Positions 1-64,000 of a stretch of 64,000 nucleotides of DNA are shown piece by piece. Location: contig JYFJ02000400.1 of assembly GCA_000934665.2 (NCBI GenBank), positions 1 to 64,000 on the forward strand, read 5' to 3'. The notes beneath the pieces are model-generated. The model was not told the DNA's origin and searched no databases. It worked only from the letters and a program-made list of their open reading frames with translations. The position numbers and the translations under genes are program-made. Each line of letters begins with the position of its first letter. The stretch's first letter is position 1. This DNA is from Catajapyx aquilonaris (Eukaryota).

Positions 1-3000
1 AGTGCAGGAAGGGCAACATGTATGGCTTCACTTTCTGTCAGAGGTAAAATTTTGTGCCACTTTATCTGCATTGTTTTCCAATGTTTTGTATTGTTGAACA
101 AATGTAGGATTTCTCACTCTCATTTCTTTACAAGAAAAGCATATTTAGAGTGCGATTTATTCCAGATCCAACTCCAGTGATGTCAGTTATGCCCAGTGTT
201 GACAGCAAGGTACAAGAGAAGTTTGAATCGTTCTCCATGCAGAAGACGACCTTTGTCCAGTCCTCAAGCAGCACCACCACCGAGATGGGTGGCCAAGGGG
301 TAGAGCCGAAATATGAGAAGCACTCTTTCAGTAGCCAGGAAGAACATTCTAAGAAGACAGTCAGTGGGCTGCCTGAAGAGGAGGTACGTGGATAACAAGT
401 TATGAATTTTCATGCGCAGTAATCATAATGTCTTTATGTTCAGACATTGTCCCGCCAGTCCAAAGAGGTTCATGAAACAGACGAGCAGCCTGCGTCTGTT
501 CAAGAACGGGCCGCCTTCTTTATGTCTAAAGGTGGGGTGACCACTGAAGAGAAGATCATTGACCGTACATCCTCCCCACTGCCCATCAAGCAGCGACCCT
601 CGGCTGGCCCTCGGTTCACAACACCTCTTACCGGGACCATGATTGAGGAAGGAGGAACCATCATTCTTGAAGGGATGGTTGATGGTAAGTTGTATTGCAT
701 GATTTTCTAGGAAAGAGCAATATGTTTTTTCTTCGGATAATATTGCTGTCAATCTGGAACTTGCTTCGTTAGGATTAGTATGTGAACTAACACTGACATC
801 GATTTTTTTTGACTATTGTGCAGGTTATCCTGAGCCAGAAATAACTTGGGCCAAAAATGGACAAGCAGTCCAGAAAAGACCAGGTTTGGAGACGAGCTTT
901 ATTCACAACAAGGTTCGCCTGGAGCTGAAGGATGCCACGTTTAAAGAGGGTGGTCGCTACACGTGCATTGCGACTAACAAGGCAGGAAGCGCAGCTAGCA
1001 CTGCCGATGCTGTGGTCAGGAAGACTGCTTTCCCACCAGTGTTTGGCAAACGACTCCAATCCCAGGAGGTCAAGGCAGGATCCAGGATTTACATGGAGCT
1101 GGAAGTAACTGGAACTCCAGCACCTACTGTGAAGTGGTACAGGAACGAGATCCCAATCACGTTGGAGAGAGATATCCAGGTTCGAGTAGAGGGGAACCGC
1201 CACATACTTATCATTCCATGTGGTGAGTTTTGTCCACATGTTTTTTTGATCTTCTCCTCTACTAAATTTCCTTCAGAGACTCAATCCTAAATTGGAATGG
1301 GAGCATTGAGATTAGCAAATTTCATGTGATTACGAGGACTTACTGTTAAGTAATCCTAACCATCTGTATTTCAGCCACTAATGCCGATGCTGGCAGGTAT
1401 GCTGCGAAAGCCTCAAACCAAGCTGGAGAAGCCCAGAGCATAGCCGATATCTGTGTGGTTGACTCGCGTCCTCCTGGTATGGAAGAGCTGAAGCGCCATG
1501 TCTTTGATGACCTTGAAGAGGAGAAGCAGTTTCAGGTCAGTCGATGAAAAATGCGACACATGATTACTGCTTGCTCACTTTTTCTTATTATTGTTCATTA
1601 CGAGATGACAAGATTTTCCAATATTGATTCCACAGCGATAGTGCAGTCGTCTCTAAAAACAATGCTATTCTACATATCAGCCGATTTTAATAATTAAAAT
1701 TAAAGCATTTATAAATAAGTGTTCCAAAACCTACTTCTTGGTAATACAAGAAAAAGTGAGCAATTTATTGGTGGCAGTTGGGAATTATAATTAGTAACCT
1801 ATGGTGGTGGTATTACTCCTTGGCTAAACTATTGTTTCCTCTCCCCCATTTTTTTCCCCCTTTCCTTTACAATATTATTGGTAAAAAGTTGTCTCAGCAA
1901 CAGAAAACTGTTAAGGAACTGAGACAGGAGACACTTGTGGTGAGCAAGAGTCACCAGGAAGAAATCACCAAGACAGAGAAGGTGGAGACTACGTACATAC
2001 GCTCACCAGCAGTGACGCCTGAACCTCCAAGGACTTACACACCTGTTCAGATCACATCGATGCCACCCTCGCCAATGCCTCCATCACCAAGGCCGCCATC
2101 AACAGTCACCAAACCAGCATCACCAATTCCAAAGACACCTTCTCCAGTGCCACCAGCACCGTCACCCAAGACAGAAGTTAGGGAGATAAAAGTTGAGCTT
2201 CTGGATGAACTTGTCAGACATGAATCACCAATTCCACCGAAACCAGCGTCACCAATACCACCCAAGCCAGTGTCACCAATACCACCCAAGCCAGTGTCAC
2301 CAATACCTCCTAAGCCGGCTTCTCCAATACCAGAGTTCAAGCCTGTGTCGCCAATACCAGAGTTCAAGCCTGTGTCACCAATGCCAGAGTTCAAGCCTGT
2401 GTCGCCAATACCGGAGTTCAAGCCTGTGTCGCCAATTCCACAGTTCAAACCGGTGTCGCCAATGCCACAATTTAAGCCTGTGTCACCAATGCCCAAACCT
2501 CCATCCCCAATAATAGATCTGATGCCAGAACCTCCACCAGAATTGGTGACACCAGAGCCTACCATAATAGAACCAAAAATTAGTGTCATGGAAGAAGTAT
2601 TCCGACATGAGCAGATCATACGGGAAGGTGGCTCTACGTGGCAACAAAAAGGCGAATTGCAACCACAACCACAGTCGGAGGAACCACAGTCGGAGGATCA
2701 GCAGAAGAGTGTCAAGTCACGGATTGAGGACCTGGAGAAGCAAATAATCACTGAGGTTGTTCCTGAAAAGCGAGAAGTGGAAATGCCAACTATTGATATT
2801 AAGTCGCGGATTGTTGGCTTCCAACAAATGGCAGAACAACCACCAACACCTCCGACAGTATTTGATCGGCCACCTGAGTTCACTGGACCACCTAGACCAG
2901 TCATAGACCTTCCATCATTGAGCCAGACCTACTCCTCAGTTGTATCGAAGGTTGAAACTATCTCCAAACAAACTGTTCAGAAATTCAAGTCGTTTCAAAG

Positions 3001-6000
3001 CGCTACTTTGGATGATCTTGATTTGAAACCAGAACCTCCACCTGAAATAGGCTTTGCACCTAAACCGGAATTTGTGAAGATCAGGGAGGATGTGTCTGGA
3101 AGGATTAGACGACTGGAGGAAGCTCAGAAGGCACAGTCACCTCAACCGCTGGATTTGCCAGGAGCTGTTAGAATATTTCCACCGATGAGAAGGCAAGAAC
3201 CAACCCCACCATCACCAGTGACTCGAGCACCAGCGCCAGCACCTGCTCCTGCTCCGGCTCCAGCACCAGCACCTGAACCATTCAAAGTATTTCCAGAATT
3301 GGAGCCGTTTCCTTTCAAACCCGAACCACTGCAGACACCTATGGCGCCAGTGACTAAACCGGTGACACCCGTGCCAAAGCCGACACGGTTTGTAAAAAGA
3401 GAATTTCAACAGCAGGAATCTAGAACTGTGACGCAGGAGGAGAAAATAGTTCCTGTGTGGCGACCACCTAGTCGTTCCGATTTGGTGACCCAGCAGAGCA
3501 TGCCAAAGGTTGGAGCAGCACTGATATCAAAAGCAATGCCAAAACCTGTCATTGAAGAAACCTGTATGAAAGAGACGGTGCAGAAACAGTCTCAGTCATG
3601 GCCACCTGAATACCACTCTTTAGACCGTCCCAAGAAGATTCAGCCGCCAACAACTTCAACTTTACCAGCAAAGCCGATGGCCCCTCGACCTGTGTCCCCA
3701 AAACCAATCACACCTGGTACAGTAGCCCCCACGCTTGAGGGTGTGAAGATGGAGCGAGCATGGGCTCCGATTAGGACACCTGAACCTCAACGAACATTGT
3801 CACCAATGGTTGAGCAGATGCGAGCAGCGTCACCAAAGCCATCAGGAGTAGGCCTTGCAATGGACAAAGTATGGGGCCAGAAGCAGGTTCACTCGCATCT
3901 AAAGCCTTCCTGGCCACCTAAGGAAGCTGAGGCCGACAAGAAGATCCTGCCTTGGACCCAAAAGAGTGATTCTTCAATGATGCAAGAAATGACGACCACC
4001 AAAACCACGACTCCGATGTACTACCAGGGGACTGTCTCAACCCGAAATGTCCAGTACTCAACCTTCACTGAATCAAAATCAGAGGTTACGAGGCGGTTCT
4101 CTGCGTCTGACTCGTCCGCCTTTGCCATCACAAAGCAGGTTTCGCCATTAGCGCTACAACCTGGACCACCTCCAGAGTATGGTTTCATCGACCCTGATAA
4201 AGTTATGCCAAAGAGGGAGGTGAGTGGAGGCCAGAAGAAGTGATCAAAATACCAAAAAATAAAATAAAGTGAACCTGCATTAATTCTGTGCTAGATATAA
4301 AAAAAAAGTGCATGGAAGTAGATTATATTTGCTTGAAAAAATATAATTATGTGTATCAATACAGACCAGTTTTCATTCAATATCCCTGCTTAATGGAGGA
4401 TTTCTCTGCTGAACTTCAACCGACCACCGCACCGATGGGATTATTTTGTGCATCGTAGTGTGACCCTTGAATTCCCCTAAGAAAAAAAATACACATTTTT
4501 TGCTTTTCCTGTATTGTCCTGTGATTCTTCACTCTCTTTCATTTTTTGAATCTAACCCCCCCTCAAAAAGGTGAGTGGGATTGGTTTGTAGTCGACTGCA
4601 TTGTTGGAAAAGCATGAGAAACAAAAAAAAAAAAATGCAACTAATGGTCTCGCCTTGTTGCTGACTAAAAAAATGTGCGGAAGTTCTCCCTCCATTCAAG
4701 CAGGAGATTATGATGTGTGTACATGTACTAAAACAATGAGATCGAATGGAAATAAAATGCTGATGAAACTGCCAAAGCATACTAGCTGTTTTTCAGCTTT
4801 TGCGTTTTTCAACTTCAGCCTATATAACCCAATGAAAAGTCTATTTAATGGGACACATGCGTACGGGAAGTATGAATGTCACTTGGATTCAATTCGAGTG
4901 AGCGTAATGAGGATTTGGTGTCATACGAAATTAGTTGTTGACTCTTGCATTGGTTGGAAAATCAAAGCTGTTTTTTTTTTCCCTAAATGAAAAGTGAGTT
5001 AATTTTCTACCTTTAATGTTAATTTTGTTGTAATAACTGTGTCCTGAAAGTTCTCTCACGATGGACCAGTTGTGTCTAATGGATATGTTGACCCCCGTAA
5101 AGTATTTGGAAAGCCTCCATGAATTGTGCGACCGTAATGGAGCGATACCACGTGGATTCCATTGATACATTTTTGGTATGTACTAAATGTGTGACCACTC
5201 ACTGCACCTGACCTAACATGCACCTGCACTTTGTACTAACATTTGCTATGCCGCTGTTGCTAGATATGCCGACTGATTGCTTTTTTCTGCTCTAGGAACT
5301 CCTTCGAAGCATCTCAACTCCGAGCACTCCTAAGCCCCAAACCCCAATGGAGTTGGAACCATTTCCGTACACCCCTGAACCCGAACATCCTCGAGGTCCT
5401 CGTCCACCACCTCCTGCCACCCCCAGCAAGTTCATCAAAGGCGAATTCAGAGAGAGTGACTATGAAAGCGATCATGATGGACGCATTTCTGCAAAATGGC
5501 ATGCGGATGGTGACAGTATGCGATTCAGGCCAGTGAGGCCCCATTTGGAGGGTCATTCTAGGCCTGTTTCCGCAGCTGAAAAGGCACCAACACCACCTAC
5601 TGAGTTTGAAAAACCTGCACCAACCGCTTTCAAGCCTGCACCAACCACTTTCAAACCTGAGCCAGTAAAGTCGGTCCAAAAGGGAGCAACTCAGACGGAG
5701 ACATCCAAGGCAATGCGGATTGAGGAGTCGACACACTCTAGTCGACGTATCGTAAGCATGCAGCAGACCACACGTGTGATACAGTTTGGTTCGAAGGAAA
5801 CTGAACTGAGACCAGGATCACCCGTTCAGATTGGGTATGCTGAACCTCCAAAGCAGCCTGAAATTCAGAGACCGGTGCCCAAACAACAGCCTGTTAAAAT
5901 AATTCAGCGTCCAACCCCGAAGGTTCAGCAACCAGCACCTAAACCTCAACCAAAAATGCAGCAGTCAGTTCATCCTAAGTCTCACACATTGCCCAGAACA

Positions 6001-8110
6001 ACCAAGAGACCAAAATCCCCACCTAAATCAGACTTCAAGCCGTTTCCAGAATTGGAACCATTCCCTTACACGCCTGACCCAACTCGACCCAAAAGAGAAC
6101 GACCTCCACCTCCACCTACTCCCAGCAAGTTCATTAAAGGTGAATTCTACTCAAGTGACTACGAATCAGATACGGATATCCGCATACCACCCAAATGGCG
6201 TCCTGATGGGACACCTGAACCAGGCCATTTCCGGCCTGTCCAAGCTCCAAGCCGGACAGAGATGCGAACTCCATCGCCTTCAGGACGAACCCCAACTCCA
6301 CCGACTCAGTTTGACACACCACCGGTTATTCAAGGACCTCCTAGACCTGAGGTCGGAAAGGCTGACGTGGCTAAAGTGAAGGAGGCAAGGAAGATGGATG
6401 TGGTGAGAGTCAAAGAAACGAGGAAAGTCGATGCGGAGGAGACGAGGTTGAGACACATGAAGGAAATGAAGAAGCGATTTACAAAGGAGAAGAAGCCAGA
6501 GTTTGAGCTTAAGCCGGAGGAGCCACCCGTGTATGGGTTCATAGGACGAACTCCAACTGCAGTGTCTGGTAAGTCCTTTGTCGTTTGTGTAGAGATTTCG
6601 AATGTCTAATTTGTGTCGTTTTAACAGAGAAAGTCACCAAGCACTTCACGGACATGGGCACTTCATTTAAGACTCGAGCAACCAGCTTCACGGAACAAAT
6701 TATGACCGATATTAAGAAAGAGCCAGAGAAGCCTAAGCCTGTTCCTGTCATTCAAGAAACACGTGAGCCACATGCATACAAGGAGGAGTCACGACTGGCT
6801 GAATATGGTTAGTATTAATCATAACATACGAGAGATAAAAATGCAGAATTTCTTACATGTAGGGAAAACAATGGAAATTGGCTATTAATTCCAATACGAA
6901 CAACAGTGTAAAATCTCATTCAGAAACACTTGTTTTCTAGCGTTTCTGAATGTGACATGGTTCGTTCCAAAATGAATATAGAGCTAGCTATTGTTGTCTT
7001 TCCCTGTACAGGTACAAAGCACATAGATCCAGACACAGGTTTAATATACTTCAAGTATGACTTTGGGTATGAATTTGGGGTGGTTCTTCCTGGAGAGCCG
7101 AAGAAAGTTCCCAAGGAGCTTCCAAAAGAAGGTGACATCAAGGTGCCTGTGATTCATGAGAGCACCAAACCAAAGCCGCCAAGCACTGTTGCAGCTATGC
7201 CTCAATTCAGACCTAAGCGATTCACCCAATTCAAGCCTTCGAAATGGGAGCCATGCTCCGAGAGCGATGCTTCCGAGCCTGAAGGCGACATCATACCATA
7301 CAGGCCATCGCAATACTTTGGAGGGGCTAAGCGGGGAAGGCCACTGTCGCACCCTGTTGGTAAATGGGACACCCCTAGTCCGCAATCGCTGTCACCAAGT
7401 GTGTCACCGAGGCCTATCAGCTGGTCTGCGCTGTCCGTTGATACTTCAGGAAGGGGAGGAGGTACATCACATGTCATGTCTGTGTGATTAACGTGTTTGT
7501 CGGTTGTTACCTATACGTTGTAGACATTCTGTGTGATTTGAATGCTGCATTAATGTGTGAATAATGGGTGTGTCACGAAGATTTTAATTGCGTGGTGAAA
7601 GGGTTAGGCTAATGCGCAAATCATCTTCATTTGCAGGCTCGCCTGCCTATTCTCCTCGTGGACGAGGGCGACCCGTGTCCTACACTCCTCGAAGTGATGG
7701 TGCAACGCCACAGATGGGAAAGCACCCTTTCTTTACCACTGTAAGCATTATATGTCTTATGCTGCTTTGTAACGTTGTGTTCATGCGAGCGATGCACATT
7801 TTCCCACAAATTATTTGGTTTTCAGACTCTTCAGGATGTCAACTCTGCTGTCGGTCACACTGTAACACTGGAATGTGTGGTCCAGTGTGATCCAGACCCA
7901 TCTCTGCTGTGGTCCAGAAATGGACGGATCATACCACAAACAGGGCGACACAAGATGACCTTCTTCGGTGGCGTCTGCTCTCTCACCATCCCCAACGTCA
8001 CAACAGATGATGCTGGACTCTACACATGCACTGCTACTAATCCACATGGGACGGAAGCGACCACGTCCTTCCTGCGTGTGCCAGGTCAGAAGGTCACTTT
8101 TGCATCTTAA
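1..8110 (+). CDS. zormin: 3' portion (5'-truncated) of a zormin-like Ig-domain, proline-rich muscle protein of the sls locus
   Basis: Phase-consistent GT-AG exons: 1-43, 166-383, 444-684, 824-1222, 1375-1535, 1889(or 1898)-4219, 5296-6568, 6628-6807, 7012-7461, 7637-7740, 7826-8110(stop). They encode I-set Ig domains (PRFTTPL..GYPEPEITW..GRYTCIATN; PPVFGKRL..GTPAPTVKWY..DAGRYAAKASN; HPFFTT..LECVVQCDPDPSLLWSRNG..DAGLYTCTATN), P-rich repeats, PSKFIKGEF..SDYESD modules and a GTKHIDPDTGLIYFKYDFGYEFG motif. The name rests on recalled motifs and on the position directly upstream of kettin, as in the Drosophila sls locus. Confidence 0.7.
1889..4219 (+). CDS. Large proline-rich exon of the zormin-like gene (phase 0-0)
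   Basis: Part of ORF 1778..4243. Acceptor is ambiguous (AAG at 1886-1888 or CAG at 1895-1897). Donor GAG|GTGAGT after 4219. Confidence 0.85.
2229..2510 (+). repeat. Coding tandem repeat: about 4 x 24-nt KP(A/V)SPIPP units followed by about 6 x 27-nt KPVSP(I/M)P(E/Q)F units
   Basis: Directly visible repeats such as ccaataccagagttcaagcctgtgtc; the translation shows KPVSPIPEF arrays. Confidence 0.9.
5296..6568 (+). CDS. Zormin-like exon with two ELEPFPYTP..PSKFIKGEF..SDYESD..FRPV..PTPPT modules
   Basis: Acceptor tttctgctctag at 5294-5295, donor TCT G|GTAAGT after 6568, ORF 5347..6609. Confidence 0.85.
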
Positions 8111-8362
8111 AAAAAAAGTAGGGGATTTTTTTTTTTCCAGAATATCGCGTACCCTGTACATAAACAATGGTGACAAAATGTGATTGCATGTGCTGTTCTT
8201 TCTCTGGTGCTCCCTCTGTTTCCTTAATTGAAAAAGCATTTGTGAGTTTTGAAGAAAAAAAATATGTGCATTTATATCCTGCTTCTTTTTTTCTATCCTA
8301 GTTCGTTTTTTTAGTGGTGGTCAAATCGATTGTGTAGGCACAGCATTGTTGATGAATCTCAC

Positions 8363-8368
8363 AATAAA
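8363..8368 (+). terminator. Candidate polyadenylation signal of the zormin-like transcript
   Basis: AATAAA about 250 nt after the stop at 8108-8110. Confidence 0.35.
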
Positions 8369-11300
8369 AGCGACCTTTCCTGTCACCTGTTTATTCTTTC
8401 TTACGATCTCCTACACCTTGGGGTTTGGTCCTACTCTGCAAGCACGGACAGAATGGAAGCAAGATGTCAACGGAAAAATTGTGTCCATCCAATCTGAAAA
8501 AGAAAAATCCAATCCAGCTGATCATCATTGGATGGATATAATTTTTATGTTGCCACCGTGCTTTTATTCCTGATTATTCTCTACTGTTTGCACAAGATTT
8601 ATTGTTGTGTTCTCCATTGCGTATGATGGGCGTGAACTGCCAGTAAATCTTGTGACAATTGTGGAAGTCATTTTTCTTCTTTGAATGGCACATGCTTTCA
8701 CTTGGTGGTGGTTGGACTTCATCAGCAGTGGGAACTTTCAGGTACAGAGAATGCAGCATGATTTGATGTGTAATTAAAGTACTTAATATGCGGGTGAAAT
8801 GTCGCTGCTGAAATTTGCATGGCTAGTAGTCTTTAAGTAGTGCTTTTAATAATGACACATATGCAATTGCGGAAATTGCTGTTTGACGAAGGTGATGCTT
8901 TTAACCATGAATTGCTTTTCCAGCTTCTTTGAAATGCCTCACGGTAACAAAATAACTTGACGTGAATCATCTCCTTGCGACAGTTTACTGCATGTGCACA
9001 GTGACACACTCGGCTAACAGTTTTCTAGAAGGACGTCGCATTCTTTGGGAATTACCTGAGTTCGTTGAGGAAATGATAGAGTTGCAAAAATTGTGACGGA
9101 GATACTGAGCTGCCAAATTTAGGTCTAGCTTCACAGGCGGCTAAGAATAGTAAGCCACAGAGGCGGAAAAATGTAGCCCCCGGGCGCTGGGGTACCTGAG
9201 TCAAGTCTTTGGGAAGTCACAGACTTTGCCAGAAAGCTGGCCATGCCTCTCCGCCCTCGCAGGTTACGCCCCCAAACGGGCTGTTTTATTTCCGGGGTAG
9301 GCGGGTCACATTTTGGAGAAGCGCCGTTTAGCAGCGGTCATGTAACCTTCGCTTCCAGATGGACACTTGCTAGATGTTTGTTTATCTGCTCCTGCAATAG
9401 CATGTTTTTCTTGTTCCAGGAGCAATGTCATTGGCGGCCAAAAATTCCTTTCCAGAGTAATGAGTTTGCCATGGTCACTGTTTGTTTATCAGACGCGCAG
9501 CCTGAGGAATTGTGGTTCAGGTTCGGTGGACCTAGCCCTTTGCATGTACCTGGAAATAGCGGAAAGGAAAAAAGCACATTTGGCTCCTTTTCTGATAGCT
9601 GCACACGGTACTTTGGAGGTCACAGATCTCTCTCCGCTGCAGAAGCAAACAAAAATAGGGAATATGGTTCCGCATTGGATTTTGGGTGCAAGTGGTTGAT
9701 CCAGCCTGGATTTTTTTTTTTTGCATTTATTTCTTGCCTCGTCCAAGCAGATTTATTGCCAGCAGAGTATGTGTTGAGACAAACAGGTTGATGTGAGACC
9801 TCGATATCTTTGACCTCTTTCACTTGCCAACATTTCTTTTTTTTTCCTACCCCATGCCATACGCACTTCAACATTTTACAATGCGATGGTAATATTATGT
9901 GAGGCAAATAAACGATGCTTCTATCCAGGTTGATCACTTTATATACAGACAGAGATAGGAAGTGCAGATGTGCTATTTAGCCAGTGCAGTCATGCAGATG
10001 GCAAAAGTCCAGAACTTACTTCCTTCATTTTTGGAGCTGTGGTGCAACCACTTTGGACCAAAGTTAGGAAGCAAATAAACTTTTCAGCCGCCGCATACTG
10101 CGTAAGATGCATTTAAGCCAGTAGATTTGACTCATTGTAAGAAGCGTAATGGTGGTAAGTCATGGACTCTGGAAAGTTATGTTACGGTTATCCTTTGATC
10201 TATTCATGCCCACTTTATCTGCAATTTTAACCGACTGTGAAGTACTAATGTATGACATGTTGGAAGTATTTAATGGTACAGCGAACACTAAATGCTGCAA
10301 TTGTTTGTAAAGTAGCCGACTTGTAGCTTGAGCGGCTATAGTTGAAGACCTTTCTGTTTGAGAAGTTCGGTACCCGCTTTAGCGTTAGCTAATTTGGATC
10401 ACACAAGTGCCAATGTGTCCTATAAATTAATTGAAAGCATCACATGGCCATTGAGCTTGTAGGGAAAGTAAGGAAAGAATGAATGACAATGCGTACGACC
10501 ATAATCAAGAGAAAAACCATTAACCACTTTGTGTACCACTTTTGTAATATACAGGAGCTGAGTCTGGGCTCAGAAAGCTTTAGGATGGGACCCAAAAACC
10601 GTGGGCAGTGACGGTACATTTTGCATGTGGTATCCTGCCAGTCACTTGTACTGTCGTCACTACAGGGGCACCTCGAGGTGCCAGGTGAAATTCTGAGGAG
10701 CTTTTGTTTTTGAGCCTTTTTTGACGGCCTTCCACTTGGCCGCCACCCTAGGGAATTCTCCTCCAATGAACCGGACGTTAAAGCTGGACTCGGTTTGCAT
10801 GTTAGACCACTGTGGCTCTTGTCATGGCCAAATTACTCGAGTAATTACTGTTGTTTCTTCGGAATCTGCCTCTCCCACGATGGGTACAGATTGCATAATG
10901 CCAGACGATGAAATACGCGAGGCCGACCCAGAAGAAGTGTTTACTGTCAACTGTTGCTATTTTTAACACCCATGTTTGGAGATGGGTTATGCATAATATG
11001 TGCGATCCTGCATTAGATCTCGTAATATTTGAACGGTTAAGATAATCTACTTTTAACAGTGGTGCGGTCCTCTTGAGTATGAGCCAACCACAGCAGTTCT
11101 TGGGAAGACCTGTTTGCGAATAATTTGCGGGATTGTGAGGCTGTGTGAATGTCGACCGAGTGGAGCTCGGAAATTTTTTGGATTTTTTTGGCCTGCTTTC
11201 AACGATGTCGAGTATGGCGGAACTGCATGCAACTGCAAAACACGTCTCACTAAATTGTCCACTGCTTCACACCTACTTCATGCTGGACCAGTCGTAAATA

Positions 11301-13499
11301 TTTCGCGTTGTTTCGCTCGTCTGCTTTGTCTTCCTGACAAGATCAGTTTCATAATATGACATAATCTGTTTTGCCGCGAACTATACAGTTTTTTCGCGAA
11401 ATTGCGAAACCCCATAATCTTGTGTGATTGCGACAAACGATTATATGAAAGCACATAGAAATTTTGGAGGTGCCCTTTTGCAAATTTATTAACCCATTCT
11501 TGTTGGCGCAACATTTTAAAAGAAAAAACCGGTGTTTTTCATCCCTAAGAAATTCTTAGTTTTTGGCACTCCTGAGAAGCCTCTATCGAAATTTTCCCAG
11601 GAGAAACCTATTTGGGAAATGACGGAAGTTGCGAGAAGATGAGTCTCCCCCAAAATGCCTTAGGTGTTACGTGTTTCGACAAAGTGCATCGTTAGTTATC
11701 TGGGGGACTGAGAACAACTTACAGGAGAGGATGTGTGTGTCTGTGGTGAGGTTGTTAAAAATAGTCGGAAGTGAGCAGATTGATGTAGACTTGAGGAGTC
11801 GAGCAAGGTCGACCCAGCTCCAACTTGATGTCTTTGTGTTATCTCCCCTCTTGTTTTCCAGGTGTGGGGTCCGACTAATTGGGATGCCACTGAGCATGTT
11901 TTTGTACCCTCAAACTTGATGGCTCTATTCAGGCGCCGGTATTTTAAATCATTTGAGAGCTAAATCTCGAGTGGCACCGTGGGAAGTGGGTCTGCTCTGC
12001 GTCATTTTGTATTATCCGCCACTTAGAAAATCAAAAGACATGTATATCGGGCAAGGCGCCGATTTAATACCAAAATCTGTTGGGGGACCTAAATATTAAG
12101 TTAGTTAATTACATATTTGTCACAATGTCATGTCTTCTTGGTTTTATGCACACAAAAAAAAAACAATCACACACTTTCTGTAAGGTATACTTGTATATAT
12201 ACGACAATATCAAACGCACTAAAATGGCAAAAATTGCCAGATTGGATTTTTGCAATTTCACAATTTGTAGAAAGAAAGGTCTCCTGTGCGATATTGGAAG
12301 CTTGGGCGTGAAAAAATGCATGCAAAAAAAATCCGCAATTTTCAGTGGATGAATGAAAGGCAGGGGACAGGAGAAATGCAGAACTCGTCCTTCCCAAATA
12401 GAGACCAAGACCTGATCAGAGATGCCTGGTCGTATATGGCGACTTGGGGGAGGTCTGGACAGGCCAAAGTAGAACAAGGGACCCCCCCTCCATCTCAACC
12501 TTACCCACCCCCTGCCTCACATGTTAGTTTCAGGCAACATACCTCGCTTATGAGCCGGTCCACTCCCCCAAATGGCCTCTTTAAAGTCACACTCTTCGCT
12601 TTCAAATTGTGGCCGATTAACTTTTGATATGTGACCGCATCAGGTGCGTACCGGCTAGATGGACGTGTGACCAAAGTGTAATTTTTTTAAATTAAAAAAA
12701 AGTGACACCAACCATGGAGACGAGTTATTGGAAGATCAGTGCATATTGGACAGAACTGAAAATACGTGAGATATTTTTTAAATTTTTAATTCAGTAATTA
12801 TTGATTTTACTACTGAACACGTTGCCAAAATTTGGCAACACCCTATATGCACACTGTATAAAATATGAAACAATCGAAGCACTTTAATGATTGCTAAATT
12901 TTTGCACATGAATAAGTCCTAAATGGTCAAATAATAATTATTGATTTTATGTTCCCAACAGGGGGAAACAAATAATACACCTTTCACACCCATCACTGAA
13001 ATGTGTACAGTTGGATAAAATTTTGTTCACACTAAATACTGCACATGCAATATAAGGCGATAGGCAATATTTTTAGCAAACCATAAATCATGAAACCAAT
13101 ATTTTGATAAGAATCGACACATCATGTTATCACAGCCTTTGATGAGATCTAACATGGACTGAGAATGTGTTGCAATCTTATGCCTTATTTTTACACTTTT
13201 AGTGAACATGTTGCCAAAATTTGGCAACAATTTATATCGTCAATTCGCCAATTTTCTTCATCGGATGGTCGTACCGCGCTGGAGGCCGATTTACCACCCA
13301 TGTATTATTCTTTACGAATATATGTCGCGCACACTCCTGCCACTCTCAGGTCTTGCTGGTGATATTGGTACTATCAGTATCGGACAAACATCCGGCGGAG
13401 AGAATAAGCATATCTTGATGGTTATGCTTTTAAGGTTGAGTTTGGCAGTGCCCTCAGTCACTGATGGTGACACTCCTCGACAATACAGGGGACGGAAAT

Positions 13500-14077
13500 G
13501 AGTGTTACAAGGCGGCAATGGACCCCGTTGGATTTAAACTAATATGTGTCTGCGGATGTGTGTGTTGAATGGAGTGTGTATAGTGGGGATGGGTTGTGTG
13601 TGAGAGAGAGAGGGTGGGGGGGAAGGAGGACCCGGGTTTATTTTGGTGGTGGATCCTTCCTCGAGGGAGCCAACCGGAGGCTGCGTCTCCTCTGCTGGAA
13701 CCTTTTGGTTTTTGGGGGGAGACCCCCACTGTTTCGGTTCGAGGGCTTTGGAGAGACTCCATCCCTCGGGCCCTCACTCTCCCGACTGCTGCTGTGATCT
13801 TACCAACCAAACGGGCACACTTTTTAAGACTTGTACATAATATTACGAAACACCACCATGGCACGGGGATGAGTCCTCATCCTGATTCGTCAGCGGACCT
13901 GGCATGAAAATATCTGGGAAGCAAGCGAACCGCCCGATCCAAACGAGTTCGAGTCCCGACCCACCACGCGAGTGTTGTTTCCTCTGTCGGTTCCTCCATC
14001 GTCCGGTCGCGGGTGGTCACTAATTAAGTGTGCATCGACATAATTTTTTCGAGTTGTATCGACGGTGATTTGTCACA
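13500..14077 (+). promoter_or_regulatory. Probable promoter/5'UTR of kettin-type sls transcripts
   Basis: GC/CpG-richer stretch with GA and G tracts immediately upstream of ATG 14078. The transcription start cannot be placed from sequence alone. Confidence 0.4.
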
Positions 14078-14246
14078 ATGCAGCGACAAACCAGCCGAGA
14101 AAGCGCTGTGTCGCAGCAGCAGATGACCTCCTCCAGCATGGAGCAAAGGAGCACTTCGTCTTCTGTCGTCAGGGAAAGTCGCACCATGGAGTCGACTCGG
14201 ATGTCAAGACAGTCGACCCAGCAGTCCTTTCAGACCTCACAGCAAG
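14078..14246 (+). CDS. sls: First coding exon of kettin/sls (S/Q/T-rich N-terminus)
   Basis: MQRQTSRESAVSQQQ...QTSQQ; phase-1 donor CAA G|GTATAC. Confidence 0.85.
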
Positions 14247-17200
14247 GTATACCGCTTTCAAAAAAAAAAAAAATTTGATTGTGAATATTAGTTAGCCCAA
14301 AAATTTAAAAACAAAAATTGTTGCTGATGCACATCCGGATCTACCAGTGGTAATGCGCATGCGCTATTGTTGGAATTTTGTGTGACGCGGTTTTTCCGGA
14401 AGACTTTTGCAAAAAAAAAAAAAACGTAACCAGTTCTGTAACCAGTTGCGAAACGTAACATCCCGCTGACACACACGGATGAAAATAGAAGCCTGATTTT
14501 CCGGGATGATACGATTTATTAATAGAAAAACCCGCAAAATTTTCACGAAAAATTGTGGCCTGATTTATTTTTTCTGGCCCAGTTCCGCCAGTTCCGTCAT
14601 TACTAAAATTGGGCCGCTCCAATTCGTCGAAATGTGCGTATTTTTTTAAAAAAATAAAAAAGGCGAAATGTTTAGTCTACTGAAAGACATATCCTATGGA
14701 GAATGGGCTTATCAGAAAGAATCAATGGATTTGGTCACAATGGATAGCAGAGTAGAAATGGGCCAAAAATGGGTCTGTGAAATCTGATCGGAATGGGGGT
14801 AGGTGTAGAAGAGGGTGGGGGGGGGGGGTTGCTCTGGGGTAAAAACTATATTTAGCAGAGACTCTCCGGTCGCTGCGAAATTTTGCCACGACGCTACTGA
14901 CGCCACCAGGCTGCAGCAGCATGCGTCAACCTACCTCCCACTCACTCAAAAAAAAATTGCATTCAAAATATTTTTTTTTGCAAAATCGAAGAAATTGCGA
15001 TTCCGGCCTGTTGTTTCTGGTGAAAGGATTTGGTTTCCACTGGAAAACCTTGACACTCATTTCCGTCCACTAATAGTTGGTGTCGACGATATTGTGCGAA
15101 TAAATTGAATTTTTATGACTCGATCAATGTGCTGATTAATTGTAGAGAAAATGTTCGCTCTATCATGAAGTAATGAGAGAAAAAAATGAATTATTTATGG
15201 AGAAAGTCTCAAAACACATTTTGCAAAATTATTCGCAACAAATTCATTAATTTACATGAATACTAATTAAGGAATTGCCCATTTGTCCACAGTGCTTTTC
15301 GATGATAATCCCATGTTGAATCTGCGATTTGAGTAGCTTATGGTGTGAAAGTGTCAAGTGCACCATTTTCGTTGGGTAATCGGATTGTCACCAATATTGG
15401 CAAGAAAAACCTGTTGTTGATTGTCGGCTTTATCTGAAAGGTGTCACTGGCAATTTGGAGCGTTTGGCTGGCCATTTTAATGGGGAGTGTTTTATACCGT
15501 TCGGTACTTTGCCGAACTGAGCCACAAAGCTGTGTTGTAAACTTGATTAGTAATTATGATTCAGGGCCGTGCCAAATTCGTTTGCGACTATTAAAAAAAT
15601 TGCGAGAACGTCTAGGTTAGGCATAATTGCAAATCCTTGCTTGGCAATGAAGTGCTTCGAGTCAGTGAAAATGAAACGTGTGAATGTCCCTTCACATCAG
15701 GAAGGACGAATTAGTGAACCTGGTTTATTTCTAAATTTTCCAGTCAATTTATTCATCACAATAAGTCACGTGCTAAATTTCTTCAGCACTATTTTGAAAG
15801 TGATGAACGCGGATGCTGCTTGAACATCACTCTCCAGGAAATGACGTGGAGATGAGGAACTTGCCAAAAGCAACACATTCACATCGTACTTTCTTTACTG
15901 GCTGTTTCTTTACTGCTCTTAATGTCAATAATCATATTTTTTCCATTCTGGTAACTTTGAGTGTGCAACATGTCTTGCTGGAGGATCTTATGATGATTAT
16001 GAATGAATTATGATGAACACAAGATTGAACTGAGATTGATGTATTGGCTTATTGGTGCAAGTGATACTATAAGAACAGCATGAGACGTCAAGTCAGAATT
16101 GGAAATGACAAGGGAGATGGCAGGTGATCAGTTTGAGTCACGTGTTGGCACCTTCTAGTTTGGCACCTTTTGATGCCAACTGCGACTGCACAAACCCGCA
16201 CATTGCAAATGTCATACTTAGAAATTTCGAATGAACAAGTGCAGTATTAATACACCAACCACGCATGATTCCTGGAAAGTGTGGAGTGCAACAAATTAGT
16301 GTGAATCATGAGTTTATTACTAATCTGCGCAATCTTTAAGCTTCGTGTAATGTTGCATTGAGTTGTTATTGAAACAATGATTTTCTCATGTTGTCCATCC
16401 CAGATTAGCATATTGTTGTAGAAAGCATAAAAATTGAGGCAGCATGTTGTTCAGGGTCGTGAGCCTTTTCTTTAAACGTTCCTCTTTGTTTCCTGGACGT
16501 TTTGACGTACGTGAAACAGTTGCGTGTGACAGGCGCTAAGTACATTAGGCCAATTTGGTTTGCCAAAAACTGAGCTGCTGGGATGGGGAGGGGTAAAGGA
16601 GGGTGTTGTCTGGAATTAGGGGTAAACGATCTCCTTACGACAACTTCTGCCCCGTTTGGCTCCTCATATCGTCTGGGATGCCTTGCAGGGGAGTAGCCAA
16701 AGAATTTGTTTATTTAAAAAACCCCACAAGGACCTTCGACCAAATCAGATATGGGCACAATTTGCAAACTGTTGCCAAACTATGCACATGCAAAATGTCC
16801 AGTCTTTGCACATGATTGCCTAAAGCTGTACTCGATAAATATGTGGGTTCATGCATCCTATAATATCCTCAGGCAAATAATTGCGATTTTTTTTTGCAAT
16901 GAATTCTAATAGAAAGTAATTTAACATGAAATACCTTGTATGGGGAGATCAGTGAAATATTTAAATATGCAGAAGTTAGTGAGAGTGTGAAACTGTTTTG
17001 ATATATTATGGATGAAATACTATACTTTTGCTTGTACTTTTATTATAACATGGATTGGGTAATACAGTACAAGTGTCCTGCTGATAAAGGCACTGCTGAT
17101 AAGTGCATAAATTAAGTGGTAAAATATATTGCTCCTGTCTAAAGTGAATTCTCTTTCATTTCAGTGCAAGGGATGGTGCTCCAGGCTCCCGGACAGTTGT

Positions 17201-20200
17201 AAGTTAACACTTTGTTATTTTAATTAATTTACTGTAATAATTATTATCACCTTGTGAGTCACAAGTTCAAAAGTTGCTGTTTCGGAACTTTGGTAATGAT
17301 AAACACAAAAAAGCGAACTTTGTTGACGAGGCATCAAAAAAGCAGGTCAACAGCATTCACTCCCATCATTTAATAGTGAAATTAATGCTGGTGACCTTTC
17401 CGTCCTGGAAATTAAAAACCGGCACCATGCACCACATGCTGACATTCAATATCACTCCTGAAATAACACTGACTCCATGCAGTTTATTACACTGAATGTT
17501 TCACACCACATAAATGTCCAGTTGAAGTCAAAAGACCTGTAATGCACAGCAGCAAAAGAGAGATAGTAACTTGTAACTTGTAAAACTGTTTCTTCCTCCA
17601 AAAAAACCATCAAAAACAAAAAATCAGCAACACTGTAGTGTCGGTGACAGCAGTTGTTGGAAGGGGGCATTTTTACAGCACTTCCTCTCCGTTGGATTGG
17701 TCTCATTGGCACCAGGAACTTTGCCAAGAAAACCAAAAGGAATGGGCTAAATTTAATCCAAGCCAGCAGGAGATATATCATGCTGCATGGAGTTATTTTG
17801 GGATCCTCAGTTATTTACCTTTGAGGCAAGGAATTTTGGACGGGATTGTGTTTCTGTTGCCAGGGACCTTAAATTTTGGGTCACATGGTTGGGATGTCAT
17901 GAACGGATAGAGGCGACTTGTTTTACGAGATTGTATCGTCTCTGTACATTGTTTTTTAAGAAGGTTGCCTGCGTATCAAAGCACTTGGCAAGCATAACTA
18001 CATGCTTCAGGTACCAGAATTACAGTAACATTACAGTGTAATTGACAATCATTTTTGACAGCCTATTGGTTAATTCTATATGACTAGATACACAAATTTT
18101 GCCAACTTAATTATTCCAGACGTTGATGCACAATTACAACCATGACACTACGACTTTAAAGTTACAATCCATAAAAAGCAACACAATGCAATAATCTCAT
18201 AACTAATAATTTTTTATCACATGCCCAAAAACTCCTGAAGTGACTTTCTGTCCGTATAACGAGGACTGTTATCATTTATGAGTGATAATATAGGTGGCAC
18301 ACTTTCTGACTGTAACAACCAGGAAAAAAAACAACTATGAATTACACTGACTTCGCAGCGCTAATAATCTAAAATATTCTGGATGGTTAGATGATCTCTT
18401 TGGAGGAATCGTTTGTCGGAGTGGTCACTCGCTTGTTAGTTAAATGAGAACCGTATTGAAATTGGTGAACTACTGAAGTCCTTTTGGCTCAAAAGACATG
18501 CAAAATAGTTGTACACAGGAGCTTATATCCAGTGTTCTTGGTGGTGGTTTTAGGTTGACCTAAATTCCAATGGGTGGACTTATGTTCCAGACCTTGAGAC
18601 TTATAGGAAGGCTGCAGCTATGAATAAAGCAATATATAGGATTTAAAAGTTTACAGACGGATCATTTTGAGAATGACTTTAAAAAATGAAAATTTTGGTT
18701 TAACGACAGTGCATTTTATGAGGCAATATGCTTCCTGCCCATTTCATTTGGAATAACAAGCACCATTTTGTGTCTGGAGATTATGGCCTGTGCAGTATTT
18801 TATGAGATGCATTGAAAGAGGTTTAGGGAGGTCGGGTCATAGTGTCATGGACACCATTGGCTTGTGACTTTTCGGTCATTCAGTATGTGAAAAACCAGTC
18901 GCTATGTTGTGTCATATACCCACTTTACCAGGAGCAGATGCTAAGAATGACCACTGGATTTCCATCCAAACTACAAACCGCTTGGTTCATGAAAACTCAC
19001 TCTTAAATAAGGACCAGGAAGGAGTTGGATTTCGACAGCTGTTTACCGACTTTAAATGAATGTCAAGTTTATCTGTTTGCTTGGGCAAGCTCATAACTCG
19101 GTTTTTAGTACTTTTGAGATATGCTGCTGAAGTAAGCATGACCCACATTTTGGGCCAACACCATTTGGACTATTGGGTAATGGACATGGGACATCACAGG
19201 TTCATTTGGAAGGTAGTTCACAAATGCTTACAAAAAGGAAAATATTTCTGACAGCATGATATATTGTGACTCCATGGTGATATGATTTATCCAACATCGT
19301 ATATGAGTATCTGCAATGATTGGATGTGTTTCGACTTTTCAGAGCTGGTATGCCACCAAACGCATCGCCTCCTGTTTTCGAGCAGATTTTCAGGAATGCC
19401 CGATTTGCCCATGGCGGAAACGCTCTTTTCGAAGGCAAATTGCGAGGCAATCCTAAGCCACAAGTGACTTGGACTAGAAAGGGTGCTCCATTTATAGGTG
19501 AGTTACAAAATATAAAATTGGGATTATCAAGTTGTAGATATTGATGAGCACTTTTTTTAAATTGAATTACAGCAAGTAACAAGTATCAAATGAGGTACGA
19601 AGAGCAAACTGGCAAGATTTCACTTCTGATCACAAATATAGGCCCTGGTGATGAGGGTGAATACACTTGCACAGCAAGGAATCAGTTTGGAGAAGCTGTT
19701 TGTACTGTGTACATTCAGCCAGAAGGTAAATAGTTTGTCCACTTTTAAGAACTTTTTTTTGCTGTATCGCAATCACCATAATTGTGTCCATTGCAGCTCA
19801 ATTTCAAATGTCGCAGCAGTTTGAACAAACCCAAGTCCAAATGTCTACAGGCCAAGGTGGATACCAGAAGGAGGTCCAAACGAGTTCAGAATCACGTGTT
19901 TCAGGTATGTATCATAGCGTCTTTCCGAGCGATATGAACCTAATGCTATTAACTACTGTTTCAGGCTCTCATATCCAAACGCAACACGACCAGAGATTTG
20001 AGAGGTCTGTCGAAGGCAACATGCAACAGAGGGCTCCTATTGGATATAGGGCTCCAAGCACTCCCACCACTCCGGTGAGGCCACAGTATGTCACAAATGG
20101 ATCAATTGTCGAAGAGGTAGGCTTACGTCAATCTTTACATTATTGTACTTGTGGAAGTTGCATCACGATTGGTGTGATTTTACAGGATTTCAAGGTGGAC

Positions 20201-23200
20201 ACATTTGAGTACCGCCTCCTGAGAGAGATTGAGTTCCGCGAGTCTATCACAAGGCGATTCATAGGCGAAGTGGAGGAGAAGATTGAGCAGCTTCCAGGAC
20301 CGATGATGCCATCTCAGATTGTCCAGAAGCCACGAAACTCTAAGCTAGTGGAAGGATCAGAGGCCGTCTTTCAAGTGAGGGTGGCCGGTAACCCAAAACC
20401 AAGGATTTCCTGGTTCAAGAATGGCAAGCGACTTGTGCAGTCACAGAAGTTTCAGATGACTCACACCAACAACATTGCCACCCTCAGAATTAAGAGTGTC
20501 ACTGCTCAGGATGGCGGCCATTACACAATGCTCGCCGAAAATCCTACAGGTACATCCTCATCGGTTCTTAGTCATTAACTGTAAGGTCGTACGCCATTAG
20601 AGTTTTAAATGAAAATTGTGCAATTTTTATGAGTCACTCACTTTCCTGTCATTATTTTAGATAGATTGGTTGCTCAGTAGTTTCGTAGTTTTTGCATCAC
20701 CAGTTATTACATTTTGATTATTTTTCTAGGCTGTGTTGTATCTTCCGGTTACTTGGCTGTGGAAGCTACCACTGCCCAAGAGGAAGTGCAGTTCAAGCCA
20801 AGCCGACCCACAGATGGAGTGGTTGATGGGGTTGTGCCACGAGCCTAGTAAGTTGAATGCGGATTAATTTTTACTGCTTCTCAAGCTTTAGGTGAACCGT
20901 CTTTAAGAATATTTGAGCATACCGGTATGTCTATTGCAGCGAACCTCCCTTGAAGCAAGCCCCACCTCGCACCCCCCAACCGGTGGAATTCCCCGAAACT
21001 GATGTTGGCGACCCCAAGACTATGGCCCCCAACTTTATCCGTGTGATCCAAGACAAAGAGGCGTCTGAGGGAAAGATGGCACGCTTTGACTGCCGCGTGT
21101 CAGGCCGTCCCTTCCCAGAAGTCCAGTGGTACATCAACAACCGTCTGGTGGTTAACGACATGACGCACAAGATCCTGATCAATGAGGCAGGAAACCATTC
21201 CCTGATGATCACCAACGTGTCCAGGGAAGATGCGGGCACACTCTCATGCTTGGCCAGGAACAAGAGCGGAGAAGCCGCTTGCCAGGCGACCATCAGCGTA
21301 ATCGAGAAAGAGCAGGTGGTCTCGCCGAAGTTTGTGGAGAGGTTCACCACCGTCAATGTGAGGGAAGGAGAGCCAGTCAATCTGCATGCGAGGGCAGTGG
21401 GAACACCTGTGCCTCGCATCACCTGGCAGAAGGATGGAGTCACAATTGGACCAACACCAGAGTGTCACATCTCAGTGGACGGAGGTGCATCCACCATGGA
21501 CATACCCTGTGCCCGTGCTATGGACGCAGGGTGGTACCAGTGTACTGCTCAGAACTCGGCTGGTTCAACTGCCACCCGAGCCAGGCTTTTTGTCGAGAGG
21601 CCAAAGGGACCCAGTTCTGAACCATGGAGACTTACACTGCCGAAACCAACCAAAGTCATCGAACCTGAGTGAGTGCAAGTCACAATAGGCAATAATGTTG
21701 CATGTTTTAATCCTTGATTAGAATTTGAGGCTTCAATTGGTTGTTTCTATTGGACAAATTTTGAACCTGTCTTTATTGAATTGTCAGGAGGCCTCCTGAA
21801 CCAGAGGTGATCTACCTCCGCCATGTGGAGCGAGCTGCCCCGCACCTTCCCCGCGAGGAAGAAGATCGCATGTACGAACCTCCTGTCTTTTTGACTCCCC
21901 TGGGTGATGTGAACCAAGTGGAAGGCGGCCGTGCTCATTTTGAGGCAAAGGTGCATCCAGTAGGAGATCCCACCATGAGAATCGAGTGGTACATCAACGG
22001 ACAACCCTTGTCTGCAAGCTCCAGGGCAAATGTCACTTTCCGCTTTGGTTACATTGCATTGGATCTCATCAGTCTGATCACTTCCGATGCAGGCGTGTAC
22101 ACCTGCCGCGTACTCAGTGCATCTGGATCGGCAGAGTCCGCAGCTACTCTCAACGTGCAGCGTAAGTTTACTGTGATTGTAAAATTAATGCAACTTGCTT
22201 TATTTGATGGTTTCTGCCTTCAGCTCGTGCCTCAATCGAGATGAGCACCCAACACCCAGACAGCCTCCAGCGCATCCAGTTTCTGGAAGATACCTCCCAG
22301 TTCCAACGTAGCCAGAGCATTGAGGAGGTGGTGACCCAGAAGCCTGTGTTTATCCGCCCCATCCAGAGCTTGGGTGACCTGCAGGAAGGACGTAATGCCC
22401 ACTTTGAAGGCCATCTGACTCCCGTCAGCGACTCCACCATGAAGGTGGAATGGTACAAGGATGGAAGGCCTATCACTGCATCCTCAAGAATTACCAGCAT
22501 CTTCAACTTTGGATACGTGTCCCTCAACATCATGAGTCTGAGGGCTGAGGATAGTGGGACATACATTTGCCGTGCTGTCAACAAATTAGGGGAGGCCATC
22601 AGCCAGGGAACTGTCTCTGTCTACTGTAAGTATATCGATGTTGCTACGTTGACCAGTTTTATCTATGATTTTTTAAATCCATCAGCTCGTAGCGGTGTGA
22701 CTGGCGATCTTGGAATCCCAGAGCAGCAGCGCTACATTGAGAAGATTGAGCAGTTGGAGGCGTACCAACTTCAACAGCAGATGAGGGAGAGCCAGGAGCT
22801 GCCTGAGAGCACGGTTCCACCCGAATTCAAGAATCCTATTCAGGATCAGCTGAATATCCGGGAGGGAGGATTCGCGCACTTTGAAGCCAGACTGGAACCG
22901 GTTGGGGATTCAACTTTGAGGGTTGAGTGGCTGAAGGACGGGAGGCCAGTTGAAGCAAGTGAGTGGCATTTGCACGTCCCTGAAATAATCGTAACAACTT
23001 TGTAACGCAAATTTTACTACTCCAGGCTCACGAATCACAAGCTTCTTCAACTTCGGTTATGTGGCCCTGACTATTAAGCAAGTGACGATACATGACATAG
23101 GAACCTACACTTGCAGAGCGTACAATGTAATTGGAGAAGCACACACAACTGCAAAACTCACAGTTGTCAGCAAGAAAGACATCATCTTCGATTCGCAACA

Positions 23201-26200
23201 TCCAGAGGGACTGGAGAAGATCCAGTATCTGGAAGATACAAGGTACGAAGCATTAGAGCTTATCAAATGAGTTGGTCGATCATCCCAGAGCTCAATGTGA
23301 TTATAAGAATGAAAGAAGTGTTAGGAACCATGCACCACAGATTGTGTTATTAATTAATGCCACATTTATATTACAGCCGGTTCGCTCGCAGTGTACAAGA
23401 GGAAGCAACAGTTACGCAGAAGCCCCGCTTTATGGGGCCCTTGAAAGGAACAACTAGGATAGTGGAGGGACAAAGAGCTCATTTCGAAATCCGACTCGAA
23501 CCACAAAACGATCCCACCATGAAGGTGAGTCTCTCGTCGACTTCCCATCGAGACATTTTCTGAGCATATTCCTTCGCAGGTGGAATGGTACTTCAATGGG
23601 AAGCCTGTGATGACAGCAACTAGGATTCAGACGTACCATGACTTCGGGTACGTTGCCCTGGACATCTTGAGTGTCAGGTCAGAGGATACTGGAACCTACA
23701 CTGTTGTCGCTAGGAATGCCCTGGGAGAGGCAAAGGAGTCTGCCAGCATGCAGGTCGAAAGTAAGATCATATTGTTGTAATTCCTGTTTATTGGATGCGG
23801 ATTTTAATTTCACGAATGCTTTCAGTCCGTGGTAGCATCGATACTTCAAGCATGCACAAGGTGAGCATGGAGAAAGCCCAGCGCTTGGAGGATTCCAAGT
23901 TCCAGGAGCCGCGCTACGAGATTGAGGAGATCTCCAAATCGAAGCCCATCTTTGTGCAGCCCCTGAGCGACCTGAAGCCAATCCCAGAGGGGAAGAACAT
24001 TCACCTTGAGTGCCGATTGGAACCAATGGGTGATCCAACCATGCGGGTTGAGTGGTTCTTCAACGGACGCCCAATCACCGTTGGGTCAAGGTTCAAGACT
24101 TACTATGATTTTGGATATGTCGCACTGGACGTCGTTGGAACCTCGACTCTTGACTCAGGAGAATACACAGTTAGAGCCACCAACCACCTTGGAAGTGCCC
24201 ACACTTCCGCATGCGTGCAGGTAAAATTTCATCATTTTTGTAGCGAATAGCTATGTTAACATCATGTTTGAACTTCGAAATGGAGAATTTAGCCGACTGA
24301 ATCTGGAGCGGATGGTAATGCGGCAATTAACTTTTTAGGTGATTGGCCAGGCCGACATTTTGACTGACAGCCAGCATGAGGCTGCGATGGAGCAGATCCA
24401 ATACTTGGAGGATTCCTCTCGCTACCAACGAAATGCATACGAAGATTCCTCCCAGAATCAGATGCCTACTTTCACAAAGGCTTTGCACAACATGGAAACA
24501 GTGGAAGGAACAAACATCCATCTGGAAGCACGTCTGCAACCTGTAGGAGACCCCAGCATGAGGGTTGATTGGTACATTAACGGAAGGCCTATACCAGTCG
24601 GTAAGTGGGACACCCCCGGACTATTCACGTAATTACACTAATCATTATGAAACATAAGAAAACGTCATTCCATATCATGAGAACTTGCTCATTAACACTA
24701 ACATATCTAAATAGACGGCTATTGTCCACCTTGCTAATTTGCTGAATTAGGCCGCGTTTACATGTGAGCGATTTGATCAGCGAAGTGTGGCGATCCAATA
24801 GTTGGGAGCGAAAGTAACAATAGATTTTCTACCCCAAACAATTGGCGAATTTCTGACATGTAAACGCAGCCTGAAGCAGCAATATTCATAGAATTACTAC
24901 AATGACCGATACTAATTCGCAGCAATTAGCACAACATTCATGCTGATATTATTCCACACTCACTGGAGGGGATATAGTACAATGGGGGCTGAATTGAACT
25001 AACACGATGCAAACATGTTACTCATGTCTTTTTTGCACCACATGCACTCATTTCCCACAGGACACAGATTCAGACCTGCGTATGAGTTTGACTACGTCGC
25101 ACTGGATGTCCTCAGCGTGTACCCCGAGGACTCGGGTGTTTACACCTGCAGGGCCGTTAATAACATGGGAGAAGCGGTCACATCCTGCTCAGTCAAGTGC
25201 ATCGGTAAGGAGGTCCAGACGGGCCAACCATGGGTTGTCTTGAGAAAAACATCACAGTAATATTTCTGTAGACCAAACTAGAGGTGCAAGTAGTCCTTAC
25301 GTAGATTATGATTTTTAAAAAGAGTTTATTTTCAGTTCTTGAGTTGCAGTTCAGTAGTTGCAGTAGTGATTTTTTTTTTTTTTTGAAAAAGTGATCTTAC
25401 AGCGCTTTTTTTTCCAGCTTTAACATTTTTTGCATTTGTGGCTTCTGCCTTTTTACAAAAGTAGACGGGTGATAATTTGTTAGCTGAATATTATTTTTTT
25501 TATGCATGTAATGTGTCTTGTCGCAAGCAGACTCATAAACAGTTTTGTTTGAGAGAGAGAGTTCTAAATAAATTGTTCATACTGAGCTGCTGAAATTACG
25601 AGGGGAAATTTATCACAATATTTCATTACACTGACGTTTTGTTCTTCCATAAACTCATTTAAACATATATTTGGATTGGTTAATTGGTGCTGGGTTTGAA
25701 TTAACGGTTCATACTCATGTGCACATACGAAACAGATGGGGAATGGAAAAAAAATTATTGAGATTGTAATCAGTGTAAACAAGCATGCTCATTATGAAAT
25801 TGTTTAGTTGTGAGCGATTTTTCTAGTCAAGCAGACTCATTATAAACAGATTTTGTCGTGAGCGGATTCAGCTGTACTGGGGTTTGAATAAATTGTTAAT
25901 GCTCAGCTTCATAAGTTGTTTCAAATGCTTAGGAATAACAAACAAAAAAAAGAACCTTCTTCCCTGGCTCTACAATCAAAACAGGGCACCTTCTTCTTCT
26001 TCTTCTGTCTGGGTTTTAGTCACTTCCATTGCTGGACGAACTAATTGTGTTGTGCCTTCTGCAGCAAAGCGTGACCTGATCCTCGAGAGCCAGCACAAAG
26101 ATGCACTGGAGAAGATCCAGTACTTGGAGGATACTTCTCGCTACCAGAAGCGCGAGTACATTGATGAGGTCGTGAATGTGAGGCCCAAGTTTGTGACTAA

Positions 26201-29200
26201 GCCAAAGAGCATGGACGGGCTAAGGGAAGGGCAGAACGCACACTTTGAGTGCAAGCTGGAGCCAGTAGCCGACCCGCATCTGAAGGTCGAGTGGTTTAAG
26301 AACGGGAGGCCAATCACTGTTGGACATCGGTTCAGGCCCATTCACGACTTTGGTTATGTCGCTCTGGACATTGTTGGAATCATCGCGGAGGACTCCGGGG
26401 TCTACACATGCAGGGCTGTTAATCTGTTGGGCGTGGATGAAGTCAGCTGCACTCTCAACTGCCGAGGTGAGGATCCAAAGTAGTCGAGACATTGCGGTGT
26501 AAAAGATGTCTTGCGATTGGCACATTCCTTACACCCCCCAAAAAATTACATCAGAATTTAGAGTACGGCAATAGCAAATATTTTTCTCTTCTTAGAAATA
26601 CCTTTTGGTGACACAAGGCAGTAAATTTTGCTTTGTTGCACTTATTTTTCAAAGATCACTACTCTTACGTCTCTTTGATAACATTGAGATTATGGCAGTA
26701 ATGATCTGTTTGCTAATCACATTTTAATATCAGTGAATGTAGTAAGCATTATTTTTTAAAATTAAATTTTAGGAACTGCCCAGATCCTAACTGGCACCCA
26801 GAACGAGATGGGCATGGAGCAGATCCAGATGCTGGAGGACCGCTCCCGCTATCAGCGCTCTGAATACGCTGAAGAAACAACCTCTCAGGCGCCGGTGTTC
26901 ACGTCTTCACTGAAAAATATTCACATCAAGGAAAGTCAGAGGGCACATTTCGAGTGCCGACTGATCCCTGTGTCTGACCCAACCATGAAGGTCGAGTGGT
27001 TCCATAACAACATGCCAGTCAAATCTGGAAGCAGGTTCACCGAAGCGACCAACTTCGGATACGTCACTCTGGACATCATGTATGCCTATCCCGAGGACGC
27101 TGGCATGTACACATGCAGAGCTAGAAACGCTCTTGGAGACGCTGTCACATCCTGCCAACTTCAAGTGACTTGTGAGTGATTCGATGAAGTAATAATGCCC
27201 CGCATTCTTAACGCTTGCTTATTCACTTTTAGCCAAGAGGTCTATTATCATGGAGACCCAGCATGAGTCCGCCCTGTCTCAGATTGCCCACCTGGAAGAC
27301 TCGTCTCGCAACCAACGTGCTGCGTACCAGGAAGAAGGTGTGCTCCAGGCACCGGTTTTCACACAGCCACTGAGGGACGTCCGACTATTGGAGATGCAAT
27401 GTGCTCATTTTGAGGCCAGACTTATTCCTGTTGGTGATCCGAAGCTTAGGGTTGAATGGCTCAAGAATGGAGTGCCTGTCACTGCATGTGAGTACAGCAA
27501 TCCTAATTTTTTTTTTTTACAATATCATTAATCTACAACTTGCTCAACTACAGCCAACCGCATTACAACAATGCACGACTTTGGCTTTGTTGCCTTCGAC
27601 ATGAAGCAGGTGACTGCACAAGACTCTGGCACTTACACCTGCCGAGCAGTCAACGAGTTGGGACAGGCAGTTACCTCTGCCACCCTCATTGTCCAATGTA
27701 AGTGTCCGTACATTTGCAGTTGGGACGTAACATATATCTGGATTGTTCAATTGTAGCCAAAGCATCGCTGCTCATGGAGAGCCAGCATAAGGATGCCCTG
27801 GAGAAGATCCGTCATTTGGAGGATGCCTCACGCTATCAACGTACTGAAGTTGAGGACGTCATTGTGACCCAGCCTCCTCGATTTGTCGTGCAGCTCAATG
27901 GGCCCACGCAGCTTTGGGAGGGTCAGAGCAGTCACTTTGAATGCAGGATCGAACCTTACCCAGACCCCAACCTGAAGGTCGAATGGTTCCACAACGGAAG
28001 CCCCTTGCAGATTGGTCATCGATTCAGAACTACGTACGACTTTGGCTTCTCTGCCCTTGACATACTTACTGTGTACGCAGAAGATTCAGGAGAGTACACT
28101 GTCAGGGCATCCAACAACATTGGCTGTGCCACCTCTCAAATCAACATTGTCGTTAAATGTGAGTAATTTTTATTTGAACATACGTACATCATGGTCTGTA
28201 TTTTATAAGTTAATAATAATTATTTACATTTGTAAAAATGACAATTTGTAAAACCATTAATATTTTCCACCATCATAATAATGTTCTGTCGTTTTCAGCC
28301 AAGGCATCTCTCATCACTGACTCTCAACACCGAGAAGCCCTCCAGAAGATCCAGTACTTGGAGGATGATTCACGCTACCGCCGCACTGACCAGGAGGAGA
28401 AGGTGGCCCAGGAGAAGCCCGTGTTTGGACGCCCTCTGCGCAACCTGGAGAACCTCGTGGAGGGACAGAGTGCCCATCTGGAGGCCACGCTCACTCCAGT
28501 CAATGACCCGACTATGAAGGTTGAGTGGTACTGCAATGGAAACCCAATCCCACATGGTAAGTGATAGTTACATTAGTACAGTTGGTCTACTTTTAGTTAC
28601 GAAATGACATTAATTTTCCATCGTCAGGTCATCGCTTCAAAACAACGTATGACTTTGGCTTTGTGGCCCTTGACGTACTGTACGCCTATCCTGAAGATTC
28701 TGGCACGTACATGTGCAAGGCGACCAATGCTGTGGGCGAGGCCATGACCACCTGCTCAGTCATAGTTCAAGGTAAACTAGAGCGATACATGCGAGTATGT
28801 GCCGAGGAGGCGGCTGCAAAAGGGTTTGTGATTGGCAAGGCTGTGTCTAAACCTATACCGAGAGGCGATCCCTACAATTAACAGGAGAAGTGGCTCAATC
28901 CACACGTAGTGATTAAGTAATTTTTTTAGTGACAGTGGCGCAGTTAGGAGCTTTGACTGATTGCAGCTAACATTGATTAGGTTGCATACTATTGCTTTTC
29001 TTCCATTAGTTGTACCTGTAAAACTAGGTAGGTGTAAGAAGGGGGCGTTAACCTAGATGCATTTACGTTAGGCTAATTAGTTAATAGCGTTACAGAAAAA
29101 GTGCATATTTTGTAGAGAGCTATGTTTCGTAGAAAAATTGTGCAGGAGGTGGCTTCTAATATGCTAAGTATAGATTGCGTATTGGTTTATTTATGAAAAT

Positions 29201-32200
29201 GTTTTCTCTAGCTACGTCTGTCCCTGTTCAGTAAAATCACATGCTCTACTTATGTGATCCTGTGGTGTATAGAGTAGGGAAACTAATGTTTGTGACGTAA
29301 CAGCTTTGAATAATTTTGTCAAATTACGAAGGACTGTTACGTGATTGGTGGGTAACAGTTACATGTGAGTTTTTGTCCGTATGTCTCTACCGCTAAATGA
29401 GAGCAGTGCCAGGGTGCACTGCGACTCAGCTGGTTTTGGTGTAAACATCAGCCCACAGAAAGGGAAATCCACCAACAACCCTGCTGTTATGTGATTTTGT
29501 CGAGTGGTCTTTGAACCTATGTTGGTCCAAATCTGAACGTAACTCATCCCAGTGTTTGTCTGCTTGTACTCGACGCTAGTCTCGTCTGAATAAAAGCCCT
29601 TCTACACTTAATATCACCATTTATTTAAACCTAATGCAAAATCTATAATCAATGATGAGCGAAAAGTAATTGATCATAATGAGAGACTGCCACTGTCGCT
29701 TAATTAGCTTAAGACGGTTATTTTTTTAATGGGGGGAGACCTCTCTTTTCGGGAAGTGCTGTCCACACGAGTCTCCCCTGAGGTGTGTGCTCCTCGGGAG
29801 GTGTGCTTTGCTTTACCCCCACCTCTGCCCCCTTCCATCCGACCTCCATCTCCATCAGGTGTAACTTTTCACGGGATGAAAAGAGGGTGAGGGCTAAGCT
29901 AAAATTAGGCGATCACTTCCCTGGAAGGAGCGGCTCCATATGCATAACCGCATTCCTCTGCCGTGACTCCTCCCGGTTTTAGGAGGAGGTTGTAACCCTG
30001 CCAATGTCTCGAAGTGTCAAGTGGGCCACTTGAGTCCTCTCAGGCCATTTTGGAATCCTACCAACAATTATAGCTTTTTTTTATGGGGGCCAGGTGGGAG
30101 AGAGAATTGCGGTTGTGAAGTGATTTACAGCTGATGGAGAAAAAAAATGTTGGAATTCAAGTGGGACGGCACACGTGGGGTTGATTTATAGGGTTAGGTA
30201 AGCACGTCTGTGTCTTGAGTGATTGAGATATATGGAGAGTTATGCCGCGCTATTGTTAATGTTTGCCTCTGTCTTATGCAATACCCAAAGTGAAAGCCAA
30301 AGCTAAGAACTGTTAGCTCATACGGGAGAAATTGGTCGATAATATTTGTATGTTTTATGCAAAGTAATGTGATCGCTGTCAGCGATGTTCTCTAAAAATA
30401 TGTTTCATTTTTTTCAGGTGAGTCTGGATTAGTTCTGGACACGTTGGATGCCCAGCGGCTGAAGAAGATCCGTGATTTGGAGGCCTACGCGCGGCCACAG
30501 AAGTCTGAGGCTGAACCAGAGCTTCAGAGACCAGTGTTCACCACTCCTCTGAACAGGTGTGTTTAATAATTGTTATTACGAATCCCATACTATTTTTCTT
30601 CCTCTCAATAATTCCATTGTATTGCTTTCAGCTTGGACAACCTGAAGGAAGGCGACCATGCCCATCTAGAGTGCAGGTTAGAGCCAATCAATGATCCCAA
30701 CTTGCGTGTGGACTGGTTTGTCAATGGTGTCGCCATCAAGACCGGACATCGCTTCCGCACCACGCATGACTTCGGATACGTTGCACTGGATATTCTGTAC
30801 GGATACGAGGAGGACTCGGGCACGTACATGTGCAAGGCTACCAACAAGGTTGGAGAAGCTGTCAACACATGCACCATCAGTTGCAAATGTAAGTGACCGT
30901 TTTTAAATGGCTGGTTGGCATTCTCTCTCATACATTTTGCTACGCAGCTCGCCGCAATATTTATCTGGACACCCAGCATCCTGAAGGATGGGAGAAGATC
31001 CGCGAACTGGAGTCCATGGGACGTCCAACTCCATCAGTGGCTGATGAGCTGCCTCTCACGCCACCAAGATTCGTCACTCAGCTTATTGTACGTAGTATAT
31101 ATTACACTTTAGACACATGATACAGCGGTAGAATAATTTTAAATCATCTGAAAATTTGTTTCCAGGGCACCACCGAACTATTTGAGGGTGAAAGGGCCCA
31201 CTTTGAGTGCCGTGTCGAGCCCATCCACGACCCCAACCTCAAGATCGAGTTCTACCACAATGGACGGCCACTTCCAACTGGATCTCGCTATCACACCACA
31301 TTTGATTTCGGCTACGTTGCTCTGGATATCAGTCACGTGTATCCTGAGGATGCAGGGGAGTACATGGCCCGAGCGTATAATGCCCTGGGAGAATGTACTT
31401 CCTCCGTCAAGATGATCGTGAAATGTGAGTACTCGCGTCAATTGATATTAATCTGTAGTACGCTACAATGCATTCTTGTAATTATTCTAGCACGAGGCAA
31501 CATCATAACGGACACTCAGCATCCAGAGGGCCTGGAAAAGATCAAGCAGCTGGAAGATACTTCCAGATTCAAGAGACCCGAGTACGCCGAGACCCAGAGC
31601 TTCCAGCGGCCAGTGTTCACTGTGCCGTTGCAAAACATTGACGCCATCAATGAGGGCCAGACGGCTCACTTTGAGTGCCGCTTGATCCCAGTTGGAGACC
31701 CGACCATGAAGGTGGAGTGGTTCAGAAATGAGAAGCCTCTGGAGACCAGCTCGCGTATTACCAAGACTCACGACTTTGGATACGTCGCGCTTGATCTGTC
31801 CTTCATCAGGCCAGAGGATGAGGGCATATACATGTGCAAGGCGGCCAACAACTTGGGCGAGGCAGTCACAACCGCATCCATGAAGATCAGATCCAAGGCA
31901 GACATCCAGCTTGAAACTCAGCATCCTGAAGGACTCAAGAAGATCCGCGAGCTTGAAGGTGGTCGTGCCCCATACAGAACCCCTGAAGCCGACAAGATCT
32001 TCGATAAGCCTGTCTTCACCGCCCAACTGACAGGACCGGCTGAGGTTTACGAGGGTAACAATGCCCACTTTGAGTGTAGAGTAATCCCAGTGGGTGACCC
32101 CGACCTCAAGTTCGAGTGGTATGTCAATGGAGTGGAGCTCAAGATGGGTAAGCCTCTTATTTAACAAGCTATCTGACTAGCTAACTAACACTGACACCAC

Positions 32201-35200
32201 ATTTGCAGATATATTCGGATACTTTATAAACACACAACCACCAGGTACATTTTAAGAAACAATTCTTTATCGGTGGTGGTTTTTGGTGGTGGAATATTAT
32301 TATCTGGCCAAGTAGTTGTGCATGCCTATCCGCATATCTTACAGTTAGAATGGTGCTGATATGTATATTTTGTGACAGGGTCTCGATTCCATGTTACGCA
32401 CGACTTTGGATTTGTCACTCTGGATGTCAGCAAGGTGGTGCCTGAAGACGCAGGAGTTTACATGTGCAAGGCGTTCAACAAAGCTGGAGAAGCTGTTTCA
32501 TCGACATCCATGCGAGTTATTGGTAAGTCACTGATCAATTTTGTGCATTACTCCTCAGGATGGTAGGTTTTGAGTGAACACTATTAACACTGGTCATTTT
32601 CTAGCTCGTTCGGGTATTATTGGTGAGCCGCAGAAACCGGAAGCCTGGGAGAAGATCCAGCTTCGTGAGACTGACAAGGGCAAACCGTCACTACCGACAC
32701 CCGAACCTGGTGCGCAACAACCACCTTTCTTCACCGTCCATCTCCAGAACCATGAAAACCTTGTGGAGAACCAGAACCTTCATCTGGAAGCCTTCGTCGA
32801 ACCAAAAGCTGATCCGAACCTGAAGGTGGAATGGTTCAAGAATGGCATCAACTTGATGACTGGAACTCGCCTCCGTTCAACATTCGACTTTGGGCTTGTC
32901 ACCCTGGACGTATCTGGTCTTCGGGACGATGATTCTGGCATCTACACTTGCAAGGCCACCAATCTTCTGGGCGAGGCCGTATCCACATGCACAATAAAGG
33001 TTAAGGACAAGCATTGGCTCCTGGGAGACTCTCTCCGTCCTGAAGCCCTGCCTCAAATTGCGGCTCTGGAAGGCGGAAAGGGAGGTCCAGCTATTGAGAC
33101 TCCTGAACCAGTCTACGACACGCCCATATTTATTACCCATCTCAACAATGTCATCTGCAAGGAAGGAGAGACCGCACACTTCGAGTGCAAGGTGGAGCCA
33201 TGCAAGGACCCAACTCTTAATATCGGTGAGTCATGCAAGGAATATGAGGATGAATTAATTAGCCAGTTAGGCAGCCAGGTCTGCGGAATTTCTGATTGAA
33301 TCCGATTTCACACATGTAAAGGCTGATTGCTACGTATCGGCATAGTTTTAAAAATATGATCTGAATTAAAACAGTTTTGCTCGTAACATAAAACATGCTC
33401 ATAATGTTGTTGTGAGATCCAACACTGGTTTAAACTGGCCTTTAAACTCTGGACCTTGGAGGCACCAAAGTTCAACCTAAGTTTCCTAACTGTATGTAAA
33501 ACAAAAAAAAATGTACATTCCTTTCACAGAGTGGTTCATGAACGGCAAGCCCATGATATCTGCTGCCCGATTTAAGTCCACGTACGACTTTGGCTATGTT
33601 GGTCTGGACATATCGCATGCTTACCCAGAGGACTCGGGTGTCCTGATGTGCAAGGCGACCAACTCGAAGGGAACTGCATCCACATCTGGAACTCTCAAGT
33701 GCATCGGGAGCTCCGACATTTACTTGGATACGCAACATCCTCAAGGCCAAGCTGGATTGGATAAGATCAAGGAGGCGGAGGATGCTGCCCTTGGAAAGGG
33801 CGGAAGGTTGCCACTGGAAGCAGACAAGGACTTCCAGAAGCCATGGTTCACCCTGCCTTTGGAGCAGACCGTAACAGTCAACGAGCAGGAATCGCTTCAC
33901 ATGGAATGCAGGGTGGAGCCTAAGGAAGATCCGAACCTCAAGATTGAATGGTTCTTCAGCGGAAAGGCTTTGGAACTAGGTAAGTTAATTCACGATTGCG
34001 CAACACTGTATTATTAGTCCGCACTTTATGACAGTAGAGTACAATAATTTCGTGCAACTAGGATCACGAATCAAGACCACATGTGACTTTGGTTTTGTGA
34101 CGCTCGACATCTCCGATATTTACGAGCGTGATCAGGGCATCTACACCTGCCGTGCAAGCAACAGACATGGAGAAGCCTTCACGTCATCAACTGTCTACTG
34201 CGTCAGTAAGTAACAGTGACATTTTGCACTTGCGCATACATGTATCGTAATGTTTTCACCTTTCTTTTTAGCCAAATCAAACTTGGTGCACACTACTCAG
34301 CATCCAAAGGGCGAGGCTGGTTTCGAAAAGATCCAGGACCTGGAAGACTCTCTCCGCAAGCCTGAAGGAGCACCTGCTGCTGACGACGCTGGACAACCAC
34401 CAAAGTTCACCTCACAGGTGAGATAAGCCACGTGCAATATGCGTTCAGACTGATTGGATGCGACCTTTCAATTACCCAAAAGCTAACAATGCTAATCATC
34501 TTTCAGTGTGAGGCTGAAATCTGCCCGATATTTTACCACCAGGTATTAAGAAATAGATATTCTCTGGTGGTGGGATCATATTGGCATGCTAATTTTAGTG
34601 ACATCATCTGGTTCGTTTCTTCACTTTTTGTGCGAATGTATTTCGGCCGTCATCAAATTTTAAAATTCTGAGCCAGTAATTTGTGCGACTAACATTTTTG
34701 ATCATAATTCTCTGGAGGTGAAATGTGGTTTTCTTCTTTCCGTAATTACTTGGATATGTCATCGTTCTATAGTCCAACATATTGGTGACGTTTCTTATTT
34801 TTGCAATGCAGTTCCAGAATCTGAGCAACTTGAGCGAAGGAGAAATTGCTCACTTTGAGGCCTCTCTGACCCCAACTGGTGACCAAACTATGGTTGTCGA
34901 GTGGTTTTATAATAACCAGTCCCTCAAAGCAAGTAAGTGTCATTTCATATATTATTTGCGAATAATTCAATGCCTATTCAATAAATTTTATAGCAATATT
35001 TCTGTACAAGCCCTAAGCATAGTCAATTAGTGTGCTACATGTTGCTCTTTCAATTTATTAGGTCATAGGACCCGTACTGTGCACGCATTTGGCATGGTCG
35101 TCCTGGAGATCTTGGGCACCAAGATTGAGGACTCTGGTCTGTACACATGCAAAGCGACCAACAAATGGGGCAAGGATGAGATCAGCGTGACCCTGGAGTG

Positions 35201-38200
35201 CGTCGACAAGGCCAAGGGTCAGAAGCCTCAGTTCACCACCCAGATTCAGAACATCGACCTTAATGAGAGCGAGGCGGCTCACTTCGAGTGCACTCTGATC
35301 CCTGTGGGTGACCCACACATGAAGGTCGAGTGGTTCCACAACGGAGTCCCACTCAGGCATTCATCCAGGATCAAGATGGTCTCGGACTTTGGGTTTGTGG
35401 TCATGGACATCTCGTCTGTGCAAGCCCACGATACCGGGGAGTATGTCTGCAGAGCTAGCAACAAGTAAGCGAATTCACTTGATTTGTTTAGCGCACAGGA
35501 TCTCATGCATTGGATGTCTTCTTCTTACAGATATGGTGAAGATCGTACTACAGCAACCATCCGCTGCAAGAGCAAGAGTGGGCTGTACCTTGACACTCTT
35601 CAGCCTGATGCCCTGGCACGAATCCGTGAGCTGGAAGCTGCCCAGTTCCAGTCGCAAGTACCAACCACTCCGACTGCCATGGAGCCTCCAAAGTTCATCA
35701 CTCAGTTCCAGGACATTATGCAGCTCAAGGAGGGCCAGAGCGCTCACTTTGAAGCACGCCTTATCCCAGTTAATGATCCGCTGCTTGTGGTGGAGTGGTA
35801 CTTTAACGGAAAGCGGCTCCGACATGGACACAAGTTCAGGACCTTCCACGACTTTGGAATTGTCATTCTGGATATCCTCTACTGCTACGAGGAAGATTCT
35901 GGCTTGTACGAATGCCGTGCTTACAACAAAGTAGGCGAAGACAGCACCAGGGCCAACCTGAAATGCGCATCGAAGGCAAGCTTAATCTTGGATCCGCAGC
36001 TTCCGAAAGACATGGAAGGAGGGCTTGAGAAGATCCAGACCCTTGAGGATGCCATGTACAGGCAGCGACAGGAGAAGGTCACTGAGGAGAAGAAACAAGC
36101 TCCAGTCTTTGTGGTTCCGCTCAGCAACGTGGACAACTTGAAGGAAGGAGAGAATGCTCACTTCGAGGCTAGGCTGACACCTACTGACGATCCAAAGTTG
36201 AAGGTTGAGTGGTTCTGGAATGGACGGCCTCTCAGGACAGGGTCGCGCATCAGGACCTTCCATGACTTTGGGTTCGTCATCCTGGAGATGGCCACCGTGT
36301 ATCCAGAGGATGCAGGAACATATGAGTGTCGTGCGAGCAACGAGTATGGAGAAGCCGTCACATCTGCAACTCTCAAATGCCAAGGTCTGCATCTTTTACC
36401 GTATTTTCCGCAACTAGATTTTAAATGTGCAATATTACTTTTTCAGGCAAGAGGGGCATCATCCTGGAATCACAGCTTCCAAAAGGCATGGAGAAGACAA
36501 TGGAGAAGATTGCAGAGCTGGAGGGTCTGGGCATTGGCCGCCATCCCGATATGCCGCTGGATGATGACACTGGAAAGCCTCCTGAGTTCATCACGACCCC
36601 AGCTGACCTTTCTCTGCCGGAGAACTCCCTGGCCCACTTTGAATGTCGTCTGACCCCAGTGAATGATCCCAGCATGCGTGTTGAATGGTTCCATAATGGG
36701 AAGCCACTTCTGTCTGGATCCAGGATCAAGACTATTAACGACTTTGGGTTCGTCATTCTCGAGCTGGGAGGAGTCTATCAGAGAGATGCCGGACTTTACA
36801 CATGCAAGGTATGAAGTTATCAATGTCACTCGCTGAGTTAATTCTAATTGCTTAAAAATTTTAGGCTACAAACAGGCATGGAGAGGCAACTGTGAACTGC
36901 ACTTTGACAGTGAAGAGTCGCCAGGGAATTGTCTTGGAGCCGCAGCTGCCGATGAACTTCCGCACAGGAACTGAGAAGATTCAACAGCTGGAGGAGAGCC
37001 TTCTGCATAAGGCAGAGATTGTGTCCGAAGAGGAGAAGCCCAACCCGCCTCGATTTGTGACTGAGCTAACAGATGTCCTGGACTTGACTGAAGGAGCTGC
37101 GGCCCACTTTGATTGCCGGGTTGAACCAGTAGGCGACCCAACCATGCGCATTGAGTGGTTCCTGAATGGACGGCCACTCACCATGGGATCTCGGGTCCAC
37201 ACTCTGGATGACTTTGGATTCGTGGTGCTGGACATTGACTACACCTACGCAAGAGACACCGGAGAGTATGTGTGCAGGGCCACCAACAAGTGGGGCTCGG
37301 CCACAACCAAGGCTAAGATGGTCAGTAGGGCCAAGAAGGACGTGGTACTGGAGTCACAGCTTCCGCAGGGAATGAGTGGCGAGAAGCTGAAGGAGCTTGA
37401 GAGGGGACCGGTTCATGAGCGGATTCAGGAGGACGCACCGCTTATGCCTCCCAAATTCATCACCCAGGCAAGTTTACTTTTACTCGCTCAAGAAGAACAT
37501 TGTACTATTCTGTCCTTTTACTCACAGGTTGAATCTTTGGGTGTCGGCGAGGGTGAACCGGCCCACTTTGAATGCCGCGTGGAGCCCAAGACTGACCCCA
37601 GGCTGCGGATCGAATGGTACCACAACGGGAAGCCCCTGCCAAGTGGGCATCGCTACCGGACCACGTACGACTTTGGGTTTGTCTCTCTGGACATCTTGTA
37701 CACTTATCCTGAAGATGCGGGAGAATATGTCTGCAGAGCTGTCAATGAACTAGGAGAAGACACCACCAAGGCCACCTTGTCTTGCAAGAGTGAGTACAAA
37801 TTCCAGATATATCCGCAAGTCATTATGCCTTATTGTTGTCATGAAATTGACCAATTTTCTTACATTTTTCCAGAGCTGCCTGGTATCCTGCTCCAAAACC
37901 AGATGCCGAAGGGTATGAAGAAGTCGGAGGCCGTCGTCCAGATGGAGGCTGCCTTGAAGAAATACACCTCCGAGATCCATCTGACGGAGGAAGACATTTA
38001 CGATCCGGACAAGAAGCAGCCTCCAAGGTTTGTGACCCAGATCCAGGATCAACTGACCTTAACCGAGATGGAAACCACCAAGTTTGAATGCCAGTTGGCC
38101 CCAGTTGGTGACCCTAACATGAAGGTCGAATGGTTCTTCAATGGGAAGCCTCTTCCACACAGTGAGTTCTGCTTGATATTAAGAAAACAACATCCGTTTC

Positions 38201-41200
38201 TTTCTTCTCAATTCTTTGCTCGTGTTTTACAGAGACGCGCTTCACTCCCATCTACGACTTTGGTTACGTTGCCATGAACTTTGGCTGGATTTACCCCGAG
38301 GACAGTGGAGAGTACCTGTGCAGAGCTACCAACCTGTACGGAATGGATGAGACCAGAGCCACAATCAAAACTACTGGAAAGCCTGGAATCATTTACGAGT
38401 CGCAGTTGCCTAAGGGAATGCAGAGTATTGAGAGAATCCGTGAGATGGAAGCCTCCTGGCAGAGGTGCGCAAATTTTGTAATGAATATTTTTTTTTCAAA
38501 ATGAAGTTATTGCATTGCATTATGAGATTTGAATTTTATTTTTCAGGACTGCTGATGTTTCTGTAGATGAAGAGCGTAAGAAGTCTGCTCCAGTGTTTGT
38601 GACCCAGCCAGAGTCCTGCAGCGTAGTGGAAGGAGAAAGTGCCCGATTCTGCTGCAGACTTACGGGATACCCAAGGCCAAGGGTCATGTGGCTGGTCAAT
38701 GGACACACTGTCTTGACTGTAAGGCAGCTTGTTACATTGCTTAGCTTGAAATCTTTCAATGACACGTATTTAAAAATGTGTTTTTGCAGGGAACTCGCTA
38801 CAAGCTGACGTATGACGGCATGTGGCACTTGGACATCCCTCGCACTCGTCAGTATGACCACGGCAAGGTGGAAGTGATAGCACGTAACTCTCTGGGTGAA
38901 GCGATGGCAAGTGCTGAGCTGACCGTGGTGCCCAGACACGACGACTACCGCAATGTTCTGAAGAATTCACCAAGGCGTAAGTCTTTCACATATCCAGATG
39001 CACAAGAAAAGCCTGGAATTTTCGGGAGACTTGGCTCCCTATACAGCTCAATTTTTTTTGATAAGACTTCAAAACATTTTTACAAGTATTAATACTAAAC
39101 CACTGGGTCACATTTTATTAATATATTTTTGTAAAAAAATAATGCTCATGATCTCTCTGACACATGTTCACAACTGAACAAGCAATTCTTGTGAACAAAT
39201 ATCCCGCATTTTTTACCACATTTATGCAGACTAATGAAAAGCACACTTCCACCATTTCGCCCTTGCTTTTCATTCAGTTTTGTCTTTCATTGCGAAGGTC
39301 AAACATAGCCTGCGCTGAATGAAAAGGACTGGCAAAATTGAAACTAACACACACTTGGCTTGGCTTCATGCTTTGCGTACACTCCAACAAATATTTAAAA
39401 AAAAGCAAAAGACGAATGACCACTATCATACCTAAAACTGGCAGTGGGATAAAAGTATTCCCCTCAATTGTCCTGCGCAACGATCGACGCCTAACAGTTA
39501 AGTGAATCTACTTTTTTCACTTGTTGCTTCTCTCAGGATTCGGCCAGGTATGGAATTGGGTAATCAAACCGCAGTTTTATTTTTATAATCGTTACATGTA
39601 TTTTGGTGGTCCTGAAAATTTTTGTTTCCCCCGCTTCTTCGGTCCCCCTTTTTTCTGTTACATTTTTTTTTGCATGGTTTTATGTGTTATGGAATAACTG
39701 CATTCATTAACTATGTGCATGAATTACCAGTGTACATTTTTATCATGGTAGTGGTATTGGTTCAGTGTCTTTTTAGTTCTTGTGTAAAGAAAAGGATTCA
39801 TTGTTGCCGTTTTTTCTTTTCCTGTTATCCAGTCTGTTGACTCAGTACTGTATGATCATTTTGAAAGTCATATTTTTGTTTTGTGAACCCATGTGTTCAA
39901 AAATATTAGTACAACAGTCCAGACAAGGGCAGTCCTCCCCATTCCCCCCTCTGTTTTTTTTATAAAATACTTGTTTTCATTTTTGTTGCACTTTTTTGTT
40001 CTTTTGTGTCCAATTATGAAAGAATGTGGAGACTGTAAAAATTCAAGTCTCTTCCTCCCCCCCCTCAACCCCGTTAGTTTATGTACTGAGAGTTTATCCC
40101 TTGTAATGCAAAGCAAGACACTTGCTTTGCATTTTGTGTCACGTGTAGAGGACTTTGAATAAGTGTTAGGAATGAACCCTCCCCTTTTTCAAACATTTCA
40201 ATGTTGTGAGAGAATCACCTCTGTTTTCGATATCAGCCGATGGTTCTCTTCTCATGCCGATTGAACTTGATTCGAATTGAGTGTGTGTTTCTTTGTAGCC
40301 TGGTACGATTATGACCTTGAGAGGTACCAGGAGGACAGACAAATGACAGAGTGGCAGAAAATGTATGATGAGAAACGTGAGGCTGGAATCAGACCTGACC
40401 TTTCCGAGACAATGAAGAAAAAGCCGCTCAGTGAAATGGAGCCAGAGTGGGCCAGTCAGGTGAAGCATATGAAGGGAGAGGAGTACTACAACAAGATTAG
40501 AGAGGTAATTATTAGACTATCTTGTTAATGGCATTCATCACTCAGAATGTTACATCAAGTTAATTTTTGTTATTGCAGTTGGAAGAGGGGCAGCTTGTCA
40601 AAGAGACCAAGATAAGGGAGCAAAGCCATCAGTATGCAATTCCCGGAGAGAAAGTTGCGCACAAATCCATGGCCCGAGGAATGGCCGAGAGCTACGAACA
40701 CAGCCTGTAAGTTCTTACTTTTTTACACAAACAGTCGTGGGTAAATTCTAGAACTTCAAGAGCTATGACTTTTCTGCTTTTAGCGAAGAGACGCCAGTTG
40801 ACCGAATAGCGACACCCAAGCTTACACGTAAAAAGAGGTATCCTAGGATGTTTTGGCACACATCATTATCTCCCCCTCCCCCACTGTGCGCATGATATGA
40901 TTTCTTCCAGAAATGTTTGATCCACTTTATTATTTTTGCATTGTGCTATTCTTCAACAAACAATATTCCCCCACATTTTTATATGCATTGTGCGCCACAT
41001 GCACTGAGACTTTACGGACATGCCCCACTATTCAGCCCGCCCTGTACAAAACCCTGCATAACAATATCACTTCAAAATGATGCTGTCACCTGCGTTGCAT
41101 CATTCTTGATGGGAAATTGTTGAAATAAGCTTTGACACATTTATTTCAGCACCAGAATTGTGAATCAGAAAATGCTAGTAAGACATTGTCCACTTTTCCC

Positions 41201-44069
41201 AATATTGTCAAATGTTATGTGCATATTTTCCAATTTAAATAATTTTTTAAATTATTGAATTTATATTTGTGTTTACATTCAATTTGAGTGCATTTTGAAT
41301 TTTCAGTAACATGTTCCAGAGCATTTTTCTGATTCACAGAACCTTTTATTTACCGCATACTGATCATGAACTTTGACATCTTCTCTTAATCACCCCATTC
41401 AAGTTGTATTACCCAATACTCACTGTAAAATATGCAACAGAATCTCCACACCTGCTGAAAATCATATAAAATAGTTATGTTCATGCAAGTAATATTTCAC
41501 GGTTTCAATCCAGGGGCGAGAGGCCACAAGAAGAGCCGGAACACCCACACAAAGTGAGCCTTAAGCCTGTCCAGAGGCGGGATAAATCACCTGAAGCTGA
41601 GCCAGAACGCGTTCAGCTGAAGCCAGTGAAGATTGACCCCAAGGCACCACCTGAACCACCAGAGCGTGTGCAGCTGAAGCCGGTTCAGAAGCTGGAGAAA
41701 TCTGCTGAACCTGAGCCAGAGCGTGTCAAGCTGAAGCCAGTTCAGAAGGTGGAGAAGGAGGAGGAACAGCCTCCCGATTGGATTCACAAGAAGAAGCAGT
41801 TGGCCAAGGCAAAGGAGGTGGAGAAGGCCGAGGAAAAATCTCCAGATTGGGTTCAGAAAGCAAAGACCTTTACCAAGTCCAAGGAGGTGTTGGAGGATGT
41901 CGAGAGGGCTCAGAAGGCCTCAATGGAGCCGGCTGAATCCGCGGTTCATGGCAAGGAGAAGTACACATCGACACAAAAGCAGGTTCAGAAGGAAGTAAGT
42001 GTGCATCTATGGTGCTTGTGTTATTTAAGTTAACACTAGCTGATTTATTACCATAGAATGGTATCAGGAATAATCTAAAAAAAACCAGAAGGGTGTAACA
42101 TTGAATGTTTTCCAAATCTCTGCAGCAACAAGGTGATGTTGAGATAACCAGGAAGATCACATCAACCGAAACAACTGAAGTCGAGCATAAGGGAAGGACT
42201 CAGGAGAGAGTTGTTAAGGGACCAGTGGTAAGTTTGCATGCGGTGCAGTAATTGACCTGTGGAAAGTAACTAGTCTGGACTGAAAATTATTCATTTTTTT
42301 TTGTCATATTCAGAAGCCAAGCAAGCCCCCAGTGTTTACCAAGAAGGTCCAGCCATGTCGCGCATTTGAGCGTGAATCTGCACGATTTGAAGTGGAGTTT
42401 GATGGTGACCCGCTGCCAAATATCAAGTGGTTCAGGGAGGACTTCCCCATCCAGAGCTCCACTGACTTCCAGATCTACACCATGAGCACAAAGTCCATCC
42501 TCGTCATCCGAGAGGTCTTCATGGAGGACTCCGGTTCGTACGTCTTCTTACCACAAACTTTCTTTTTAACGTAACGTCGCTATTTCTCTGCAGCCGTGTT
42601 CAGGGTTGTGGCTGAGAATGCAGGTGGCTCTGCGAAATGCAGCGCTAATCTGGTAGTGGAGGAGAGAAAGCTGGGTCGCTCCGGCATTGTCCCTCCCAGT
42701 TTCACCACCACAATCCAGGACACACATGTCAAGGCCGGTCAGCTTGCCAGATTTGATGCAAAGGTTACAGGGACCCGACCACTTGATGTCTACTGGCTCA
42801 AGGTAAATCGCTTGTTGCATTACCAAACATTGCGTATACACCGGAGAACAACGTGTAACTCTCTCTGGTATTTTTTCCTTCAGAATGGCAAGAAGATGAC
42901 TACTGATATTCGGTATAAGATGGTGGAGGAAGATGGCACCTACACTCTTCTGGTGATCGAGACTTTCCCAGAAGATTCTGGAAAATACGAATGTGTTGCA
43001 ATCAACAGTGCAGGGGAAGGCCGCTGTGAAGCTGAGCTCTACGTAGAGGCATCGCCAACAGCTTCCAAGCCCAGCAAACCCACTGGAGCACAGGATCAGA
43101 AACCAACAATTGTGGAGCCCTTGAAGGACCAAAAGGTCAATGAGGGACAGGCCGCCAGCTTTAAGACCAGAGTCACTGGAAAACCTGGTCAGTTTAGGAA
43201 TCACTGATGTATGACTGTAAATAATACACATTGTTTGACACTATCTTTTTGACTACAGTGCCCTCTGTTCAGTGGATGAAGACAGACAAGGTCATAAAGC
43301 AGTCCAAATATTTCCGGATGTCCCAGGAAGGCGACTATCATGTCCTCCGGGTATCCGAGGCCTTCCCAGAAGATGAAGGAACCTACAAAGCTGTTGCCAC
43401 CAATTCGGCCGGACAGGCTTCCACATCCGCTAACCTCAAAGTTTTGGGTGAGCCTATTCTTCCATTTTCAAATCAGCTGAAATGTTACTCTGCAGCCATC
43501 ATTAAACGTGAAATATTTTGCAGTCCCAGAGGTTCGCGAGGTGGCCCCCACACTGGCAAAAATGAATGACGTTACTGTGCCGGAGGGAAATCCTGCCCAA
43601 TTCCGCACTCAAGTGACAGGAGCACCAACACCAACCATTCAGTGGTTCAGAGAAGGACAACTCATCCCTCAGTCGGCTGACTTTCAGGTAAGGAAATTGT
43701 GGATATGCATTTGGATAATTAATACGCAGAGCTGGTTTACTGGAAATATTTTGAAAGTAATTTATCACTCGGAATGGTTGAGACAGTATTAAATTCCTCG
43801 TAAATGCAAAACCATAATATCGTACATCAGAGAATATGTTGATATAGACTAGTAAGTTAAAAAATGTTGTCACAAAGTTTTTACAGAGTTTTTTTATTAT
43901 ACTCATCGCAAAATAAATATCCTTTCAGATGATCCATGAGGCAAGCCATGCTGTACTCCTGATCAAGACCACCTACGTTGAAGACTCTGGTGTGTTCACC
44001 TGCCGTGCAACCAACTCCGCAGGACAGGTGGAGACATCTGCACACCTCAGAGTCCAAAGTAAGAAATGA
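14078..44069 (+). CDS. sls: Kettin isoform of sls: 56 exons, about 5006 aa, 35 Ig domains with kettin linkers
   Basis: Exons: 14078-14246, 17165-17198, 19343-19497, 19573-19725, 19797-19904, 19965-20116, 20186-20549, 20730-20847, 20940-21668, 21788-22161, 22224-22625, 22686-22958, 23026-23242, 23377-23524, 23580-23760, 23826-24220, 24339-24600, 25061-25204, 26065-26466, 26773-27171, 27233-27487, 27554-27697, 27757-28158, 28299-28556, 28628-28771, 30418-30556, 30632-30888, 30948-31087, 31166-31424, 31491-32147, 32379-32522, 32605-33225, 33530-33979, 34062-34205, 34272-34417, 34812-34932, 35062-35464, 35531-36384, 36447-36808, 36865-37467, 37528-37789, 37874-38161, 38233-38464, 38547-38718, 38790-38976, 40299-40504, 40579-40706, 40784-40837, 41514-41994, 42126-42227, 42314-42533, 42594-42802, 42884-43187, 43259-43447, 43524-43687, 43929-44069. 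Total 15021 nt, all phases consistent. MQRQ start, SPPVFEQIFRNARFAHGGNALFEG, DTFEYRLLRE and repeated HFECRL.PV.DP..KVEW..HDFGYVALD / SQH..LEKIQ.LED motifs match Drosophila Sls/kettin as I recall it. Confidence 0.95.
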
Positions 44070-47000
44070 AGATCCATTTCTTTCTACCTGTGTTTCTTCA
44101 ATACCTTTTTTTTTCCTAATTGTAGTAGCTTGTTGTTAAAAATGTAGTCGTAGGTGGCAAGGTATGGTTTACAAGGCAACAAGTGCCTCTGCCACCCGAA
44201 TAACTGTCCTGCAGAATACCAAGGCCTCGTCATTTGCCTGCTCTCAACATCTTCAATTTCAGAGAAACTTTGGTATTCTGAACGATAGTTAAGGTGAGCT
44301 AAAAATTACGTCTGGATCCTCACTTGCTTAATTGGAACCTGAACAATGCCTTGTCTCTTCAAATAATATGTAGTATACATTTTAAAATGCAGTACAAGGT
44401 GTATGGAAAACAAAGAAAAAAAAATTACAAAACATGAAAATTTTGACCAAAAAAAAAATGCATGGTATCCTCGAAGTCGTCGACTTGTAAAAAAAAAATC
44501 TAAATGTGTGTGGATTGTTGGATGGCAACAGAGCCATTTTTATTTCAATGGTGCCGAACAGTCGGGAGTTGAGTGAGAACGTCAGATTCTAGTCACTGTG
44601 TTAATCCTGCAAGATAAAAAGGTTGTTGGTCTTTTATTCAGACCACAGGAATCAATTGGACATGAAAATTATTATTATTATTATTTTTGACCCTACGAAT
44701 TATTCAGATTAGAATTTGACAAGGAATCTTACCTCTTTATATATATATTTTTTTCTTGCTCTTTCGAATACTGTTGTGAACGGTAATAAAACTTTGACTC
44801 GAACGATCGGAGGAAACGAACGTTTCCTAATATGTGAAGGATGCTTCATATCGAAATAGAGCTTTTCTAACATTATATATTTTTCTTTTTTTCCTTTATG
44901 TGTTGTTATCAATACTAGAAGAAATATATATTATCTGGTTGCTCATATATATAAAAAAAAGGATGTGTGAACAATTGTATGTTACAATCAAAAGAAAACT
45001 TCAATAAACGAAACGATCGCTGTGAAAATGCACATAATTTTGTCAGATTTTTTAATGGTCAGATTCATCCCTGGTGGGCATATTTTTTAAAATATTTGGG
45101 ATGTACCAAAAATTGAGCCAGATCAATACAAGTCACACTCTGCTCTGACATATATTTTTGGGGGCTTTCTATTTTTTGACACGAGTAATACAGTTTGTGA
45201 GATTCCACCTGACAGTCTCATCCTCTATTTTCGGAATGTTTGCAAACCATTCGTTTTCCTCAAAAAAAAAAAAGCCCATCCCTTTTGTCAGTAAGCCGAC
45301 CAGCATTTTGCTTTTGTGTTCTTGAAATTCCTGATGCACAAAGTCACGGCTCAGTGATATAACCGCCCTTCAGTCGAGGTTGTGAGTCAGATGCGAATAT
45401 TTTTTTTTTGGTTCCCCCCGAAATTAGCTTTTGGCTTCCATCAGTGAAGTCGACCAGGAATCATAAACATGAACATTTTCCTTTACATAACCAGCTAAGT
45501 ATAGAAACCACATAGTTAAATGTCGTTTCTCTATTTTTTTTGTCGTATGTGTGCGAACTCTGTAAATCCTTTTTTGCTTCTATATCCGACTGAGCCTACA
45601 TGTGATGAGAGAACTTGATCCACGTCTATACAGCCTTCTTCTTTTCGAATTAGAATCGGCCTCCTTAGAGAACTTCCAGCCGCAAAATGCTATTTTGAGA
45701 CCCCCGCCATTTCTTTTTGACTTTGCTGGGCTCCGTTTCCCGAGCTCCAAATATAGATCTCAAGCCCTCCCATCCTTTTTCTTTCTTTTTTTTTTTCTTT
45801 AGGACGGATTTAGAGCTGGGGAAATGCGGGATTTATTACTTGCTCCCGGTGTGTCTCCTGACTTTTTTTTCTGTCGCGGTCTTTTTGGCATGTCCTGTAC
45901 TTACGACGTGACTCGTAAATGCGCCCCTCCAAAGTAGAGTTGTAAACGGGGCCTCAGAGGCTGAGATTAAGGGTCTTGGTGACATCCTCCTTGTCTTTTG
46001 GGCAAAGTTGGATCAGGTTCAGATTCTTACGTGGTGATTCTCCCAATATATATATTTTTTTGTGAAAAAACCAACCAAATGGGTTATAAACGTCACGTTA
46101 TTTCAGGAATACGACGCATTTTCAAAATGAGATATGAAACAATTCCCTCTTGTGTGTCATGGACTAACAATAACAGTGGAGAGGATAAAAATAAAAAGTG
46201 AGTGAGATTGTACAACCAAGTTTTATTGCATTTCTTTTTCCTTGAATACAATACGTGGGGAAGAATTGAAGGATCGAGGGAGATTGGGCACAGATTTATT
46301 TGCAATTACATCATAATTGGAATGTGACCAAAAAAAAAAACATTTCACAAACTTTCTGCTAACGGAAACTACATGCACACATTACAATTTACAGATCTGA
46401 ATAATTTTGAGTGGAGTTTCACTCAATTAGAGCCAATTTCATTCATCACACATTTGAGCCAGCATTTTCTTGCGTGAAATAATCATAACTCCATAACTTC
46501 TTTTAGCTTTTTTGTCCTGGAGACTGAAATGTTTTTAATATGATTTATTATACGAATTAATTAACTGAGCCAATTGAACGCATTTCATATGAAATTATTG
46601 GGTTTTATTTCAATTGCACAGAAGATATTTAAAAAACCACTCAAAATAATTTCGAAAGTTGATCTGAGGAACATATTTCAGGCAGGAAAATATTATACAG
46701 GGAAACCTGTCTATAACGGACCCTCACACATCGGAAAAGTAGATTTTTTTTTGTCGTCGTAAACAGTGGGAAATACGTTTTTTTTTTTCTCCTTCAGAGC
46801 GACTCTGCTATAACTTAGCCATCTAGGTTTTACTGTAAAATTATTTCTCCCACAAAACTTGGGACGTAACATAATTTTTCTCGGAAAACCATTTGACCTA
46901 CTTTGTTGGTAACAACTTCCGAAAAAACCACTGCTTACATAAAGTTTCGGCACATATTTAAAAATTGGGGGGTACAAAGTTAGAAGCAATTAAGTTTTTT

Positions 47001-50000
47001 GCTATAAGAACGTGTTCCCGGTTTATTTTTCTTCACTTCCACCCTATTCCTGTCTACCTCCTTCGGTTCAGGTCTGCACAATTTTTTTCTTTTCGCATAC
47101 TCTTTTTCCCCTCCCCCTCCCCCCTCCCCTCTCCTCCACCCCCCCCATAAACGTAACGTGAGAGTCAGGCCCTTTCACATGACCCTATTTGGCGAGGGTT
47201 GACTCCTTCTCTCTCCGGTAACGACCGGATGACCCTATTTAGTTGGAGCATGCAACAGACACACTCAGATAAAATAAAATAAAAAAAGAAGAAGTAGTGA
47301 CATGTAGTCTGGTTGGTCTTAATTCAAGTCGAGATACATTGGTGTGTACTCCTTTCGCGAAAAGGGGGACAACACTTTCAAACGAGACTGCGGCCTCGCA
47401 TTTCGAAGATTCCGACCGGACCCATGCCTAAAAATTTACGGGGCATTTCTCAGACCTGTAATGCGCGAAAAGAAATTTCCACAATTATTTTTAGAGCCTT
47501 TCGGACATTCACTGCCCCTCCCAAGTAATTGCGAATGGGCGGTTACGTGCAATTCTGGCTAATTGGACGGGCTAAAAAAAATGTAATTTTTCACACATCC
47601 CTTCTTGAGCATAAAGTGCAAATTTGCTATTTTAAAATGATATCAAGTACATGTAATGGCAATTTAACCAATCACGAAAATAATTGCAATAATATACTAA
47701 CGGCCTTGTTTCAGAATTATTGAAATCATGTCCGTATTGGTGATAATAATTGAATTTTCACTTGCTCATGAAAGTGTCAGCAGTGATTTGTACACAGCAT
47801 TAGAAAGCTCATATAAATCTTATAATTTTGTCCACTCGTGCAAAATTTTCATCTAGAGTGCAAATTGCACCTTTGCATCCGAATATTACCCCTTTAAATT
47901 GGCTTTATTTAATTAAACGCCAGATAATCGAGATATTCACCGATACGGACATCGTATATGCAATTTTTCGCACAATTTTAAGGATTGCTTGGCTTGACAG
48001 TGGGAATGTCAAACAATGGGTTTTTCCTGCACTTTGGAGCCGTTTTGCGGGGTAGATGTTATTTTAAGGATCTAACTGCTGGGCGAGCGTTTGAAAGTGT
48101 TGGCCCCCGTACACATCCTTTCGCTAATTAACGAGCAGGTGCACCGAGAGGGGGAAGTGTCACTTGTCACAGGCGCCAGAATCAGTCTCGGCATCCGGAG
48201 GTTTTCACACTTCCCAAGTTTTTTTTGTTGCGAAACCGCGCACTTTTGGCTATTTTCAGTCCAACTCACTGAAACCGGATCACCACTATGTATAGTCACT
48301 ATCACTGTTTCATGCTGTATATGATATTGCGACACTGCCCACCGCACTTCTTGTAAACTCGACCGCACAGCTCAACCTTCGTCCACATACTGTACACACG
48401 ACATGAGGTCTGAGAAAGGCTGTGACGTCACTCGCATTAGTCACACACTGCCCCCCACACACCTGCCCACCTACACAAAAATTTTGTGGTCACTGGCCTC
48501 CAACCTCATCTCCTTCTACTCTGAAAGTGTGAGTGTGTGAGTGTGAGGTAACCCACACACATACTCGAGCCAATCCCCCACTAGACGTCACCAGAGGTGG
48601 GGGGCGATCCCATGTGGTGCGCCTCCCCCCCTCCACACTTACCTACATGTTGCCTAAATATAGTGCATTGTAAGGTCCGATTATTGCAGGCTAACAATGT
48701 TGCTGTTGGCTGACCCGCTTTTTCCAAACTAGTAGACTCCTTATATGGAGACGTACGGGTTGTCACCTAAATCACTCTCTTTGAGTGGCCCAATTGGTGG
48801 TCTGGACCCAGCCGTACTTGTTAGTCATGGTGTTACGAAACACTTGTTTGGAGGCCAGACTATTACTTATGTGCGAATTGGATCGGGCCTGCATTTCGCT
48901 CCGGTTATGATATGGCATCGCCTCAAGGCATGTTGCGTATCCTTGCTTTTCATGCAGCCCGCACTGCACAGCCTTGAGGAAAATAAATGTCAGAAATAAA
49001 ATAATGCTGGACATGTACACATAGAAAATGAGTAAACTACAGCCAACACTTGGTTTCGATAACATGCCACTGCCTACAAACCCTTCATGCTTTTGCAGTG
49101 GCAGCAGAAGCATGAATTTTATCAGCATGCAGGCCACACACATTCAATACCATTTGAATGATTGAACTCCTGCTTTGATATCAGTTGCTAAAATTAAAAT
49201 TGAGGTCAAGCACCTTGCGACTTCACACACACGTATATATAGTACCAACCATGCAAAAAATATTATTGGTCTGAAAAAAACTTGCTGCCTTGGGATAGAT
49301 CATTAGTCAAAACCCGTGTGTCTGAAAGTGAGGAAAAGTGACTTCTGTCATGCTAAACGTCCTTGTAAAAATAACTTCTTCGCATGCAGACTTGTTACGC
49401 ACACTTTTCTGGACTACATCCTAATGGTGCCTGTAAGTTCCCCTAGAGAACGAAACAGATGTTTACAGAGAAATACGTCTAGAAATACCTCCCGCTGTTG
49501 TGTGATTAATTGTTGCATCTTTCTTGACTTTCAGGGAGGACAAAAGTCAGCACAGCGGCACATGTAACCGAAGGAACAAAGGAGGGAATTCAGCAAGTCA
49601 CTCAAACATCACAGGGTAAGCAATTAACACAGGAGGAGATCTCACGTCAGCAGTACCAATCTGTTGAAGATAGCGAGTATCTGTCACTGAGTCGAGATGT
49701 CAGAGTGCGAAAGGCAATGGATGTCCCGTGGAGAGTGCCTGAAGAAGGAGTTCAGCCATACTCGACGTCTGAAGACACCAGTTGGCTCCGAAGCGACCAA
49801 AGGGTTGATGAGACCAAGCAGAAGCGGCTACCATGGCAGCCTAAACTGGAGAAGGAAGAGGATAAGGTTCCAGAGTGGTTGAGGCAACCGAGGGAAGAGG
49901 TTCTGAAGCGAGTTCAGCGGACGGAAAAGGTCATTGAGAAGGAAACACTGGAGCAGGTGGAGCTGAGGCCATCGAAGATTGAGAAACGTCCACTTGATGC

Positions 50001-53000
50001 AACGCAGTTAGAGCAAGTTCAGCTGAAGCCTGGCCGAAGAGGGTCAAGGCCTGAAGAGACTCAAGAACCAATACATCTGAAGCCATGGCAGAGAGGTGAA
50101 AGACCTGAGGAAACACCTGAGCAAGTACAACTTAAGCCGTGGCAGAGAGGTGAAAGGCCCGAAGAGGCACCAGAGCAAGTCCATCTGAAGCCATGGCAGA
50201 GACCGAAGCCAAAGCCTGATGAATTTGGTCAACAGCCATATTCAGAGACTGAAGATACATCTCTCCTTGATCGTGGTGAGCAAGTTGAAGAGACTGAAAG
50301 AAGGAAGCCGAAGCCTGAAGAAAAGCTGCCAATATGGCAACGGAAGAAGAAGGAGGAGCTGCCCGAATGGCTGAGACCAAAGGAAGAAGTGCTGAAGCCC
50401 ACCAAACGAGAGCAGAGGGTCATTGAGAAGGAGACATTGGAACAAGTTGAACTGAAACCAGGTAAGCCTATTGAGAAGCCTGGTGAGCCAGGTCCTGAGC
50501 AAGTTCAGCTGAAGCCATGGAAGAAAGAAGCGCCAAAGGAAAAGGAAGTACAAAAAGAAGAGACAGGAATCCGTCCATACACAGAAACAGACGATGCAAG
50601 TCGACTTCAACTTCAACGCCAGGTTGAAGAAACGAAAGAGGAGTTTCCAAAGCCAAAGCCTGAAGAAAAGGTGCCAATATGGATACGGAAGAAACCTACA
50701 AAAGAAGAGACGGGTGTTCAGCCTTACACTGAAACGGATGATGCGAGTCTCCTGCAACTTCAGCGTGGTGTTGAAGAAACAAGAGAAGAGGCACCGAAGC
50801 CAAAGCCTGAAGAAAAGGTTCCAATATGGATACGGAAGAAGCGAGAGGAGGAGGAGGCACCGAAAGAACCAGAGTGGAAGAAGCCCAAAGAGGAAATGCT
50901 GAAACCAACAAAGAAGCAGGAGAGAGTAATTGAAACTCCTACTTTAGAGAAGGTTGAATTGAAGCCAACAAAGCGGGAGGGATATAAACCAGAAGCAGAA
51001 ACACTTGAACAAGTTGATCTCAAGCCTGTCCGTCGTCCAGAAAAGCCTGAGGAGAAACCTGCTGAGCCAGTACATCTAAAGCCATGGCAGAGGCCGACGG
51101 AGGAGATGCAGCCGTACACAACAGAGGAAGATGATAGCCGACTTCTTATGGATAGAAAGATTGAGGAAACTAAAGTGAAGCCTAAACCTGAGGAAAAACC
51201 AAAACCAGAAGAGAAATTACCAATTTGGCTCCGGAAGAAGAAGGTGGAAGAGGAGGCTCCAAAACCAGAGGAGGGAGTTCAACCTTACGCTGAGACTGAA
51301 GATGCCAGCAGGCTGCTTCTGGCCAGAAAAGTCGACGAAACCAAAGAGCAGAAGCCAAAGCCAGAGGAGAAACCAAAACCAGAGGAGAAGGTCCCCGTAT
51401 GGATTCGAAAGAAGAAGGTTGAAGAAGAAGCTCCCAAGCCAGAAGAAGGGGTTCAACCTTACGCTGAGACTGAAGATGCCAGCAGGCTTCTACTGGACAG
51501 GAAAGTTGAGGAAGAGAAGGAACAGGCACCAAAACCAGAGGAAAAGGTACCAATCTGGATCAGAAAGAAGCGAGAGGAAGAGGAGAAGAAGGTGCCTGAA
51601 TGGCTGAGACCAAAGGAAGAAGTGTTGAAACCCACAAAGAAAGTCGAGAGGGTGATTGAAGCACCGACCATGGAGACAGTTGAGCTGAAGCCTGGCCAGA
51701 AGATTCAGAAGCCGGAAGAGCAGGCTCCAGAACCAATCAAGTTGAAGCCTGTAAAGAAGGAGAAACCTGAGGAGGTGCCTCAACAGCCTTATGTCGAAAC
51801 AGAAGATGTGTCTCTCTTGGATCTGACTCGCAAGGTAGAGGAAGAGCTTCAGAGAGTAGTTGAGAAGCAGGAAGAAAGACAGAAGCCAAGATGGGGTGAA
51901 AAACCAAAGGAAGAAGAGAAGCTTCCAGAGTGGAGAAGACCCCAGAAAGAGAAGCCGAAGGAAGAGGTACCAGAGAAGGTTGAGCTGAAGCCAGGTCGAA
52001 GAATAGAAAAGCCAGAGGAGATTCCAGAGAAGGTTGAGCTGAAGCCTGGAAGACGACTGGAGAGACCGGAAGAAGTTCCGGAAGAAGTTCATCTGAAGCC
52101 GATTCCTAAGCAACCAAAGCCTGTTGAACCAGAAAAGCGAGAGGAGGTGCAGTTGAAACCGTTTCAGAAGGAGAAACCAGAGGAAGTCAAACCAACACGT
52201 AAGCTTCCATGGCTCAAGCAGGCCAAGAAAGTCGAGGAAAAGGTTGAGAAGCAGGTTGAGAAGGGAGAATTTGTCACGGAGGAAGACACCAGCTTGCTGA
52301 AGATTGGCGAGAAGGTGACTGTAGAGAAAGTGACTGAGAAGGTGGAAGAAAAGGTTGAAGAGAAGGTGCCATTCTGGAGGCGCCGTAAGCCCAAGGAAGA
52401 GAAGAAGGTTCCGGAAGAAAAGAAGCCGGAAGAAAGTTGGGCTGACGTCACTTTGGAAGAACCAGAGAAGAAGGAATCGCCAACTGACGAAAAACCCAAA
52501 CTGCCTTGGCTGAGAGACGTCAAGAAGAAGAAGCCGAAGGAAGAAGCACCAGCACCAGTGGTGACATGGAGGCGAGGAGTGACCAAAGACACGGAGGATG
52601 AGGTGGTAGAAGTTACTCTGAAGCCTGTCAAGAAGGAGGAGAAGAAACCAGAAGTGACTCCCATGGAAACAGTCGATCTGAAGCCAGTGGAAAAGAAGCA
52701 GCCAGTTCAGGAAGCTCCTGAGCCTGTGAAGCTGAAGCCAATCACACGCGAGAAGCCGGAAGAGGAAGTTCCTGAAGTGAAGCTGAAGCCTGTCCGTCTA
52801 CTTCCAAAGCCTGAGGAAGAAAAGCCTGAACAAGTTCAGCTGAAACCATTCAAGCGAGACAAACCGGAAGAGGAGAAGCCTGAACCAATGAAGCTGAAGC
52901 CAATCACACGCGAGAAACCAGAAGAGGAAGTTCCTGAAGTGAAGCTGAAGCCTTTCCGTCAACTTCCAAAGCCTGAGGAAGAAAAGCCTGAACAAGTTCA

Positions 53001-56000
53001 GCTGAAACCATTCAAGCGAGACAAGCCTGAAGAGGAGAAGCCAGAACCAGTGAAGCTGAAGCCGTTCCAGAGGGAAAAGCCTGAAGAAGAAAAGCCAGAA
53101 CCAGTGAAGCTGAAGCCCTTCCAGAGGGAAAAGCCTGAGGAGGAAAAGCCTGAACCTGTGAAGCTGAAGCCTTTCAAAGTGGAGAAACCGGAAGAGGAAA
53201 AGCCTGAACCTGTAAAATTGAAGCCATTCCAGCGGGAAAAGCCTGAAGAAGAAAAACCCGAGCCCGTGGCACTGAAACCAGTTCGCCAGATTCCAAAACC
53301 GGAAGAAGAAAAGCCTGAACAGGTTCAGCTGAAGCCTGTGAAGCGTGAAAAGCCCGAAGAAGAGAAACCTGAACCTGTGAAGCTGAAGCCAGTCGTTCAA
53401 GAAAAGAAACCTGAAGAGCCCAAACGTGAGGAGGTTCAGCTGAAGCCAGTTCCAAAGGAGGAAGAAAAGCCAAAGGAAGCTCCATGGAGGAGGGCACCAG
53501 TCGAGAAGGAATTTGTTCGAGTGGAAGAGGAGCAGGAAGAGGTTGTTGTCACTGCTCAGGTCACTGAAGTCAAAGAAGAGGTGGTTCTGAAGCCAAAGGC
53601 TGTTGAAAAGCCTGAGCTTGAACCGGTACAAATCACTGAAGCTCCAGAGGAGGTCAGGCAAGCTGAAGTGTCTACAACGGAAGTGGTGCTCAAGACTGTA
53701 GAGAAGAAGGAGAAGAAGCCGGAGCCGGAAGAGAAGCCCAAACTTCCATGGCAACGGGGAGTTAGGGTCGACAGCCAGGTCAGGAAGGAAGAGGTCGTTG
53801 AGATAAGGGAAGAGGTGACTCCGGTTGTGGTGGCTCAAAAGACAGAGGTTGTGGAGAAGCGTAAGAAGGTGGTGAAGAAGCATGTGGAGAGAGGAGTGGC
53901 TCCACGTTTCACCAAGAAAGTGCAGCCGCAGATCACTACAGTCACCAGCACTGTGAGGTTCCAGGCGCAGGTGGAAGGAGAGCCATTCCCTGAAATCACA
54001 TGGTTCAAGAACGATGCGGTGATCCAGCCAAGCAGGCGGGTCTCCACATCAGTCTTTGAATCGACCGCAACCCTGGAGATAACAGAGGTGGTGGAAGATG
54101 ATGCCGGAATGTACAGCTGCAGGGCAAAGAACCCTGCCGGAACAGCAACCACCACCGCAAACCTGCTTGTCCGAGGTACATGCGTGAATCCCCACGCATG
54201 AAAATGTTGTGTCCAATGTGTGCGCATGACTCTAACTCAGCCGCCAGAACAAAAAGTGACCATTTGTGTTAATTACACACGTATTTGGTGCATAAACATG
54301 TATTTTTATCATTTTGTTGTCAAAAAGTGTGCAGTACTGAAATTACTTGGCTGACCTTGGCAGTTTTTGAGTAATCCGTGCAACCGAGCATATTGAAGAG
54401 TATGTAGTTTAAAGCATTTAGAGGACAAGCACATATTCATGTAGGAGGTAATAGGCAACAGAAATAGGTGTGATTCATAGCAGGTCCGTTTGCCAGTTTG
54501 GCTGCAAGTTCAAAGTGTTTTATATCTCTCAACAGTGTTGGGAGTACCTCGTGAAAATGCTTAATTTATTAATGAGCATGTGAGAATTTGTGATTTCACT
54601 GAGTGTGCAATGCTAACAATACTTGACGCATTCCAGGTACGCAAATGATGTAATATGCTGCCTAGTCACTTAGTTTCAGCAATTTTTTTAAAGGCACCTA
54701 CTTGAAATTTGTTGAGCCATAACAGCATTCTGCAAGTTGCGTACATTTAACAAGTACATGTAATGACTAACATGTAAGAGTGTCTGTGTTGTTGTGATTG
54801 TATTACTTTATAATCATGTGTCTTTAACATTTTTTAGCAGCCAAAGAAGTGGAAGAAGGGGAAGCACCTCACTTTACGGAGATTCTTCAGCCGATGCAGG
54901 CAAGACCTGGAGAGCGTGCCACTTTAACATGCACTGTTGTTGGTCGTCCTGCACCCATGGTTACCTGGTACTTGGGCGAGGAAAGAGTCATGCCGTCTCC
55001 ACGTCACCAGCCTCAATATGACAAAACTACAGGCCTCGCTACGCTCACTATCACTGAAGTCACGCCTCAACACGAAGCCTTCTACACCTGCCATGCCACG
55101 AATCCATATGGAAAGGCTGTATCCAAAGCTAATGTTGTGTTGGGAGAAGCACCTATTGTTAAAAAGGTGGAGCCAATGCAAGCTCCAGTCATCACAAAGC
55201 CGGTTGAGGCCCAGATTGCAAAGGTTCACTCCAGGGTTGACCTGGTAGCCGAGTTTGAAGGCAAGCCGGAACCAACTCCAAAATGGTTCATCAACGGCAA
55301 AGAGGTGAAGCCAATGGACGATGTTGACATTAAGACTGAGAAGGGAAAGACCACTTTGTCTATTGCCGATGCATTTTCAAGCGATTCAGGGAAATATGAA
55401 GTTCGGGTAACCAATGAAGCTGGAGAAGCCAGGAGCTCAGGGACTGTTCGCGTCACTGGTGAGTTGGCCCATTATTATGCTGTTCAGATGTAATGATTTT
55501 GAGGGCACTAATTTCCTCGTGTGATGATGCAGAACCAACCAAGCAGATGGCTGAGGCAGTTCCTCCCAGCTTTGTTCGTCAACTTCGACCTCTGATTGTA
55601 CCCGAAAAGGAGGTGGCTATATTGGAAGTCGTGGTCAAGTCATTCCCAACATGTTCCTTCCAGTGGTCTCTCAACTCAAAGCCTATCAAAGTATGTTAAC
55701 ATTACATATCTTTTATAGTACAGGTGTGGGCTGACCTTTCTCTAATTTTATAGCATTCCAAGGACCTCCAAATAGCGACCACAGAAAACAGATCAGTTTT
55801 GATGATCAACGAGGTCCTTTGGGAGCATGCTGGCGAATTCACCTGCAGAGCCGAGAATGTTGTCGGATCGGTGACAACCACTGCCTCCCTTAACGTAGTG
55901 AAGGAGACCCTCACCGAGGAGTTGGTGGCCCCCATTGTCACAGTGCCTCTGAAGGACCTCAAGGTCATGGATGGCGAGGAGGCACACCTCATGTGCGAGG

Positions 56001-59000
56001 TCAGTTTTCACTTGAGGAATCCTGAAGTTGAATTTTATCATATTGCTGTTTCTTGACGCAGGTACATGGGAAGCCAACTCCAAAGGTGCAGTGGCTACAC
56101 AAAGGGGAGCCAATCCGAGAGCATAAGGATTGGAAGGTGGTGCATGGTACCCAGGGTGTCTGCGAGATGGTCATTGCAGAGGTGTTCCCAGAAGATTCTG
56201 GAGAATATGCCTGCGTCGCCACCAACAAGGTGGGCGAGGCCATCACAGTGGCCAGCCTGTCAGTCGAACGTGAGTGTATCATCAGCATATGCACAAAGGG
56301 CTGTCTTACCAAAATGTGGTCTTGCAACTTTCAGCGTATGAGTACGTTCCAGACTCGGAAAGTGCTTCAAGAACGGCAGGAACTGACGAAGCAGATGTCA
56401 CCAGTCCGAGTTCAGAGGAGGAATTGCCAGCTGAGAAGGTGCGTTTGAAAGATGGAAAAGCATAGGGCTGACATAATCAACCTCTATTGTTGTTTGGTTC
56501 ATTTGTAGGAAGTATCATCAGAAGAAGAGGAAGTTGGCACGGCCCCTGTATTTGTCCGTAGGCTGCCAAGTGTCACCAATGTTAATGACGGAGAGCCTGC
56601 CAGGTAAATATTTTATGGCTCTGCAGTATACGCAGTAAATTACATGTTTTTCTGTCATGCCAGATTCGAAGTCAAGGCAGAGGGTCGTCCAAAGCCACAA
56701 GTTAAGTGGTACCACCAGAGCAAACCTATTGAGCCCACCGAGGAATTCCAAGTTGATGATTATGAAGACGGAACCTCAATACTTAACGTCAAGGAAGTTT
56801 TCCCTGACGATGCAGGGGAAGTTCTGTGTACAGCACAGAACCCTGTTGGTGTTGACACCACCGTCACTGAGGTTCTGGTTCACGGTGAGTCGCTGGAAGA
56901 AATATCAATTGGCCCATGTCATCGTATGAAGCTAAATATATGCATATTTTTCCTCCACATTCTAGGTGTTTCAGGAACTGCCAGTTGTAACACACAAACA
57001 CCCACACATATACATTACACAATGCCAAGTGTCTGTTTTTCAGAAAAGTGTGCTAATTATTTACATGTTTTTCAACAGGTTGCAATCCATAGCTGGTTCA
57101 TCCGCTGAACTACTTTTACGACAGGAGATGGAAATGGTAGCGTTCACTCATTATGTTACGGAATGAGACATTGCTGTGAGCTTCAACAATGTCCATTGCA
57201 TAAATGAGTGCTCTACTTTTTTCATTCCTTCTGTAAACAAGTCCAGCTTTGGATGAGCCAGCTATAATTTGCAATTATTTTGCAGTTCAGTGTGTTAATT
57301 GAGTATGCAATTTTTGCCACCCTTCAGAGTACTTGGGCACCAAGGAGTACCGCAAGCCTGATTGGGTGACGAAGATGGAGGAACTGAAGTCAACACGTAC
57401 AGGTAAAGGCTCTCATGCACGCCCACGCATGAGCTCCTCTTCGTGCTCGTCCATGTCTGTAGACAGCCTAGAATTGCATGCCTCACGTCGTGCATCTGAA
57501 GTGACCTCCACAAAAACGACTTTGGAGATTAGACGTGTGAGAGTGCCTGCAGCTGAAGCGATGACTGATTACCTTCAGCACCATCGCCGATCAATAAACG
57601 AAGCCATTGAGGCCTTAACACCTCAAACTGGAGCAAGACCCAAATCAAAAATACCTATCCCATCTCGGAAGTCAAAGTCACTTCCCACCTCACTAAAAGC
57701 TGAGGACTTCCCGACAGAACCAAGGGAAATCGACCCCTTTTCACTCCCGATGCTTCACACCGCAGACAGCAATGAAGAGCTTCAGGAGTTCCTTCTTCTC
57801 GAGAGCCAGTGCATGGACGACTCTGAGTCACGCGGCTTTAACGACGATCGCATGTCATGTTAACCTAGTCCCATTGTGTGCATAATAGTAGTGGCATGCA
57901 AGACTAATAACACTGTCAGGTGGGTGTGCCTTCCTTTATCTGATGTTGCAGCTTGATTTAGCCGACTTGTTCATTTCCAGTCGTGAAACAAGCACCAATC
58001 TTCACCCAGCAAATTGTGGACATGAGGGCAAAGGAGACGGAAACTGTCACACTTGAATGCAAGTTCAGCGGGACACCAACGCCAGGTAAATTTATTTGTT
58101 GCACAACAGTCACAACTCATGCATCCAAAAATGGTATGTTTAACGTCACCAAATACTGTGTACTTTTCAGAAATTGCATGGTACAGGAACGACATACTCC
58201 TCACCAACTCAAAGCAGATCCAGATCAGAATTCTGGAAGACAAGACAACCTTGACACTGGTTCATGTAACTCCGGACATGCAGGGCGAGTATGTTTGCAA
58301 GGCCACCAACGAAGAAGGCGTCCAGATCACCAGGGCTTATTTGTACGTGGAAGAGCTGACCACAGAGGAGAGGTCAAGGAAGATTGTGAAAACGACCGTG
58401 GTGGAAGAGACGAGAGTGACCAGGAGGAGAAAGCCGAAGAAGGAAGTTGAAGAAAGGTCAGTGCCCACTTATTTCGAATTCTCTATTCACCGATTATATG
58501 GCAGGTATTTTTATTGGGTGCTAGTGATGTAAACGGGTGTATTAAAGTGAATGTTATATTTTGAGTAGCACTGTGGAGTACCAGGAAACTGAAGACATAA
58601 CACTGCTGCGGGCTAGAAGGAAGATAGAGGAGGATGCCAGGAGACTTGCGAAGAAAGCAGTGGAGGTCACTGAAGTCACCGAAGAAGAGAAGGTGGGGAA
58701 GCTCAAGAAGGTCAAACCAGAAGAGGTGAGTCTTGCACCTGTAGCTGGTTTGTTATCAGTCAGGTTGCTTTCAACGTCTCTCATTTTATGGTGAATTCAG
58801 ATATGTAAATTGTTTGTACTTGTAGCAACGTAAGGATTTGGCCTTTGCATGAGTCCGATTGACAATGAAGAGATGTTGAAAGCACATTAATTTTTCTATA
58901 TGTGTCCATATTTCCCCCCACAATTTGGTCACCGTAATCATTGCCCACACATTTCCTGTCAACAAAAATTCAAACATCATAAGCCACATATCCTAAATCA

Positions 59001-62000
59001 TAGGGTTTAACCAGTACACAAGAAACACAGTTATCAAACATGTGGGGAACACAAATTCTTGCAGACAGTGGCCGAACCCAAAGCAACTCCAACCATGACT
59101 GCAGAGGTGACAGAGACAAGGCCAGAGCAGCCTCTGGATCAACTCGTACAGCCAAAAAAGCCAGAGAAGGTTCGCGCAGAGAGAAAGGTGTCCTTCCAAG
59201 AGCCGTTGACAGTGTCCGAGGTTAAGCATGAGGCCGAGGTGGCCACTATGGAGGAAAAGAGGAGAACAGTAGTGACCGCCGAACGCAGGTGGTCATCCAG
59301 AGAGTCTGTGACAGTCCAGCAGGTTCAGCCGGAAATGCAAACAGAGGGACTTACGAGGGAATTCCCTGAAGCCAAAGCACGACCTTCAGAACAAGGTGTG
59401 CAAGAGGCAGTCACTGTTGAAACTATCATGACCCAGGTCAAACCAGGTGACCTCAGGAGGTTCACACCGAGAACAGAGGAAGCAACAGTGGACTTGAGCA
59501 CTATTGAATCACTCTACGTAGAAGAGGTGATGCAGCAACTGTCCACAAGACCATTTGGACCAGGAGAGAAACCCATGAGGGAAATGGCAAAGATTGGCTT
59601 TTTGATGACCCAGGGAGTAACCGTAGTTGAGATTCAGGAGATGTTTGACACTGGAAGGTTCCCTGCTCTGAGGACACCCGAAGCCGAGAGGGCTATGGTA
59701 CACCTGGTGGAGCGGGTTGGGTACAGTCCTCTCGTCACACAGGTACACAGCAACATGCTAGTCCCAATGGCCCACTATCGCATGGGAGCCCAAAAAACTA
59801 TTTTTTCAGTTTTTCAACAACCCGAATTCTGGCTTACTCTTGTTTTACACTCACACATGATCCTTACAACACACTGTTTTCAGTTTTTCAACAACCCGAA
59901 TTCTGGCTTACTCTTGTTTTACACTCACACATGATGCTTACAACACACTGTTTTCATTTTTTACCCCTTGATTGTCACCATGCTTCACATTTTAATACCA
60001 CACTACCATTCATAAAACCCTATACCTCATTATGAAATATCAAAATGGCACTGTTTTCAATAATTGAAACTTTTGCAGGCGCACGACCTGACTCTGCACC
60101 TTTCAACTGCCCTTTCCGCTTACCTCTACGCCTCTCTGAGACGGCAGCAATAATTTCTACCCCACACCAATGACATTCATTCATTATATTACATCACAGC
60201 ATAATCCCAGCAACGACTAGTGTGTACACATAGCAGTCTCGTATGACCATTACAATGAATTACACTATTCGTTGCTGGCTACCCCATTTCTGGGATTATG
60301 CTGTGATGTAATGAATAACGAATGAATGAACCAATAACATGTTCAACATGACACTTCTGTCCCAAACTGCCACATTAAACATTTCACACGCTTATAATCA
60401 ACCTTAACATGAAGTCAAATTTAATTTACCAGGCCCATAAACAGAATTAGGACCTGAGCACCATTAATTTCTTACTGAACGAGAAACTTTTGCTTACCAT
60501 TTGAGTGGTGCGTTCCTTGGCATTTCGGTGAACAGGATGGTAATTCATATTTCACTCTGGCAGGTGCGAGCGGAGGAGGTGATAACTCGCCGGAAGTCAA
60601 CTTCAACTGGGTTCAAGGCTCTTATGAAGATGGTGGAGGTTCACCCGGTAAGAGTTGAGGAGGTTATGACACAGATGCAGCCTGAAGACTTCATAACCAG
60701 CGCAGTCGAAACCACAACTAGTCAGGTGACACAACAGACCAGGGCTGGGATGGTGGTGCAGGAAGTTCAGGTCCAGACTGGCACCGTGCCACTGGAGGTA
60801 GACCGCACAAAGACTGACACTGCCACCATGAGACTCACCCACACACAGGAGTCCGCACAGGTCAGAAACCCAACGGAAAATATCCACCCTCAACTCTCAT
60901 ACTCATGCAGAGAAATGCACATTCATAGATTACCTACTGTCAAACAGTTCACATAACTTATGCAATGCACATTAGCTACATTACATTTATTATTGCAAGT
61001 ATTACGTCGCAAAAGGCACAGACGAAAATGCCATCTGTTATTATGTTGAAGGCATAACTTTTGTTTCGATGTAGGTGATGCAAACCGAGACCCAGATTGG
61101 ACTTGGTCGTGTGACCAGGCAGAAGGTGACACAGGAGACGGGACAAGTGACAACCACGGAGGAGTTCCAGAAGGCTACTGTGGAAGAAGCAAGACATTTT
61201 CTCAGCAAAGGTCAGTGCAGGAGAAGAACTTGTGCCGTGCGTGGTTAGTTCCCCGTAACTACTTGTTGTTAGCATTTCATTCACTTAGCTACTTGTTTCA
61301 CATTATGCTGAAGTAATAAGCTATTACCAAAATGTGTTGTAAATATTGTATCTAATGTTATGTCTGCATAGTGTATTTAAAGTCATCACGTTGCATTTAC
61401 ATTAGCTTATTTTGATAGTCCTTTGTATTCAGTTTTCCTCTTCTTTTTTTATTTTTTATTGTTTCCTTGTTTTGTTTGTGTTTTTTGTTTGCCCCTGAAA
61501 TTATTTCATGTGAATAAAATTGACATTTCCCCCATTTTCTTGTAGACTAATTATTATTTCATTGCACCTGCTAACAATCCCATTCCCATTTCTTTTGTTA
61601 TGCAGTACCGTAGTTATTGGACATTCATGTGACCTTGATGTGTGCAGTATCGTTTGTTCATTTATTTACATGCCATGATCAATTTCAGTACATGTATTTT
61701 GTGCTGCAACAACATAAATAACATGCCTTGTTTGCAAAATCTTTTAGAATTGACGAAGAAGATGCGTCTTCTGAAGGCGACAGAAAAGGAGTTGGAAGGT
61801 AGGAATTTTGACTATCACAGTTTAGTTAACTTATTTAGGTCATTTTATTTCTTGATTAAAATCTTGCCAATGAAGTTTACTACATTCTGATAATTTGGAA
61901 TATTCATCATGGAAAGATTGATACAAATTTGAGATAGTTTGTATTTAAATATTTACTCATATGTCCTGCTTCTTATTTTTATTTTATGCATGGTAGGCTG

Positions 62001-64000
62001 TAAGAACATGATTCTTTATCATTTCAAATGCAACTCTATATTTCTTAGCATGTGTTTATTTTGGTACCATTATAATTTCCTGCTAGATAATTTGGGGGTT
62101 GTCATTCCCATTTAAGTTATTAACCCTTCGTTGCAGCTATTTTTATTTCAGTTTAAAATAATTTTTATGATTTTGTATCGACTGGTTTGATCTCCATAAC
62201 AACTGCTTCTCAATGGAATACTACACTTATTTATGATTTATTGTAACACTTTACACATTCCTCCCCCTGAATCAATGCATTTTCGAAATGTATTCCCTGC
62301 GTTTGCACTCGCAAGGATTTTGTTGGCAAGATGACCTGCACATCCGCGTTACTTTATTCACACCAACTAAACGCACAATCCTCACTCTGTTATTCACCGA
62401 ACATCTCTCATGCATCTGTCTTGTAGAATACTGTGCGCCCTTCTTCCACATTAGCATACCTAGCTCATCTAGTTACCATAACAAACTTTATGCTTCAGCC
62501 TAGGGCTAATTACCCAGCCTTACCGACATAGCCTGAAACTTAGCAAACACTTACAACCTAACATTGTGCTCAACCAGAGTCCCCATATATAAAAATACGC
62601 ATTTACTTCCTTATATGTGATATACGATAAATGCTTACTGTACAGTAGATCCGAACTCTGACTCACTTTTACTATCCGTAATAATATTGCACTCTAACGA
62701 TACCAGTATATATCATTCCAAACTTATAAATACCCCCAGTAATTAAGCATTGCATGGACAAGTACTGTGCCATAGTGCGAAATTGAGAAGCCAATAGACC
62801 CTTCACAAGCTTTAAAGCCATAATTGCAATGCTCCTTAGTCTGCAGATAACAATATTTTCACACTCATCAAAAATCACCAAATGCACCAACATTTTCCAA
62901 TCCTTCGTACATAACAGCATTTACCTCAAAAAAAAAAAACTTTACATGTGTCCATAATTACTGTACTACCTGCAACACAATGCACCTATTTTTACCAGAT
63001 TACCATGCATTACACAACACATTTACTTCTGCATTTTCAATATAACACTGAAATGTTCTCTGTTCTGGTTTATTTTATTTTTCAATTTTACAATTTGGAA
63101 CTTTTATTTGTATGGCGCTTCATGAAATATTGTGAACTGAGCATTTTTTTTTCATTTCCAAATATTTTTCTGTACATTTGTTCATGAAATTTTGCACACT
63201 GAATGACTTGGAATTACTTTTGGTTTGAGCCAGCAAACATTATGTATTTTTATGAAGATATTTTTTTTGAAGCAATCAGTTAGTTACATGTAGGCCTACG
63301 TACTCTCAATATTTGACATCTATTTGGTTAAACTTTTGTTTTTGAGTTGGTGGACTATTATTATCAGCTTTTTTGCATGGCTTGAACCAAAGTAACTTAT
63401 CAAATCACTTTTTGAATTCCTTAAATTTTTTTTCTTACATAATTTTTGTGAATTATGTGCCAAGCTGGCCATTCAATTGTGAGCAAAATTTTCGGATCAA
63501 ATATTATTCAAAGGTGTAATATTTTTATCAAATCCATTTTTATTTGATTTTTATTTTAAGTTCAACAAGATTTTGTTACAACCCTCCCACCTTCCCCCCA
63601 TGATATCGCTTGCTTATAAAACACTGCTAATGGATGGCTTGTGGGACTGGATAAGCTGCAAGTGTGCAACGTCACCTTTTCTTCACAACTTCCAGTTTTG
63701 CTTTCTTTTTTCGTCTTTATCATTTCTGCTACTGCCTTGGCCCACTAATTACAAGTGCTGAAGAGAACCAAGGTTTAAGTTTTTCTGCCATGTGTCTTGA
63801 TTTCTACAGAAGAAAAGCTGCATGAATGGGAGTCTCCAGTGGAGGCAGTGAAGCCTCAGTACACAGAAGAAAGTGTAGACACTGCCAAGGGACGCGAAGA
63901 AAAGCCTCAAGTACTCAAGGACGCTGACCTTCGAAGGCCTGAAAAGCCTGAAGAGCTCAAAGGGTTACAAATAATTGACAGAGGAGTTAAAATTGAGGAG
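14078..64000 (+). CDS. sls: sallimus (D-titin / I-connectin family), long isoform, 3'-truncated by the window edge
   Basis: Kettin exons to 44058, then phase-consistent exons 49535-54175, 54838/54841-55458, 55533-55690, 55754-55999, 56062-56269, 56335-56438, 56509-56603, 56664-56884, 57328-57402, 57981-58085, 58171-58456, 58569-58725, 59065-59742, 60564-60860, 61075-61210, 61748-61798, 63810->64000. They encode PEVK sequence, further I-set Ig domains and E/V/T-rich segments. Confidence 0.92.
14846..14855. promoter_or_regulatory. MEF2 consensus site in the first sls intron
   Basis: CTATATTTAG matches YTA(A/T)4TAR and sits in a G-rich context. Another match, TTAAAAATAG, is at 11755-11764. Short motif, may be chance. 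Confidence 0.35.
17165..17198 (+). CDS. sls: 34-nt microexon of sls (VQGMVLQAPGQL)
   Basis: Strong acceptor ctctttcatttcag and donor TT|GTAAGT. It converts phase 1 to phase 2, exactly bridging exon 1 and the exon at 19343. Confidence 0.85.
24750..24871. mobile_element. Small MITE-like element, PIF/Harbinger(Tourist)-like ends, intronic
   Basis: Terminal inverted repeats GGCCGCGTTTACATGT ... ACATGTAAACGCAGCC (1 mismatch), flanked by TTA / TGA (degenerate 3-bp target duplication). No coding capacity. Confidence 0.5.
37468..37527 (+). other. 60-nt GC-AG intron
   Basis: CAG|GCAAGT ... ttttactcacag|GTT. Removing it restores PPKFITQ-VESLGV in Ig domain 29. Confidence 0.85.
44785..45008 (+). terminator. 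Candidate kettin polyadenylation signals within the intron of the long isoform
   Basis: AATAAA at 44785-44790 and 45003-45008 in an AU-rich 3'UTR-like tract after the stop at 44067-44069. Confidence 0.45.
48423..48748 (+). promoter_or_regulatory. Muscle-type motif cluster (candidate internal promoter or enhancer)
   Basis: CRE TGACGTCA 48423-48430, Inr-like CATTAGTC 48435-48442, E-box CATGTG 48611-48616, MEF2 CTAAATATAG 48654-48663, CArG CCTTATATGG 48739-48748. Confidence 0.45.
49535..54175 (+). CDS. sls: Giant 4641-nt PEVK exon ending in one Ig domain (phase 1-1)
   Basis: Acceptor ttgactttcag at 49533-49534 is in frame with ORF 49705..54201. P/E/V/K-rich repeats, then APRFTKKVQP..DAGMYSCRAKN. 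Donor CGA G|GTACAT. Confidence 0.92.
52700..53460 (+). repeat. Coding PEVK tandem array of about 54-nt units (EEKPEPVKLKPFQREKPE) with a 162-nt higher-order duplication
   Basis: Repeated aagctgaagcc/gaaaagcctgaa. The string atcacacgcgag recurs at 52741 and 52903. Confidence 0.9.
59807..59954. repeat. Intronic 74-bp tandem duplication
   Basis: 59807-59880 and 59881-59954 are identical except tgatcc/tgatgc. Confidence 0.92.
60174..60328. repeat. Intronic long inverted repeat / hairpin
   Basis: Perfect 23-bp arms, ATTACATCACAGCATAATCCCAG (60188-60210) and CTGGGATTATGCTGTGATGTAAT (60290-60312), with extra outer and inner pairing. Confidence 0.85.
61748..61798 (+). CDS. sls: 51-nt symmetric (phase 1-1) sls exon ELTKKMRLLKATEKELE
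   Basis: Acceptor cttttag, donor GAA G|GTAGGA. Purine-rich island in AT-rich intron, in phase with both neighbours. Confidence 0.7.

Follow-up and report, generated by a model that had tools for sequence, protein, structure and literature searches.

A gene of the I-band titin class in the window (the whole stretch of 64,000 nucleotides that was analysed; all features described here lie on its forward strand) probably yields either the giant Sls protein or a truncated, tail-ended Sls, through a choice between two donors at the exon that begins at 57328. An earlier note on this DNA had proposed that Sls also occurs as a truncated isoform whose distinct tail is not of Ig type, and the proposal gains support from spliced RNA contigs that include the extension, from a conserved protein family that continues in frame with the exon, and from the same placement of the tail between Ig domains elsewhere. 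Since a real open frame coincides with spliced RNA and with conservation across arthropods, a shortened Sls with its own non-Ig tail is the most likely explanation.

The titin/Sls isoform made by an arthropod muscle sets sarcomere stiffness and I-band length, and Kettin and Sls(700) have been under discussion for two decades. Recent work questions which short Sls forms exist, and where (PMC9886278). On a broader and rather doubtful reading, set out below, insect isoforms of ~700 kDa long known as "Sls(700)/large kettin" would gain a molecular identity. With its conserved sequence, the tail could serve to follow one truncated isoform across arthropods by antibody, tag or peptide; its end motif is a candidate docking motif with a searchable partner, and the compact two-donor switch is open to minigene testing. 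There is also a problem of annotation: in Hymenoptera and a leafhopper, RefSeq presents the tail as a stand-alone "uncharacterized" gene, and two insect gene models treat it as an internal segment.

An open frame past the proximal donor

This I-band titin gene is of the Sls/I-connectin type: Kettin-like Ig-linker modules are followed by a PEVK-like exon of ~1557 codons and then by Ig domains. The PEVK-like ORF occupies 49528-54201, upstream of the tail, with about six further Ig domains between the two. Spliced translation of 13 RNA-confirmed exons gives one continuous open frame. The tail itself lies between two I-set Ig exons. The upstream one (56664..56884), which aligns by tblastn with the upstream Ig of Timema, is joined by an RNA contig from 56884 to 57328 (GT..AG) and is in frame when spliced. 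The exon reached in this way, 75 nt long in its short form (57328..57402) and directly preceded by an AG acceptor at 57326-57327, encodes (E)YLGTKEYRKPDWVTKMEELKSTRT, with YLGTKEYRKPDWVTKMEELKSTRT read from 57330; sequence, RNA contig and spliced frame agree in identifying it as the conserved "GTKEYRKPEWV" exon of arthropod Sls. Its proximal 5' splice site, GTAAAG at 57403..57408, also supplies the Gly-Lys codons (G/GT AAA G) with which the tail begins.

Rereading of the sequence confirmed that the frame past this donor stays open for 153 codons (57402..57860) up to a TAA stop at 57861..57863, and the peptide strings quoted in the earlier note were all found in the translation of the ORF, which measures 186 aa from stop to stop (57303-57863) and has in-frame ATGs within the tail. 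This extension is coding sequence and not an open intron. The expectation that read-through would stop sooner at other donors held: 153 codons is the longest run among 12 RNA-confirmed donors, after which 59, 8, 1, 74, 153, 121, 25, 22, 63, 31, 12 and 30 codons remain open, the 121-codon run crossing an 85-nt intron into the following exon. By chance, 153 open codons were reached in 13 of 20000 shuffles of the tract's own composition and in 2 of 20000 random sequences of intron composition. Codon usage scores a log-likelihood of +16.8 bits in the tail frame, the two other frames giving -47.5 and -55.9, and all six true introns tested came out strongly negative. The tract is also GC-richer than intron, as had been remarked (0.49-0.51 vs 0.38 in the preceding intron).

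Several features can be placed along the extension. Two GCATG elements (CGCATG at 57427 and TGCATG at 57475; together 57427..57480) lie 25 and 74 nt 3' of the proximal donor. The segment 57200-58100 contains five copies, a weak enrichment over the window mean of 1.31 per kb, and such elements occur near the proximal donor in three of five lineages; they are candidate Rbfox sites, to be taken as a lead only. A conserved helix, AAEAMTDYLQHHRRSINEAIEAL, carrying the "DYL(N/Q)SHR.S" motif, is encoded at 57549..57617, an S-x-I-P sequence (SKIP, 57645..57656) falls within the basic, Ser/Pro-rich stretch GARPKSKIPIPSRKSKSLP, and the family-defining end motif EPREIDPFSLPMLHTADSNEELQEFLLLESQC, predicted to form acidic amphipathic helices, occupies 57717..57812, with the stop 19 codons beyond it. 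The 56 nt after the stop (57864..57919), contained in the same RNA contig as the extension, form the start of the long-form 3' UTR. The earlier remark that AATAAA is missing between stop and acceptor was accurate (57864-57980), and ATTAAA is likewise absent there; throughout 57301-64000, AATAAA occurs only at 57593, within the ORF, and at 61513.

Two splice forms in RNA contigs

The RNA contigs come from one run that is not recorded as RNA, its origin being deduced from at least 15 GT..AG joints. A phase-1 donor of exon 57328-57402 (ACAG/GTAAAG) had been matched to an acceptor at 57981, and a contig of the short form makes precisely this joint, 57402 to 57981, with GT..AG borders. The long form is represented by a 574-nt contig that matches 57373-57916 without differences and continues at 57981, leaving out 61 nt, again with GT..AG. 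The skipped segment (57920..57980), bounded by the distal donor CAG/GTGGGT and by the acceptor (57980/57981) common to both forms, is an intron comparable in length to its neighbors of 60-70 nt. The next Ig exon (57981..58085), entered by both forms, matches the post-tail Ig of Timema by tblastn. The contigs are short and of branch type, and at the two joints into 57981 the shorter flank measures 30 and 27 letters, under the 31 required to count as bridging. Larger introns nearby (443, 339, 821, 214, 537 and 2011 nt) are spanned by spliced contigs. Mean word depth is 16.5 and 16.6 for the contigs of the two forms, figures that do not rank the isoforms, and no loose contig end with a poly(A) run was seen among the contigs of the run.

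Because both forms occur in spliced contigs, the choice is one between two 5' splice sites, and not between splicing and an intron left in place with a separate poly(A) site. The read-through extension of the earlier note is supported, with a correction: the whole extension (517 nt) is present in a spliced contig, but exon 57328-57919 (592 nt) is spliced onward and is no retained intron running to a poly(A) site. AATAAA is missing because the long exon uses a second donor and joins the next Ig exon. As to whether reads would rise above intron background over the extension, cover is present, the contig spanning 57373-57916. The distal donor is in phase 2 vs the phase-1 acceptor, and the long form reads ...DDRMSC followed by a stop and then by more stops. 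Since the long exon holds a stop and is out of frame downstream, the protein must end there. The stop lies 56 nt ahead of the exon junction, with no AATAAA nearby, and a long-form mRNA that continued through the gene would have a 3' UTR of great length crossed by many exon junctions, as expected of a decay target.

The tail family and its conservation

Sequence comparison places the tail in an unannotated arthropod family. Matches were found for 96 cluster representatives at E<=1e-3 and for 42 at <=1e-10; by protein length, 34 matches have 97-310 aa and 80 have 311-2000 aa, and every named match is an insect. The sole long model matched in the cluster-representative search is a Timema model (P0141). 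A word-index search of proteins of 3064-5000 aa, a range that includes the ~4800 aa of Kettin, returned a beetle model of 4411 aa as the only carrier of the tail and no Kettin with it, which is weak evidence that Kettin lacks the tail. EL[QK]EFLLLE is found in 165 of the 172 proteins fetched, and the ORF ends within 100 aa of it in 160 of these 165; the motif of the upstream exon, G[TS]..YRKP.W, stands in the same frame in 60 of the 165 ORFs. An alignment of 65 sequences has 17 invariant columns. Nearly all members have the end motif EPRE(I/L)DP..LHTADS.EELQEFLLLES.C, the fuller consensus of which, EPRE(I/L)DP..(F/Y).QLHTADS.EELQEFLLLES.C, is met in the window at residues 130-161, near the end of the ORF.

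The middle helix, (M/I)TDYL(N/Q)SHR.S(I/L)..IE.L, is present in the window at residues 74-96 and in 39 of 167 members. A motif of insect tails, SFY(L)LSPIEE.SEPS, occurs in 107 of the 167 and is missing from the window; it is treated as a lineage feature and not as family-defining. The tail in the window is far shorter than insect tails (153 vs ~300-450 codons) and shares only 35-53% identity with its relatives, yet the end motif and the DYL helix are intact. Pfam gave nothing above threshold for this tail or for four relatives, and a PDB profile search with the tail gave no match at E<=1. ESM Atlas matches (an arthropod "hypothetical protein" cluster, cingulin-like, PDZD4) scored 0.75-0.81, below the level at which they would count. 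A full-text literature search, with FlyBase and Burkart et al. 2007 outside its scope, brought up no description of the tail or its motif. The family appears to be undescribed so far; truncated isoforms of this kind are themselves known (Kettin, Sls(700), Novex-3).

An AF2 model that includes the tail (mean pLDDT 64.9, pTM 0.28) is without a globular fold and has helices only at residues 11-23, 74-96, 136-144 and 147-162, the first of them in the 75-nt exon. The predicted tail is mostly disordered, with short conserved helices. The helix at residues 74-96 (AAEAMTDYLQHHRRSINEAIEAL) has a block pLDDT of 83-93, and the stretch GARPKSKIPIPSRKSKSLP with SKIP is modeled as disordered (block pLDDT 54-59). 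SxIP is the EB1-binding consensus, to which the earlier note had assigned SKIP. The likeness is real as far as an [ST]-x-[IL]-P sequence in a basic, Ser/Pro-rich and disordered setting goes, but conservation is partial: at the homologous place 78 of 167 members retain the strict pattern, [FY]P[RK]S[KR][IL]P (82 a looser one), in a sample rich in Hymenoptera, and many lineages have lost it.

The position of the tail is conserved along with its sequence. Two models of the stick insect Timema (P0065, P0141) and one of the beetle Gonioctena (P0173) have the order Ig, GTKEYRKPEWV exon, tail, next Ig. Among genomic loci searched by tblastn with Timema queries alone, the upstream Ig was found at L001, L003-L005, L008 and L011 and the next Ig at L001-L005 and L011; both flanks are therefore present at L001, L003-L005 and L011, the next Ig only at L002 and the upstream Ig only at L008. 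The tail in the window continues the frame of the upstream exon, G(T/S)KEYRKP(E/D)WV..MEEL, across CAG/GTAAAG at 57403, and the same continuity holds in all ten of the related loci that contain the junction (about four lineages), in each of which the GT lies within a G[KNT] codon. Among six closely related loci the tail measures 1170-1179 nt, every length being a multiple of three, and dN/dS, a check recommended in the earlier note, is 0.21-0.47 in 14 informative pairs, which at the level of codon comparison shows purifying selection on the tail. The frameshifts or stops that might have been expected of a noncoding tract in orthologues were not encountered, the frame being kept across the related loci.

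The end of the tail varies among lineages. At L010 a stop is followed by a donor, as in the window, and the tail is fully conserved. A phase-1 donor just before the stop is found at L001 and L011 and, by direct reading of the sequence (score 6/9), in termite-like loci, so that in these three other lineages the segment could be an in-frame internal insert.

Competing explanations and known short titin isoforms

Other accounts of the long exon have been weighed against a truncated, tail-ended Sls. An unlikely one is regulated unproductive splicing, in which the long exon is a poison extension, its mRNA is degraded, the switch tunes the amount of full-length Sls and the conserved peptide is a legacy of coding elsewhere. 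The stop 56 nt ahead of a junction in a transcript spliced onward, the lack of a poly(A) signal nearby, and the shortening of this tail with loss of one insect motif all fit such a scheme. It accords poorly with an end motif and DYL helix that survive intact at 35-53% identity, with exon-like codon usage confined to the tail frame, and with L010, where the identical layout of stop and donor accompanies a fully conserved tail; equal word depth for the long- and short-form contigs is a rough hint in the same direction. Quite improbable is a nested, independent gene whose small stand-alone protein would be made from an internal promoter. RefSeq entries from ants, bees and a leafhopper that are titled "uncharacterized protein LOC..." and measure 180-430 aa, with stand-alone models in Macrosteles, Linepithema, Dufourea, Habropoda, Temnothorax, Harpegnathos and others, speak for it, as do the in-frame ATGs of the tail. 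A separate gene would not need to be continuous in frame with a titin exon, however, and continuity is seen in the window, in all ten junction loci and in 60 ORFs; RNA joins the upstream exon to the preceding Ig exon, and the Macrosteles model has its start within the preceding intron, in a polypyrimidine tract read as protein, apparently an artefact of ORF calling.

The donors just ahead of the stop at L001, L011 and the termite-like loci, together with the two long models (Timema and Gonioctena) that splice the tail to the next Ig, would suit a tail that is an optional, unique region inside full-length Sls, with an unobserved donor ahead of the stop in the window. For the window this is very improbable: the only donor past the motif that scores at least 7/9 is at 57920, after the stop and in phase 2, and the RNA contig continues through the stop to 57916. 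That the frame is open by chance, in an intron retained in unprocessed RNA, is hardly credible. Intron retention is common in transcriptome assemblies, but the existence of a protein family, dN/dS below 1 and the shuffles refute it here, as does the long-form contig itself, from which the 61-nt intron has been spliced out.

The truncated-isoform reading implies the following mechanism. At exon 57328 the spliceosome would use one of two 5' splice sites, both joined to the acceptor at 57981. Use of the proximal site (57402/57403) would give the 75-nt exon and carry the frame into the remainder of the giant protein. Use of the distal site (57919/57920) would give the 592-nt exon, in which ...KSTRT continues into 153 codons and ends at TAA 57861; its presumed translation product would be a truncated Sls ending just past the adjoining Ig-domain block, predicted to be far smaller than the full-length protein (about 700 kDa with the PEVK exons skipped). 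The GTAAR of the proximal donor also spells Gly-Lys/Asn and is thus dual-coded, its use being the switch between forms. DYLQHHRRSINEAIEAL and the invariant LHTADS.EELQEFLLLES.C would most likely serve as docking motifs for a partner protein, with S-x-I-P as an additional element of the tail in some lineages, and the GCAUG elements may bring the switch under Rbfox control. A broader proposal is put forward tentatively and is rather doubtful as a whole: an arthropod-wide module of I-band titin, in which a dual-coded GTAAR donor toggles between giant and truncated forms, the acidic helix LHTADS.EELQEFLLLES.C recruits a partner, the truncated form is Sls(700)/large kettin, coding GCAUG (Rbfox) elements may set the switch, and splicing onward, in place of a poly(A) site, follows the stop both here and in one or more further lineages.

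Among known short isoforms, Drosophila Kettin (Sls-PA, ~527-540 kDa) resembles the proposed product in that it is not spliced onward into full length and has a short unique end with its own stop (PMC9886278; PMC3207145). Kettin ends right after Ig35, before PEVK, at an early poly(A) site (PMC9886278), with AATAAA ~400 bp past the stop (PMC3207145). The tail in the window departs from a Kettin-type end in both respects: it lies past the PEVK-like ORF and about six Ig domains, and, without AATAAA after the stop, its exon is spliced onward by the joint from 57919 to 57981.

In vertebrate Novex-3 the terminal exon is large, is dedicated to that isoform and has a poly(A) site of its own. PMC13649281 describes Novex-3 as a short titin isoform with an alternative exon, its own stop and a unique non-Ig C-terminus, and on that description it works as the window's tail does, by a stop-bearing alternative exon with a non-Ig end. 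No sequence relation of Novex-3 to the tail was seen, all named matches of the tail family being insect.

How Sls(700) ends is reportedly treated by Burkart et al. 2007. Like the proposed product, Drosophila Sls(700) and the ~700-kDa "kettin" of Manduca and Lethocerus are truncated Sls that reach beyond Kettin to about Ig44, and so roughly to the place of the tail (PMC9886278; PMC7432240). "Sls-700" is said to contain Ig44 (PMC9886278), and the Manduca forms of ~500 and ~700 kDa to resemble their Lethocerus and Drosophila counterparts in size (PMC7432240). Because the tail lies roughly at the Ig44 position, Sls(700) is the best candidate for the same isoform.

The titin gene and the open frame past a splice donor

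On the + strand of the window, many kettin-type ORFs (each an Ig domain plus a linker with a ...LED.SRYQR... motif; about 19 to 39 kb, with a long array at 19300-39100) are followed by a PEVK-like region (41470-54201) and then by I-set Ig exons. The PEVK-like region contains a single ORF of 1557 codons (49528-54201) with KPEEEKPEPVKLKPF-type repeats. Matched to literature descriptions, this layout is that of an arthropod I-band titin (Sls / I-connectin). When 13 exons between 56062 and 64000, modeled from RNA joints, are spliced, they yield a single unbroken frame, which validates the reading frame.

One of the exons, 57328-57402 (+ strand), follows an AG acceptor, reads (E)YLGTKEYRKPDWVTKMEELKSTRT and ends at a phase-1 donor, ACAG/GTAAAG (57402/57403). 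The earlier note had observed that the frame remains open past this donor, and the sequence confirms it: 153 in-frame codons, beginning with the codon at 57402, precede a TAA at 57861-57863, within a stop-to-stop ORF at 57303-57863 that includes all of the peptide strings quoted in that note. The tract is indeed richer in GC (0.49-0.51, versus 0.38 in the preceding intron), and read-through elsewhere does stop sooner; the open codons past 12 donors number 59, 8, 1, 74, 153, 121, 25, 22, 63, 31, 12 and 30, where the value of 121 reflects passage through an 85-nt intron into the following exon. An open stretch of 153 codons was reached by 13 of 20000 shuffles of the tail tract itself and by 2 of 20000 random sequences with intron composition. 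When codon usage is scored by a log-likelihood trained on confirmed exons versus local introns, the claimed frame obtains +16.8 bits, against -47.5 and -55.9 for the two alternative frames; per 100 codons, the six true introns range from -62 to -118 bits.

Two donors compete for one acceptor

RNA evidence comes from contigs of a single run (listed as kind '?'), which is taken as cDNA-derived because its contigs skip GT..AG introns, 15 of them listed, with two more joints. Such contigs do not give RNA starts, ends or levels. The acceptor at 57981 is entered by two joints, one from 57402 (578 nt skipped) and one from a distal donor, CAG/GTGGGT, at 57919/57920 (+ strand, phase 2; 61 nt skipped); both lie in short branch contigs that extend 30 and 27 letters from the joint on their shorter side, below the 31-letter guide of the tool. 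RNA cover over the tail, named in the earlier note as a check, is provided by a 574-nt contig that matches 57373-57916 with zero differences and then enters the next exon. As this contig is unbroken and is joined onward, the read-through reflects use of an alternative 5' splice site. The read-through is confirmed, but its mechanism is corrected from an unspliced intron to a choice between two competing donors. The resulting long-form exon is 592 nt (57328-57919, + strand), and its 61-nt intron is typical of the short introns of the gene (60, 62, 65 and 70 nt). Larger introns nearby are bridged by contigs of the same run. Contig word depths of the two forms are equal (16.5 and 16.6), a rough hint only.

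The 517-nt extension leads from a phase-2 donor to a phase-1 acceptor, so that downstream exons would be out of frame even apart from the TAA; with both the stop and the phase mismatch, the long form must terminate at 57861, and its mRNA carries the stop and is then spliced onward. As had been noted earlier, there is no AATAAA between the tail stop and acceptor 57981; within 57301-64000 it occurs only at 57593 and 61513. The former (57593-57598) overlaps the S-I-N-E codons of the conserved helix of the tail, and the RNA contig passes through it. Its use as a poly(A) signal would produce a non-stop mRNA.

Other RNA features were seen nearby. Donor 58725 has joints to both 59065 and 60564 in contigs of the same run, so the in-frame exon 59065-59742 (678 nt, 226 codons) is alternatively skipped. 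A 462-nt contig (depth 7.4) maps to 62558-63019, within the 2011-nt intron 61799-63809. It shows no obvious ORF and terminates close to an A-run; possible origins are an unannotated exon or UTR, a repeat and a different transcript. At 60262-60316, inside intron 59743-60563, several contigs match partially and have unlike flanks (loose ends), suggesting a repeated element that is expressed from another place.

A conserved arthropod protein segment

The tail is genuinely coding and belongs to a conserved arthropod family that is unannotated. With the 177-aa product as query, searches found 34 homologues of 97-310 aa and 80 of 311-2000 aa; at E<=1e-3 an exhaustive search gave 96 cluster representatives, including 42 at <=1e-10. 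Named homologues are all from insects: a leafhopper, several ants and bees ('uncharacterized protein LOC...') and two Timema models; a further search added a 4411-aa Gonioctena protein that matches the tail. The motif EL[QK]EFLLLE occurs in 165 of 172 fetched proteins, and in 60 of these 165 the upstream-exon motif is present too, in the same frame. In 160 of the 165 the ORF ends 11-100 residues past the motif, the five exceptions having 115, 119, 139, 190 and 804 residues to the end (the last a long gene model). Alignment places 17 invariant columns within EPRE.D...LH.DS.EELQEFLLLES.C and reveals a second common helix, (M/I)TDYL(N/Q)SHR.S...IE.L. The tail of the window is short relative to insect tails and lacks their SFYLLSPIEE.SEPS motif. 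In six related loci, tail lengths of 1170-1179 nt are all multiples of three, and dN/dS, another check named in the earlier note, is 0.21-0.47 in 14 informative pairs. In Hymenoptera (P0021, P0022, P0025, P0078 and other ant and bee proteins), RefSeq presents the tail proteins as stand-alone genes ending in a conserved ...EDERGTMSDY, and the upstream 'GTKEYRKPEWV' part looks degenerate (e.g., AYRMTENV in P0022).

No Pfam family or PDB chain matched the tail. AlphaFold2 (65-sequence alignment; mean pLDDT 64.9, pTM 0.28) predicts helices at residues 11-23, 74-96 (block pLDDT 83-93), 136-144 and 147-162 in an otherwise disordered chain, a prediction that would fit action via short docking motifs. 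One proposed motif, the SxIP consensus for EB1 binding, is present as S-K-I-P (57645-57656, + strand) in a basic, Ser/Pro-rich, disordered stretch, but [FY]P[RK]S[KR][IL]P is kept at the homologous place in just 78 of 167 members and lost from many lineages; EB1 binding through it is possible but weakly supported.

Synteny, donor choice and known short titins

Eleven genomic loci of other arthropods, derived from metagenomes, represent about four lineages, the termite-like loci L002-L009 being mutually close. GT lies within the Gly codon in 10 of the 10 loci that contain the junction (GTAACA, GTAACG or GTACTT), and the frame continues through it. An upstream Ig was found in L001, L003-L005, L008 and L011, and the next Ig in L001-L005 and L011, 0.3 to 3.4 kb past the stop; the Timema and Gonioctena models likewise read Ig - GI.GTKEYRKPEWVTHMEEL..L.G(N) - tail - next Ig. 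Family, synteny and RNA joints together support the truncated Sls isoform with a distinct tail that the earlier note proposed, as a predicted protein.

The relatives have a good phase-1 donor immediately after the conserved tail, from which splicing would keep the frame into the next Ig exon, so the segment may also serve as an in-frame insert in some insects, as two long gene models assume. This donor precedes the stop in three lineages: by 68 nt in L001 (CAG/GTAAAT, 4005), by 20 nt in L011 (AAG/GTAACG, 1830), and after 'RGA(V/F)S' in the termite-like loci (CAG/GTATTA, read manually with 6 of 9 matches, below the cut of the script). It just follows the stop in L010 (CAG/GTAACT, 1031, 10 nt past the first base of the stop codon). 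Where the stop precedes the donor, as in L010 and the window, only the terminal reading is possible. AATAAA occurs 150-215 nt past the tail stop in L011 and in termite-like loci L002-L005 and L007-L009 (there with a T-run after it), which fits a true terminal exon, unlike the window. On these sequences, the use of the segment may differ between species, as a terminus in some and as an in-frame insert in others.

The site bound by Rbfox is GCAUG, and GCATG occurs 25 and 74 nt past the proximal donor; 57200-58100 holds five copies, where the window as a whole averages 1.31 per kb. Termite-like loci have three within 150 nt and L011 has one, with none near the proximal donor in L001 or L010. These elements are a lead as candidate regulators of donor choice. 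Muscle isoform splicing in Drosophila is described as regulated by Rbfox1 and Bruno1 (PMC8742874, PMC11081514).

No mention of the tail or its motif was found in the literature search. Truncated titins with unique ends are already known, among them Kettin, whose end is described as an early poly(A) site following Ig35 (PMC9886278, PMC3207145), and Novex-3 of vertebrates (PMC13649281). The tail of the window lies instead beyond both the PEVK-like exon and roughly six further Ig domains, lacks a poly(A) signal and is spliced onward, which rules it out as the Kettin end. 'Sls-700' is reported to contain Ig44 (PMC9886278), and Manduca forms of ~500 and ~700 kDa to resemble those of Lethocerus and Drosophila in size (PMC7432240). 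Its position makes the tail a good candidate for the terminus of the 700-kDa Sls class.
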